Shown here one piece after another: positions 1-64,000 of a DNA stretch of 64,000 nucleotides. The notes below the pieces were generated by a model. That model ran no database searches. It saw nothing but the letters and a program-made list of their open reading frames with translations, and was not told where the DNA came from. This stretch comes from Lophium mytilinum (lineage: Eukaryota), in assembly GCA_010093605.1 (NCBI GenBank), contig MU004196.1:1324606-1388605 (forward strand). Direction: 5' to 3'. The position numbers and the translations under genes are program-made. How positions within the stretch are numbered: the first letter of the stretch is position 1; every line of letters begins with the position of its first letter.

Positions 1-704
1 GCCTTAAACTAGAACCTTATTTAATATTTAGTATATTAGAATAGAAGGTTATAAAAATAATAGGTAAAAGTATAAGCGCTACTACAGTAATAGTAGACCT
101 ATAGAATATTCTTAGTACTAGCCTAAGTAAGTATAAACGGCGACCTTATTAGGTAGCTAAGTTATCTTGTAAGAAGGCTATTCTATATAAGTAATCTAAA
201 GTAGAACTCTAATAGGTAGAAGCTAATAATAGGCCTTAGGCTAATTTATATAGCCCGCTTGCAGCGCTTAAGAATAAATATAAGGATAAAAATAATAGAA
301 ATAATAGAAATAATAAAAATAATAAAAATAATAGAAATAATAGATATAGTAAGACTATAGATAATAGTAAGTATATAAATAGTAAGGCTATATAAGTAGC
401 TTAATAGAAATAGAATAGAAAGAATAGAGAAGCTATAATATATTATAAGCCTTATAGAACTTTAGCTTTTAAAGGGGGGGGTAGTATTATAGTATAAATC
501 TAGAATTATAATAATTATATACTAAGGTTACATGCCGCCCCTTATATAACCTAAGCGAGACGCTAGCCTAGCGCTAGGCCGCGGCCTATGCGCCGGCGTT
601 AAACTATAACCTTTTAAGAGCTTCTAGCTCTCTTTCTCCTCCTTAGCTTAGATTTTTATAATAGTTAATATACCTTATTACTTATATTATATTAGCCCCC
701 TATA
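1..704 (+). mobile_element. 3' end (post-chromodomain region, PPT, 3' LTR) of a RIP-degraded Ty3/Gypsy LTR retrotransposon; continues left of the window
   Basis: 1-705 is a near-identical direct repeat of 2762-3439; polypurine tract aaagggggggg at ~471-481 precedes the LTR; extreme TpA excess typical of RIP. Confidence 0.85.
485..704 (+). repeat. LTR copy 1 (~220 bp)
   Basis: Starts 3 nt after the PPT with tattatag (RIP form of TGTTACAG), ends ...cccctata (RIP form of ...TACA); matches 3219-3438; exact 3' end uncertain. Confidence 0.75.
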
Positions 705-3438
705 TTAGGCTAAGTATCTTTTTTAATTTAACTTTATTCTAAACTAGCGACTAGGTAAGTAGTTAACTAAGCCTAATAGCCTTACTTATAGGCCTAGTAA
801 TATTCTAGATAATCTAAATAATTCTAGAACTAAGTATTAAATATAAACTATATTAAAGAAAAGAAATCTATCTAAGAAAATATATAGAGCCTTATAGCTT
901 ACTAGTATACTTCTAAATAAATAGAAAGTTTCTATTAAGAGGCTTACCTAGCTAATATATAATATTATAGAATAATACTCTACTAATATTCTATATATTA
1001 TTCTAGCTACTAATAAAACTAAAGAAAGAAAGAAGCACTTAACTAAGACTATAGCTAACTATAGTAAGTTAGATAAAGATCTATATAATGCTACCCCTAA
1101 TATTACTGCGCTACTTACTTCTAAATCTATAAACCCTACCGCTAAAGAAGAAGCGCTAAAGGTATCTAAGCCTAGTAATAAGTTAGATAAGGACTTACTA
1201 GGGAACTATACTAATAATACTACTATTTAGTAGATTAATTATATATATATAGAGGATAATATTCTCTAGTATATTATATACGCTAAAGAGATAGATAAAT
1301 AATAAATTTCTCTTAAACTTATTTAAAAATAAGAAATTAAAATTAAGCTTAGTAACTATAAGATTTATAAAAATAAGCTATTTATTAACGGCTGCCTATA
1401 TATTTCTTATAATATAAAGCTCCGCACGCAATTAATTAAGAAAGCCTATAACTCTCTCTCTAGAGAATATACTAGAAGAAACTCTCTCTATTATTACCTC
1501 TTTTTCTAGTACTATTAGCTAGGTATTATAAACTCTATTACTATATATATTAATACCTGCCTAATATATAGGCGCACTAAGGTCTATAAAGATAGTAAAT
1601 ATAGCTTACTTAAGCTATTACCTATTCTAAATTAGTACTAGATAGACATCTCTATTAATTTTATTACTAAGCTACCTCCCTATACTATTAAAGGCCGCAC
1701 GTACTAATATATTATAGTAGTTATTAATTAACTATCTAAGAAATATAAATTTATTCCTCTAGACTCTATAGAGCTAGAAGACGTTATATAGGCCTTTATT
1801 AATTAGATTTAGTATAAAGAGGGCTATCTAGACTATATTATATTTAACTATAGTATATAGTTTATATTCTTCTTTTAGAAGCATCTATATAAATATATAG
1901 AAATATATTTAAAGCTATCTACTATAGCCTATCTAGAGACTAATAGCTAGACTAAAATTATTAATGCAGGCCTAAAGTAGTACCTGCGCGCATATATTTA
2001 TTATCTATAAAATAACTAGGTAAACCTAATTATCTTTACTAAATTTAAGGCTAACGCTAATATTAATTAGTCTACTAGCGTATTACTATTTAAAGCTACT
2101 AAGGGCTATATACCCTATAGCGGCTTAAAGCTATTATCTTAAGGTATTATTATTCTAGGCCCTAAGCGCTAAGAAGTTAATATAGCTAAGAAACTTATTA
2201 TGCGTATTTATAATCTATAAGAGTTTCTTAAAGAAGAACTCTACTAGAATTAATCTAAGATAAAGAAGCTAGCTAATTAAAATTAGCTGCCTGCTCTAGA
2301 GTTTAAAATTAATAATATAGTTATACTAAATACTAAGAATATCTATACTACGTAGCTAAGTAAGTCTCTTAACTATAAGAACCTTAGTCCCTTTTATATA
2401 ACACGGGTTATTAATAATATAGCCTATAAGCTAGAACTTTCTAAGTCTATAAAAGGAATTTTTCTAGTATTCTACCCCTAGTTACTTTATTAAATTAATA
2501 AGACACCTCTTCTAGAATAATATCTAGAACCCCTATCTATACTTAAGATAGAAAAAGATAGCTTTATAGGGTAGTACTATATTAATAAAGTCCTTAATTT
2601 CTAATTTAATAGCCGCCGATTAGATCTATATATAGGTAAGAAACTCTACCTTATATATAAGATAGCCTAGACCGGGTATAATAATACCTAGCCTAAATAG
2701 AAATCTTACTAGAATATAGATAGCTATAATAAGCTCCTTATAGAGTATTATAATAAGTATAGCCTTAAACTAGAACCTTATTTAATATTTAGTATAATAG
2801 AATAGAAGGTTGTAAAAATAATAGGTAAAAGTATAAGCGCTGCTATAGTAATAATAGACCTATAGAATATTCTTAGTACTAGCCTAAGTAAGTATAAATA
2901 GCAACCTTATTAGATAGCTAAGTTATCTTATAAGAAGGCTATTTTATATAGGTAACCTAAAGTAGAACTCTAATAAGTAAAAGCTAATAATAGGCCTTAG
3001 ATTAATTTATACGGCCCGCTTACAGCACTTAAAAATAACTATAATAACGGAAATAATAGAAATAATAGAAATAATAGATATAGTAAGACTATAGATAATA
3101 GTAAGTATATAAATAGTAAGGCTATATAAGTAGCTTAGTAGAAATAGAATAGAAAGAATAGAGAAGCTATAATATATTATAAACCTTATAGAACTTTAGC
3201 TTTTAAAGGGGGGGATAGTATTATAGTATAAACCTAGAATTATAATAATTATATACTAAGGTTACATGCCGCCCCTTATATAACCTAAGTAAGACGCTAG
3301 CCCGGCGCTAGGCCGCGGCCTGTGCGCCGGTGTTAAACTATAACCTCTTAAGAGCTCCTAGCTCTCTCTCTTTTTCTTAGCTTAGATTTTTATAATAGTT
3401 AATACATCTTATTACTTATATTATATTAGCCCCCTATA
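705..3438 (+). mobile_element. Ty3/Gypsy chromovirus remnant: RNase H C-terminus, integrase, chromodomain, PPT, 3' LTR
   Basis: Mentally reversing RIP gives WAEYLSQFDF..WRPGK..KPDSLTRR (~706-800), H..GH and CxxC zinc-binding motifs (~1447-1575), LLKPLPIP..W.DISIDFITKLP (~1600-1680), VVIDRLSK, KLSTVAHPETDGQTE (~1912-1957), GPF and FPVFHPWLL (~2385-2490), chromodomain-like YIDKVLDS (~2578). Confidence 0.88.
3219..3438 (+). repeat. LTR copy 2 (~220 bp)
   Basis: Follows PPT aaagggggggatag at ~3205-3218; near-identical to 485-704. Confidence 0.75.
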
Positions 3439-5843
3439 TCTATAGATAACTACTAGCTAGCGGAGAGCCTATTAGCTATAGTATTTTAGCTATATTATTA
3501 ACCTATATATATAGGATTTTATTATTAGAAAGAATACTAATAAGATCTATTAGTAAATAAAGGCCGCGTATATAAATTAAAACTATAGTAAGGTTTAAAA
3601 GCTTTAAAAAAAGTATAGGGTAATTAGACTAATATAGAACCTTATCTAATATATCTATAATAGTTTTTAATACTATAGTATCTTCCGCTATATATAAAAA
3701 GGTAGTCTTCTTATAAAATAGAATAGCCTTAAAGTATATTAGCCTTTTTACTTTACTAATTAGCCTTTCTATTTTACTATATACTTTAATTTTACTATAT
3801 ACTTTCTATTTTACTATATACTTTCTATTTTACTATATACTTTCTATATACTTCCTATATTTATTCTTTCTATTTTATTAATTAGCCTTTCTATAACTAT
3901 TTAGCCTTACTATAACTATTTAGCCTTACTATAACTATTTAGCCTTACTATAACTATTTAGCCTTTCTATTTTACTATATATACTTTCTATTTAGCTATA
4001 TAGGCCTTAATCTATCTTTTCTAAATAGAAAGAATAAAAATAGGTAGTATATAGTAATACGGGAAGTATATAGTAATATAGAAAGTATATAGTAATATAG
4101 AAAGTATATAGTAAAATAGAAAGTATATAGTAAAATAGAAAGTATATAGTAAAATAGAAAGGCTAAATAGTTATAGTAAGGCTAATTAATACTATTAAAG
4201 CTCTACTAGCTAGTTATACCGCGCGTACTATACCTCTATAGTATACTAACGCGTTTATAGCTTATCTAGAATAACTAAACACGTTAGAACTTACTATTCT
4301 TAGCTATCGGCCGCTTTCTTAATTACTATAAGTATATATAGAAGTTTTATAAGATATATATTTTCTTAAATAGCGCTAAAAAGCTATAGATAGATAATAT
4401 TCTTACTAATACCTAATAGAAATAACTTAAATACCTCTATATAAACTTAGAGCTATTCTATAAAGCTATACTTATAGTAGAAGGCTAAAAGATATTACTT
4501 ATAGATTATTTTATAACTTTTAACTAGCTAGTTAATAGCCTTAATACGTTAAAGAGCTAATTTATAGAGTTATTATATAATATATAATAATATACTAAGA
4601 TTAATATATATTAGTATATTATTATGCATATATATTACCTAATAACGCATAGAATAGTACTAACTATTATTTTTAGGTACCTCTTTAATTACGCTTTAAT
4701 AGCATAGAATAAGGCTAATAAGTATTACCTCTTAACTAATAAGAAATTACCTGTATACTACGCCGCTATTATCTTTAACCCTTCTCTTAAAATAAAATAG
4801 TTTAATAAGAAATAGAAGAAGTATACTATAAAGAAGAAGTATATTAAGATTATAAATACCTTTATTAAGAAGTACTAGTAAAGTAGCTACTATAGTAGAA
4901 TAGCGCATCTATATAATAGATAACCTAAACTATTACTAGAATCTAGATCTATATTTTCTCTTTAATAACTTTAAATATATATATTTATATAAGATTATAA
5001 ACGCCTTAAGGTTATATATAATAATAGTAACTATAATAATATAAGTAATAATAATATAGCGCTAATATCTAACTTTTATAAAGAATATACTAATACTCCC
5101 CCTATATTACCTGCGTAGGTGCGCGGTATAAAGGGTAATAATAATAAGCCTTTTATAGTTAATAAGATAATTCTATAGTAGAATAATAGATATAATACCT
5201 AGCTAAATCTTACTTAATTTATACTTAATATTCTTATAGTGCTACTAATATCTAATAACTATAAAAGGCTATTTAGTAGAGCATCTATTATACTTAAAAA
5301 ATATTACTAATACCTTTAGATAGATATAGTAGAGGTAAATAAGTACCTAAGATTATTATATAGGACGCTATTAAAGGCTAACTTTAATAATATAGAGTAT
5401 ACTAAGTTATTTAGTATATTATATATATTAGTATAAACTCTTTATAAGATAAAATAAGCACGTATATAGGTATTATAACGGATAGAAGCTAAGAGAGAGA
5501 TAAAGGGCTATAATTAAGATAAAGATAAGGATAATATATAAGCAGAAGCTATACTAGAAGAGGTAGTAGAGTATAGTAATAAGAATAAGTTAAATAGTTA
5601 GATAAAATAGAAAGGCTAAATAAAGACTATATAAAATAGAAAGGCTATATAGAGTATATACTATTAAACCTTAATACTAGAAATATTAAACGCTAAACTA
5701 GTTTAGGAAACTTACTAGCTGAATTAGGTAACCCTTAGCCCTATTATGGAGCTCCTGGCGCTCTAGAAGCTCCACAGCGTTTTCTGGTGGATCGCGTGGA
5801 TTAAAGAGCATATCCAGTCCAGTCCAGTCCAAGTCATTCACTG
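3439..5843 (+). mobile_element. RIP-degraded hAT DNA transposon, 3' half with right terminal inverted repeat
   Basis: De-RIPed motifs YYAAIIFDP (~4756-4782) and hAT C-terminal dimerisation motif VP.MSDDCERLFSGAS (~5239-5286); element ends ...ccagtccagtccaagtcattcactg at 5843 (CAGTG terminus on reverse strand); terminal ~120 bp resemble the MITE end at 42577. Confidence 0.82.
3758..4190. repeat. Long inverted repeat built from 19-bp minisatellite units inside the hAT element
   Basis: (ttttactatatactttcta)n at ~3772-3847 versus its reverse complement (tagaaagtatatagtaaaa)n at ~4060-4160; central (tatttagccttactataac)x3-4 at ~3898-3965. Confidence 0.85.
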
Positions 5844-6250
5844 GGTGGCGGCGGAGAGCACGGTGTAGGTTGGTCTGTCGCGATACGGTGTTAGGGGGGG
5901 GGGGGAGGGGGCAAGGTGAGGGTATGATGAGAGAAGATCGAGGAATTTACCATACTTTCAATTCATTCATGTCTATCCTCCTATTTTCTTTGAAAGCTAT
6001 TTACAGTGACAGGCTATAGGTCTGCGCACAGTGGCTCACCACTGCTTGGGGCATCCTCCAAGGATTTCCATGATCCAAGGTCAGGTCGAGTATCATGTAG
6101 TATATATTAGACTGCCCCTTGACTGATTAGCTGCTAAGCAGCCAAGCTTCCCCATACAGCGATGTCGAGTGAGTAACAGTGAAGCCAAGCAGTGATGATT
6201 CTGTGTGCCCAAACTCTTGGCCAAGTAAAGTATACTCGGTATCTTCAAAA

Positions 6251-7465
6251 TTAAGAGTCGAAGAGTGATTCTCCTATTTTCGAATCAACCTCGGCAATAT
6301 AAGCCCTAGTTTCCGTTTCCCACATGTCGACAACCACCCTCAGCCGCTTTCCAATCTCTTTGTACTCCCCGTTCTGTTCCCACAAAGCCCATCTCTCATC
6401 TGAGAACCAGCTGGCGATCCACTCCAGGGGAATGCAATCATGCACAAACCTTTTCCCCTGTGCGCTCGCGGGCTGGTAAGATCCTAAGAACTTCGCCTCC
6501 TTCCCATCGACCATCAGCGTATCTTCCTTCACAGGTGGCAGATCGCGGACTTCTTGATAGTGCAGAGCCCTGAGTTTCTCCATTGGGTACCAAGCATCAG
6601 TTCTGCCCCCAAACATAAACCGTTCCCAGGCGAACCCCATCTCTTGTCGGTGCCCAGCGCTCGAGATGCTCTCCTTGTTGTACCAGGGCTCTTCCTTCCA
6701 TGTGGGATGTGTTGAAAAGCAGAACGCATGAACTGTCTCGTGGATCAAGGTTACTGCAAAGCAAAACAGCACCCGCAGCCTTTTCCGACGGGTGGCATTA
6801 GAATACCTGCTTGCGAAGAACTCGTGATAGTGGGCGTTTAATGTTATGGTGGGATGAGGCTTGCCATTCTCTACCGGAGGCCAGGCATCTTCGGAGAATG
6901 GGATCCCAGTGGTCTCTACACTCCTCTCGCGTTCCCGGAAGGTTGCGCCGCATAGGCCCTCGAGGGAGGTATTGGTTGGATTTTCCTCCATGAACGCCAG
7001 AGAAATGTTTTCAGATAGTCCCGAGAACGCTTCTCGAACACGGTCGACAGCTTCAGGGCATAGTTCATTGCTGGAGATTTCAAGGTAGTCAAGGTTTTCG
7101 TCGTTTTCATGGACTTGCACTCGCTTGCCGAAGAGAACGTGCGGCCAGTATGGCAATATAGCAGCCTCGCTGGTGATAAAGCGGCTGGCTAGCTGCAGGG
7201 CTGGGGTCATACGCTCATAGACCTCCTCAAAGTTGTCCACTGACGCAGTTACCCAGCGGGACTTCTGGAACAAGTGATGGATATCGTTGCTCAGAGACGG
7301 CTTGGGAAGCCCTTGAGTTGCAAGACAGCCAGCAGCCTCTAAGTGTGGACGAACGTCTTTGTATAGTTTTAAGACGCTCGGGTATCTCTCTTGGGGATCG
7401 GAGGGATGTGGGATCGAGTTGTTCGCGGGATCGATGGAGTGCGCAGCGGGATTGGAGGAGGCCAT
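6251..7465 (-). CDS. Uncharacterised HExxH zinc metallopeptidase-like protein (404 aa), paralog 1
   Basis: Intact intronless ORF; TLIHETVHAF followed by QEMGFAWERFMFGG; no signal peptide apparent; aligns by eye with 33797-35005. Confidence 0.8.
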   Translation of the reverse strand: MASSNPAAHSIDPANNSIPHPSDPQERYPSVLKLYKDVRPHLEAAGCLATQGLPKPSLSNDIHHLFQKSRWVTASVDNFEEVYERMTPALQLASRFITSEAAILPYWPHVLFGKRVQVHENDENLDYLEISSNELCPEAVDRVREAFSGLSENISLAFMEENPTNTSLEGLCGATFRERERSVETTGIPFSEDAWPPVENGKPHPTITLNAHYHEFFASRYSNATRRKRLRVLFCFAVTLIHETVHAFCFSTHPTWKEEPWYNKESISSAGHRQEMGFAWERFMFGGRTDAWYPMEKLRALHYQEVRDLPPVKEDTLMVDGKEAKFLGSYQPASAQGKRFVHDCIPLEWIASWFSDERWALWEQNGEYKEIGKRLRVVVDMWETETRAYIAEVDSKIGESLFDS

Positions 7466-7832
7466 CGCGGGTTTCGTGGAGCTAATAGCTGCGCACTATA
7501 CAGACGATTCCATTGCGAGATGGCTGCGCTGCACACTGTTTTGCGACAGCTAACCTGAAAGAGGCAAATTACGAGGGACTTGCGCGTAATGGTGATTTTA
7601 GCGTTCCGAATTAGGAGTAGATTAAATTAGAATCGGGCTAGACCCGCGAGCGATAACACGAAGCGAGGGAAGGCACTATAGGTACCTCTCGACGCTTGCG
7701 CAACCCAGCATATCTTCGCGGAATGATTACAAAGTAAGTATCATGCCATTTTCTCTTTAATCTTCACAGTTTCAAGTTTTATCTCACGGGGCTGCTCTTG
7801 GTGCCCTCAGCATTTCTACTATGGACCGGGTC

Positions 7833-8392
7833 GGGGTTCAGATATCTGCTTAAATCCTCCTCCATATCATCCTCGGCCGCCAGCTGATATGCTTTACTAG
7901 ATCCTAACCCTATGCATACAGCCATCGCACCACTCCAGGCCCTCGCTTGCTCGCTCGACACCACTGTACGGAGCGCCCTGTATACCGCAACTTCGTTCTG
8001 CCAAAGGGACGGCTGATTCCCACCGTACTGACCACCAAACGTATCCAGAGTTCAGATATCTGCTTTAATCCTCCTCCATATCATCCTCGCCCGCCAGCTA
8101 ATATACTTTACCAAATCCTAACCCTATGCACACAGCCATCGCACCACTCCAGACCCTCGCTTGCTCGATCGACAGCACGTACGGAGTGCCCTGCATACCA
8201 CAACTCGGTTCTGTCAAAAGGCAGCCTGGTCTGCTGTAATGTTCCTCCACACCATCCTCGCCCGCAAATTAACACACTCTACTTTATTCCAACCCCACGC
8301 ACACAGCCATCCCACCACTCCTACCCTATTCCTGATCGCTCCACACCGCCGTCCAGAGCACCCCACCTACCCCAACCTAGTCCTGTCAAAAC
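7833..8392. repeat. Three diverged tandem copies of a ~170-215 bp unit
   Basis: gttcagatatctgc..tcctcctccatatcatcctcg..cctaaccctatgca..cagccatcgcaccactcc..ttctg(c/t)caaa at ~7835 and ~8050; more diverged third copy at ~8231-8392. Confidence 0.85.
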
Positions 8393-9057
8393 GTAGCCCA
8401 ATTCCAACCCGATCGACCATTCCCCCCATCTACAGCTTCAACGTCTACAATACCCCTTCAAAACCACCTCCCCCATTCCAGTCCACCCGCCAAACCCACC
8501 AAGAACCAACGCGCGAATCACATCCCCTGGTCGCTCGCTTATGTTTTAGGCCCCGTAAGCGCCTCGGGTCTTTCGTTTAGTCTTAGCGTGGTCTGGAACC
8601 CAGTGCGCCGGCGGGCTGGGTTCGCGCGCCGGGGGATGTCGGAAGCTGGGGGGCGTGAGTTGGTGGTGGGGCACGGTTAGTGAGGCTGTGGGTTCGGACG
8701 CCGTGGATTGGTGGAGCGAGGTGTGGGAGTTGGTTAGAGGGCGTGGATTGGAGCTGGGTGAGAGTGCGGGTGGGGGTAGAGGTGTGGTCGTGAGACGCCC
8801 CGGGGCTCACGAGAGGATCTTTTTGAGGATGTAGAGAGCGGGAGCCTATGTATTAGGCTGTGAGGTATGAGGCTCAGGTAAATAGCAGGGAATATGTCAC
8901 AACAGATGAATTAAGGTATATGTAGTCTTCTACCCTCCCGCCATCACCGACTAATCGAGTTGAGACAACGAAGTCGGATCAATCTTTCCCCATCATACAC
9001 AGGCCACGCCTACAACTCGCAACCCCTTCCACCCACCGCCAACACTTGAACCACATT

Positions 9058-10935
9058 CTAAACCACATTCTTCTCCGCCGCCACCCCATCACTCTCACTC
9101 CCCCCTGCCTTCCCCACCGGCACCGCATGCTCCTCCCCCGTAATACTCTCATCCCCCATATCATACTCGCCCGCCAGCTTCTCCAGCGTAATCCGCTTCG
9201 TCTCCGGCGTCAGCAGCGTCGTGAAAATCCCCAAAAACATAAACAGCGAATAAATCTGCATCACATGATTCTGCCACGGATTCGCATTCGTCTTCGTCGC
9301 GCCTCGTGTCCTGAGCGGCGCAATCGCCGCTTGAGCAATAATACTGCCGATCTTGCCGCTCGCCGCCGAGATGCCGTGCGAGGTAGAGCGGTAGCGGGTT
9401 GGGAAGCACTCGCCGGGGGTGATGAAGGTGGTGGCGTTGGGGCCCCAGTTGAAGAAGAGCTGGACGAGCACGTACAGGGCCAGCATGGCGTGGCCGGACA
9501 GGTGGTGGTACGCGAAGCCCCATACGATGAACAGCACTGTGAGGATGCAGAAGCCGGCGAGCTGGATGGGCTTGCGGCCGATGGTGTCGACGGTTGCGAC
9601 GGTGAGCCAGTAGCCCGGGATCGCGCCGGCGCAGGTCAGAATGGCGTTGCCGGCGGCGAGGTTGTAGAGGGTACGGTAGACGGTTTTGCCTTTGGCGTAG
9701 CCGATGGCGGTGAGCACGGTGGAGGAGTTGAGGCCGAGACCCTAAAAGATGGTTAGGAGGGTTGATTAAAGAGGGAGGGGAGGGGTGGGGCTTACGTAGA
9801 AGGCGACGTCGAGCATGAACCAGGAACCTGCGGTGCCGAGGAGGATGCGGCCGTTCTTCCATTTGCCGTAGAACTTGATGAAATCGGTCCAGCTGGCTTT
9901 GGGGACCTCGAGCGCACCGGCGACGGAAGCACGGCGGGTTGTGGCTTGGGTGATCTCGTCGGGGTGGCCCTGGGACTTGCCGGAGAGGTAGGCTTTGGCA
10001 TCCTCGTTGGCCTTTTCAACATCGCGAGCGACGTCGAAGGTGTAGCGGGGAGTCTCGGGGATGGTGAGACGGTAGTAGAGGGCGATAGTAGCGGGGACGA
10101 CGCCCAGGCCTGGAAATTGTCAGATGGGGAGGTTTAGTAGTGGACCTGGGTAAACTTACCGATAAGCGCACGCCACATCTTGTCAACAGCAAGAGCACAG
10201 ACGGAGCCTGGGGAGCAGGTCGCGTAGGAGCTGGCAGACTCGAGGGAGCCCTTGAAGCCGGCGACGAGACACAGCATGACTAGGGCACCACCGAGCTGGC
10301 CGAAACCCTGCATGGCGAAGACGGAGCCCATCATGGCACCACGCCACTTGGTGGTCGCGAATTCAGAGGTGATGATGGAAGAAAGGGGGTAGTCGCCGCC
10401 GATGCCTTCAGAAAGTCAGTTCTATGGTTAAGGAAGAATTGGAGATAAGTTGCGTACCCATGCCCATAAGGACTCGCCAGAAGATGATAGTACCGACGAT
10501 GGAAGCACCAGGTCCGGAGCCGCAGAGAGCCTGGGCGATGGTTGCGAAGATAATGAGAATCAGCTCAAGACCGTACATCTTCTTACGTCCGACAACATCA
10601 GCGAGCGCACCGAATCCAAGTTGGCCGATGACGGTTCCGGCGGAGGTGGAGACCTTGATGGCAGTGTCCTGGGGTGTGAAGAGAACGCCCTTGTTGTCGT
10701 GCTTGTACACAATACCCAACATGATGGTCAGGAGCGAAACGCAGAAGATGTCGTAGGAATCAGTGAAGAAACCCGTGCCGGCCACGAGACAGGCGCGGAT
10801 ATGGTACCAGCCAAAAGGCGCCTTGTCGATCTCGGCGAGGGCGAGCCGACGACGCTCGTTGGGGTCCTCAACATCAGCGAAGTCGTTGTGGAAGTTGTGG
10901 AAAGCGGCATTGCCGCCAGCTGTTTTGGCTACCAT
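9058..10935 (-). CDS. PHO84: High-affinity inorganic phosphate:H+ symporter (MFS, PHS family), 4 exons
   Basis: GTGFFTDSYDIF, ADVVGRKKMYG, GIGGDYPLSS, QLFFNWGPNATTFITPGECFPTRYRSTSHGISAASGK, PETK motifs; GT-AG introns at 10457-10406, 10159-10110, 9795-9742 keep the frame open. Confidence 0.95.
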
Positions 10936-11296
10936 TGTTGCAGAAGCTGAAGGAATTTGCTTCTGGGAGAGGGATTGTCGTGTGCGTGAGCTGCTGGAGC
11001 AACAGCCCCGGCGGGACACACAGCACTATATACAGGCTGCAGGTTGACCCCTTGGCAGCTCCAAACGCGACTGAGCAATGAGAGGCGCGCATTCTGGGTC
11101 GTGGCCTGTCGAGCGGGCCTGCCGAGAGCAGGGCAGGGTAGCGGTGGCATGCCTGAGGGTGGATCGGCTGTTTGGAGGCGTGCCAGGGCGGATTTGCTGC
11201 ATCTTCAGTTCGGGGCTGGCTCGAAGCAGCAGGCAGTCGAAAAAGTGCCATGTTGAGATGTCGTTGCATTGGGCCAATCACAGCGCGCGAGGTGCC

Positions 11297-12813
11297 CACG
11301 TTCTGAGCTAAGGAGACGACAACCCACAGGGCTGGCCCGGCACCCTTCATTCTCTGCACCCCTCACTGGCTGCACCACAAACACCACGAAGGGCCCCATT
11401 CGAACATCCCAGGAATCTGCCCGTATCGCGAGCGAGGCCGATTCCAAATGCGCGTGCTGGAAGCCCTGGCGCTTCTGGTCAGCTTCCAGAAGGTCGCCTG
11501 GACGCTGCAGGCCTCAACTGCTGGAACACCACCAAGCATCCCCCTTGCACCCATCATCGTTTCATCACGAAAGCCGCGGAGACACGAAGCTATCAGGACC
11601 CTCTATCGCGATGATGCGTCTTGAGATGCCACGGAGACGTTTGAGGGGCCCGGCCACCCGGCTATGGCCCATGGGCTAGCTATCTCGGCCGTCTTCGCAC
11701 TACAAGACTAACAACGAAGCGCCAGCTGGAAAGCACACCACGCCGTACTATTGGATGAATGTGGCGACCCAGGCTGCTGGATCGACGTGCCCAGAAATGA
11801 CATCTTGGTATGCCCAGATGTGGAGCCAGCATCACTCGACGGCGAAAGAATCCGAGCATTCGCATTACACCACGCAACCACGCCCCCTGCTACTAGCCGA
11901 TCCACCCGAGCTGATGTGTCGTACCCTCGCATTGTGCTGCTAGAGGCGGGTGCGGTTTCAAATCCATTGCCGCGACGTGGGGCGGCTTCGTGAAGCCTTC
12001 GCAATGCTTCTTGTCGCCGTTGTCTTCGAAGAAATTGCGAACGACGTCGAGACAAGCTCCCACAAGACGCTGTCCAAGAGTCCGAAGGGTGACAAGAAAT
12101 GCCCAAGACCGCGGAGAGAGGTCTTGTGTCAACAGCTGCCGCGGCAGCGTCTAGGCAATGAAGCATCGCCGGCCAAGGTCTCCCCCACCACGGAAGGTAG
12201 ACAGAAAAAGCAACCCGGCTTCTAGAAGCCATCGCCAAGCTAAGCGCCTAGCTCCTTCTTCGCAGCTCTGGGTGTCAGATTATTGTACCCATAGAAATCT
12301 CACGGTCGCACACGTGCTCGTATTGACCAATCATCACCTAGCAACTTCCTCGCAATCCGGCGACAACCTTTTTCTCCGACCGAACCAAAGAGTCTGTTAG
12401 CCGTAGCAAATTGCAAATTGCGAGCGATTAAAACTCTGCTGTTGTCGTGCGCCGTTGGCGGAAGACTGAGAAAAGGGTCCACAATGGATTAACACAAGTA
12501 CCACGTGACACGACCCGCCAACCGGATCTCTTCAATACCCACTCCTCGGACCGTCGCGTACTCGCATTAGGCGGTTTTTTTTTTCGCATGAAGGGTACTT
12601 TTTACTAAAACATTGTCCAACTGCTAGTTCCCTGAACCAACGCTCATCCAGCATGGAGCACCAAATACTGCTTTGCTTACCCTGAAATCTACCCTGTACG
12701 ACTGACAGCCTCTTCACTTTAAGATCCAACATCTCCGAGTTACCGTCGCTGGTGTATAGTTAGATGTCACAGCAATCAACGAATGACTCGCGACGGAGGA
12801 CCACGGTCACGTG
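11297..12813. promoter_or_regulatory. Putative Pho4/NUC-1/PalcA bHLH binding sites upstream of PHO84
   Basis: CACGTT at 11297; CACGTG at 12311, 12502 and 12808. Confidence 0.6.
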
Positions 12814-13341
12814 CTATGGACCGTTTGCATGAACGTCGATTCCTTCGCCTTCTTGACTCTCTTTCTCTTTCCCGACGATCAAGAACACTCATATGGGACG
12901 CAGATGATTAATATTAAACATGATTTTCTCGTAATTGTGCGACGTCAACTCTTTAGTGCCGAGAATAACTTCTAGAACTGATCTTCTCACAGAAAAAGGT
13001 ATATAGTTCAGGAGAGTTTTTCCCCACCGCTCTACTCTAGGTCTTCGATATCCCCCTTTATTTCTGTTCTATTGAGACCTTATCCGTTTGTCGCTGTGTC
13101 TGAGGCGAACAGAAAGCACAATCCGGAGACCCTAGCCGGAAAGGCAGCGCGAGCAGAAGATTTTCATAACTCAGGTGTCCACACCCATCGCTAATCAGAT
13201 GATCCTCTCGAGTCCCATCCTTAAGCCCGTCAAAGCAAAACCCCAGCGCGTCCTCTTAATAAACGCTGATTTAATCTGTAGGAATAGCCAGAGGAATACC
13301 CTCCAGCTCACCGCACTCTCCTCCGACACCCAAACAATTCC

Positions 13342-15252
13342 TCAAATCCGCACCTCAACCCCCCTCATCCCCCCCTCCCCCCGCCACCCCTCCACCACCC
13401 CCATAAAATCCTCAATCCCATGCCCCCACAGCCCCGACCGCGCCATCAGCATCTGCGCCTCGGGCGGCGCCCCATCAATCCCCCCCTCGACATTGAAATA
13501 ACTCGGCGTACACCCCGCGAGCGCCGCCATCGGCGGCGACCGCATCAGCACCTGCATGCCCCAATCCTGCGCCGCGGCTGCCGTCGGCGCTACCGCAAAC
13601 GGCCGGCCGCCGGCTTTCCGCTTCGCCTGCGCGAGGATGTACGCCGAGTGCTTGGCGAGCGCGTCGACGTTGAAGAGGTAGTTCGGGGAATTCGACGCCT
13701 GCCAGGGCCCGGAGAGGAAGAGGTTGGGGAAATTAGCGTCGAGGGCGCCGTGGAGGGTTGAGGGGCCCTCGCTCGCCCACTTGTCGTGCATCGAGACGCC
13801 GGCGCGGCCGAGGATAGAGGTGTTGGCTTTTTGGGCGGGGGAGCCGGTGAAGGGGGCGCGGAAGCCGGTGGCGAAGATGAGGATGTCGACGGGGTAAGAC
13901 TCGGTGGTAGTGGCGATGGAGTCCTTGGTGAGGTGGTCGAGGCCCGCGCCGTCGGTGTCGACGAGGGTGACGTTGGGGCGGTTGAAGGTGGGGAGGTATT
14001 CGTCGTGGAAGGCGGGACGTTTGCACCAGGTTGGGTACCAGGCTTGGAGTTGCTTTGCGGTGGTGGGATCGCTGACGACGTCTTCTACGCGCTTGCGGAT
14101 GCGTGACTGGCGGGGGAGGTCGAGGGTGTGGAGTTTTTGCATGTAGGCGGGGAGCTCTTCCATCGTTTTGGGGCCGGCGGCGTTGCCGGCGATGGCTACC
14201 ATGCCTACGGCACTGGTCCATTGGTCGTCTACTAGGTTGATGGGAGGCTGTTTCTCGGTCGTGAAGTGCTGGTGGAAGTTTTTCAGGCGCTCTCGCTGCC
14301 ATCCCGCGGACGTAGCCACTTCCTTGTGAAACCACTCCGGGTCCGTCTCCCGCTGATCACGCTGGTCGACCGCCGCTGGCGTGCGCTGAACGACGTATAG
14401 ATGCTTCGCCCAGCGCGCAAGATGAGGCACGATTTGGACGGCTGTAGCGCCCGTGCCTACAATAGCCACCCGCTTCCCTTCCAGCTTCGTGAGAGACGGG
14501 TCCTCGGGGGAACCACCAGTGATGCCGTAATCCCAACGCGACGAGTGGAAAACCTCCCCCTCATAATCCAGCAACCCCGGGACTCCAGGCAGCTTCGGCC
14601 AGCTCAGCACGCCATTAACCGTCGCCACAAACGGCGCTCTCACACGCAGCGTCTCCGCCTGCTCCCCCTTCCGCTGCTGCACCAGCTCCACCTCCCACTC
14701 CTTCGCCCCCTCATCCCACACCAACTCCTCCGCTTTCGTCTGGAACACCGCGCTGTCCGCAACCCCCCATTTCCGCGCAACCAGCTCCGCATACTCCCGG
14801 ATCTCCTCCCCTGACGAATAGCGCTGCCGCGGCACATACCCCGTCTCCTCCAGCAGCGGCAGGTAGCAGTAGCTCTCGATGTCGCACGAAAGCCCCGGGT
14901 AGCGGTTCCAGTACCACGTCCCGCCGAAGCCCCCCGCGCGCTCCACGATGCGGATGTCCTCGGGCCGCACGCCGGCTTCGATCATGCGCACGGCGTACAG
15001 CAGGCCGCCGAAGCCGGCGCCGAGGATGAGGACTTCGCAGCGGTTGGTAGGGAACTGCGAGCGGGCGGTTTTGACGGGCGCGGCGGTGGAGACCCAGGGG
15101 TCGTCGAGGAAGGAGGCGTGTTTTGTGGAGAGGGAGATGTCGATGAATTGGCTGTCCCCTTCGGGGCGGAGGCGTTTGGTGCGCTCGGCGCTGTAGCGGT
15201 TTGAGGTTTGGAGGGCGGCGAGGGCTGGGGTGGTGTCGTCTTGGTAGTCCAT
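13342..15252 (-). CDS. Type I Baeyer-Villiger monooxygenase (FAD/NADPH), 636 aa
   Basis: GAGFGG Rossmann 1, GGTWYWNRYPG, BVMO fingerprint YEGEVFHSSRWD, GTGATA Rossmann 2, WCKRP, ATGF. Confidence 0.93.
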   Translation of the reverse strand: MDYQDDTTPALAALQTSNRYSAERTKRLRPEGDSQFIDISLSTKHASFLDDPWVSTAAPVKTARSQFPTNRCEVLILGAGFGGLLYAVRMIEAGVRPEDIRIVERAGGFGGTWYWNRYPGLSCDIESYCYLPLLEETGYVPRQRYSSGEEIREYAELVARKWGVADSAVFQTKAEELVWDEGAKEWEVELVQQRKGEQAETLRVRAPFVATVNGVLSWPKLPGVPGLLDYEGEVFHSSRWDYGITGGSPEDPSLTKLEGKRVAIVGTGATAVQIVPHLARWAKHLYVVQRTPAAVDQRDQRETDPEWFHKEVATSAGWQRERLKNFHQHFTTEKQPPINLVDDQWTSAVGMVAIAGNAAGPKTMEELPAYMQKLHTLDLPRQSRIRKRVEDVVSDPTTAKQLQAWYPTWCKRPAFHDEYLPTFNRPNVTLVDTDGAGLDHLTKDSIATTTESYPVDILIFATGFRAPFTGSPAQKANTSILGRAGVSMHDKWASEGPSTLHGALDANFPNLFLSGPWQASNSPNYLFNVDALAKHSAYILAQAKRKAGGRPFAVAPTAAAAQDWGMQVLMRSPPMAALAGCTPSYFNVEGGIDGAPPEAQMLMARSGLWGHGIEDFMGVVEGWRGEGGMRGVEVRI

Positions 15253-15395
15253 GGTGGCGATGCTTGGGGGGGTGGGAGGGCGAGCAGTGGACTATGGGGG
15301 AAGTAGTGTGATTGAAGCCCGTGGAATGCGGGGAGGGGGAGTCTTTTTGATGATGCGGCGCAGTCGCACAAGTGCTGACGAGAGGTGCGGAGAAT

Positions 15396-16390
15396 GTCCG
15401 TGGATGGGCCGGTAGACCCTGGCTTGCGATTTTAGTATGCAAGGGCCCAATTCTGGTGTTGCAAGGTTCTTGAGGTGATATTTAATGTGGGCTGCGGGAC
15501 TGTGGCAGCTTGAGAGGTGAGGATTGCGGCGAGGGTGCACCCCTGTGAGGGGATTGGTTCACGATTCGAGGACGGTGAATGCAAACTTGAATCTGATACC
15601 GTACCTGGGGGACTATACTAGGCGACAAGACTATTCTTTTCTCAGTTGGTAGATGCGCCCAGCTGGTTTGGGTGTCGTGGTGTCGTGGTAGACGAAGATA
15701 TTGAGGTCGGCGTTCGGCCAAGGCAATAAGGCATCAACATCAGCAACGTTGAGAACATTCCACCAAAGGGTAAATACTCCCCCGAAAGGAGCTAGCTGTG
15801 TCGAAAAAGGTTGTTCTTGACAGGTCCGTCGCTTTCCTCTGCTGAATCCGACCGTTAGTTCTGATGGTGTGGGATTGATGCGTATTCGCCTGACGGACTG
15901 ATGAGCGGACTCTTAGGGTGCACGGGCTAGAGTCCGTGGGGCGCATTCTGTGACGTCGTCGTCCGATCCATGCGGGCGGGTCTTCCCGCACCGCTGGGTG
16001 ACCCTGGCTTAGGCCTTCTTTGCACGTCGATCCATGGACCCTCTCCATCCCTCCTTGCTTTTTGACTTCTAATATTATGCATCGATGAACCTCTATACGA
16101 TGCGACTCGTTAGAAAGTGCTCTTTGGGGGAAATCAACCCAATTTCGATGCTGCAGGATCTGTACACCGCCGGACACTTGCGACCCCTGAAGCAAGCGTA
16201 GCTATTACTGCAAACTAGTCTCCGGACCGCAGTGAATTTAGCACTCTGGAGCCATCACATCACAGAGCGCACTCTCACATGCGATGAGGATTTAACCCAG
16301 CTGTCGGAATTCGCTAGCCACGGACTCTGACGCTGCTGCACACCAAAGTCCGTGGGCCCGCATAAGTGCCGTCATTCGCAGGGATCGGAC
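15396..16390. promoter_or_regulatory. Cluster of CGGAC/GTCCG motifs upstream of the BVMO gene (putative Zn2Cys6 half-sites)
   Basis: 11 occurrences: 15396, 15824, 15894, 15906, 15932, 15961, 16171, 16223, 16321, 16348, 16386. Confidence 0.45.
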
Positions 16391-16559
16391 ACGTAGATCT
16401 TCGGTACAAGGGTATCTGATCTTCTATTTCTGCCTGCATACTATGTACAACATACACCCGTTCGGTACATCTCAGCCCGTCGTCTGAACCGCTGCGGTGC
16501 CTACCACATCTCTTTCATCCAATCCCCAATTATTAATCCTCCGCCGCAACCTCCCCCAG

Positions 16560-17813
16560 TCACTTTCCTTCAAAATCATAGGTTGGCAGCCCCGAACCCC
16601 CCAGCCCACCCCGCTCCCGCTGCAGCTCCACGTCGTACCGGACGTGAATCGCCTGGCTCATCGGCCGCGGCGCCTGCTTCTTCTGCGCTAGCTCCAGCGC
16701 CTGCTCGCTGTCGACGCCTACAATGCTGCTGCAGCGATTCAGCGATCGTTGCGAGTCCGCGCTCGAGTCCGTCGCTGAAGGCTTGGTCGCTGCGAACTGG
16801 CTCACTTTCGCCCGGGTGACGACTCCCCAGGCCTTTAGTAGTGGGCGGACCGACGGCAGGCATGCGGCGATGAGCACGAAGTCGTTCTCGATGCTGTTCC
16901 ATAGGCCGATGTGGAGGGCGCGCGTGTAGAGCTGGTTCAGGGTGGGGTCGCCGAGGAGGGTGGCGTTGGAGGAGACTTTCACGACGGCGAAGATGAAAGC
17001 ACTGGGTGGGATTAGTTGGGACTTTGGGTGTTGGGGTTGAGAGGGGCTGCTTACGCTATGCCTAGGCTCATTAATCCGATGGTGCTAACCTTCTTCCACC
17101 GCGGTAGCTGTAGGTTCCAGATGACGAAGCCGGGGTAGATTGCGAATCCGAGATCCAAAGCTGCGGAGGAAGCTGCGCAACTGGATTAGTATGGTAAGCC
17201 AAAATGAGGAGTTGTACTTACAGCTTCCAACAAGCGCATAGATGATCTGCACATCTCGCGGCCAACACTTCGTCTCTGGATACTTATACGGGTTCCACTG
17301 TCCAGCGATCGGGTTGCACTGGACGAAGCAGATGAAGAACCCAGCAATGCAGACAGCGAAGAGCCCAAGCGCCAGCGACAGGATTATCGTGCGCGTCCAA
17401 GGCTTCGGACGGAAGATCCGAATGAAGAGAAATGCTACGCCGACTTTCGGCAGCGTAACGCTAAGGAACGACCACGCGTCGGTGAAGACGCTCCAGAAGG
17501 TTGCGTCCGGGACGGTGTTGGGGAGGTTATTGGTATCGACTCGACTGGTTGCGCTGAGTGCGATTTGGAACGTGACCATCCGCACAACGTCGAAAACCTT
17601 CGCTCTGTTAGTACCGTGGCTCGTCTGGTAAGGAGGTAGAGGACTAACCCACGAAACGGAAATGATGTAGTCCTCCCAGCCAGCAGCGGCCTCGGAGTAG
17701 AAAATCCGTGAAATTGTTCGCATGGCGAAGACAATTGTCGCGATGATAAAGAATGGCCAGGCCGCCGCCGTGGCTTGGTTGATGAAATGATTGAGATCAG
17801 TAAAATCATCCAT
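16560..17813 (-). CDS. Pth11-like (fungal rhodopsin-domain) integral membrane protein, 4 exons
   Basis: R..SR...GWEDYII, LPKVGVAFLFIRIF, QCNPIAGQWNP...C, DL.FAIYPGFVIWNLQLPRWKK, WNSIENDFVLIAACLPSVRPL; introns at 17648-17598, ~17221-17174, ~17054-17002. Confidence 0.88.
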
Positions 17814-18201
17814 CTTGGCGGTTGTGGCTCAAAGGCGGAGGCTAATGAGTGTTGAGTGTTGAAAGGGAGTTGCGAAAACCGAAGCGACTTTAGGATTGTC
17901 AACCGCCACCATCATCGACATATATGCGAAAGGTCGGGCTCCGGAGCTGCAGGGCTGAGCGGGAAGAGTGGGCTCGAAAAGCCTATCAGGGCTTGCCCGG
18001 AGAAATGTTCCATAAGCAGCGAATCACTACGCAGGTACGACCTCCACTACACCACCGGACATCGATTTGGTCAGCCCCGTTTGGACTTGACGTAGTCGGA
18101 GTCCGTTAATTGTCAACCACCCCCACAGAACAGCCCGCTACCTCGGTCTATGAAGTTTTGTGTATAGGTATTTTCAAACATGTCTGAGAGATCGGTATTG
18201 T

Positions 18202-18235
18202 TGAGGCTCCGATGGCATTATTCAACGGAGCCTCA
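18202..18235. promoter_or_regulatory. Perfect 10-bp inverted repeat (TGAGGCTCCG-N14-CGGAGCCTCA) in the divergent Pth11-like/NRPS-like promoter
   Basis: Seen directly, ~90 bp upstream of the NRPS-like ATG and just before tttaaaa at 18242. Confidence 0.5.
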
Positions 18236-18323
18236 CGGATGTTTAAAAGCACATCTACTGCAACCTCCTCTCAATGCACAATGCAACCAGCTGTCAAAAG
18301 CAGGAAGATAAAATCATCTCATC

Positions 18324-21311
18324 ATGTCAGTCCTTACTGTTGAACCACGTCTTGAAGCTTTACTGGACCAGTGCGCGGACGGTCAGGCTGGCGTCATCCT
18401 CTACACAACAGAAAATTACCCACCCGAATACCTAAGTTATCGGGAGCTTCGCAATGAAGCATCACTCAAAGCCATCTGTCTTCGAAACTACCATGGCGTC
18501 GTCCCTGGTCGGATTGTTTTGGTCCACTTCCACAGCCACCGCGAGAACATGATCTGGTTTTGGGCCAGTATCCTGGCGGGCTGCGTTCCAGCCATGTCCA
18601 CGCCCTTCGTCAACAACCCTGAAGGTCGCGCATCTCACTTGGCACATTTGCATCGCTTGCTTCTGGACCCAATCGTTATCACCTCTCAAGATCTGTTGAG
18701 CACTGATTTTGCGGACAACACACTCCTCCGTTGCGTGTCAGCTGAAGTCATAGAGACGCTCGAGCCTAAGGAAGTCGCCGGTGCCTCCCCTCATGGCTCA
18801 CACGAAGACAACGTTGATAGCTTTCCTGAGGCATCCTTCGAATCGATCATTTCTACGCCTGCCTCAAGCAGGGACGATGACGCAAATAGTTCAAATTCCT
18901 CCCAACACGGGCCGACTTCCGAACACGACACTGATTCAAGCTATGGAGCAAGCGTTAGTTCTGCTAGTAGCGTTCATCATGACGAAACCGATAAGGATGC
19001 GCATGAGGAAAGAGAATCCGGCGTAGACGATTTCACTTCTTTGGAAGGTGTTGCTGCGTTGATGCTCACGTCCGGAAGCACAGGCGCCGCCAAAGCAGTA
19101 TGCTTGAGCCACGAGCAGATGTTGACAGCATGTACGGGAAAGCTACGCCACATGCCCTTAGCACAGGGCGCCGTTGTGCTGAACTGGATCGGACTTGATC
19201 ACGTCGGCAGCCTGACGGAGCTCCACCTTACTGCCATGATCGCGGGATGTGATCAAGTCTATGTGCCCACGGCTGAGGTGATCGCCGACCCGCTTCTCTT
19301 CCTACGCCTCCTTTCAAAGCACCGCGTCGCCAGGACATTTGCGCCCAATTTCATGATAGCCAAGCTGCTGCAGCTGCTAGATACCTCAACAGCAGCCGAC
19401 ACGCACGGAATCGATCTTCAAGAGCTGCTCTACCTGATCTCTGGTGGCGAACCAAATAGTGTCAGTACTTGCGTTCAGATGTCGGCGCATCTCCAAACTC
19501 TCCGTGCTCCCACGACGACCACCATTACGCCTGGCTTCGGCATGACAGAAACGTGCGCTGGCTCGATATACAGCCGGACGTGTCCTGAGATTGACGTACA
19601 GACTGCAACCGAGTTCACGGCTCTGGGCACGTGTGTGCCTGGCATCGAGATGCGCGTCAACAACGGCGGCCTCGAAGTCCGCGGCCCTATAGTTTTCCAG
19701 CGCTACTTCAACAACGCCAAAGCGACCCAAGAGGCTTTTACTGATGACGGCTGGTTCCGCACAGGCGATACGGCCACGATCGACGCGTCTGAGACTCTAC
19801 GGCTGGTAGGACGCTCGAAGGACCTTATTATCGTGAACGGCGTCAAGTACCTCCCTCACGAGCTGGAGACAGCCATCGACCAGACCGATATTGCGGGCGT
19901 GGCTCTCTCCAGCGTCGTGTGCTTCGCCTACCGTCCGGTGGGTGCTAGTACGGAGAATATCCAGATCGTCTATCAACGCGATTATGAGGCGAATGACAGC
20001 AAGGCGCGGAGGGATGCACTGCAGGCCGTCGTTCGCACCGTACTCTTGTTTGCGGGCGCGCGACCGCATGTGTTGCCGTTGGCTCCTGGGCGTCTAGAGC
20101 GGTCCACGCTTGGGAAGCTGTCTCGTTCAAAGGTTCGGGCGTCGTTCCTAAACGGGGAATACCAAGACGAAGCCGACATCGACACCCAAGTGCTGCAAGC
20201 ACATCGAGAAGAGCACGTAGCCGAACCTGGCAACGCCATGGAGCAAAAGTTAATGAGCGTCTTCCACGATCTCGGCGTCACATCATGCTCAATCGACATC
20301 GACACCCCCCTCCTCGACACCGGCGTGACCTCCATCGACCTCATCCGCTTCAAACGCCTAGCCGAGAAGGCGTTCGACATCAAAGACATCCCCATCATCA
20401 CCATTATGACGCACAGCACCATCCGCACCCTCGCCGCCGCCATCGACTCTCTCAACACCCCCGAACCCCCCGCCCCCTACAACCCCCTCATAAGCCTCCA
20501 GCCTCACGGTGACGAAACGCCGCTCTTCCTCCTCCACCCCGGCATCGGCGAAATGCTCGTCTTCCTCAGCCTCGTCCCCTACTTCCCCAACCGCCCCATC
20601 CACGCCTTCCGCGCCCGCGGCCTCGCCGCCAACGAAACCCCCTTCACGAGCCTCGACGAGGTCGTCACCACCTACCATGCCGCGCTCAAACGCACGCAGC
20701 CCCACGGCCCCTACGCCCTCGCCGGCTACTCCTACGGCAGCATGCTCGCGTTCGAGATCGCGAAGCGCCTCGAAGCCGCCGGCGACCGCGTCGCGTTCCT
20801 CGGCTCGTTCAACCTGCCGCCGCATATCCAGACAAGAATGCGGAGGCTAGATTGGACGGCGGGGCTGCTGCATATCGCGCATTTCTGCGCTATCATCTCG
20901 GAAGCGCGGTCCGAGGAACTCCTGCCCGCGCTAAGGCCGCTGCCGCATGGGCAGCAGGTGGAGACGTTGCTGGCGGAGAGCGATGAGCAGAGGTGTAGGG
21001 ATTTGGCGCTGACGCGGGATGGGTTGGAGAATTGGACGGATGTGTCGTGGTCGCTGCAGAAGATTGGGTGGGAGTATGAGCCTGGGGGGGAGGTAGAGGG
21101 GATGGATGTGTTTTATTGCCAGCCGTTGAAGGATGTGGCGAGTAGTAGGGTGGAGTATAGGGAGGTGCATTTGGAGCGGTGGAGGGATTTTGTAAGGGGG
21201 GAGGTGAGGTTCTGCGAGGTGGCGGGGGAGCATTATACTATGATTGGGCCGGAGCATGTGGGAGGGTTTCAGGGGAGTTTGAAGAGGGCGTTGGAGGGGA
21301 GGGGGTTGTAG
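18324..21311 (+). CDS. NRPS-like A-T-TE enzyme (aryl-pyruvate-dimerising quinone/furanone synthetase family), 995 aa
   Basis: A domain LTSGSTGAAKAV, WIGLDHVGSL, GFGMTET, GWFRTGD, GRSKDLIIVNG, LGKL; T domain DTGVTSIDL; TE domain HPGIGE, GYSYG, FNLPPHI, GEHYTM; no condensation domain. Confidence 0.93.
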   Translation: MSVLTVEPRLEALLDQCADGQAGVILYTTENYPPEYLSYRELRNEASLKAICLRNYHGVVPGRIVLVHFHSHRENMIWFWASILAGCVPAMSTPFVNNPEGRASHLAHLHRLLLDPIVITSQDLLSTDFADNTLLRCVSAEVIETLEPKEVAGASPHGSHEDNVDSFPEASFESIISTPASSRDDDANSSNSSQHGPTSEHDTDSSYGASVSSASSVHHDETDKDAHEERESGVDDFTSLEGVAALMLTSGSTGAAKAVCLSHEQMLTACTGKLRHMPLAQGAVVLNWIGLDHVGSLTELHLTAMIAGCDQVYVPTAEVIADPLLFLRLLSKHRVARTFAPNFMIAKLLQLLDTSTAADTHGIDLQELLYLISGGEPNSVSTCVQMSAHLQTLRAPTTTTITPGFGMTETCAGSIYSRTCPEIDVQTATEFTALGTCVPGIEMRVNNGGLEVRGPIVFQRYFNNAKATQEAFTDDGWFRTGDTATIDASETLRLVGRSKDLIIVNGVKYLPHELETAIDQTDIAGVALSSVVCFAYRPVGASTENIQIVYQRDYEANDSKARRDALQAVVRTVLLFAGARPHVLPLAPGRLERSTLGKLSRSKVRASFLNGEYQDEADIDTQVLQAHREEHVAEPGNAMEQKLMSVFHDLGVTSCSIDIDTPLLDTGVTSIDLIRFKRLAEKAFDIKDIPIITIMTHSTIRTLAAAIDSLNTPEPPAPYNPLISLQPHGDETPLFLLHPGIGEMLVFLSLVPYFPNRPIHAFRARGLAANETPFTSLDEVVTTYHAALKRTQPHGPYALAGYSYGSMLAFEIAKRLEAAGDRVAFLGSFNLPPHIQTRMRRLDWTAGLLHIAHFCAIISEARSEELLPALRPLPHGQQVETLLAESDEQRCRDLALTRDGLENWTDVSWSLQKIGWEYEPGGEVEGMDVFYCQPLKDVASSRVEYREVHLERWRDFVRGEVRFCEVAGEHYTMIGPEHVGGFQGSLKRALEGRGL

Positions 21312-22394
21312 TGCTTGCCATTGGCGGTCGGAAGTGTTGTATGACAAACAAGCTGGCTGAGGTCCTCCTGGTGGTGGCGTTATGGGAGGTAGAGTTGGTT
21401 TGAGTTGTATGATAACAGCGTGCAACTTGTCGCATCTTTTTGGAAATTCTCAAATACAATCCATACTTCTACGCATTAAGAATAGCGCTTCTATTAGACG
21501 AGTCCAGAACCCGCTAGCTAGGGCACTCCCCACAGAGGTGTCATGTGAGCAAGACTTAAGCCAGATTAATAAGATATACCTGAGCAACTTCTTGCATCTG
21601 CTTGCAGCATCCCAAAAAGAATGTAAAGCTCTACAGGGTGGGAACAGGGCCAGTTCAGCTGACCAAAGACGTGCTAGCTGGAGCGCAAAACACCAAGGAA
21701 AAGTGATCCGCCAAAAACAGGGAACCACAATGCTGCAGAACGATTGCGACTACCATGCAGAAGCAGGGTAGATGGGTTCCATAATTTCAATATCTCTTCT
21801 TGTGGAAGTATCTAGACGGCTGATGGATTCGTGGAAGTTGCTTACCCTAACCACCGTAGATGCTGTCTTAGCAGCGTGCATGTAGCTAGGGTCGTATATG
21901 TAGCCTTCCAGGGGGGGCACTTTGATCCCCGAGATGGACTTTTCATCCTTCACAGGAAGGCTATGTGGTACGCCCAAAATATAGTACAAGTACGTCCAAT
22001 TAAACGAAAGCGGGTTTTCCTTGTATTTGTGTCTTCAAAGAGGTTCTACAGTCTATTTTCGACGATGCCGACTTTCCATCCAAAAAGCTGATCTAATTCC
22101 AGATTCTAGCCGTCGCAGTGCCTTCACAACAAATACCATCAATCAACACAATGTATATATTAACAGTGTCTCCTTACGGCTCATTGTCAAATTTCCATGT
22201 CGACATTGTATACAGGTTGTCCCTTCACAGTGTGTCTACAATGAATAGATATATATTGCGGAAAATCCCCTCTTCTAATTCTCCCCGCAAACTTTCTAAG
22301 ACTCGTGCTCTGCTGCAACTGTTTTTCAGAACCCGCAGACCCCGTCTTGGAAAACACCGACCACACCCGTCTACGATCGCTTCCAACCACTAGC

Positions 22395-24524
22395 ATGTTC
22401 CCGAACATGCTTCACAACCCTGGTCTAGGTACCGCTTTCCAAAAGACCTTCCCGCCCCAGCTCCTTCGTAGTGATGCTGGCGTTTCCGATTTCATATCTC
22501 TGGCTGCCATCTCAGTCCCCTTTGAGATTCCTGCGATATTCGGCCCACTGTACCGCGTCCTTTCGGTCATGGCTCTGCGTGCATTCCGATTCGATATTCG
22601 GTCCCCCATCATGAAAGCTTTGTTCGTTGCTGGTGTCGTCCAAGGTACCATCGTAGGCTGGAGCTACCTGAAACCCTCCCTCATCGACTGGTTCACGTCC
22701 ACCATCTCGCTCCCGCATACGAACCTGGCTCAACGCCACGTCAAGTCCTGGATGAAGCAAAATCTTCCCCTCACACGCGATCGTCACGTTGAAGTCTTTA
22801 CTGAGGACGATGATATTCACGATGATCAAGAAGATGGCTACCGCAACCCATTCGTAGACATCCCTGCCGTTACGAAGACGAAGGAAGTGCACGAGGTCTC
22901 CTACAAACTCCCGACTTCCCGCTTTTTCTGGCACCGCCGTCGTCTATTCTACTACACGACTTCAACCCACCAGCGGACCAACACAATTACCAGCGCTAAG
23001 GGCGATGTCACTCAAGCCCCGAGCGGCGAACCGGAGGTTAAGTTGGTCTTGATGACTCTCGGTCGCTCACTTACCCCGCTGCGTAGCTTCTTACACGAAT
23101 GCAAGAAGCAACATGAGGCAAGCGTCGACAACACGACCATCTCTTACAGCCGCACAGAGATGAGCCAGCACTGGGGTATGTCGCACGAACGACCCAGCCG
23201 CCCCTTATCTACCATCGACCTCGATGAGAAGCTTAAAACCGCTCTCGTCGCCGACATCAACGAATATCTGAGCCCCCTGCGCGCAAAATGGTACTCAGAT
23301 CGGGGTATCCCATATCGCCGCGGATTTTTATTTCACGGCCCCCCTGGGTGCGGCAAAACCTCCATGGCAAAAGCACTAGCTGGCCACTTCCACCTCCCGC
23401 TCTTCTCAACCAGCCTCAGCCGGAACATGACTGAGGGAACCCTCGAAAGCCTGTTTCGCCAACTCCCCAAGCGCTGCATCGTCCTCCTCGAAGACATCGA
23501 CTCCGCTGGCATCCAGCGCGAGGAGATGAAGCAAGTGGTCCCCGAACAGCCCCTACTTCAAGCCCAAGCGCAGCAGCCAGAGCATTACGGTTACGGCATG
23601 CCGTCTTCTGGGTATAGAGAACTAGCGCGGGCAGTGCATAATTTACCACCCGGCTCGCTATTCGGCCCCCAAGGACTTCAAGCTCAGTCAAGCCGGGTGG
23701 GTGTCAGCCTTAGCTGCTTGCTGAATGTCATTGACGGGCCGAATTCTGAAGAAGGCCGCGTGCTGATTATGACTACCAATACCCCCGAGAGTCTCGATCG
23801 TGCGCTCATCCGGCCTGGCCGGATCGATATGCAGGTCTTCTTCGGCCCTGTCTCCCGCAAGGTGGCTGCGAGCATCTTCCGGCGCATGTACATGCTTGAT
23901 ACACCACCTTCTGGTGTGATCGACAAGAAGCAGGAAGAAGAACTCGCTGAGCAAGCCGATTCGTTCGCTGCACACGTTCCCGAGCTGAAGTTCACCCCCG
24001 CTGAGGTTCAGACGTTCCTGACTATGCACCGCACGCCAGAGCAAGCGATCGCCGGCGCTCAAGACTGGGTTGATAAACTCCTGGTCTCGAAGGAGAAGGG
24101 TCTCAACGTTATTACTGGCGAGACGGATACACCTGGCGATTCGTCGTCCAATGGTTCTGACACCGATGGCTCTGAAACTGGTGGCTCCGACACTGACGTC
24201 TCTGACACTGAAGAGCCACCTAAGAAGGCGGATCGCGAACCCGATGTGCACAACCTCCTAAGCTCGGCGCTCCACCGCATCGCGGTGCTTGAAGAGCGTG
24301 CCTCGCCACCAGCTCTGCGTTCGGACTCCTCCGACGAGACAATGGTGGATGAAGTGTGGCAGACGCCTCTTGGAACCCCAGGACCTCGTCGACTTTCCGA
24401 CGGAGAGTATGCCGATGGCTCTGATGACGAGGATGAGGGGCATTGGATGCGCCCTCCACCAATGACTGCTGAAGAAGAAGAGGCGGAGTACGGTGATGGT
24501 CCGGTTCATGTCCCCTCGGCGTAA
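22395..24524 (+). CDS. BCS1-like AAA+ ATPase with long acidic C-terminal tail
   Basis: RPLSTIDLD, WYSDRGIPYRRGFLFHGPPGCGKTS (Walker A), IVLLEDID (Walker B), LLNVIDG..EGRVLIMTTN, LDRALIRPGRID; first in-frame ATG at 22395. Confidence 0.9.
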   Translation: MFPNMLHNPGLGTAFQKTFPPQLLRSDAGVSDFISLAAISVPFEIPAIFGPLYRVLSVMALRAFRFDIRSPIMKALFVAGVVQGTIVGWSYLKPSLIDWFTSTISLPHTNLAQRHVKSWMKQNLPLTRDRHVEVFTEDDDIHDDQEDGYRNPFVDIPAVTKTKEVHEVSYKLPTSRFFWHRRRLFYYTTSTHQRTNTITSAKGDVTQAPSGEPEVKLVLMTLGRSLTPLRSFLHECKKQHEASVDNTTISYSRTEMSQHWGMSHERPSRPLSTIDLDEKLKTALVADINEYLSPLRAKWYSDRGIPYRRGFLFHGPPGCGKTSMAKALAGHFHLPLFSTSLSRNMTEGTLESLFRQLPKRCIVLLEDIDSAGIQREEMKQVVPEQPLLQAQAQQPEHYGYGMPSSGYRELARAVHNLPPGSLFGPQGLQAQSSRVGVSLSCLLNVIDGPNSEEGRVLIMTTNTPESLDRALIRPGRIDMQVFFGPVSRKVAASIFRRMYMLDTPPSGVIDKKQEEELAEQADSFAAHVPELKFTPAEVQTFLTMHRTPEQAIAGAQDWVDKLLVSKEKGLNVITGETDTPGDSSSNGSDTDGSETGGSDTDVSDTEEPPKKADREPDVHNLLSSALHRIAVLEERASPPALRSDSSDETMVDEVWQTPLGTPGPRRLSDGEYADGSDDEDEGHWMRPPPMTAEEEEAEYGDGPVHVPSA

Positions 24525-25710
24525 ATCGTCCTAATGCTGTAACCTCCTTCTTGAACTATGACGCCTTGTCGTTAGAGTTGAGTAGAAGGTTCTTTGAGGA
24601 GCGATGGTAGAGATTGCCACACTCCGTTAACTTTTCTTTCCTCTGAGGTGTTTGATACCTCAATCTACTAGATGAATGAAAACTCCGTATCATAACCTTT
24701 GATTTGCTTGCTGTGAAGTGTGAATTCTGATTCCTTGCTTATTTACCATTGATAGCGTAGAGACCTTGAAACAGGTGTCTACAGCTTATAATTATGACCA
24801 TGCTTTACCACCGTCTGTAGTCCTTCAAAACACTTTTGGAATGTGAACGAGATGGAGAATACCGAACCGCTCAATGGAGTTGTTGGAGCCACGGGCAAGG
24901 AAAACTTCTTGGTCCTTAGCGTTTATCTTATAATAAAGGAAGTCGCGCTCAGATACACTTTGGACCTTTCATTGAATGAAAGCAGTAGATCGAAGAACTT
25001 CTAGTCGAGGGTACTGCTCACGCAGACAACTCGCTGTTGACAACGAGTTCCGTCGGGAAGTACGAGATGGGACGAGAAGCTGAATTTCTAAACAATGTGA
25101 GCACACAGAGCACATTGTCGTTGAGTTCTGGCACGGCCGTGCAAGGTACCCTGATTCCTCCTTGTGAACATGTCAAAACTTTGCACTGAAACGTCTATTG
25201 AATTCGCGTATGATAGCCACTGAGGCACTCCGAGCAGCGGCAAACTAGTGCACACAGCACACCCACTGTACACCCCCCGCTCATCATCCACCTGCAGCAA
25301 GCCCTCTTAGCCCCACTCTAGGCAGAAGCTTGCCCGGCTTGTACGGCCTGTGGCCGGCTATAAGCGAAGTGACGTATTCGGTTAGCGCGGCCCACACAGT
25401 CTTTCTTATCTGCAGCTCCACAACAACCCTCTTCCTCTCCACAACACCCCTCTCGACACCAGCAGCGAACTGCATCAAGAAGCACTTCTGCAGGTAAGCT
25501 CCCCTATCACCGTGACTCGCATAGGATGGTTGCTGATTCGTCTACTAGCCCTCATCGCTGCGCCTGCTCCAGGCGAAACGGACTCCAGTGACGCTCCTGT
25601 CCCGCGAGCGCGACAATCGCGACAACCGCAACTCCTACCGTGGAGGCAGATACGGACGACGCTCATCCCGCGACGAGAGCCCCAAGCGCCGCGCGAAGAC
25701 CCCGGAGCCA

Positions 25711-26192
25711 ATGCTGACCGAGGATGAGCGTGACAGACGCACGGTGTTTGTCCAGCAACTTGCTGCTCGGCTCGAGCACAAGCACCTACACGAGTTCTTT
25801 CCCAAAGTCGGCAGAGTCAAGGATGCGCAGATCGTCAAGGACCGTGTCTCAGGGCGCTCAAGGTATGCTTACCTCACCAATTCCATTCCATCACAAGTAC
25901 CTTGCTGACATCTACCTAGCGTTGGCTACGTCGAATTCTACGACGAGGAATCTGTTGCCGCCGCAATCGCTCTCACTGGACAGAAGTTGAAGGGGGTCCC
26001 GATCATTGCTCAGCACACAGAGGCCGAGAAGAATCGCCAGGCTCGGGCCGAGGGCGCTCCCAGCGCTGCCAGCGGCTGCCTGATCTTAGAGAACCTCGGG
26101 TATGTTACCTAACTCCCTCTTCGCTTGCATAGCTGACCAACCTCAGGATAATCTTCTCGTCGACCAAGCTGGCGGACGATTCTGGTGGATGA
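25711..26192 (+). CDS. Truncated single-RRM derivative of splicing factor RBM39/Rsd1/Pad-1 (possibly pseudogene), ~125 aa spliced
   Basis: [66 protein letters not shown]; introns 25863-25919 and 26100-26146, plus upstream intron 25494-25548 with no in-frame ATG before it; RRM2 and UHM absent. Confidence 0.8.
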
Positions 26193-27182
26193 GGTATCTG
26201 CTGGGCTAGGCCGGATTGCACTAGGAGATGGGCCGGATTGTTATGTTGCGAGTCGTGGTCTACATAGAACTACCAATCAAGCGCTCTGGATCACCACAAA
26301 TGTTCAAGCACAAGATGATTATATTCATTCAACTCTGCTCTTGCTCGCCTGACGCCGCCGTACGAAGACCTCCACCTAGCAGATGAATAGCTAGTCAACA
26401 AAGTGTCTAACTTGCACTGCACGAGCTTCAATGTTGTGTCTCTAGGCTAAAAATCTTAGTTCGCGAATATGCCACACCCCACGCTTCACTTTTGCTCACT
26501 CAACTCCCGCCGTTTGGGGGACCTTAGCTATGAGGTAAGCATTCTGTCAAAACGCAAGCTAAATTCCTATTATCGAATCTATACATCGAACCTGGAGTCT
26601 TCGATAACTCTAGTACGCTGCCCAGCGATGTGAGGCGAAGCCCAGCTAGCTAGTTAGTAGTGACACATCAGATAGCTGAATATTGATCGCGTCAACCTTA
26701 ACATCTTCTTCCAAACTGCAAATAGCCCGTGGGGTGACCTAGATAGGGACAAAGTAGTGTCCTTGGAGGTTTATCTGAGTTGTGGTGATGCTTATGTACC
26801 TTGCGTTTATGGTTCTGTGATGGGTGTCTATCTAGTTAAGGAGAAGGAGCTGTAGGGCCTGTACAGCTTCTACTTTAACTGCATTGTGCTACCTACACAA
26901 CTACGCTCCTGACAGGTAAAGGTGAAGTGATCCACATCGTCGACGCAAGATTACGGGCAGGCTTCAAGTTGTGGAAGTGCAGACATCGATGGGCCATTTT
27001 CTCCTTCATAACGCTACCGAGTCCCGCTTCCGTTTTTCGATCTTCTGTACCTTGAGAATCTTCTTGCCGAGTGAGGGACGAACGGGTAGGGCCGCGAGTA
27101 TCTTTCCGAGAGGAGAGAAGACAAGAGGGGCTTAGTGTATGTGTGGAAGGTAGTTGCCCAGCTGGCTAGGGCCTGTGATGGA

Positions 27183-28292
27183 CTATCGTAGTGTGGAGCG
27201 GGGAAGGGGTGAACCGAGAGTAGGACAATGTGTTCGAAGGAGTGGGTGTAACGTGTGAGAGCCGGAGGAAGTATGTTTGGGTTGACGGGGTAGAGGGGTG
27301 AGTTCTTCGTCTTCTGTGACTGCGTCCAGGTCTTGCATGCTCACAATTGAGCCATCGATGGCTTCGGTAGATGGAGGTTCGATGAATGCTGCCTCAGCCT
27401 GGAGGGCTTGTCTGTGTATTGTCAACCACGCAGCCGTAGCCTGAGCTAGCCTACTCGTACTTGCATACCTCCCTTACTCCCATCTATGTTCAAGCAAGCC
27501 CTAGCCCGTCAAAGAGCGGTCCGAAGGCAGAGGGGTCATTTCATTGAGCCTCGCTAGTGTCTGAGTCTGTAGAGCACCCACGGCTTGGCCCGCAAGTGTA
27601 TCTTTTCTGGCTTTTGGATGTGACAGAGAGGAGGCACTCGTTTGCGCTCCGAGGTCCGAGGGCTTGTCTCGCCCAACAGGCCTTGCTTCTGCTTGAGCAC
27701 AATCTCTCTTCGGGAATTCTCTGTCGATTTTGGCGCGGGAAGTGGAGGAAGCACTGGCCCAGGAAACAATGCGGAATGTGGCCAGGTTAGGTCGCCCGCC
27801 ACCGGGAAGCTGACCGGACGCAGAAGCAGAAGGGGGATCGGGACTGAATGTGGCGTAGATGGGTTGCGCGGCAGAGGAGGTAGTACGGCAGCTTCAAGCG
27901 GCAGCGGGGCGTTGATGTCTAGGCTCTTACGCTTTGAGGGCGGCGAGGTGGGAGCGAACCAATTGTGGGCAGACTTCAAGACGGTGTAGACATGATGCTG
28001 AGGAGCCTTCTCCGTTCCGTACACCTGGGGACGTGTTGTGAGTTTCTTGGGAGGGCTCGACGCGCTGGGATCGCGGCTGGCTAGACGGATAGGTCAGTGA
28101 TGAGCGATGGAGTGGCTGCTTGATGTACGTACCGTCGGACATGGTGGTGTCCTTTTTTCGGTGTTCGAGATGGACGTGGTCGTGGTGAGATTCCGGAGGA
28201 GAGCTTTTGTGGTCGTATTTGCTGGAGAGGGAACCCGACAGCTCGTGAATGTCTGGCAACTCAACGATGATGCCGTGAATTGGCCCTCTCAT
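27183..28292 (-). pseudogene. Possible disrupted hypothetical gene (Pro/Ser-rich)
   Basis: Overlapping ORFs 27927-28292 and 27554-28024 in different frames, an intron-like GTATGC..TTGAC..CAG segment (~27467-27413) and ORF 27183-27425; no recognisable domain. Confidence 0.3.
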
Positions 28293-29036
28293 TGCCAGAG
28301 TTTTGCAAGAATCAGGACATTAAGGTGAATGAAGAAGACATTGCTCAAGCCTTGTGGTGCTTGTCAAGAATTGAGAACCTATAAAAAAGTGTAGGAGACT
28401 CGAGACTTGAGGTCGGAGATCAGATACGGGTTTGAGATCAGCTTGATGCAATGTGTGGATTATCACACGAGTAGGGGAAGCTATCAAGGCAGCGACTGAA
28501 GCAATTCCCCAATTATAGTTACTGAAGTAGCCCGTCCACTCTTGGTTGACGCAAGCTCATCCCAATTTCTTCACATATAACAGTCACTTGTGTGAACCCG
28601 TGGAAATAGCTCTCCATCGTCAGTCCGAGTCAGTACATTTAAGGCAGAGCGGGGGGGGCAATGCGAACTGCTCTTGAAGACCCGAGGGGCATTGCAGAGG
28701 CACTTCTCTGTCTGTTTCAATACATGACGTAATCTTTTTGTTGGGGTGGGTCAAAATAAAAACATCCGTGCCGCCCTAACGTGTCTCCACCAACCTCCAA
28801 CCACCAACCTCCAACTCCACTCGTCTTGAGATCTTCACCGGGCTGCACTATCAATCACTCTCCGAGAGATCTCCCGCCCTCTACAGCCTTTCTCGTTCAG
28901 GTTCCTACCCATCCGGTCACTGTGGGAGTGACAGCGCGGACACTATCCAAAGCTCCTACCTCTCGGGGTGGGACACATTGCCACCATTGGTGAGAGCTGC
29001 CTCGTTTCTCCTTGTCGTTTCTTTCACACGCTCAAT

Positions 29037-31900
29037 ATGATGACACAACTCTACATACCTGTAACAAGGATTGATGACATTTTGAAATTGCCTTCAAACT
29101 TACTGAATGAGCTACACTTCCGCAAAGTTGCTGGGCCTCCCCAAGAGAACCCTGAGCTAACAATCGTACAGCAGAGTTGCGAGAACAAATACCCTCTAGA
29201 CTCTCGCAAATGCAACCGGCGCATTTTGTTTGATCTTCTCCAACACGAAAGCAACGATTACACGACTCGGAGACATCAATTCGGGGCTCGGCACAAGATT
29301 CTCTCGATACATTACCTCCGAACCTTGGAGGGAAATGACTCTTCAAGTACAAATTACGTCATGAAACTACTGTACCAGGTAAGCACATTCCGTCTATCCT
29401 TTTCAGTTTTTACAAAGATTGCCGTGTATGATGAAAATGACTTTTACGACTTCTACTGTCGAGCGGATGGATGCCTTTGAGAAAAACTAAATTCTCAGCG
29501 TACTATATCCCTGCGAACATACGATGCCTCCCTATAAAAATTTGGACTGACGATGCGTTTGTAGCAGCAGCGAGCCAGCGTCTAACCGGATCAAGCGCTC
29601 CCTGCTTCCTCCCAGCGACGCGAAATCAGGGTCATATCTCCTCGAAGGCAAACAAGTGGGTGCAAGGTGCCTAGTAGGCATATTCTTATTTCATCTTTCC
29701 CGCTTTTACAGCCCTACGCTGCATGATGAAGTCAATCCTTCTGTCGAGAGAGCTGCCGTTGGATGCCCATGAGGTTGCCGCTGGACGCCCATGAGGTTGC
29801 CGTTGGATGCTCATGAGAACAACATTACATTCTGAGAACGCGACAAAGCCAGAATCATACATCACTCCGTCCGCAGTACTGCGCTAACAATTCGTTCGTA
29901 GAAATGTCTAGTCAGCGACTGGACCTTCCAACGGCTGCCCCCCCCCCCTCCCTTCGTGCCGTTGCCCTGACTCGCCATGCGAGCAAGCAAGGCGTCCGCG
30001 AACCTTCTCGAGACCTCGAATCGATACAGATCCTGTCTACCTCCTCGCCGATCGCCGACAAACAACACGCTCTGGCCTATTCAAGAGCAACCGATATGAA
30101 ATGTGGGGAAATTGTGGGATTGATAAAGTGTATCTAGTAAGTGCATCTTCCTGGCGTCCCGTGCGTGACGCACGGCAGCTCTCTTCTATGATGAAACCAG
30201 TCATATCGCAATTAACTCGAGTGGGGTCTCCGCTGGTGTAGACAAGGTTTGCCACTGGCAGTGAGCTCATGAGAACAGCAAGACAAAAAATCTGATACAG
30301 TCCAGCTTGAATAACTCTCATGCTTTCAAAATCAGAGAATCATCGACTTACTGAAAATACCTAGCAGGGCCATAGACTGGCGAGGCTCGGATCCAGAATT
30401 GATAAATCAACTCGTCGCAAATGTCCTCGCCCAGAAGAATCTACCGCACCTTAAGACTGTGTGTGAAAGTTACTGTAAGTGCGACCTCCTTGCGTTGTCA
30501 ATATTTTAAAAAGCATAGTACTTCTCATGATGATACACAAACTAAGGTTTCGTTCAATTGATTCACCCATGATCAACAGTTTTATCTGATTCAGTCACAT
30601 TTACCCCGCGCTATCACATCTACTTGCAAGATACAGTCTACTAAAAATGAATGATAGGATCTAAGAAACGACATATCGACGTAGCACCCGTTGGCTTTTC
30701 GCTGAAAAGTCCTCAAGTGATAGCTGTTCAAGTACTTCGCGGTGAACATTTTCTTTTCTTAGTAGCCATCTGTTATCCAACACCACGAATACAATGATGA
30801 AAAGCTGGTAAAAGGCTCCGTGGGTTCCCGCCAATCGCCCCGAAGGGTAAACCGCTTCTGCTGGTCTCCCCGGAATCGATCTGGTCGCGGAATGCTATGA
30901 TCACACAACCCGTGTGCGCGGGATACTAACTTTATCCCAAGCACTTTCTGAAACGCTTCTGTTCTTCCAGCACTACGGCAACTTACTGGCGAGGACCGTT
31001 TGGCTAACATTCCTCAGAAGATGATTGACGATTGGTGCAACCAGCAGCTTCGCCTTGCGGACCTTTTGAATGATTGTCGAGCTAGGTGGAGGTTTGGAGG
31101 GCGGGGGTCTGGACACTTTCACAGGGGAGATTTGAAGGTGGTCAATGGGAGACGCTTGAAAATCAAGGCATAATGGTGTACCTTTGAAATTGAGATTGAG
31201 TTTGCGGTCTACCCCACGTCGCTAGGGGTGCCATGAGCTACTAAGTATTGCGTCAATATACTGAGTCAAAATGCAAATATCACATTGCCCCGAGCATGCG
31301 AATAGAATTCATGGAGAATAACGGTGATACTTGTTTCCAGGTGTCATTCAGAAGATTCGTGGAACATATTGCTACTATCATGATACCGTCAGAAGTGGCC
31401 TCGAAGATCATCTTGTTTCAAAGCGATTACACCAAAGTAAGGAACGTATATCTGACTCCTGTCCTTTGTGATGCTCTAACTGCATGCTTTCTGGCCACAA
31501 TCGATCCTCAACGCAATCGAGACACCTTAACGATCATGTTTGGTGCTATTTTAGCACTGTCTGAAGAGGCCCCATAGACTGAATAGTTTTGAGGTAAAGG
31601 TACCAAATCCATGGCCGTATATCGGACTTTTGTCTCCTAGAGCGGGCTGATTGTGGAATATGATAACAGCACTCACTCGCAATCCGAATCAAGAGCAATA
31701 GACATTGGCTCTGCCTTTACTTTGACATTGTCTGAAGGGGCCCCAAAGACGATACTATTTCAATCTCAACTTACAATAATCAAGGCCACATATCCGCGTT
31801 TTGTATCCTGCAGTCTTTGGGAACGGCTTTGACGGTGTTTGAGAGGCGCCATACTCGCATGTACTTTAGAAATGGATGTGTTAGAGGTGAATGATTCGTG
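29037..31900 (+). pseudogene. Probable decayed multi-exon gene(s), unidentified
   Basis: Protein-like stretches (29037-29377, ~30330-30474, ~31296-31900) ending at GTAAG donors but broken by stop codons. Confidence 0.3.
29752..29817. repeat. 22-bp tandem repeat x3
   Basis: g(c/t)tgccg(t/c)tgga(t/c)gc(c/t)catgag repeated three times. Confidence 0.9.
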
Positions 31901-32195
31901 GGGTCGCCTACCTGACTGACCGTAAACAAGGTCGCGTTTACTTCAGTATCTCAATTTGGCATGTGAATGGCTCAGCGAGTTGTAGATATCGCCGGTCTTT
32001 AAGACATCTTCTACCGACCGCATCTACGTGCAACCTCGACATCAAGTTGACAGCAACCTTTGTCACAGCTAATTCACTTATCATACCCGTTGCTCTACAA
32101 CCGCTTGATAACAGTACAATCCTCCATTCAGCATCAGACTCTATTCGATCTATCCACAAGAACCTGCATCTCCGCCACTTGACCATCAAGCCAAC

Positions 32196-33209
32196 ATGGT
32201 CGCCTCCCGCTCCTCCAGCAAGCGCGCCGTCGGAAACCCCAGTGAACAAAAGTCGAAGCGCAAGGGCCGCGATCTCGACAAAACGTATAGATCTCGAGTC
32301 TCGAAGAACACTAATGCCAGCGATAACGCAAACACATCTGCACCTCGACGTAACCCCGCCCGTGCGGTCCGACAGCCGAAGGCTACCTTCAGTGTCTTCG
32401 AAAAGTTCAAGATCTTGCCACCTGAGCTTCGGGAAATGGTGTACTACCACGCGCTTGACCTCGACAACAAGAAGTATATCAGACCGCTCGCCGAAGCGTC
32501 GACCACCACACCTGGAGACTTCGGTATACTACAAGCAGACCACCAGATGCACGACGAGGCTTCCGCTGTCTTTGAAAGACACGCAACGGTGGACATCGAT
32601 ATGGGGATTGACGATGACCGGTCTGACTGGCTGCAAGATATCCTTCCCAAGGTCCACAATCCGCAGTACGAACCAGTAAACCCAACCGCCGGGTACGAGC
32701 GCATCGAGGCACAAAGGGAACCGAATGAGAAGAAGCTGGCGAACTATCGACGTGCCCATTTTCACGTTGGCCGAGGAGACCACCACTTGGGTCTCTTTAG
32801 GATGCACAAAAGTCCGTACATGGACGAAGTGTATGACTACATCGAGTTCTGGGTCGCGAACGCCGAGGAGGACCGCACACGCCTTGCAACACTAGATCTT
32901 GGTCGCCTTCTACACCGAGCAGCGGAGTACGATATGAATACAAGGGATTCGTGTACTCGGAGGGGAAATAAGCGCTTGGAGCGACAACGGAAGGCCGCCA
33001 TCGAGAGGGTCTGGGAGATGTTGGACCTCATGGCGTCAGATGGAAACTGTGACTGGACTGTCACTTGCTACCCGTGGAGTCCGGATGAGATATACAGGCT
33101 GATGGGAGACACGGTCTTTGATGACCTCCAATCCAAGTGCGAAGATCTTGGCTTCACCTTCAGACCAAACACGGCAGAAGAGCGCCTGGCTTACGACGAT
33201 GAGTTCTAG
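32196..33209 (+). CDS. 2EXR/F-box-like domain protein (337 aa) with basic N-terminus
   Basis: FEKFKILPPELREMVYYHAL matches the F..F..LP.E(L/I)R..I(W/Y) motif; intact ORF. Confidence 0.75.
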   Translation: MVASRSSSKRAVGNPSEQKSKRKGRDLDKTYRSRVSKNTNASDNANTSAPRRNPARAVRQPKATFSVFEKFKILPPELREMVYYHALDLDNKKYIRPLAEASTTTPGDFGILQADHQMHDEASAVFERHATVDIDMGIDDDRSDWLQDILPKVHNPQYEPVNPTAGYERIEAQREPNEKKLANYRRAHFHVGRGDHHLGLFRMHKSPYMDEVYDYIEFWVANAEEDRTRLATLDLGRLLHRAAEYDMNTRDSCTRRGNKRLERQRKAAIERVWEMLDLMASDGNCDWTVTCYPWSPDEIYRLMGDTVFDDLQSKCEDLGFTFRPNTAEERLAYDDEF

Positions 33210-33310
33210 GACTAGTGGTGAAGCAACTAAAAGATTTGATCAAAGGTACGTCAGAGCTAGCTGTTTCCATGGATGTAAAGCAGGGGCTAACCTTAATTCC
33301 AAGGCATCGT

Positions 33311-33480
33311 CTAGTGCTGCGAGGGTTCACTTTCTACTAGAGGTTTGACGGCTTTTTAGCCATCCCCTAGAAACGGAAGAAGCATATTATGTAGCTAAGG
33401 TCCAGCGCTGCGAGATTCTTTCTCTACTGGAGGTTTGACGCTTCTTTAGCGGTCCCCTGGAACAAGAGCAAGCATATCAT
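33311..33480. repeat. ~90-bp diverged direct duplication
   Basis: gctgcgag..tctact(a/g)gaggtttgacg..tttagc..tcccct(a/g)gaa..aagcatat at ~33311 and ~33402. Confidence 0.8.
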
Positions 33481-33796
33481 CTCGCGAGTCATTATTATTC
33501 CCGATCAATCGTACTATACAACTCGTATCAACATCTTGCGCTTCAAACACACCGCCATGTACTTATTTTTGTCCACTGGGAAGGATACATTTCTCAACAA
33601 GAGTGCTCGGGTAAGGTCCCATTACTTCCTAATCATTGATCTACACTTTCTGGGCGACATTTAGACACTCAGCCCGGGTTTTTACACTCCTTTAACTCTA
33701 AGTCGCCACGAGCATCCAAGATCAGTTGCGTTTCTACAGGTTAAGGCCCATTTCTGACTCAAGGTGTATGTTTCTACCCCTAATGCTCAACTGGTT

Positions 33797-35005
33797 TCAT
33801 CCAATCCATACCTCCTCCCCGGGCCCAGTAAACACCTCAGCTACATACACCAGCGTCTGCTCCGGCGTTTGATCCAACACAAGCACCAAATGTCCCCCCA
33901 TCGCCCTCAACATCACCCCACTCCCCTCCCACTCCCTCCACCCCTCCGCCGTAAACCACCCGGCCACCCACTCCATCGTCACAAAACTCATCGACATGCG
34001 CCTCGGCGCCCCGTGCGCTCCCGGATACGCCCCCAAAAACCTCGCCTCGGCCCCATTAACTAGCACCCGCTGCCCCTGCCCCGGAACCCGGTGATGCAGC
34101 GAATACGCCAGCGGCCCCATATCCTCCACATTGTTGTTGATAGGGATCAGCGCGCCTCCGAACATATACCGCTCCCATGTCCACCCCAGCTCCTGCCGCT
34201 GCGTCACGTCCTGCATGAACTCGCGGCAGTACCACGGCTCTACCGCCAGCTCGCCGCGCTCGGGGTGCACGAACATGGAGAAGGCGTGCGCAACTTCGTG
34301 CACGAGTGTCTGCGCGAGTACGAAGAGCTGCCGGTACCGGAGCGAGGTTGAGGCTTTCAGGTACTGGTACGCGAAAAAGTCGTAGAAGGAGTGGTGCAGG
34401 CCGATGGTCGGATGTTCGCGGTGGCGCTGCACGCGGGGCCATTTGAAAGGTTTGGCGAAGGGGACGAGAGTGTGGGAGTCGGATATGTCGCGGCCGGGGC
34501 AGGTGATACCGAAGACGCGGGACAGGTCGGGGCGCGCGGGGTTGGCGAACATGAAGAGGAAGGAGACGTTTTTCGACATCTTGAGAAAGGTGTCGGAGAC
34601 GGCGGAGGGGGTTGAGGGGGAGGTTTCGCGCGAGGAGGGCTCCAGGTAGTCGCGGGTGCAGTCGTAGCCTGAGAAGTGGACGTGGTGCCCATATAGGAGG
34701 CGGGGCCAGTAGGAGGAGATAGCTTTGGGATTTGTGAGGAGAAGGGAGGCGAGACGGAGTGCGGGTTTGAGGCGGTTGTAGATTCTTTCGGTGTCCTGGT
34801 TGGGGCCGGTTACCCAGCGGGAGAGCTTGAAAAGGGGATGGATTTCGTTGGTGAGGGAAGGCTGCGGGAGGCCGTCGTTGCCTTGAGTACCGGAGGCGAT
34901 GAGCTCTGCTTTTATTGTGAGGCATACGTTGAGGAGATTTGTTTCTTGGTCCTCGGGGAAGAAAGGGGTTTCATGTACGCCTTGCCCAAAGTTTATGGAG
35001 TTCAT
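33797..35005 (-). CDS. Uncharacterised HExxH zinc metallopeptidase-like protein (~402 aa), paralog 2
   Basis: TLVHEVAHAF and QELGWTWERYMFGG; shares GLP.PSL.N.IH.LF..SRWVT, PAL.LAS, YWP, HPTI.L, EPWY, FLG.Y with 6251-7465. Confidence 0.8.
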   Translation of the reverse strand: MNSINFGQGVHETPFFPEDQETNLLNVCLTIKAELIASGTQGNDGLPQPSLTNEIHPLFKLSRWVTGPNQDTERIYNRLKPALRLASLLLTNPKAISSYWPRLLYGHHVHFSGYDCTRDYLEPSSRETSPSTPSAVSDTFLKMSKNVSFLFMFANPARPDLSRVFGITCPGRDISDSHTLVPFAKPFKWPRVQRHREHPTIGLHHSFYDFFAYQYLKASTSLRYRQLFVLAQTLVHEVAHAFSMFVHPERGELAVEPWYCREFMQDVTQRQELGWTWERYMFGGALIPINNNVEDMGPLAYSLHHRVPGQGQRVLVNGAEARFLGAYPGAHGAPRRMSMSFVTMEWVAGWFTAEGWREWEGSGVMLRAMGGHLVLVLDQTPEQTLVYVAEVFTGPGEEVWIG

Positions 35006-35433
35006 CACGCGAATAGACTAACAAAGCAATACACGGTTCGCAAGAGAGTCAAAATTGGGAAGTCCATATTTGGGGGAGGCGGAAGCCGTGTTTGTATTGC
35101 TGTAAGTGCTGTGCTGTCTGTGTTATGCGTTAGTGGCACATCATGTGCGCATCCATTCTAACGCGCTGGCCATGCAAGCTTGACACGTGTCCCAGCAAAT
35201 GTGAAGCATTCTAGGAGGCTGTTTCCATATGATTTGGCATGTTATGCCGCGTCGGAGTCTCAAATAATACAACGTTTACGAATTTATTGGACTGGTAGAC
35301 ATGATTTGAGAGCGAAAGAGGACTCGCGTAGAGCATGAAGTGTGTTGGCGTCGAGAGGGATAAAAATAGATGTACTGGTAAGATATTATATGAGGGGATG
35401 TAAAGATATGCATTGGTGGCACCTATGTGCAGT

Positions 35434-35943
35434 CTATTCTTGCGTGTTGGAAGTGTTGGCATGACACGCTCTAGTGGAGGCAAGAGCAAGTGATTCAGGC
35501 GTACAACCGGGAGATCATGTCGTCTGCTCAGAGGGTTGCTGGGACTGTTCCACGTGATCTAGAAATCCGTTACGGTGATAATGCACACCAGTCGCTTGGT
35601 TCTGCTGTCACTGAGATAGGCGTGCATGTGCACGCTTGGTCCGACGACGCTACTCCCCTTCAAGGCGAGCCGCTTCCGTGATCTCAGCGCCGAGTGCGGC
35701 GATCTAGCGTTCATGGTTAGCCGTTCGCCGATCGCGTGCACCACTTCTAGCTTGCTCTCTCTTCTTAAGCCTAACCCGGCGATCGAGATCGACCTTCATC
35801 CGGTGGGCCTTCATCTCGGCATCCTCGATAGCTAATTGCCGCTTGCGCTCTCGCCGCTCAGCATCAGCGGCATTGAAAGCTGCTTGAGCTTCTTCATGGG
35901 TGCCACGAGATTGGCCAGCGCCCGGGCGGAGGGTTTGCGGCAT
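35434..35943 (-). pseudogene. Orphan array member A, nonsense-disrupted
   Basis: MPQTLR..coiled coil; frame continues through TAG 35706-35704, TAG 35652-35650, TGA 35610-35608 to HRNGFLDHVEQSQQPSEQTT, matching LRNEFLNGVGRGTEGSQQTS of member B; 3' end approximate. Confidence 0.7.
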
Positions 35944-36615
35944 GTTGGCGTGGGATTTGTAGTGTTGCTGGACTCTTTGTCAATGTTGTGCTTTTGGTAA
36001 CCGTGGTCTTTTGGAGTTTGGTGTGGGCAACCATTTAGTATGTTGGAGACTCGAAGAAGACGAAAAGGACCAGGACTAATCTCGAGCGTGTTATATATCG
36101 ATTCTTTGCAATTGCGGAAAGATTTGTTCCGGGAGAGATGCTTGCTATTGAACTTGCACGTTGTAAAAAAACGGTATACCCTGCTAATGGTTGAGAATGC
36201 TCGTCAAACAGTTGTCCCGAGTTGGGCATGTCGAGGCAAAATAGTCACTCTGAAGAGGCTAAGAGTGTTTTGCTTTTGTATGACATCTGCGGATGAATTA
36301 GATCAGTATGGTAGCTTATAGAAGTGGAGGGCACTTACCCGGAAGGCAAAGAAATAATAGTCATAGGTGGACAGACACAAGTGTACGTATGAGTTATTGG
36401 TTTGTATTGTATGGAGCAATCTAAGGTTGTGCGCTGGCGGCACCTATGTGCACATCAATTTCAACGCGGGAAGTATCTCAGGGTAGAATCACCTGATCTA
36501 TGCGAGCAGGCAAACTATGTCGAGCTGAGAGTTTTGTTCCCATTCATGACTAGTGGATGCCCAAGTTCATGGGAGATCGAATGCCAGGGAGCTGCTTCTA
36601 GGGCGGCTTAGACCA

Positions 36616-37308
36616 TTACACGTCGTCACCGTCCCAGAAGCCAGAGGAACCGCCATCGCGGCGGGAAGCATTGCCAGTCCGACGGGATGTCTCCCGTGTG
36701 CGCTGGGAATTGCCGGATGTCTGTTGCGAACCTTCAGTTCCGCGGCCCACTCCATTCAGGAACTCATTGCGCAGCCCCCGCACACTGCTTGGAGCTGCTG
36801 TGCGGGTGGACTGGTGCGGCTGACGGTGCGTGGACTGGTGGGTTTGACGAGTCGTGGATTGCTGAGTTTGGCGAGACGTAGACTGGTGCGGTAGTCCAGA
36901 CGTGGACCGCTGTGGTTGGCGGCGGGTGGACTGCTGGCTGCTCGTGTACGACGGCGCTGGCCGACGCTGGGAGCCATACTGTGTGTGGCTACGGCCACCT
37001 AGCCGGCTCTCAAGCGGATCCTCGCGGACCCGTCCGAGCAGAGCATCAATGTCGCGCCGATCTTGCTCGATCTCCGCTCTCTTAGCTATGCTCTCTTTTG
37101 CACGCTCGCGCCGCTCTTCCGCCATCTCCGCTTTCCTGGCATCGCTCTCTTTTTCAAACTTCACCCTATTGGCTTTATGCCTCGCCTCCATCTCGACCAT
37201 GTCCCTTGCGTGGCGAGCATCTATTTCAGCAAGGTCTCGGTTGCCTTTGGCGATGATGCCCTCGACGCGCCTGGCCTCCTCTTCATCGGTGCGGAAGCTT
37301 GAAGGCAT
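36616..37308 (-). CDS. Orphan array member B (230 aa): E/R/A coiled coil plus (QST.RQ..)n repeats
   Basis: Intact ORF; TATA-like at ~37465; strong nucleotide and protein similarity to member C (C-terminal GNAS...GGSSGFWD). Confidence 0.8.
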   Translation of the reverse strand: MPSSFRTDEEEARRVEGIIAKGNRDLAEIDARHARDMVEMEARHKANRVKFEKESDARKAEMAEERRERAKESIAKRAEIEQDRRDIDALLGRVREDPLESRLGGRSHTQYGSQRRPAPSYTSSQQSTRRQPQRSTSGLPHQSTSRQTQQSTTRQTHQSTHRQPHQSTRTAAPSSVRGLRNEFLNGVGRGTEGSQQTSGNSQRTRETSRRTGNASRRDGGSSGFWDGDDV

Positions 37309-38014
37309 ATTGCTGTGGTAGCCTGTGCTGTTCTGCGAACCTGTAGGAATTTTGAGGTTCTGGAAGTTCTAGTGTTATGAGCTGTTGGTAGAAGAAGCTT
37401 TGAGTGTCTTGAGTTTTCTGAGGACTTGGTGAAGAAGAAAAGGTTGAGGGCGGGATTAGAAGGCCTTATATACTGATTTATTGTAAGTAGACTATGGTGT
37501 AATAACTAAACAGTGCTTCTTTGTAACTTGTATATTGTGCAAGAACAATGTATTCGTGTACTAGTTGATGATACTTCCAAGAAGTTTGCCTTCATTTATG
37601 AGTGGCGAGGCAAAGAATCAGGGTAAAAGAAGTCACGGTGAAAAGGCTAAGAGTATCTTGCTTTAGTATGATATGCGCATGAATCAGGTACTAGCTTTAA
37701 GTATTTGGGAGCTCCTATATGGAGTCAGAAGAAACAGTACGAATATGAGATGGGAAAGTCAATAGTGTTCGTGCAAGGTATTGATTTGTATTGTAGAAGT
37801 GGATAGATAGAAAGCTCTTCGTTGGTTGCACGTATGTGCAATTAATTCCAACGTGCTGGCCGTGTAAGTATGACACGCACCAGCTAGGGTGAGAACTCTC
37901 TGAGCGAAGTCACCTGATTTATCTGCGCCGGCATTTCATGCCTAACTGTGAACCTCGCAGATATTTATTCGCTATTGAGAAGCGACTTCAAGATACCTCT
38001 ATTGGGTAAGACAG

Positions 38015-38524
38015 CTAATTGTCATTGACGTCCCAGAAGCCAGAGGAGCCGCCATTGCAGCTGGAAGCATTGCCAGTACGCTCGCCCTGTGAGTGGCTAG
38101 ATGTTCCATTGGAACCCCCAGTCGCGCGGCCCACGCCATTCAGGAATGTATCCCGCATCCCCCGCGCACTGCTTGGAGCTGCTGTGCGGGTAGATTGAGA
38201 TTGACGGTGCGTGGACTGTTGCAGTTGGCGAGACGTGGAGTGCCCTGGCTGGCGACGGGTGGATTGCTGGCTGGTGGTGTGCGCTGGGCGAGGATCCTCG
38301 CGGAGCCTGGCGAGGAAGGTATCAGTCTCGCGCCGCTCTTCTGCGTTATTGCTCGGATACCTCGCCTCAATATCGGCTATTTTCTTTTCGTAGTCGATGT
38401 TGCGCTGTTCCATGCGGGCGTCGATCTCGGCAATTTCGGCCTCAAACTTGGCCCTCTTCTCTTAAAGAGTTCGGACGGGTTGGCCGTGGGATCGATCAGC
38501 ACCGGTGCGGGAGCTTCCAGGCAT
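38015..38524 (-). pseudogene. Orphan array member C, single in-frame TAA at codon 21 (or N-truncated product from ATG 38413)
   Basis: MPGSSRTG..VRTL*EKRAKFEAEIAEIDARMEQ..; ORFs 38462-38887 and 38015-38413 are in the same frame; paralog of B. Confidence 0.75.
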
Positions 38525-39494
38525 GTTGGGTCCTGTGTTGTGGGTAGAACCGGTATTGGTGGTGATTCTGGTTGTTTGAGTTTTTGGGAAGCTGTGGAAG
38601 GAAGCTTTGAGTGTCTTGATGTTGTCTGAAGACATGGTGAAGAAGAAAAGATGAGGGCTGGATCGGATGGGCTTATATATCGATTTGCTGTAGCTCCGCA
38701 ATGCGATATGTTCAATAGCACCATGTTGTGGGTAGCTACACTGTGTGATGTTGATGAACAATGTGATATAAAAGGTCATATACTCTCTCAACACTGCGCC
38801 TGGTATATTGGCGCTGTGTATTATTAATGAACAGTGCGATTGGCTGCATTCCACGGCTCTTTCCGTGAACACTGGGAAGTCGAGCATGAATGGAGCTGGA
38901 AATCCTACAGTCCTAGGATATATACTCGAGAGCTCTCAGTAGTCGTCTCAAAACTGCCGCTAAAAGAATTCGGAAATTTCGACTACGATTCGGAGATCGA
39001 TGAAGTAGAAGATAGACAGTTGGGCAACTAACAGATCATCGACTACCTTCTAGATACCTTGCAGTGGCGAGGTGCGAGAGGTATGAAAGCTAAAACAGCT
39101 ATGATGTGCTTATGAGATAGCTGTGCGACGTCGTATTTTAGGCGCAACTGACCCTTCAGTGACATTCTCATATCGGCGAGGTAGGGGTACCAGCGGAGAT
39201 CGATGGTAGTCAAGCATGGGCGGCACTAGATTTGATAAGAAGAGAAGTCACACATATTTGGAATGGACAAAAGTATGGAGAATGTGTTGTTTTCGGCTTA
39301 AGATGCTAGGGTTACCTATTGGTAGCAAACGTATGCCAAGGAGCAGGCTCTCGCCTAAGGCTATCAGAGAGGGGGAACCAAACGAATCTGCGAAGTTCAT
39401 CGATTTTCTGGATTACCCTTCCATCATCTCAGGCGGATTTAGCTGGGTCCTGTGGCGAGAGGTAGCAGATGCATAGCCCATCCGCGATCAATAT

Positions 39495-40322
39495 CTACCA
39501 AAGACCGAGAGCCGATAGCGTGGCACTCACCAAATTTACGTTGGTGGCAGGCTCGGCTGGCGTCTTGGCTGGATTCTCGGCTGCTGTCTTGGTTGGTGTC
39601 GCCGCTGGGAGATTCGTGTTTGGCCGAGTTTTCGCAGACGGTTCCCGGTGCGAGCTCGATTGCCACGATCGCCCGGCAAGAGAATCGGACAACAGAATAT
39701 ACGAATCGCGATGGCGAAGTCGAGTAGATCCAGACTCTTGTCGTGCGCGAGGTTGGCTTATGGAATGTCGTGTTGAATAGGGCTCGTAACGAGCCTCATT
39801 GCGCTGCCAGTCTCCGCCGGATCGCCTACGTGACTGTGAGCTCGGGGGCAGATCACCCGTCCGCAAAGACTGTGAGCTTCGACGCGAGTCACCTGTCCGT
39901 GAAGACTGTGAGCTTTGGCGCCCGTCGCTGCTCTTGAGCGTGCCACCCGTCCGCGATGACTGTGAGCTCTGACGCCCCCCACCGTTCCGGTGCGAGTCAC
40001 CCGTATGCAAAGGCAGAGACTCGCTCTTCAGAAAGGACGGTAGCGACGGGCGGGACGTCCTGTCGGGGATGACCTGGTCGGCCTTGGCAAACCTCACCGT
40101 CTTCTTGGACCTGCCATGCCTTCCAGCTTTGCGGAGGGCACCTTTCGCGCGCCTGGATTCCCTGCGTTGGTGGGTCACATCCGGGGCGTGGGCTGGATCA
40201 TCCAGCCGTCGACGCTCTGATAGCGTGCTCAGGATCGGCTGGGAATCCCGATCGGAGCTCCTAGCGTAGGGGTTCGGCCCCCGACGGGAGTAGCCGGTGG
40301 TGTGACGAGATGCAGGAGGCAT
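39495..40322 (-). CDS. Orphan array member D (275 aa), Arg/Ser-rich with (R.SSQS.RTG)n repeats
   Basis: Intact ORF; N-terminus (S.H.TG.S...RR.DDP) and promoter resemble member E. Confidence 0.7.
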   Translation of the reverse strand: MPPASRHTTGYSRRGPNPYARSSDRDSQPILSTLSERRRLDDPAHAPDVTHQRRESRRAKGALRKAGRHGRSKKTVRFAKADQVIPDRTSRPSLPSFLKSESLPLHTGDSHRNGGGRQSSQSSRTGGTLKSSDGRQSSQSSRTGDSRRSSQSLRTGDLPPSSQSRRRSGGDWQRNEARYEPYSTRHSISQPRARQESGSTRLRHRDSYILLSDSLAGRSWQSSSHREPSAKTRPNTNLPAATPTKTAAENPAKTPAEPATNVNLVSATLSALGLW

Positions 40323-41258
40323 TGTCGTCTGGGTGTTGGCTAGTGGAATTTGGGGGTTTGAGTCTGTGATTTTTGGGAAGCTTGGAAGATGGGTATGAAC
40401 TTGTGTTTCGAAGCTTGGAAGACTCGATTTGGTGCAGAGGAGAATAAGAGCGGAGTAAAAGCGTTTTATATAGTTTCATCTTTGGCCCATACAATGGTAT
40501 GTTGCCCTTCACAATCGACTCTACCCTTGAGTTATCGTCTTTGAACGTACACAATGAGTGCTATTCGTGCACAATAAGCTTCGAAAGAGTTGTAGGACGA
40601 TGGATGATGACGAATGGTAAGCGTGGGAGCTGAAGGATGGCATCGAAGATCGCCATGATGTCCATGCTTAGGGAAGAATAATGAACCCTGGGTATGACGC
40701 CGAGTTTCGAGAATTCCAGGCTTCAGGAGACTGCCAATTTTGACTTTTGATTCAAAATCCGGAATTCTGAATGTACGACTATCAAGGACAGACACTAGGG
40801 ATTTGGAAAGCAAGACCGAAACGTCATATTGTCTAGCCGTAGGGCGCCCCCAAATATATAATCCGAGCAGGGGTGTGCAGGGCTGAAAAGGGAACATGTA
40901 GACTCCTGGTTTTGTTCCTGAGACATGTTTCCTCTTCACAGGACGCACGGATGGGATCAAGGGAACAGGACACTCACGACAAGTTTGAAATCAGTGCAGG
41001 CAAACAGAGCAGAAAAGAGTAGATGTAAGTGGAATGTATTTTTCGCCTGATAGGGTGATGTTCTCACACGTTGGTGGCACCTATGTGCACATGAAACCCA
41101 ACGCGTAAGGGGAAAGGACTAGGCAGCTTGATTCAAAGCTATGCCGCTCAGCGCATTATGCTAAGCTTGAGGCTCTCACCACTTGATGTTAATGCCCGAA
41201 TCCAGGGCCTGTCGATGTCGACTTCCGTAGTATGAGATATTTAGTAGCCATCTCCATT

Positions 41259-42098
41259 CTAGAAGTTTGACGAGCCACCGTTGCGGTGAGCAGACTCATC
41301 TTGACGACGAGAGGCGTCCTGTGTGCGCGTTGGCCGAGAATCTCGAGCGGTTCGATGAGAGGATGCGGCGATGCGCCGAGAAGGCTCATCATGACGACGA
41401 GTGGTGCCTTGTGCATGCGTTATTCGGGAATCTCCAGTGGTCTGCTGGGAGGATCCAGCGATTCGCCGAGAAGGCTCATGCTTACCACGAGTGGTGCCCT
41501 GTGCACGCGTTGTTCGGGAATCTCCAGTAGTCTGCTGGGAAGATCCAGTGATACGTCGGGAAGGCTCATCCTGACGACGAGTGGTGGCCTGTGTAAGAGT
41601 CGACCGAGAATCTACAGTGGTTCGCTGGGAGACTCCAGCGACGCGCGCTACCTCACGAGCCAACCCGTCACGAAGCCCACGCGCACGATCGGGCTCAACC
41701 GCGAAAGTCGGACGAGCTTGAGAGTGGCTGGTCTGAGGACGTCGGCTCCCGGGCCGATTGCGTTCCTGGCGCTCTATCTCAAGCTCAGCTAGCTCTTTCA
41801 CAAATGCAACGTAGTCGCGATCGGATTTGGCTGCGCTGGCATTGCATTCGGCGAGGATGGCATCGAATTCGCCTTGGATGGCATCGAATTCACCTTGGAT
41901 GCGATCCATGGAAGCTAGCGTTCGATCCCACTCGCGTAGCGAATGCTGCGCCTCGTCTAGAAGGCGGCTTGGGTCATCTGGATGACGGCGGTCTTGTCGA
42001 GTGGTACGGCTCGACTCCTGATAGGAGCGGCCGGTGTTGTGAGATGGCTGAGAAGGCATGCCGGAACGGCCGTTGTTGCGCGTCGACTCGGAAGGCAT
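41259..42098 (-). CDS. Orphan array member E (279 aa): coiled coil plus four 30-aa repeats
   Basis: ATG at 42098; ARGLRDGLAREVARVAGVSQRT matches VRGLRNEFLNGVGRGTEGSQQT of B; 90-bp repeats starting 41291, 41381, 41471, 41561; ends RNGGSSNF like B/C. Confidence 0.8.
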   Translation of the reverse strand: MPSESTRNNGRSGMPSQPSHNTGRSYQESSRTTRQDRRHPDDPSRLLDEAQHSLREWDRTLASMDRIQGEFDAIQGEFDAILAECNASAAKSDRDYVAFVKELAELEIERQERNRPGSRRPQTSHSQARPTFAVEPDRARGLRDGLAREVARVAGVSQRTTVDSRSTLTQATTRRQDEPSRRITGSSQQTTGDSRTTRAQGTTRGKHEPSRRIAGSSQQTTGDSRITHAQGTTRRHDEPSRRIAASSHRTARDSRPTRTQDASRRQDESAHRNGGSSNF

Positions 42099-42576
42099 AC
42101 CGAATGTCTGGTGGTGGTGGGTTGGGATTGTGAAGTTTGAGTTTGGAATTTTGGGTAAGCTTTGTGAGTACTTGGAAGCTTGAACGAAACTCAGTTTGGT
42201 GAAAAATGAAACGAGAGGTGAGCCGAGGGGCTTTATGTACTCCCATCTTGGGATCAAAAGACCACATATGTGCAATTACAATGAAACCTACGTTTGAAAG
42301 ATGTGTGCTGTAATGGACACAATGAGTATTGTTCGTGCACAATGACTTCAACAGAATCCACCTGGAAATAGAACGATGGTACCTGAGGAGATTTGGGGAA
42401 CTTTACCAAGAATTCCTGCTAGCGAGGCCCTTTCTGAGAACCCATCGGTGGGAACCGTCGAGCTGATTGCGGGCTCAACACGGTGTAGGACGAACATTCG
42501 GAGTATATTCCAACGTCATCTTACCCCCCATAGCAACCCTATATACTCCCTTTCCTATATAGTTAATGTAATAAGA

Positions 42577-43083
42577 TAGTGATGGAAATGGACTGGAGTA
42601 GACTGGATGAAGCCTTTAATCCACGCGGTCCACTAGAAATCGCTGTAGAGCTCCAGGAGCGCCAGGAGCTCTACAATAGGGCTAAGGGTTACCTAATATA
42701 GCTAGTATCTATCTAAGAAGAGTTTAGTGTAGGTAAGTTTTAGGTGAAAGGTTTAAAGAGCCTTATATATTACTATTAGCTTATAGGTTTATAGCTAAAT
42801 AACAGCTAGAAAGGTAATAGAGCTTATAGAGTAGGCATTTTAGAAGATCTAGAAGGTAACTAGCACGCAAAAGCTATGTAAAAATTACGTAAGTATTACG
42901 TGACTATTTGCCTGAACCAATTAGAACCTAAGAAATATTGGCCTAGGAAGCCATTAGAGCGCCAGGATTATCTATAACCTTTAATCCACGCGGTCCAAAT
43001 AGAAACCCAGTCTAATCTAAAGCTTTCTTCGGGTGGCTCTATCTAGTCCAAGTCTAAATGGCTCCAGTCCATTTCCATTACTG
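42577..43083. mobile_element. Non-autonomous hAT element (MITE, 507 bp), RIP-mutated
   Basis: 22-bp TIRs tagtgatggaaatggactggag / ctccagtccatttccattactg; 8-bp TSD taataaga (42569-42576) vs caacaaga (43084-43091); left ~125 bp resemble reverse complement of 5722-5843. Confidence 0.9.
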
Positions 43084-43491
43084 CAACAAGAGTTCACCAT
43101 TATTAGGCGTTTTAGCCAGCAATCACGAGTCTCAAGGAGATTGATCATTACCAACAGACCAGTGATATAGGAAAGATTCGAACTATCGAGGCATTTGACA
43201 CGCTTCAATGCAAGTCATATGAGCGGTATGGGAATGTGGTGATTTGTAAGATGGGATTGGGGTTGCATAGATTGATGCACGGGAGAAATTATGGCGCATT
43301 GGAAGCGTATTGACCATCACCTAGCTGCGGGAGAAAGACACATGCTATGAAAGACGACGCATCAAGTATGAGACACGAGCACGGGCGTCGTGCACCTCAG
43401 GCTACGACATGTTCGATGTCGAAACGCTTGGATCCCGCCCATACTTCATAAAATCGGTTCGGTGAGTGACGACTCGCAAGGCATCATGCTC

Positions 43492-44064
43492 TCAGAAATT
43501 GTCAATGATATCATCAAAATGATGATCACCTCCAGCTTTCTTCTCAGGCTTCCGACGACTAGTGGACCTATGTCGGGGGGGTGCGCCGGGTATCACTGCC
43601 CTCGCTGTGGACCGCTTCCGTTCGCGCGATCGACCATCACCATCACCCGCCTTTCCTAGGCGAGGCTCGATGGCGGCATCGAAGGACGCTTCATTCTCCG
43701 CAGGATCGACTACTCGCGTCCTTGACCGATTCCTGGAGGCCTCGCGACGGAGTACGGCGGGTACCTGCTTCTTGGAGTGCGTGCGCTGAAGTGGTGGTGC
43801 CCCGATTGTCATGGAGCGCTTACGCTCCAGCCTTGACCTACTCCATTCACTCGCGGCTTCATCCATCGCGGGATCCACTGAACGACCCCGGTTCTCTTCG
43901 GTGACATGGCTCCGCTGGTATTCTTCTCGAAGAGCGTGGTATTGCTTGGCTCGCTCTTCTCCAATAGCCCGAGTCTTCTCTTCGAGGCCGCGTTGGAGAT
44001 CTCCTATCACGGCTACCAATTCTGGGTCGGGCTTCTTCGCTGTCTCAGAGCCGCGCCTGGACAT
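43492..44064 (-). CDS. Small orphan protein (190 aa), coiled coil plus Arg-rich; possible distant array member F
   Basis: Intact ORF, same strand and size class as array; internal repeat VDPA..EAS; upstream gtgcacaatg and gtgaacaat motifs like D/E promoters. Confidence 0.65.
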   Translation of the reverse strand: MSRRGSETAKKPDPELVAVIGDLQRGLEEKTRAIGEERAKQYHALREEYQRSHVTEENRGRSVDPAMDEAASEWSRSRLERKRSMTIGAPPLQRTHSKKQVPAVLRREASRNRSRTRVVDPAENEASFDAAIEPRLGKAGDGDGRSRERKRSTARAVIPGAPPRHRSTSRRKPEKKAGGDHHFDDIIDNF

Positions 44065-45919
44065 GGTCAAGTTGGTGTGTTTTTCTGGATTTTTAAGGGT
44101 TGTTGAAGATTTTGCTTGAAGATGCTAGGCAATAGTTTACAACGAATTCCAGTGTGGTGAGGGAGACGTCAAAAGAACGGAGTTGACGTGATTCATATAT
44201 CTGCGCTATTGCTGTGCACAATGGTATAAACCCCTGTAAATTGAAATGTTTTTCTTGAATGTGTCCAGAGCGTGATGTTCGTGAACAATAGCTGATTGAC
44301 ATTCCTAGCTGTGTAGGCATGTAGGTGGGCAGCCAAGGACCATCACCAGTAACCTTCGCTGGCGCGACTATGATATACTTGCTACAAAGCAACCCCCCGT
44401 TGATCACCATCGTTCTGTGACGTCTGCGTGGTTCCTCAATAGACCGAGCACGACGGTCGCGAGCCTCTTTCAGCCTTGTCGTCTTTCGCTGCTGAGTTGA
44501 GGGCTCCGAGGGCGCACTCGGATCCGGGCTGAGGTTTGTGGATACAATTTCACTGCCCAGCAAAATCATGGATACCGTAGGATTCATGGGATTCGCCGTG
44601 GCCAGCTTCGGGGGGTGCTGTCTGGCTGAATGGGGGGTGGTATTGCGAGTGGATGTCCGATCTGGAGGGAGTGGTGGCGGCCTCTAGTAAGGTGGCATTC
44701 TGGAGCATGTCCTATGAAGGTGGGTGTCGAGTTTTGATCTTGGGATGCTGGCGAAGGTGAGGGGATCTGCATTTCAATAGCTTTGCGACCCCTTCGATCA
44801 GTATAGAGAATGTTGAAAGTTGAGTGAGAGTGCTATCTAGTATCCCAGCTTTACTTTACTCCACAGGGACGAGGTTTCTTTGAGAATGCGTATTCCACAT
44901 TGAGAGATCGAAAGCTGGCGATTTGGCCTGCACTTTACAATGCTGTCAGCGTTGGTTACGGACAAGTATACTGACTAGCATTCGCCGGTTCGATGCTAGT
45001 TATATGCGGAGACGACGTACATGAGACAGAAGCACCAAGAGCCGAGAGACAATGTTCGAATATCTGGCAAGCAAATTGAGACACTCACATTGATCTCAAC
45101 ATCCCAGTAAGATGTCTCCTCACACCGCACATGAAGAAGCGATGAAGACAAACTTTTCACTGTCTTCTCCTACCTCAAAACGCTACCAAGGCAACTTGTC
45201 CTTGTCTTCGGTGGTGAAGGGCACTCGGGTTTGACGACATTGATGAAGGGTGACGTCACCACATCTGACCTTCACCGTGAACCACTTCACCTGGGCGCCG
45301 AGACGGAGATCTCCGTGTCCCCGTTCGAATCTTCATCTGTGCGCAAAGCACAACGCTGGGACGACCGTGACTCAATATCGCTCGGCAACTGGGTTTCTCC
45401 GTGCCCGTGGGAGTGCAACATTGTCGCTGGGGCACGGACATTGGCGAAGTGAAGCATATCTCGTTCTGCACGTGACAGCGTTTGCAATGGGAGTCTCAGA
45501 TCTTACCGCGGAACAATGAAGAAGATAAGAATGAGATAGGAAAGAAAGTAGGATGCTATCCCTGGGAGGGTTACATTTGGAATACCGAACTTTCAGAACT
45601 CTCATGAGGCGATACCGGCGGCTTAAGACGAAAAAGACACAGTATTTTCCCCTCTTTATCACACATCTAAGCGAAAACACAGCGGTCGAAAAGATTGATA
45701 TACCTAGATACGAACGGAGTTATCTCCCATATCCCCAGTATGCGTCTTTGAAGATGATGAACCGTGCTGAGCACATGCCAGATGCCCAAGCCAGCTAGCA
45801 ATCCGACCATGTGCCCCTCATCTCACCGCATTCCCGTCCCTCTCCTTCGATCTTTCAACAGCATTGCCAGCTGTCATTCCAGCGTATTTATCCACGATCT
45901 CAGCCCAACGCCAGCAACC

Positions 45920-47014
45920 ATGCCTTCGAGCTCAAAACCCATCGGAGGCTACTACTCCCAACTCCCATATACCCCTCCTCCCTCCACATCCACCCAAACC
46001 AAGCCGTCCGACAAGCCAGCACCCCCAGCTCCACCGGCGCCATCAGCTCCACCACCACCCACCTCTCCAACGAGCTCACCACCCCCCCAAACCGTCTCAA
46101 AGCAAGACACCGCCGCCCCACCTCCCTCAACCACCTCCTCCAATCCCAAGGCCTCAGCAACATCCATATCCAATCCCAGCAGCCCTCCCACCTCCACATC
46201 CTCCGCCCTCATAACCAACACCATCTGGATCCAGCCCCCGGGCTACAGCTTCCTCCCCGGCGCCCTCACCGCCCCCATCCCCAGCATCCTCCACTTCGCC
46301 CTTCCCCCCTTCCCACACGCCGCCAACCACTCCATCGCCCAATCCTCCTCCTCGAACCCCTGCACCCCTTACTCCAACGGTACGGCGATGGGATTCTGGT
46401 CCGGCATCCCCGTCGAAAACGACTACGTCACAACGGGCGAAGACCCCGCGCCGGTGTGGCAACTGCGCCTCGTTACCGCAGACCCGGTGTACTTTTTCGA
46501 TGCGGGGGATGGTGGCGATGATGGGGCGTGGAAGTGCTGGAAGTATGGGCGGGTGGGGGTCGTGAATCCGGTTGGGGGGGTGGATGGGGGGGAGATTGAG
46601 GCGCTGCGGAGTATAGCGATGGGGTTGTCGACGATGGGGCACGACGGGATGCCGACGGGGGTGCCGAGAGGGGGGGAGTGGGTTTCGATGGCGCAGACGA
46701 CGACGACGGGAGCACCCACCCCAGAGACGAGGGTGGTGGCGACGGGGACGGGGACGGGGAACGCGACGGGGAATGCTTCTGGGACAGCGAAGGGTGGGAA
46801 GGGGATGTCGAGTCTGACGGTTGGGGGGATTGTGTTTGGGGGGTTGAGCTTGGTTGGTGTGCTGGTGCTTGGGTGGTGTTTGTTGAAGAAGCGGCGGGAT
46901 AGGAGGAGGCTGAGGGTAGGGCATGAGAGGAATTCGTCAAGTTTGGAGTTTAGGGATATGGCGCCTGCGAGTGGACCGGAGATGGAGCGGCTGAGATCGA
47001 ATGAGAGGCGTTGA
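45920..47014 (+). CDS. Ser/Thr/Pro-rich protein with degenerate cupredoxin-like domain and C-terminal TM helix (364 aa)
   Basis: F.P..L.A..NHSIAQSS..NPC.P..GFWSG..DPVYFF..C..GRVGVVNP pattern of fungal extracellular serine-rich cupredoxins; TM GGIVFGGLSLVGVLVLGWCLL then KKRR. Confidence 0.8.
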   Translation: MPSSSKPIGGYYSQLPYTPPPSTSTQTKPSDKPAPPAPPAPSAPPPPTSPTSSPPPQTVSKQDTAAPPPSTTSSNPKASATSISNPSSPPTSTSSALITNTIWIQPPGYSFLPGALTAPIPSILHFALPPFPHAANHSIAQSSSSNPCTPYSNGTAMGFWSGIPVENDYVTTGEDPAPVWQLRLVTADPVYFFDAGDGGDDGAWKCWKYGRVGVVNPVGGVDGGEIEALRSIAMGLSTMGHDGMPTGVPRGGEWVSMAQTTTTGAPTPETRVVATGTGTGNATGNASGTAKGGKGMSSLTVGGIVFGGLSLVGVLVLGWCLLKKRRDRRRLRVGHERNSSSLEFRDMAPASGPEMERLRSNERR

Positions 47015-47131
47015 ATATGAGGTAGATATGGTATGTTGTGGGGTATTGCAAGTAGATAGCATCCTTCTCCTTTCTGTAGTCTGTTGATGCCGATTTCGAG
47101 GGTAGAGGACGTAGGATGGAGATAGATGCCT

Positions 47132-47368
47132 CTAATAACCCCTAATTCCCGACACATCGAGGTTCAGACCAGGTTCTTCCGCCGTTTGCGATTTCTTGAA
47201 GGGGTTGAGCACTCCCAGGAGCCACTGCACACCGTGCCCAACCTTCTTGACCTGCCGTCCGATCTTGCGAGCCAGGCCGTGCACCATGCGGTACGCCGTC
47301 TTGATTTGCCATTTGATATCGTGGAGGAGCCAGCAAAGACGCTGCCCGGGCATGTTCAGCTTCGGCAT
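47132..47368 (-). CDS. Small basic hypothetical protein (78 aa)
   Basis: ATG in good context (cacgATG), C/G-ending codons, pyrimidine-rich leader; convergent with the cupredoxin-like gene. Confidence 0.4.
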   Translation of the reverse strand: MPKLNMPGQRLCWLLHDIKWQIKTAYRMVHGLARKIGRQVKKVGHGVQWLLGVLNPFKKSQTAEEPGLNLDVSGIRGY

Positions 47369-50300
47369 CGTGATCTCGAGGCTGAGGACGGCGAAGCTGG
47401 GGGGGTGGGTGTCGAGGTCAAGGACTCCGGGAGGTGTGCGTGCCAGCGCAGAATGAGGATGTAGAGGGTTAGGTTTCGAGGGTGAGCAAGAAGGAAAAAG
47501 GAGGGTGAAAACAGATCCGGCTGGAGGCGGAGAAGATCTGGTGATCCTTACCGCGGGCTGCCTTCACCTTCACGGTGTGAGAGGTTTGGCAGCATCACAA
47601 CCCCTGAGGCATACTTCAGGGGATATTGATTCACTATGCGAGTAGATAGCTCAATCGTAGCCTGTGATGCCCTTCTCTGAGGCCCATTGGATTCTGTGGT
47701 GTCTTTTGAGTAGTTTTGAGGGGTTGGATACTAGTCGTGACGCCCATGAGGATGTCGACGAAGCTCCTGTCGGCGGCTGAGAATCACCCCTGACCCCTTC
47801 CTCCACATGAATGAGGTTCTTGAAATCATACAACTCCCTGCAGCTGTTGGAGAAGGCTCAGCCATGCCCGGTCGTCCTCCTCCTGCTGTATGTTGGTGAG
47901 ATGGGGAGAGAAATGCCTGTCTTGGCGCTCGCGTTGCCCAGGCGTCGAAAACTCTGTGTGGGCTCACCAAGTCAACACCAACTCCGCCACCTTCCCGGCT
48001 CTCCACCCCTTTCTCTCCTCACCCATCCACACAACAACATCCACCACGACTTTGTGCTGGCGGGCTGCAATCGTATACACAGCTTTAGATGGCCTCCTAG
48101 GCAAGGGCAGCAGATGGAACGGCAAGACGGACGCGTCTAGGGGCGAGGAGGCGTCGCCCTCTTCCACAGCAACAAGCCCTCACAGCAAACCGACTCAACT
48201 CTAGTAAGGCTTCTCCATCTCCCTTCCCATCTCCTACTCATCCTCGAGTGTCTTTGCAGGCTGCACTTGACCTCCTTGGAGCAAGATGGCATCGCGTCGG
48301 CAGCGGCGTCGTTCCCGGCGATGAAGGCTTCGAGTCCGCGGAGACGATGATGAGTCGTCCTCGGTCAGGGAACGCCATTATCTCGTACTCGGTCTCAGGT
48401 AGATCCATCATCGCTGGCGTGAGAGCATACGCTGAGCATCCTCCTCTCCAGACAATGTCACCGGGAGTACGGCGCCAGAAATCTCCTTGGCGAGGACGTC
48501 AGCCTTCTCCCAGGCCGGCCAACCTTCATCCACCCCACTACCTTGGCATTCGAACTCAGGGTACGTTCGAGTCTTCCTCCTCCTTCTCTTTTTCAACCCT
48601 GTCCATACTAGACTGAGCTCAAAGTGGGGGTCGAGCTCCTCTCATGATCGAGTCTCTCAGAAGCCAGCCAAGAGCAAACAAGGTCACCCAGGCAGGATCC
48701 AGAGCTACGTATCTTCACCGAGGTCTCCAACGGACCTCCGAAGCAGGCTGCTGCGACAGCAAGGTGTCGACCGATGTGAGGATGATACCTTGGGGGGGTC
48801 TTGCCCTCAAACCTCGGGCTCTCCAGCATCATACATCTTCTTCTTGGAACGTTCTAACTTCTTTCTTAGGCCTTTGCTGACATGAGATGCCGCTTCCAGT
48901 TCTTCGATGCCTCCGGCTGACTTCGTCGCCTTACGTCCTCCTTGAACCCTCCGTGAACCGGGCGGTTCTTCGTTTCGATACCAAGCTCAAGCCCCAACCT
49001 AGATACCATCCCCTCGGCCAGACATAAGAGCTCTAGATGAGGGACAGCAAGCTCTGTACTATCTCTTGCACACCGGACCTGTCCGTGGACGCAAGCGATA
49101 AAACGAGTGGAGATGGACATCGATGTTTGAAAGACATGTCCGGCAATACAAGCCTCGTCGAAGACGAGGCTTGACTCTTAGATACTCTGGAGACTCTGGA
49201 TACCAGTTTTTGAAGCGTTGGGTGGATATGGGACTTCCCATCCGTTGGCTCACGAATCATCTTGGCATTCAGGGGCTCGTCACGTGCAGCATGGCCAGTG
49301 CTTCATCCGGCCTGTTCCACCGAGGGACATCCAACCCTTCGGAGCGGAGTACAAGTCTCAAAGCAGGGACTTCATCTGGTGTGCCAGGTTAGCAATCGGA
49401 TGCTTCAATGTAGAGTAGGGCTGCCTTGGATCCTGCTTTCTGCACGAGTCGAGCATCGTGAATGCCCGAGTGTTTCTTAGAGCCCGTAACGACGGCTCGG
49501 TGAAGTGCATTCCCCAGGCAGGTATCCATCTCCTAGTCATATCCTAGTAGGCTGTCGTTGCTTCGCAAGGCCAAGTCTGCGTTTCTCGAAAAATCGGCAG
49601 ATGATCTCGGACGGCGCGTGCAGATATCCTTCCACATTTGGCGTCGCACCTTTCTCAGGCCGTCTCTTTTCGGCGGTTGCCCTCTTGTCGTTGTGGTGCC
49701 TTCCTTCTTCTGCGTCTGGGATAGGGACCAGCTTTGCGTTCTCTCCTCCGAGCTTGCTCTTCTCCTCGTCAGCGTCACATTCCCGGGCTCCAACTTTCGA
49801 CGAGCAAAACCTGCGTATGCCCATCATAGGTAGGTCGGCGCCCGAATCCGACCGTAAGTATCGTCTGGACATTCCTTGTTCGATATCTCATCGCCCCCAC
49901 CGAGCGACATACTTTATTCATTTCTTTCTACAATCTCGCATCAGCTTCGTCTCCCATCAGATTTCAAGTCACACGTACCTCGTCCTTGTCGCCTTTGTCT
50001 CTCTGTCTTTTTACGGTCTCTCTTTTCGGAGTCGTGTCCAACTCTCCACAGACATTGTGCAATGTCCTTCATCCACAGTAGAGGCTTCTTCCGGTGGGCC
50101 CTCTCAATATCTCGGTCCATTCTTTTGCTTAGGATTTTTCCGAGATCCTTCCGGTCTTCTGTCCTCTACTACTACTAACATTGTCTTCCAAGTCTTTGGG
50201 TGTTCTGCCCATCTATTCCTTCATTAGCTTTATACCTTCTATGCGCGATTACTAACCTTTCTTTGCCAATCTTTCTGAAGTTAATCCTTTCACTCTGAGG

Positions 50301-50890
50301 TACCTGGTTTATGGGACCTAAATCATTTCTCTCACTTGGGTCTGAGCATCCCCATCCAATCGCACGTTTACTATCCCATCTCTTCCCCTCTTCTGGCTTT
50401 AATCTCTTTCGCTCTCAAGCTTTCATTTTCGTTTCACTGCTCCAATATACTCTCATGTTTTACCGGTAAGTCTTTTTGGTAGCAAGTCCTCCGACTGCGT
50501 CGTCTTCGCTAGGTCTCAGGCTTCTTACTCGCACTTCTCTTTTGGATTGGTTCATCATCCATCATTCATGTGCTTCGTGTCAGTCATAGTCAAAATTTAC
50601 CGGAGTCTTACTCTGGTATCCTATCATCTTCCTTATGATCTTTTCATATCTCGCTCTGAGATGACCATTCCCTCTCATGGCAGCAAAATCGGAGTGCGAA
50701 AGGTAGGATTTCTGAGCCTGTTCCTCAGTCCACATCATCTTGAATCTGGGTCGAGCTTCAGTCGCGCGATTGTGTAATTGAGCGTATATACCGTATCGGC
50801 AGCTCGACGACCAACTCCGCGAAATCTGCAATTGTAAGCTCCTTTTTCTTTCCGATTCCTCCAGCTTTTGTCCCTTCCCACGATCTTTCT

Positions 50891-51910
50891 CTTCCACTAC
50901 GGCCCCTGTTAGACCTTCCTGTCTCTTCCATAGCTGGGAGGTCTTGAATGGGGCCAACATCAAAAACAAACGAAGCAAGATGAACACCTGCCTCTCTCAA
51001 GATCGGATCATACTTCAGTATTACCTAACGACGGATTGGCAACGGGTCGCCGCCGCTTCGCCGGCGTGCTGCACCTCACCATTGGCGCGTCCCTCAAAAA
51101 GTCGTCTATCCATTACGCCAGCTCCGACATCTTTCAACATCTTGTTTGCTTTTTGCTTACTTGGATTCTTCCAATGGATTCTTCGAAAGTATTAACAATC
51201 CCTAGCCATATCAACTAGCGGAGCCACTGTTTCCTTCGATCTGATGCTACAACAGCATCCGAAGTTCTTACTTGCGCGCCGCCAACCATCTCCAAAATTC
51301 TCAATGTGAGTGCGACTTTTTCTTTCCAAACACTTCCAGCATCAACTCAATTCCTTCCCTTCCATCACGGCCCCTCTTGGATCTTCATGTCTTTTCAATG
51401 ACTTGAAGGTGAGGTATGGGGCCAATATCAACAGGAGCGAGATGAACACCTGCCTCTCTCAAGATCGGATCATACTTCGGTATTTCCTAACGACGGATTG
51501 GCAACGGGTCGCCGCCGCTTCGGCGGCGTGCTGTACCTCACCATTGGTTCTAAACCTAATCTTCGGCCTGCTCCGACATCTTCATCTTTTAATTCTGCTC
51601 TTCATTCTCTGCGATCTTCTACCAGTGTTGGAGGACGAGGCTGACGATGCTTAGGTACGCAAAAGCGTCTCTCATCACTCCCTTGCGCCACTCACACACG
51701 GGCGTCTTGCCAATCCGAAGAGTGATCTGGGCTTTACGACCTCTGCAGTAAGTATATCCCTTTCTCGTCTTCATCATACCTTCGTTGGAATCTCTGCGAC
51801 CCCATAGACCCGGCCTCCGTCATTTCACTCCACGCCTAATGTCTTCCAATAACATTGAGGTACTTATCGGAGGCCAACATCAACAGGAGCGAGATGAGCA
51901 CCTGCCCTTC
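50891..51910. repeat. ~190-bp direct repeat, two full copies and one partial
   Basis: ..gatgaacacctgcctctctcaagatcggatcatacttc..cctaacgacggattggcaacgggtcgccgccgcttcg.. at 50891-51085 and 51359-51547; partial at ~51835-51908. Confidence 0.9.
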
Positions 51911-52610
51911 TCGGTATCGTCCTCGAGGTGGCAGGTGCTCAGCCTTGGGTGCGATGGCGCCGGCTCCGATATTTCATGTTCCTTGCGTTGCATTCCTTAA
52001 CTCTCTTTATTAGTGTGAAAATAATGCTGACAGTTTGATCTAGTTGTCGCGGGGAAATCGGATGAGTGTCTGGGCTATCTCGCGATTGTCATTCGGTTCC
52101 ATGACGTAGTGGGAAGTTCGCAGGCTAAGAAGATCAACGGAGTAGCTGCGACTTGAAAGCCGCCCTCGGGACGGCAGACGCTCAGCGTTGGGTGCGATGG
52201 CGCCAGCTCGGACATATCACACCACATCCTTCCCGCTCGAGCTGATTGGGGTTGTGGGCATTTGGACCAAAGATGAATGTTGACGCCGAAGTGCAAGGAA
52301 TAGACTTCGAGGCGTCAAGTCCAGGATGCGAAGCTCCTGAACGCGCGGTATGTTCCCGACCCCTGATCCATCCCAACACCAAGTCTCCGATTCGCTTCCG
52401 AGAACACTTGCCGACTTCGAGTAAATCTCCCATAACGCTCGATGGCTTGAGAGGCGGATGCTACTCAAACTGACGCCGACGAGACGAGATTGGTCTTTCA
52501 GCTGACTCTTCTGCTCCCGCCCATTAGCAACCGGGCTCTCGCTCCGCTGGGTTTCGCAGCTTGCCAGCTCCATGCCTCTCTTGGAAAAACAACGGCTATA
52601 CAGGTCTCTT

Positions 52611-53135
52611 CATGCTACTCAATAGCGTGGAGGGTGGTATTCAAGCCAAGATTAACGGGGCCCGGAGACTATAAGCTCCACGTGAAGGCGTCGCCGGGCC
52701 CGACATATCCTTTATGGTTCTATTTCCATATTCTCCTTTATCCTCGCGATACTCATATGTCTCGTGGACGTTTACCGGCCTTACAAGTCCTTTCCCGCTG
52801 CTCAATGGCGTGGAGGGTCGGACACAGACCCCAGATCAACAGCACTCGGTCGACGCGAAAACTCCACGTGATGGGCGGATCGCGTTAAGCGTTAGCCGGG
52901 CCCGACATACTATCTACGGTTTCGGTTCCGTAATTCTATTCGTCCTTGGGGCATCTATGTTGCTCTTGGATATGCGAGGGCCTGACGATTCCTTTCTCGC
53001 CAGTCAATGGTTGGGAGGGTCGGACACAGGCCTAGAGCAACAGGGCTCGGTTGACGCGAAAACTCCACGTGATGGGCGGATCGCGTTAAGCGTGCACCGG
53101 GCCCGACACTTGCAAATACGGTTTTGGCTTCCGTG
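52611..53135. repeat. Three diverged tandem copies of a ~190-210 bp unit
   Basis: tcaat..ggagggt..ctccacgtga..ccgggcccgaca..ggtt at ~52619, ~52802, ~53004. Confidence 0.88.
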
Positions 53136-56100
53136 TTTCTTTCTTTTGCGCTCATCGCCACGGAGATGGGTGTTGATGGGTTGAGTCGTGATACAGGCTG
53201 GGTCATTGACGCTCTCTATGGCTGGTCTTTCGGTCGATCTGGACCGCTATGTGTAGAGATCGATCTCATCCTCCCTCCGCGCAAGGGGTTTGCAAGTTTA
53301 CACCTACAGTTCGGTGGAGCATCCACGGCCGACTAATTTTCCTTTCCTGCATAAGTTGTGGCTAGAGAGATCAAAAGCGTGCCAAGATTGATAGAGCCAG
53401 GTGGACGTGGTGACCTGCAGGCAAGTGCCGAACTGACAGGGAACCGTGTCCACTGAAGTTCGACATGTTTGTTTGCGGTTCTGCTTCGGTGCTTTTGTTG
53501 TTTGGGAGATGTCGGTTGTGGTTTGGGAGAGCTGGTGGTGGATCTTGTGGGTTGGTGGGCTTTTGGGTAGGTGGATCGAGTTGGTTCTGCTGTGGTATTG
53601 CGGGATGGTGATGGACGACTGCTGGGTATGAGGCTACTGTGTTTCATGCCGGTGGCGGGCGAGAAGCTGGCCACGGCGCTCGCCTTGGGTCTTTAGCACT
53701 CATTGACTTCGAAGATGGCGCCTGGGCCATGAGCATCAAAGTAGCTAGACGCCGCTTATCGTGGACTCGCAGTCCGTTCGATTCGGTACCGTCGATGGTG
53801 CGAATTCGCTACCTCCAATATCTGCGCTCAATCACCAGTTGCGTGGAGCTTTGCCGGTGGATTTCTTGGACGACAGCGTGCATCCTTTCGAAAGAGAGTG
53901 CGGGTTGCTACCGGAATAGCGGTGGGGTGAGTCTTCCCTGCCGATCTGTGTCGGAGATTCGATGTCCTCTTCGCCTTCTTCGTCGCTCTTGCCGCTTCGT
54001 TCTATCTTACTCCAATCCGTACACGACTGATTGAGGGCAAAAGATTCTCTCGAAGGTTAAAAGTAATGCTAGCTAAGGTTACGGCTGCGTCTCTATTAGT
54101 AGCGTCCTCTCTATCTAGTTGAGAGGTATAAATGCGCTAATTGACGATGCACGAAAGCGCATAATAGCTTTCAAAAGTGGGAGGAGCTCCGGAGAGATAA
54201 AGAGATTCCTCGTCGTTATTGTCTGGCTTTGGCTTTGGTGGTTTGCTGCTTCTGCGTAGCTCCTCATTCATTGCGGCCGTGCCCCGGGGAATTGCTGAAG
54301 TAGCGAAGACTGTCAAGAGCCCCTGAAAGTCCGCCGGGCGATGATAGTTCCCCTGCATTGGCTTCGTGTCCTAGACCTTTTGACGCGGGCTGATACTAGC
54401 TGCAAGTTCGAGGCTATATTCCAAGTCGTGGAGGTAGAGCCGGCCCTGCAAATGAAGCAGGCCCGAAGCAGCATCACCGCCACCGTCGCAGTAGCTGGTA
54501 GCTGGATCGAAAAGGACGAGTATCGTAAAGAAGCCCGCTCGCCGACAAGCTTCCGGGCGCCTTGCCTGTGATGCCCGCAGCCTGACATGCTCCGGCGCGG
54601 AATATCGCTCAGGGCGGGTCCTACAGCCCCCTCCTCAAGTCTTTAAAATAGCATCCGGGGATCCCTACGGCCCAAATTGCTGATTCCCATCCCATATTCC
54701 ACCCCTCATCCATTTCAACAGGGCGAGGCGTGGAGTATGGGCGCGGTCGAAATAAGCTTTTCGCGGGCTGGTGCCGGTCGCGCGACGCGCCGTGGATCGC
54801 CGGATGCTGGGGTGGTGGTAGCGAATCAACGGGTTTAGCGGGCGAAATGCTCGATTGGGAAGGAGAACTAAAGAGATGTTGGCTGGTTCATGGGTGGGCT
54901 GGGAGGTGTGGAGGAGAGTCGCGATAAATTTGGGAGGGCTGAGTAGTATGTGGATAGTTTGAATAGGGGTTGACGACGCCGCCGTGTGGATGGTAATGGG
55001 AGGAAGCACAACCGGCCGGGAGGGTCTCTACATCGGTTGGGCGGTCGCAGGAGACCAGCACAGCTTGTCTGGTATAGAAGCATGAACCCTTCCGATGCAT
55101 GGATACGTATGCTGCTGTTCGATCGAGTGCCCGAGAGGCGTGGTCCGCTTGCGACATTCGCTTTGAATTCCAAAGTCGATTCTCTCAACCTCAAACCCGT
55201 CCATGGAGGTCTGCTGCAGAATCTACCATTTGGTCAGCTCAGGCTGAGAACTTCTCCGCACTCCTAGAATGCCCACGTCTTCCTCCTCGCCAGCTCTTTC
55301 TTCGCCAACTGGACTTTTCTAGATCATTGTTGGCAGAGGGCGTTGGAGGCGGATGCGCTCCTGGCGCTCGAGATTGAGAATGTCAACTCTCCAAAAAGAG
55401 GACTGCGCATAAACGGCTGCATCCACGCGCTATCCATCAACAATAATCACCACGCGCGGTGCCTCTGGGCGCCGGTGCCGGGAGACGAGGTTCAGGAACG
55501 AGTGGCCTTCGCAGCCTCCGAGGGAAGAGAGTGAAGACATGCCATCCCGCAGGCGCGTAGGCGGTAGTGCCTCGCACGGGAAGAGCGAGTGGCTGCTGAT
55601 TGTGGTGGAAGAGGTTGGCGTCGTGGTCTACGTTTACGCCAAAGGGGAGTTTGCTCAGCTAGCTAGACGTGATAGAGGTGCGACTGGCCGCTGGAGTATT
55701 CAGACGTCTTCCCTTTTGCGACGCTGGTCGTGTTTGAGACCGAGTTGCCAGTTTCGAACCGATGCTGTAGACCGGCTGCTGGTCTTGGCGAGCTGCTTTT
55801 GTGGTATAGTGTTTGAATGACGTTGGGGAGCTGCGCTACATGCGATAGACCCTTTGGTGACAGCCGGTTGCGATAGAATTTTCGTCGCGATGGAATTTCC
55901 GTCGCGGGCCAAGAAATCGATTTGCGGTTTCGAATCTAGAGTTCCTGCGTGGCTGGGGCCGTCATCCGGGATGAGCTTCCTGGTTGTTGCGTTGGAGGCT
56001 AGAAAAGGGGGGGAAGAGCTCTAGGTTTTGAGTGTGATGAACGCTGCGACCGGTACTCTTTCATTTGCGAATTCGCAATCTGCTGCGCGGACGGTGAAGG

Positions 56101-56399
56101 TGATGCGCTGCCGTTAAGAGCCTTTCACGGCTCGAGCTCGATGAAAAACGCGATGTAAAGGGTTTGGCATCTTAGATTGCGCTTCAGCGGAGACAACTTT
56201 GTATGATGGTGCAAATACCCCGAGGAGCGCGGACGCGTGCAGCGAGTGTGCATGTTGATGCGCCTGGCTGCGCGATGTAGGAAATGGCCGCGCGGGTTTT
56301 GTTTCCGGCCCAGTTCTCTGCTTCATCTTACCCAGCCTCAAGCTGTAATTTTCAGATTAAGGCTGATCTTCCATTGCCTCCGTCCCCAGTCACCGCCCC

Positions 56400-56715
56400 C
56401 TGGTCGAGTTGGTTATGCGTCCTGCTCTTTCCTTAAGCATTGAACCGCCGCTGAGATTGATTACCCATGATACCCGACCCCAGTCATCGGCCCCGGCCCG
56501 AGCTGACTGTGCTTTCCTCCTCAATCCCAATCCCCAAGACTTATCCAACAAGGGAGCTTGATTGTATGATATATCCAGCCCCAGTCATCGCCCCGTGGGC
56601 GAAGCCGATTATGCTTCCTTCGGTATCCCAAGACTCTATCTTCAGACAGAGCTTGATTGTGCGTCCTACCCATTCCCCAAGCTGCAACCCGCCGCTGAGC
56701 TTGATTATGTCTCCT
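56400..56715. repeat. Degenerate ~48-bp minisatellite (about 7 units)
   Basis: GAGCTTGATT(A/G)TG-like core at ~56406, 56453, 56500, 56554, 56601, 56649, 56697 with intervening CCCCA(A)G. Confidence 0.7.
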
Positions 56716-58394
56716 TCAAGTGATACTTCGGTTGGGACCGCTCGAGCGCCTTGCGCTGGGGAAGGAAAGGGGGGTTGGCGGAAAAGTGGACGGGGAGGAG
56801 GAAAGGGAGGCGGGGGAGGAAAGGAGGATACGTAGGGCGTCGAGGATTTGGTATAGGATCGGAGGGCAGGGGGACGGGAGAAGGATGAGGTCGTAGGGAG
56901 GAGGAGGAGGCGGTGGTAAAGATAGAAGGCAGGAGGAGGAGGAGGAGGAGGAGAAAGTGGAGGAAGGGGCCGCAGGGGGGGAGGTCTAAATGCTAGACAC
57001 TTAGAAGTAATTAGTGGTTTCGTTGACTTAAGGTTGCTGCGCGACCAAGAGGCAGGTTGGATGATTAGAATAACAAAAGGCTTGCGCAGGGTCTGTGTAG
57101 ACCCTGCTAGTGTTCTAGCTGTGTAGGGGAGTAGACGCGGGACGATCGGTTTTGGAGGCGGAGTTTGCTATATTCCAATTTTTGCCCTGGTGATGAGTTT
57201 GGCGTTGGATATCGCGGTCGAGCAAGAAAATTCGGTGGGCTTTGCTGTTCTTGGCAGCTCTCCTAGGCTCAAGGAAGGTATCGTCTTCGCCGAGAGCGTT
57301 GCGTTGCGTGACGACAGTGAAGGATGTCTGGATGTAGTGGGGAGCAGATGGGACCACAACTTGCGAGCGCCATACCTATGCGCTCTCCATGGTATCAACA
57401 CCAAGAACAGACCTGGAAGAAACGAGCACACAGAGGGCGAACCTACGGCGGACGAGTCGCGCAGCTCCAAGAGAATTCCTCTGTTGGGATTGAACACGGT
57501 TTGCCTTGCGACCCGGTGGTCAGGTTGAATCAAGCGGGGCCCCGAAGTGGCCGCAAAGGTGTAGGAGCTTTTGGGAAGTTCAGAGTCGAAACTACAAGAG
57601 ACTTTGCTATAGGTTGGAACATGTGGACACCTAGTTGATGGTCATACCTAGCGGGTTTGCGCGATTTGGACGCCGTGGTGATAGGCCGCTGAGGCGCTAG
57701 GAGCGCGTCGAGGCTCGGCGAGGAAAGGACGGCAATTGAGTGGAGTATCTGCAGTACTCGCAAGGTGATGTGGGGCGAATCCTGAGATAATGAGGATGGG
57801 TGATGGTTGGTGTTGAGGTTGGTGTTGCGTTTAGAGAATGGCCGTGTTGTGGGAGGCCGTTTGCCCGCGCATCGCCATCGACGGACTGGGGAAAAGCGCA
57901 GAGCACGACAATAAGACCACAAGAAAGTAGACGGCCTTCAATTGGATTAAAGTTATCATTGGGTAACAATTTTGGGGGTTTTGTCTATCGCAGGTGAGTT
58001 AGTCAGGGGGGAGCTTCTCGGAGGCATTCAGTGCAGCACGACTGACACGCGTTTTTGAGTATGGCGAGGGACGGCGACACAGCGCATCGGCTCATCACTG
58101 CAGAGAGACATCCGATAGTATAGGCATAAGATGCAAAAGAGTTGAGCTGCCTACGACACGTCCCTAAGACCTTTTCAGCCTTTCCCATAGGCTCGACAGA
58201 GAGGGTCCAACCAGCCCCACAATTCGGCAAGCCTTGCCGTGGACCGGGCCGTACACTCGAGTTTTGATGTTCTTCACTTGTCCGTCTTTCCCCTTCCACC
58301 GTCCTTCCTCCACCGTTCTTCCTCCACTCAATACATCTTCCAGCCACGGATCTCCACCGCCTGAGCCAGCTCGATGTCCCCTCCATGGGCTCAG

Positions 58395-59139
58395 ATGCTA
58401 GAAACATTCGCGACATTCAACAAGAAGAGCAAGCACATCCTGTTAGACAAGCACCTCGTTGATTTCGCCAATACCACCATCAACCGACCAGACATGAAGG
58501 GTGAGCTTGACGTTTTCAACCGGGTAATGCCTCGAGATGATATCGCCGTTAAAATATTCTTGGAAAGCTGCGCGACTGGAGCACGCCTGATCGTCAGCAA
58601 GGCACACATTTTCTGGAACGAAAATTTCGTAGACGTCAAACTGGTACGGGTGGCCATTCTCATGGAGCAAATCACGAAGGACACAATTGAACAGCTACGT
58701 TCGAACGGCTTTCTAACGGCCTTTGACGAGAACCTGATATTTGGACGTACAGTTCTTCACGGGACTCTTGATTACTGCTTACGGCACTTCCGATTGGTGT
58801 TTCACAACAGCACCTTCGAAACCTTTTCACGGCGACACTGATCACCTTTTGCGGCCAATTCGATCGCCTTGTTACGCAGCTACTCCTCGTGTCGTCTCAT
58901 CGGCTATGATGGGTACCGCGTACTCGCGAGAGTTCCATGGCGAAGATTGCTTGCGCAAGCGGTTCGAACTGATTGGCAAGAAGCTAAAGGGAGTGCCGAT
59001 CATTGCCCAGCAGACCGGAGCGGAAAGAATGTCGAATCGCGCCGGTACTCGCGTGAGTTCCATGGAGCCTGCAGCCCCTGGATCCAGTTCAAAAGCTTCT
59101 GTGGATCAACCAGCAGACGCGGAAAGAGGTGTCCAATGA
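58395..59139 (+). pseudogene. Frameshifted gene remnant ending in a highly diverged RBM39-type RRM1
   Basis: [39 protein letters not shown] aligns with [37 protein letters not shown] at 25921-26030; upstream frame has GRTVLHGTL..L.H resembling [11 protein letters not shown]. Confidence 0.6.
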
Positions 59140-61949
59140 GGTCTTCAAACACGTCGAATGGATCTCCTTTTCTAATCATTGTTTCTGCGCCCGTTGCGCC
59201 GGTATTCGAGTGAGTTGCATGGGGGAAGCGCCTCTTGTGGTTTAGATCTCGTCTGTCTGCAGCTTGTAGGTACACCTTCACCTTCTCTTCTTGCTCCCAT
59301 CGCTAATATTGGCACGAACAGATGATGATTTGGGGAAAAACTTACGTCAACCAGCGCGAGCACTATTCTAAGTTCGAAAACCAAAAGCAAGGCAATGTGA
59401 GCTGATTCTACTACTGCTGGCACCCAGTGAGGGCCGGAGCTTCCGGAGTATTCCACGTCCGGCGCAAGAACCTGATGCGAACATCTGCTCCTTCCCGAGA
59501 AAGAGAGCACGCACGGGGTCGCCTCAACAGCAGTCTATGCCTCCCCCTACGCATGAAGACTACCCTCTAGCACCCGCAGGTCTGGTCCGCTCTGGTCATA
59601 AGGCATGGTAGAAGGCGACGGATGGCGGACCAGGTCAGGGAAGAAGTCAGTGACGGCTCGATTGTTGATTGGCAAGACGAGGGTATTCGGGTGTTTTTAG
59701 GTCAAGGGACCTGAAGAACGGACCAGAGCATGGAGAGTTCTGGTTCCGAGAGAGCCAAGAAGAGGCGTCCTACCCTTATAAAGACGATATCAGACGTCGC
59801 GAAATCAATTCGCTCACACAGGAACAGATCCTCAGACGACGACCCATTACCCTACGATCACTCACCGACATGTGTTTTGCTGGCTGGGTCTTCTCGGGAT
59901 TTGTTTTAAGTAGGAGGTTGGAGAAGCGGAGGAGGAATCTTCGGCATGAGATCATGTTGCAAAAAGTTATACTCTCATTAATTCGAATACTTGGTTAGCT
60001 CTCGAGTTCACTTTCTATAATTGCAAGACGCTATAGCTAATGTCTGTCTCGATTGTGATATCTAAGACATACCTCTTTACCTTACCATCGTGTGGGCGAG
60101 TGAATGCAGAGAAAGCTACGTTTCGCAGTTTTAACCAAATTAACCCACTAATGCACCATATCCTACTCCAGAAGCTAAAGTCCCTCTTCCACAATTTTCG
60201 GTCATGGTTAGGGAGCCTAAAGGCCGCCCATTCACACCAGCGGTGACGGAATGCTCCCCCCAACGTCCGCACTACCTAAGAACGTCCCATGATGATGCCG
60301 CCCACCCCAGTTTTGGCTAAAACTCCTGTCGGAGAAGGCTGGTTTTTGGCTAGCCCATTCACCTCAATGGCCCCTCAACATGCCGACGTAGATACTGCAT
60401 GCCTGCGTATGACCCCCGAGCTGTGCGATATGCCATAGAAAATCCGCGCGCCCGATGGCTGCTCAGTGCGGCAAGGGCCAGGGGGCCAGGTGGGCAGCGA
60501 GGCCATTTTCGGCGCGATTGCTCGGCCTGGCGGCTTCGGAAGTGGATGCTGGAAGTTCGCAATGTGTCCTGATAGTATTGAGATAGCTTGGATGAGGTTG
60601 TGAATGCAGGAAGTGCGGCGGCGACTCAGTGAGGGATTCATCGTAGATGCTGGGCTGGCGACTGTCTAGGCCGCATTCACCCCACCACGGCCGCGCGAAG
60701 AGGCGCTGGAGGTTCCGCCAACTCAAAGAGTGTCGTTGGGCTCCTTAGTCTCTTTTGGGAATTCGGCGACGGCTGCGGCTGCTCACTGGGGGACGCCGTG
60801 GCCGTGGCGGAGGCGGCTATCACGGCCGTTTCATCGTGGTTTTCCAACATGACGGCCGCGTAAAGACGTGCTGGAGGTGCCAGACACCAGAGAAATGCCT
60901 CTGAGGTCATTAACATCCAATAGGAATTCACTCACGACGAGACCTGCTCACTGAGGAACGACCGCGGCTGAGGCCGACAGGTGGAGTCACAGCCATCTCA
61001 GCTCGATTTCGCTAACGCCCCGGCCCCTGAGTAGCACGCTGTCATTGCGCCTTGAGATTTAGGGGCTTCGAGCCTCCGGGTATCATTATGAAGGGGCACG
61101 AAGCGTCTTGCCTCCTTCGTGAGGGCCGGCGGCGGCACGGTGTGGGTTCGACAGCCGCTGGCAGGGGGAGAACTCAACGCCACGGCCCCCAAGAGAGTTG
61201 TTAGGAATGGGGGAGGTTCATAGGCTTCTTTTAGCTGCCCTGAGCTGCTATGCAGACGTAGGAAGAATTCAAGCTTCTCAGTGGCAAACGACGCTGCTCG
61301 TCGCTGACGCGACCGTCGCCGGCCCGGGGCGCGCCAGGGCTCCGCGCCACGGCCACGGAGGAAGATGCTGAGGGTGGCGGACGTATATAGATCTCTGTCA
61401 AGTGTCCTAAGCCGCTCTAACATTGCAGGATGGTTCCCGGGATCTCAGTGACGGACGTCGCTACTCGACGCGGGCGCCACGGTCGCTAGCTGAGGGCGTG
61501 AGAGCGCACATCGCCATGAGTTTGTGGAGGCAGGGCAAAACACGGCAATAAATGGGGAGTACCCTAGTGCATCTACGTAGCCTTTCTGTCTCATCAGGAA
61601 TCGGGAAAAGGCGTGGACATGATGCCGCTGAGGGCGGGCGAGGCAACGAAGGCGGCACCGTTCCATCACGGCGACCAGCGAGCGAGCTGCTGCCATTGTG
61701 AAGCTCGGCAGGGGGACAAACTAGACTGAACATTCTCTAGTGACATGCGGAAGAGGGTCAGGCTTCAGCATAACCCAGCGGCGTTGGGTGGCCGCTCAAC
61801 ACCAGGCCGTCAAGGCCAGAATTGTGGCGGCGCGGCCACGCAGCCTGGTGGAGAATTACGGGTCTCATCAACTCAGAGCTCTACAGGCAGCATGGAATGT
61901 ATCCTTGGAATAGGTTGACAACGTGCCGCAAGGCTGAGCGACGGCAGGC

Positions 61950-62041
61950 GGCCGGTCAACACCATCCGCGTCGGCCGGTCAACACCATCAGCGTCGGCCG
62001 GTCAACACCATCAGTGTCGGCCGCTCAACACCATCAGCGTC
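61950..62041. repeat. 23-bp tandem repeat x4
   Basis: ggccg(g/c)tcaacaccatc(a/c)g(c/t)gtc, contiguous; partial copy at ~61790. Confidence 0.92.
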
Positions 62042-62745
62042 GCGTCGCTACAGTATCGCGACATCAAGTCATGTCACAAGCAGCACAACACCCAAGGCGA
62101 GGACTGGTACAGACAGCAAGGCACGTCAATCACAGGCAAAGCACATCAACCGCAAGCAAGGCCTCAACCACAACCAAAAAAATCTGAAGCATTTCTTCTT
62201 CAAGCACCCGCACAAGGCGAGCCACTCAATGAAAAAAGTAAGTAGGGCTGTATCCGACCCGGCGGATTCAGCAGACCATCAAGAGGGTCTGCCACAACTC
62301 CTAACCGGGTACCATACACCACAGAGCTTGTTGAAAGCCCTGGGCGGTACCACCTACAACGTGTATTAGCGAGTCGAATTGCCAAAGAGGGAGGAGAAGG
62401 GACTTATCTTTTTTCATTAGTGTTCCACGCTTTGTCGTTGAGACCGGCAAGTCTCCCTAGAGGAGACGAGTAGTTAGCCATTCTGTTTCAAAGACGAGCA
62501 CGACCACGACTGACGATGCTGAAAAAAAGATTGTAGGTTCGAGGACTGGACCTGCTTATGTAGGAGAAATTCCGCCAAGACTTCTGGATGACTCATCAAC
62601 GCTACGTAGTTTAATCGGCTCCGTTCTGGACGTTTTAGATGAGGGGACAGGGTGCCAGGAACCAGTGAAGTTGGCGGGGTACCACTGGGTGGTAACCAGG
62701 TGCCTGTCACATGATCACTGAAGCTTCGGCCACCCAAGACGTGCA

Positions 62746-62857
62746 CAGCATTACCGAGAAATTAGAGACCTGTCCCATTAAGCCAGCCACCTCGCTTTCA
62801 GCATTACCAAGAAGATACAATCCTGTTCTCCCAAGCCAGTCATCTCGTCCTCAGCAT
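62746..62857. repeat. 53-bp diverged tandem duplication
   Basis: cagcattacc.agaa...cctgt....aagccag.ca.ctcg twice, third cagcat at 62852. Confidence 0.8.
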
Positions 62858-62865
62858 CCGGCACC

Positions 62866-63395
62866 ATGATCATCATCAAGTACGGCTACGACGAGCGCAG
62901 CCGGCGAAGAATTGGCCGTCGAATTGACGAGATCATGGCCACTGAGTCTGCCGAGCCGCGATTCCTGTACGTCTAGCTTCCTTTTCGTACCATACCAAGT
63001 GCAGTTTGCTAACAGAAACGAAGCAGAGAGGCGAGTTTGATGCGCAGCGAGCACACCAAAGAAGAAGTCGAGATCCGTCGCCAGTGGAGGGCGGCCAAGA
63101 CGTACGGTAGATCCTGCAAGCCATAGTCTTATCACTCAACTAACGCATTTCCAGTGCGGAGCAGTGCCAGAACCGACTAGACACCAACATCAAGGAAGAG
63201 GAGAGCGGCGAAGGCCTTGCTGCTGCCATTGCAATGAAAGATCTCGGCGAATGGATTACCCCGCCTCCTCCATCACCACCTGCACGCTCAGCCGCCGAGT
63301 TGCTTTTGGCTCCGAGAGATGAGAGGTACGGGGGCGGAGAATGGTGTGTCGACGAAGCGGTGGAAAATGAGAATCCCTGGGAGGTCGTAGAATAG
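62866..63395 (+). CDS. Small spliced hypothetical protein (~138 aa, 3 exons), absent from the ORF track
   Basis: Exons 62866-62966, 63027-63101, 63155-63395 (417 nt, open frame); introns GTACGT..CTAAC..CAG and GTACGG..CTAAC..CAG. Confidence 0.6.
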
Positions 63396-64000
63396 AGCGT
63401 AGCGTTCTAGTGACAAGGCGTCGTACCATTCTGTAAGCAAGGGAATAAGTGTAGAGAAAGTAGGCTGGCGGAGACGATAGTGTGATTTGAAGCTTGGAAC
63501 TGCCCGCGGCATCTGGAGCCTTTAGAATGTATGATTCTCGCAATCTTTTTGTGTGCCGCCCAAGCCTATTCTTTGACTACTCGCGGCTGCATTTTGGTGG
63601 GCGACGGAGACTCTGCAGGTGCTGAATTGTGATGCCTGAGATATCTATTGTGACTCTTTGACTGACGTTGAACCCCTCATTGTGGTCGAAGAAATTTCAA
63701 CCCCAAGGAAAATGAATCAGTCCATGTTTATTTGCGGTCATTAGGCCACTACAGACGGTTGCATCGTATTCACAGAGAGATGGTTCTATTCACAGGATCT
63801 GAAGTGTTGAGACGACTCGTATCTGGAAAAGAGTGGAATTGTGGTATCATTTTTCCAACGCCCGGACCCCATCTCAATTGAAGCAAAGTCTGAACCAATA
63901 GTGACGCCTTCCTATACTTTTCGACATGCCCCCCGATGGTATCACCCTTCTCCAAAGAGGTCTATCTGCTGGTCCAGAATGAAGATCTAGCGCTGAAGCG

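Follow-up and report, generated by a model that had tools for sequence, protein, structure and literature searches.

Does the run of small open reading frames on the minus strand of this 64,000-nucleotide stretch of Lophium mytilinum DNA (the window) represent a family of real genes, and if so, what might its products do? We think it probable that these tandem orphan genes really code for proteins and are under some constraint, and we read them as a family that is young, restricted to this species and subject to birth-and-death turnover.

Six head-to-tail units on one strand

The original prediction of a same-strand gene array is borne out: six units, A to F, follow one another head to tail along the minus strand, each with an ORF that begins at an ATG. 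The start codons are at 35943 (A), 37308 (B), 38524 (C), 40322 (D), 42098 (E) and 44064 (F), so that start-to-start spacings from A to F are 1365, 1216, 1798, 1776 and 1966 nt. The units and their flanking elements are as follows.

35414..35431, minus strand: 3' element after A (TGCACATAGGTGCCACCA)
35500..35943, minus strand: unit A, decayed copy; ORF 35704-35943, 79 aa, starts MPQ
36435..36452, minus strand: 3' element after B, 164 nt past the B stop
36616..37308, minus strand: unit B, intact CDS, 230 aa; helix 8-96, 8-aa repeat, RGLR block
37309..37560, minus strand: B promoter and 5' UTR; CATTGTTC at -242, TATATAA at -164
37823..37840, minus strand: 3' element after C, 175 nt past the C stop, 2 mismatches
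38015..38635, minus strand: unit C, single open frame with one TAA; ancestral Met-Pro ATG at 38524
38745..38762, minus strand: C upstream element ATTGTTCATCAACATCAC, at about -238 relative to the ancestral ATG
39495..40322, minus strand: unit D, intact ORF, 275 aa; pI 11.6, predicted fully disordered
40323..40590, minus strand: D promoter and 5' UTR; 27-nt element at 40549-40575, TATATAA at -150
41072..41089, minus strand: 3' element after E, 170 nt past the E stop
41259..42098, minus strand: unit E, intact ORF, 279 aa; helix 43-113, GGSSNF end
42099..42360, minus strand: E promoter and 5' UTR; 27-nt element at 42317-42343
43492..44064, minus strand: unit F, intact ORF, 190 aa; starts MS, internal duplication of ~55 aa
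44199..44290, minus strand: F promoter; ATTGTTCACGAACATCAC at 44272-44289, ATTGTGCAC at 44214-44222, TATATG at -135

There are four ORFs of at least 190 amino acids, every one on the minus strand; 300 first-order Markov resamples averaged 0.107 such ORFs and never exceeded 2. The predicted Met-Pro start (ATG-CC(N)) is seen in all five of units A to E, and F opens with Met-Ser. Two of the six units are broken, A being decayed and C having one nonsense codon, and the other four (B, D, E and F) are intact.

A shared block, RG(L/M)R..(F/L)L..V.R..G.S..T, and a GGSS.F tail had been proposed, and both are found in B, C and E; the B protein ends in GGSSGFWDGDDV. The block had also been claimed for A, where it is visible solely after reading through three further in-frame stops: the A frame runs on past them to a remnant resembling the B block, and this read-through gives z = 2.7 against the B protein (score reached in 9 of 500 shuffles). 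We regard A as a decayed copy because the shared block is reached only through those stops. The expanded repeats that had been described are present, with a 24-bp (8-aa) unit repeated 3.5 times in B, a 54-bp unit repeated 2.2 times at 39884-40004 in D (SSQS spacing 18, 12 and 12 aa), and a 90-bp (30-aa) unit repeated 3.9 times at 41288-41641 in E, which also has a 21-bp unit repeated 2.6 times in its N-terminal part. The internal duplication in F has z = 7.2 (0 of 1000 shuffles).

Homology extends beyond the coding sequences

Protein comparisons gave z-scores of 30 for B-C, 5.5 for B-E and 4.5 for C-E, and in each case none of 300 shuffles scored as high. The D and F proteins have no significant similarity to other members of the array (z from -1.0 to 0.8; 2.2 for E-F), and the N-termini of D and E give z = 3.0-3.1 (score reached in 22-24 of 2000 shuffles). 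For the upstream regions, the z-scores were 41 for B-C, 16.5 for D-E, 5.5 for C-E, 5.4 for C-D and 3.9 for A-C, and the region upstream of F scored 3.4 against C, 2.4 against D and 2.3 against E, whereas none of the 30 pairs that involved a control promoter exceeded z = 2.0. The disparity is greatest for D and E, whose promoters are homologous over about 265 nt (upstream z = 16.5-17.4) and whose proteins have z = 0.4. The intergenic homology noted originally is also present, with 36243-36466 matching 37631-37853 at 68% over 233 nt (E = 2.5e-12).

Judged by these alignments, B and C are clearly paralogues and E is a distant paralogue of both. D is linked to E, and both to C, mainly via homologous promoters, and A and F are only weakly linked to the array; D and F share composition and promoter features with the rest. 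The proposal of a rapidly evolving birth-and-death family fits these data well, as whole units including their flanks are homologous, protein z falls from 30 (B-C) to 5.5 and 4.5 (E) to non-significant (D and F), and there is one decayed copy and one with a nonsense codon.

A promoter architecture with a TATA box is kept in all six units, at -154 in A and as TACATAA at -141 in E; TTCACCA is present at -125 in B and at -105 in E, and B also has AAGCTT at -92. The 3' element has four matches in 64 kb against 0.10 expected, all of them following A, B, C or E, and ATTGTGCAC has three occurrences against 0.35 expected, upstream of D, E and F and nowhere else, but the 3' element and several of the promoter patterns were derived from the very sites then counted. 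CATTGT/ACAATG occurs eight times in the array promoters (1.4 expected), these sites being partly inherited copies of one element. The six promoters contain two STRE cores, compared with 6.6 expected, and no heat-shock elements.

Coding signature and its limits

The loci of B and C can be aligned from the promoter through the 3' flank. The original prediction came with a dN/dS check, and for this pair the ratio is not near 1: on DNA-aligned ungapped blocks it is 0.40 in frame 0, compared with 1.13 in frame 1 and 1.63 in frame 2, and a protein-guided estimate is 0.43 (bootstrap range 0.27-0.66). Differences at codon positions 1, 2 and 3 number 24, 17 and 37. Four of the six gaps within the CDS are multiples of three (18, 57, 51 and 15 nt) and the remaining two sum to 42, compared with 3 of 14 multiples of three among gaps in the flanks. 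Nucleotide identity is 66% in the CDS and 63-68% in the flanks, so the CDS gains nothing over its surroundings and the constraint is weak. Among the repeat units of E, dN/dS is 0.62 in frame and 0.93 and 1.26 out of frame, in pairs that are not independent of each other. Codon-usage likelihood weakly favours the proposed frame for B, C and F, and gives that frame no preference in D, E and A. We also considered whether B and C are repeats mutated by RIP and rejected this, because their loci differ by 173 transitions and 208 transversions (ratio 0.83) and C:G to T:A transitions are not dominant.

The in-frame TAA of C lies at 38462-38464 (codon 21, 20 codons past the Met-Pro start). The array genes had been described as intronless. 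The sole public gene model that we saw for them, P0001, covers C and starts at an ATG at 38635, with a 90-nt intron at 38461-38550 that takes out precisely this TAA; its donor is GTTCTA, a poor one, and we consider the intron doubtful. Near the 3' end of D there is a GTGAGT, at about 39528, that could be an intron donor.

Orphan proteins with a predicted charged helix and a basic tail

Pfam yielded no family at the cut-off for any of the seven ORFs scanned, the best sub-threshold E-values (0.17-0.75) being to unrelated models. Matches came up in word-based searches run with B, E and F, in a profile comparison with 1.84 billion representatives and in JGI metagenomes, and in every case they were the window's own proteins or an artefact. 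The B protein is identical letter for letter to an Atlas entry, and the F protein is present as an exact sequence in the protein collection searched. The description of the family as orphan, with no known domain, thus holds within the Pfam, protein, profile and metagenome databases searched. When a B/C/E profile was compared with solved chains, the only match was to 3vem_A, the CMM2 segment of MOM1 (E = 1.9e-4, 25 bits), in which positions 9-56 of the profile align with residues 55-100 of the chain. This coiled-coil segment resembles the profile in being an E/R/A-rich helix, but the alignment covers just 46 helical residues and nothing else is shared; the match is most likely due to helix composition and is not evidence of common origin or function.

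AlphaFold2 predicts a helix at residues 8-96 of B (pLDDT 93-97) and helices at 43-113 (pLDDT 89-98) and 136-155 of E, the second and shorter one sitting on the RGLR block, with the remainder of both proteins below 50. The Atlas model of D has a pLDDT of 0.40. Of the coiled coil that had been proposed, the long helix is predicted in B and E, but solely as a single long helix. By eye, heptad spacing in the B helix is clear only at its ends and the middle is ER/K-like; the modelled segment may be a single alpha-helix rather than a coiled coil. The helix has mixed R/E charge, and the tails (pI 11.1-12.0) have many Ser, Thr and Gln residues and few aromatics. As whole proteins, all six have GRAVY values of -1.25 to -1.51 (-0.13 to -0.42 in three control proteins from the window), 12-20% Arg, 1-6% Lys, and pI 9-11.6. 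Gly content is 5.1% in A, 7.8% in B, 8.1% in C, 6.9% in D, 6.5% in E and 6.8% in F. There are no transmembrane or signal-like segments (maximum 19-aa Kyte-Doolittle window 0.81 or less), and the N-termini are hydrophilic. We rejected secreted effectors on these grounds, and known fungal meiotic drivers or het genes because we found no shared domain, membrane span or homologue with the databases searched and the hydropathy scan.

Alternative explanations

The units could instead be functionless young ORFs, either proto-genes or decaying duplicates, that stay open by chance and composition and were annotated for their length. This would account for the lack of relatives in the databases searched, the two broken copies of six, the weak or ambiguous codon usage of D, E and A, a B/C coding sequence no more conserved than its flanks, and a C model that rests on a poor-donor intron excising the stop exactly. 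It fits poorly with the in-frame dN/dS of B and C, their third-position excess and in-frame indels, the similar trend in the E repeats, the number of long ORFs, and the TATA architecture kept in all six units, and we think it rather unlikely. More improbable by far is a selfish or recognition system (a spore killer, meiotic driver or allorecognition genes) active in the sexual cycle. A tandem orphan family that diversifies rapidly would suit such a system, as would the excess of CATTGT/ACAATG, which we take to be the core bound by HMG-box mating regulators, but common ancestry of the promoters inflates the motif counts, and the proteins have no similarity to known families, no membrane segments, and no nuclease, kinase, HET or NLR domain in Pfam. 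For the sexual or spore stages, packaging, meiotic drive and allorecognition suggested originally, the motif excess is the one pertinent result, and it gives no direct support.

Another candidate is a set of abundant hydrophilin or LEA-like protectants, induced by water deficit and shielding proteins and membranes in a drying, bark-dwelling fungus. The array proteins are likewise small, largely disordered and lineage-specific, and tandem TATA-driven genes would be compatible with inducible expression. A passage of PMC11277543 gives the physicochemical criteria of hydrophilins as Gly above 6% and a hydrophilicity index above 1 (GRAVY below -1); all six proteins lie below that GRAVY value, and B, C, D, E and F (6.5-8.1%), but not A, exceed that Gly content. 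The part of PMC6730492 that reports a screen in another Dothideomycete describes many lineage-specific hydrophilin candidates, but the 8% Gly threshold given there is reached by C alone, and the paper itself points out that proteins of nucleic-acid metabolism likewise fall within the criteria. Induction by water deficit is the defining criterion of the class, and the promoters of the array are poor in STRE and have no heat-shock elements. The proteins also differ from hydrophilins in owing their charge to Arg, not Lys, in being strongly basic, and in matching none of the LEA, dehydrin, CON-6 and Hsp12 families of Pfam. We consider this explanation unlikely.

A model for the array

Under our preferred reading of a constrained orphan family, the array would have grown by tandem duplication of a unit of ~1.2-2 kb. 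The unit would comprise an upstream element with CATTGT, a TATA box, some 140 nt of CT-rich 5' UTR, a Met-Pro CDS and a palindromic 3' element. The proteins share a build: in B and E, a disordered tail, strongly basic and rich in Arg, Ser, Thr and Gln, is predicted to follow a single long charged alpha-helix, and it is chiefly gain and loss of short tandem repeats that changes the tail. D is predicted to be disordered throughout. The proteins might self-associate through the helix, and multivalent Arg-rich tails might coat polyanions or condense them, RNA or DNA being the likeliest targets; a promoter with TATA and CATTGT in common suggests expression that is regulated and not constitutive. 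From composition, we propose only tentatively that the proteins are polyanion binders or condensers. They resemble, in RNA-binding and condensate proteins, those disordered regions that are Arg-rich or of mixed charge (tail pI ~12, Arg far above Lys), but have no RGG, RS or RRM signature and no other nucleic-acid-binding domain in Pfam.

A fuller version of this model, which we regard as speculative and on balance improbable, is that a lineage-born family has been caught mid-expansion, with selection keeping the promoter, the Met-Pro start, the helix-plus-tail build and the composition, and with products that are developmentally switched, self-assembling polyanion binders. If so, sequence itself would drift past recognition within one array, the role might be, for example, compaction or protection of RNA or chromatin in desiccation-exposed, long-lived fruit bodies or spores, and in this family fungi would have an equivalent of the protectant or condensate proteins that are specific to lineages of anhydrobiotic animals. 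The CAHS proteins of tardigrades are an orphan family, expanded in tandem, with disorder on both sides of a long helical segment, and are not Arg-rich basic proteins. The array is alike in helix, disorder and tandem expansion, a comparison by architecture alone in which no sequence relation is expected, and differs in its Arg-rich, basic products.

Taxon-restricted genes for disordered proteins are common and seldom dissected. The array resembles taxon-restricted fungal gene clusters in its lack of homologues, its short, basic, disordered products and its tandem turnover, and differs in that promoters and UTRs are better kept than the proteins; de novo birth and extreme divergence are origins that only related genomes can tell apart. 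It reveals no new molecular system. In the space of 9 kb it provides a compact natural series, with near-identical architecture in B and C, recognisable remnants in E, kinship by promoter and composition only in D and F, a nonsense copy (C) and a decayed copy (A). The series lends itself to studying which properties selection maintains in disordered proteins (composition, charge pattern and number of repeats as against sequence), and it informs on the birth and death of orphan families. GC content across the array is 48-56%, and the region includes an AT-rich block and a MITE-like insert.

An array of divergent head-to-tail genes

The array is a tandemly duplicated, fast-diverging and at least partly constrained protein-coding family, in which birth-and-death turnover is combined with a conserved regulatory frame. 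It comprises six units, lettered A to F by increasing coordinate.

Units of the array and their gene models
35704-35943, minus strand: unit A, ATG at 35943, ORF of 79 aa; decayed, with more in-frame stops after it
36616-37308, minus strand: unit B, ATG at 37308, CDS of 230 aa; intact
38015-38635, minus strand: frame of unit C, ATG at 38524; single in-frame TAA at 38462-38464
39495-40322, minus strand: unit D, ATG at 40322, 275 aa; intact
41259-42098, minus strand: unit E, ATG at 42098, 279 aa; intact
43492-44064, minus strand: unit F, ATG at 44064, 190 aa; intact

The original prediction, a same-strand array of five or six orphan genes, was largely right, with the corrections that the strand is minus, that A is decayed and that C carries a nonsense codon. 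Successive ATG-to-ATG distances from A to F are 1365, 1216, 1798, 1776 and 1966 nt. ATG-initiated ORFs of at least 190 aa number four, all of them on the minus strand, compared to a chance expectation of 0.107 (the mean of 300 first-order Markov resamples, with a maximum of 2). By tblastn searches using the six proteins as queries we found no further array copies in the 64-kb window, and an Rfam scan of positions 34000-45500 gave no matches at E-values up to 1.

A canonical GTGAGT splice donor is present at 39528 (minus strand), 11 codons ahead of the stop of unit D, and the C-terminus of this protein may differ from that of the 275-aa ORF if an intron at this site is used. A 164-aa ORF with an Arg-rich stretch (...RLKEARDRRARSIEEPRRRHR...) at 44093-44587 (minus strand) overlaps the promoter of unit F, and may be either fortuitous or what remains of a seventh unit.

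Similarity among the proteins

DNA-level matches between units are confined to B and C, and fall into three blocks: the 5' UTR and start, the C-terminal part of the coding region, and the 3' flank. These two loci can be aligned in full, from promoter to 3' flank, and unit E matches itself via its 90-bp repeat. To compare the proteins, we scored their similarity against composition-preserving shuffles and expressed it as z. The B and C proteins match each other with z = 30, and E is similar to both of them (z = 5.5 with B and 4.5 with C, scores that were reached in none of 300 shuffles). The match between B and E spans the conserved RGLR..L..V.R..G.SQ.T block and the GGSS.F tail, and the 30 C-terminal residues of B resemble one unit of the 30-aa repeat of E. 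Comparisons to any other member were not significant for the D protein (z from -1.0 to 0.8), the F protein (-1.0 to 2.2) or the 79-aa ORF of A (-1.0 to 2.2). BLASTP agrees with the shuffle scores, giving E-values of 4e-4 for B-E, 0.71 for B-D and 1.1 for B-F. The D and E proteins can be aligned weakly over their first 50-70 residues only (z = 3.0-3.1; 22-24 of 2000 shuffles reach the score), and there is no significant similarity between their repeats (z = -0.2). The inclusion of D and F in the family is upheld by their promoters and composition, but not by their protein sequences.

Conserved promoters and 3' flanks

Judged by sequence comparison, the non-coding parts link the array better than the proteins do. 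In local alignments of the 330-nt regions preceding the ATG codons, z is 41 for B-C, 16.5 for D-E, 5.5 for C-E, 5.4 for C-D, 3.9 for A-C, 3.4 for C-F, 2.4 for D-F and 2.3 for E-F, compared to at most 2.0 in all 30 pairs that involve four control promoters from the window. For D and E, the homology covers promoter and 5' UTR over approximately 265 nt (z = 17.4). This persistence of promoters and UTRs beyond that of the protein sequences, inside one array, is its most unusual trait.

Non-coding elements shared by array units
YATTGTKC element, -226 to -254: units B, C, D, E and F
TATA box, -135 to -164: all six units
TTCACCA, -105 to -125: units B, C and E
AAGCTT, in the 5' UTRs: units B, C, D and E
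35414-35431, 36435-36452, 37823-37840 and 41072-41089, minus strand: 3' element

The sequence ATTGTGCAC has exactly three sites in the 64 kb (0.35 expected), which are upstream of D, E and F. Downstream of the genes, the 18-nt 3' element TGCACATAGGTGCCRCCA has four sites in the window, all on the minus strand, against 0.10 expected for a pattern that was drawn from these sites; the degenerate patterns of this element and of the shared upstream elements were written from the same sites on which they were then counted. In units B, C and E the 3' element follows the stop at a distance of 164-175 nt, and it is also present after relic A. The element is part of a roughly 35-nt palindrome, CGTTGG..GCAC ATAG GTGC..CCAACG (core GCACATAGGTGC), which may form a hairpin in RNA or serve as a binding site for a dimer; the consensus fold has 10 predicted pairs and no compensatory changes, among only four sequences. 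Eleven JGI metagenome loci matching a 21-nt version of the element all have a GC content of 61-66% and no similarity to the array by tblastn (best E = 0.37) or blastn, so we regard them as chance matches.

A 402-aa ORF with a HEVAH (HExxH-type) motif and no Pfam match adjoins unit A downstream (33797-35005, minus strand), and the 3' element of unit A precedes the ATG of this ORF by about 410 nt. Between F and E there is a 505-bp MITE-like insert (42578-43082), which is bounded by terminal inverted repeats of 21 nt that are 95% complementary, and which has a direct repeat of 20 nt in its interior.

Evidence for coding constraint, and two broken units

The original prediction had named dN/dS values near 1 in all copies as evidence against the family. 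Instead, in ungapped blocks of the B-C DNA alignment we found a dN/dS of 0.40 in frame, compared to 1.13 and 1.63 in the other frames, with 24, 17 and 37 differences at the three codon positions; guiding the alignment by protein gave 0.43, with a bootstrap range of 0.27-0.66. Gaps between the two coding regions are multiples of three in 4 of 6 cases (18, 57, 51 and 15 nt; the remaining two total 42), as against 3 of 14 gaps in the flanks. A similar trend is seen among the four 90-bp units of E (0.62 in frame versus 0.93 and 1.26), though pairs among them are non-independent. The coding signal of B and C is weakened by their nucleotide identity, which at 66% in the CDS is not above that of the flanks (63-68%). 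The coding case is also weakened by codon usage, because a score trained on six long ORFs from the window gave weak preference to the proposed frame in B, C and F, and none in D, E or A. The divergence between B and C, with 173 transitions and 208 transversions, is not RIP-like.

Unit C has an unbroken frame from 38635 to 38015 except for its one TAA, which is 20 codons past the ancestral Met-Pro ATG. The public gene model for this unit (P0001) begins not at that ATG but at a new upstream one at 38635, and includes a 90-nt intron (38461-38550, minus strand) with a weak GTTCTA donor that excises exactly the only in-frame stop. This intron may be a gene-caller device, an annotation rescue of a nonsense-mutated gene. 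In unit A, the 79-aa ORF is followed by three further in-frame stops. If its stops are translated as X, A is colinear with B (z = 2.7; 9 of 500 shuffles reach the score), and its remnant HRNGFLDHV..SQQPSEQTT is aligned opposite LRNEFLNGV..SQQTSGNSQ in B.

Searches for relatives

The sole named relative we found is P0001 ("hypothetical protein BU16DRAFT_566090 [Lophium mytilinum]"), which is a gene model for unit C itself. Word-based searches recovered only this model with B (1 of 1487 candidates), no relative with E among 3115 candidates, and only F itself with F among 275. An exhaustive hmmsearch of 1.84 billion representatives with a B/C/E profile hit the C model (2.2e-36) and one other protein, the 1025-aa repeat protein P0002, which we discarded as an artefact because it matches by nine short stretches on the low-complexity profile positions 114-144. 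In JGI metagenomes a protein pattern matched 466 stretches, none of which was confirmed by tblastn. Atlas feature and structure searches with B and D gave nothing usable (TM at most 0.49 by query, feature scores at most 0.76). The only solved chain matched was a coiled-coil stretch of MOM1 (3vem_A; 46 residues, 25 bits, E = 1.9e-4), which we read as a match of helix composition. Among the papers listed for Lophium mytilinum in our literature searches we saw none concerning these genes, and nothing specific was listed for Dothideomycete families of orphan, tandem or disordered type or for de novo genes. The family is species-restricted in the sense that it is absent among other organisms' annotated proteins in the collections searched. 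It is new by sequence, and its kind is familiar: taxon-restricted genes for disordered proteins.

Protein architecture and possible function

None of the array proteins reached the Pfam cut-off for any family, in keeping with the expectation of no known domain. The expanded repeats were as described originally (24 bp in B, 54 bp in D, and 90 bp x 3.9 in E); the helix part of E has an additional repeat (21 bp x 2.6), and part of F is duplicated internally (z = 7.2; 0 of 1000 shuffles). Of the coiled coil that had been proposed, what is shown is a predicted long helix. AlphaFold2 models B as one helix (residues 8-96, pLDDT 93-97) followed by a low-confidence region (97-230, mostly below 50), and E as a helix (43-113, pLDDT 89-98) and a short helix over the conserved RGLR block (136-155, pLDDT 70-85), with the remainder below 50. 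Atlas's own model of D has a pLDDT of 0.40. All six proteins are basic (pI 9.0-11.6) and hydrophilic (GRAVY -1.25 to -1.51, versus -0.13 to -0.42 in three ordinary proteins from the window), with 12-20% Arg, 1-6% Lys, up to 25% Ser+Thr and 1-5% aromatic residues. Values of pI are acidic to neutral in the helix parts (5.8 for B 1-105 and 4.5 for E 46-115) and 11.1-12.0 in the tails. We found no membrane-like or signal-like segments in these proteins.

A tentative mechanism, which we consider possible but rather doubtful, is that the shared-motif, TATA-containing promoters would give switched rather than constitutive expression, that the long helix would mediate self-association or act as a rigid spacer, and that the multivalent Arg-rich tails would bind a polyanion such as RNA or DNA, with repeat number setting their valency.

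The units could alternatively be functionless proto-genes. The frame-specific dN/dS weakens this explanation, which may still apply to D, E and F taken singly. A sexual-stage or drive role, as first suggested, is an idea whose sole basis is the enrichment of CATTGT/ACAATG in the promoters (8 observed versus 1.4 expected), a motif that is presumably tied to HMG-box regulators; these sites are partly one inherited element, which counts against it. The array proteins resemble hydrophilins in two of three criteria, Gly >6% and hydrophilicity >1 (as quoted in PMC11277543), which we found in five of the six proteins and in all six, respectively. They fit this class poorly in view of their Arg bias and of promoters with two STRE cores (6.6 expected) and no heat-shock elements.

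Other features of the window

The window is fungal DNA, and its first part (1-6000) is an AT-rich block of 27% GC, adjoining DNA of 46-61% GC, and looks like a RIP-degraded repeat region. Four further genes, which could form a small secondary-metabolite cluster (13342-24524), are as follows:

13342-15291, minus strand: flavin monooxygenase
17085-17828, minus strand: membrane protein with a Fung_rhodopsin domain
18312-21311, plus strand: NRPS-like enzyme (AMP-binding, PP-binding and thioesterase)
22245-24524, plus strand: BCS1-type AAA ATPase
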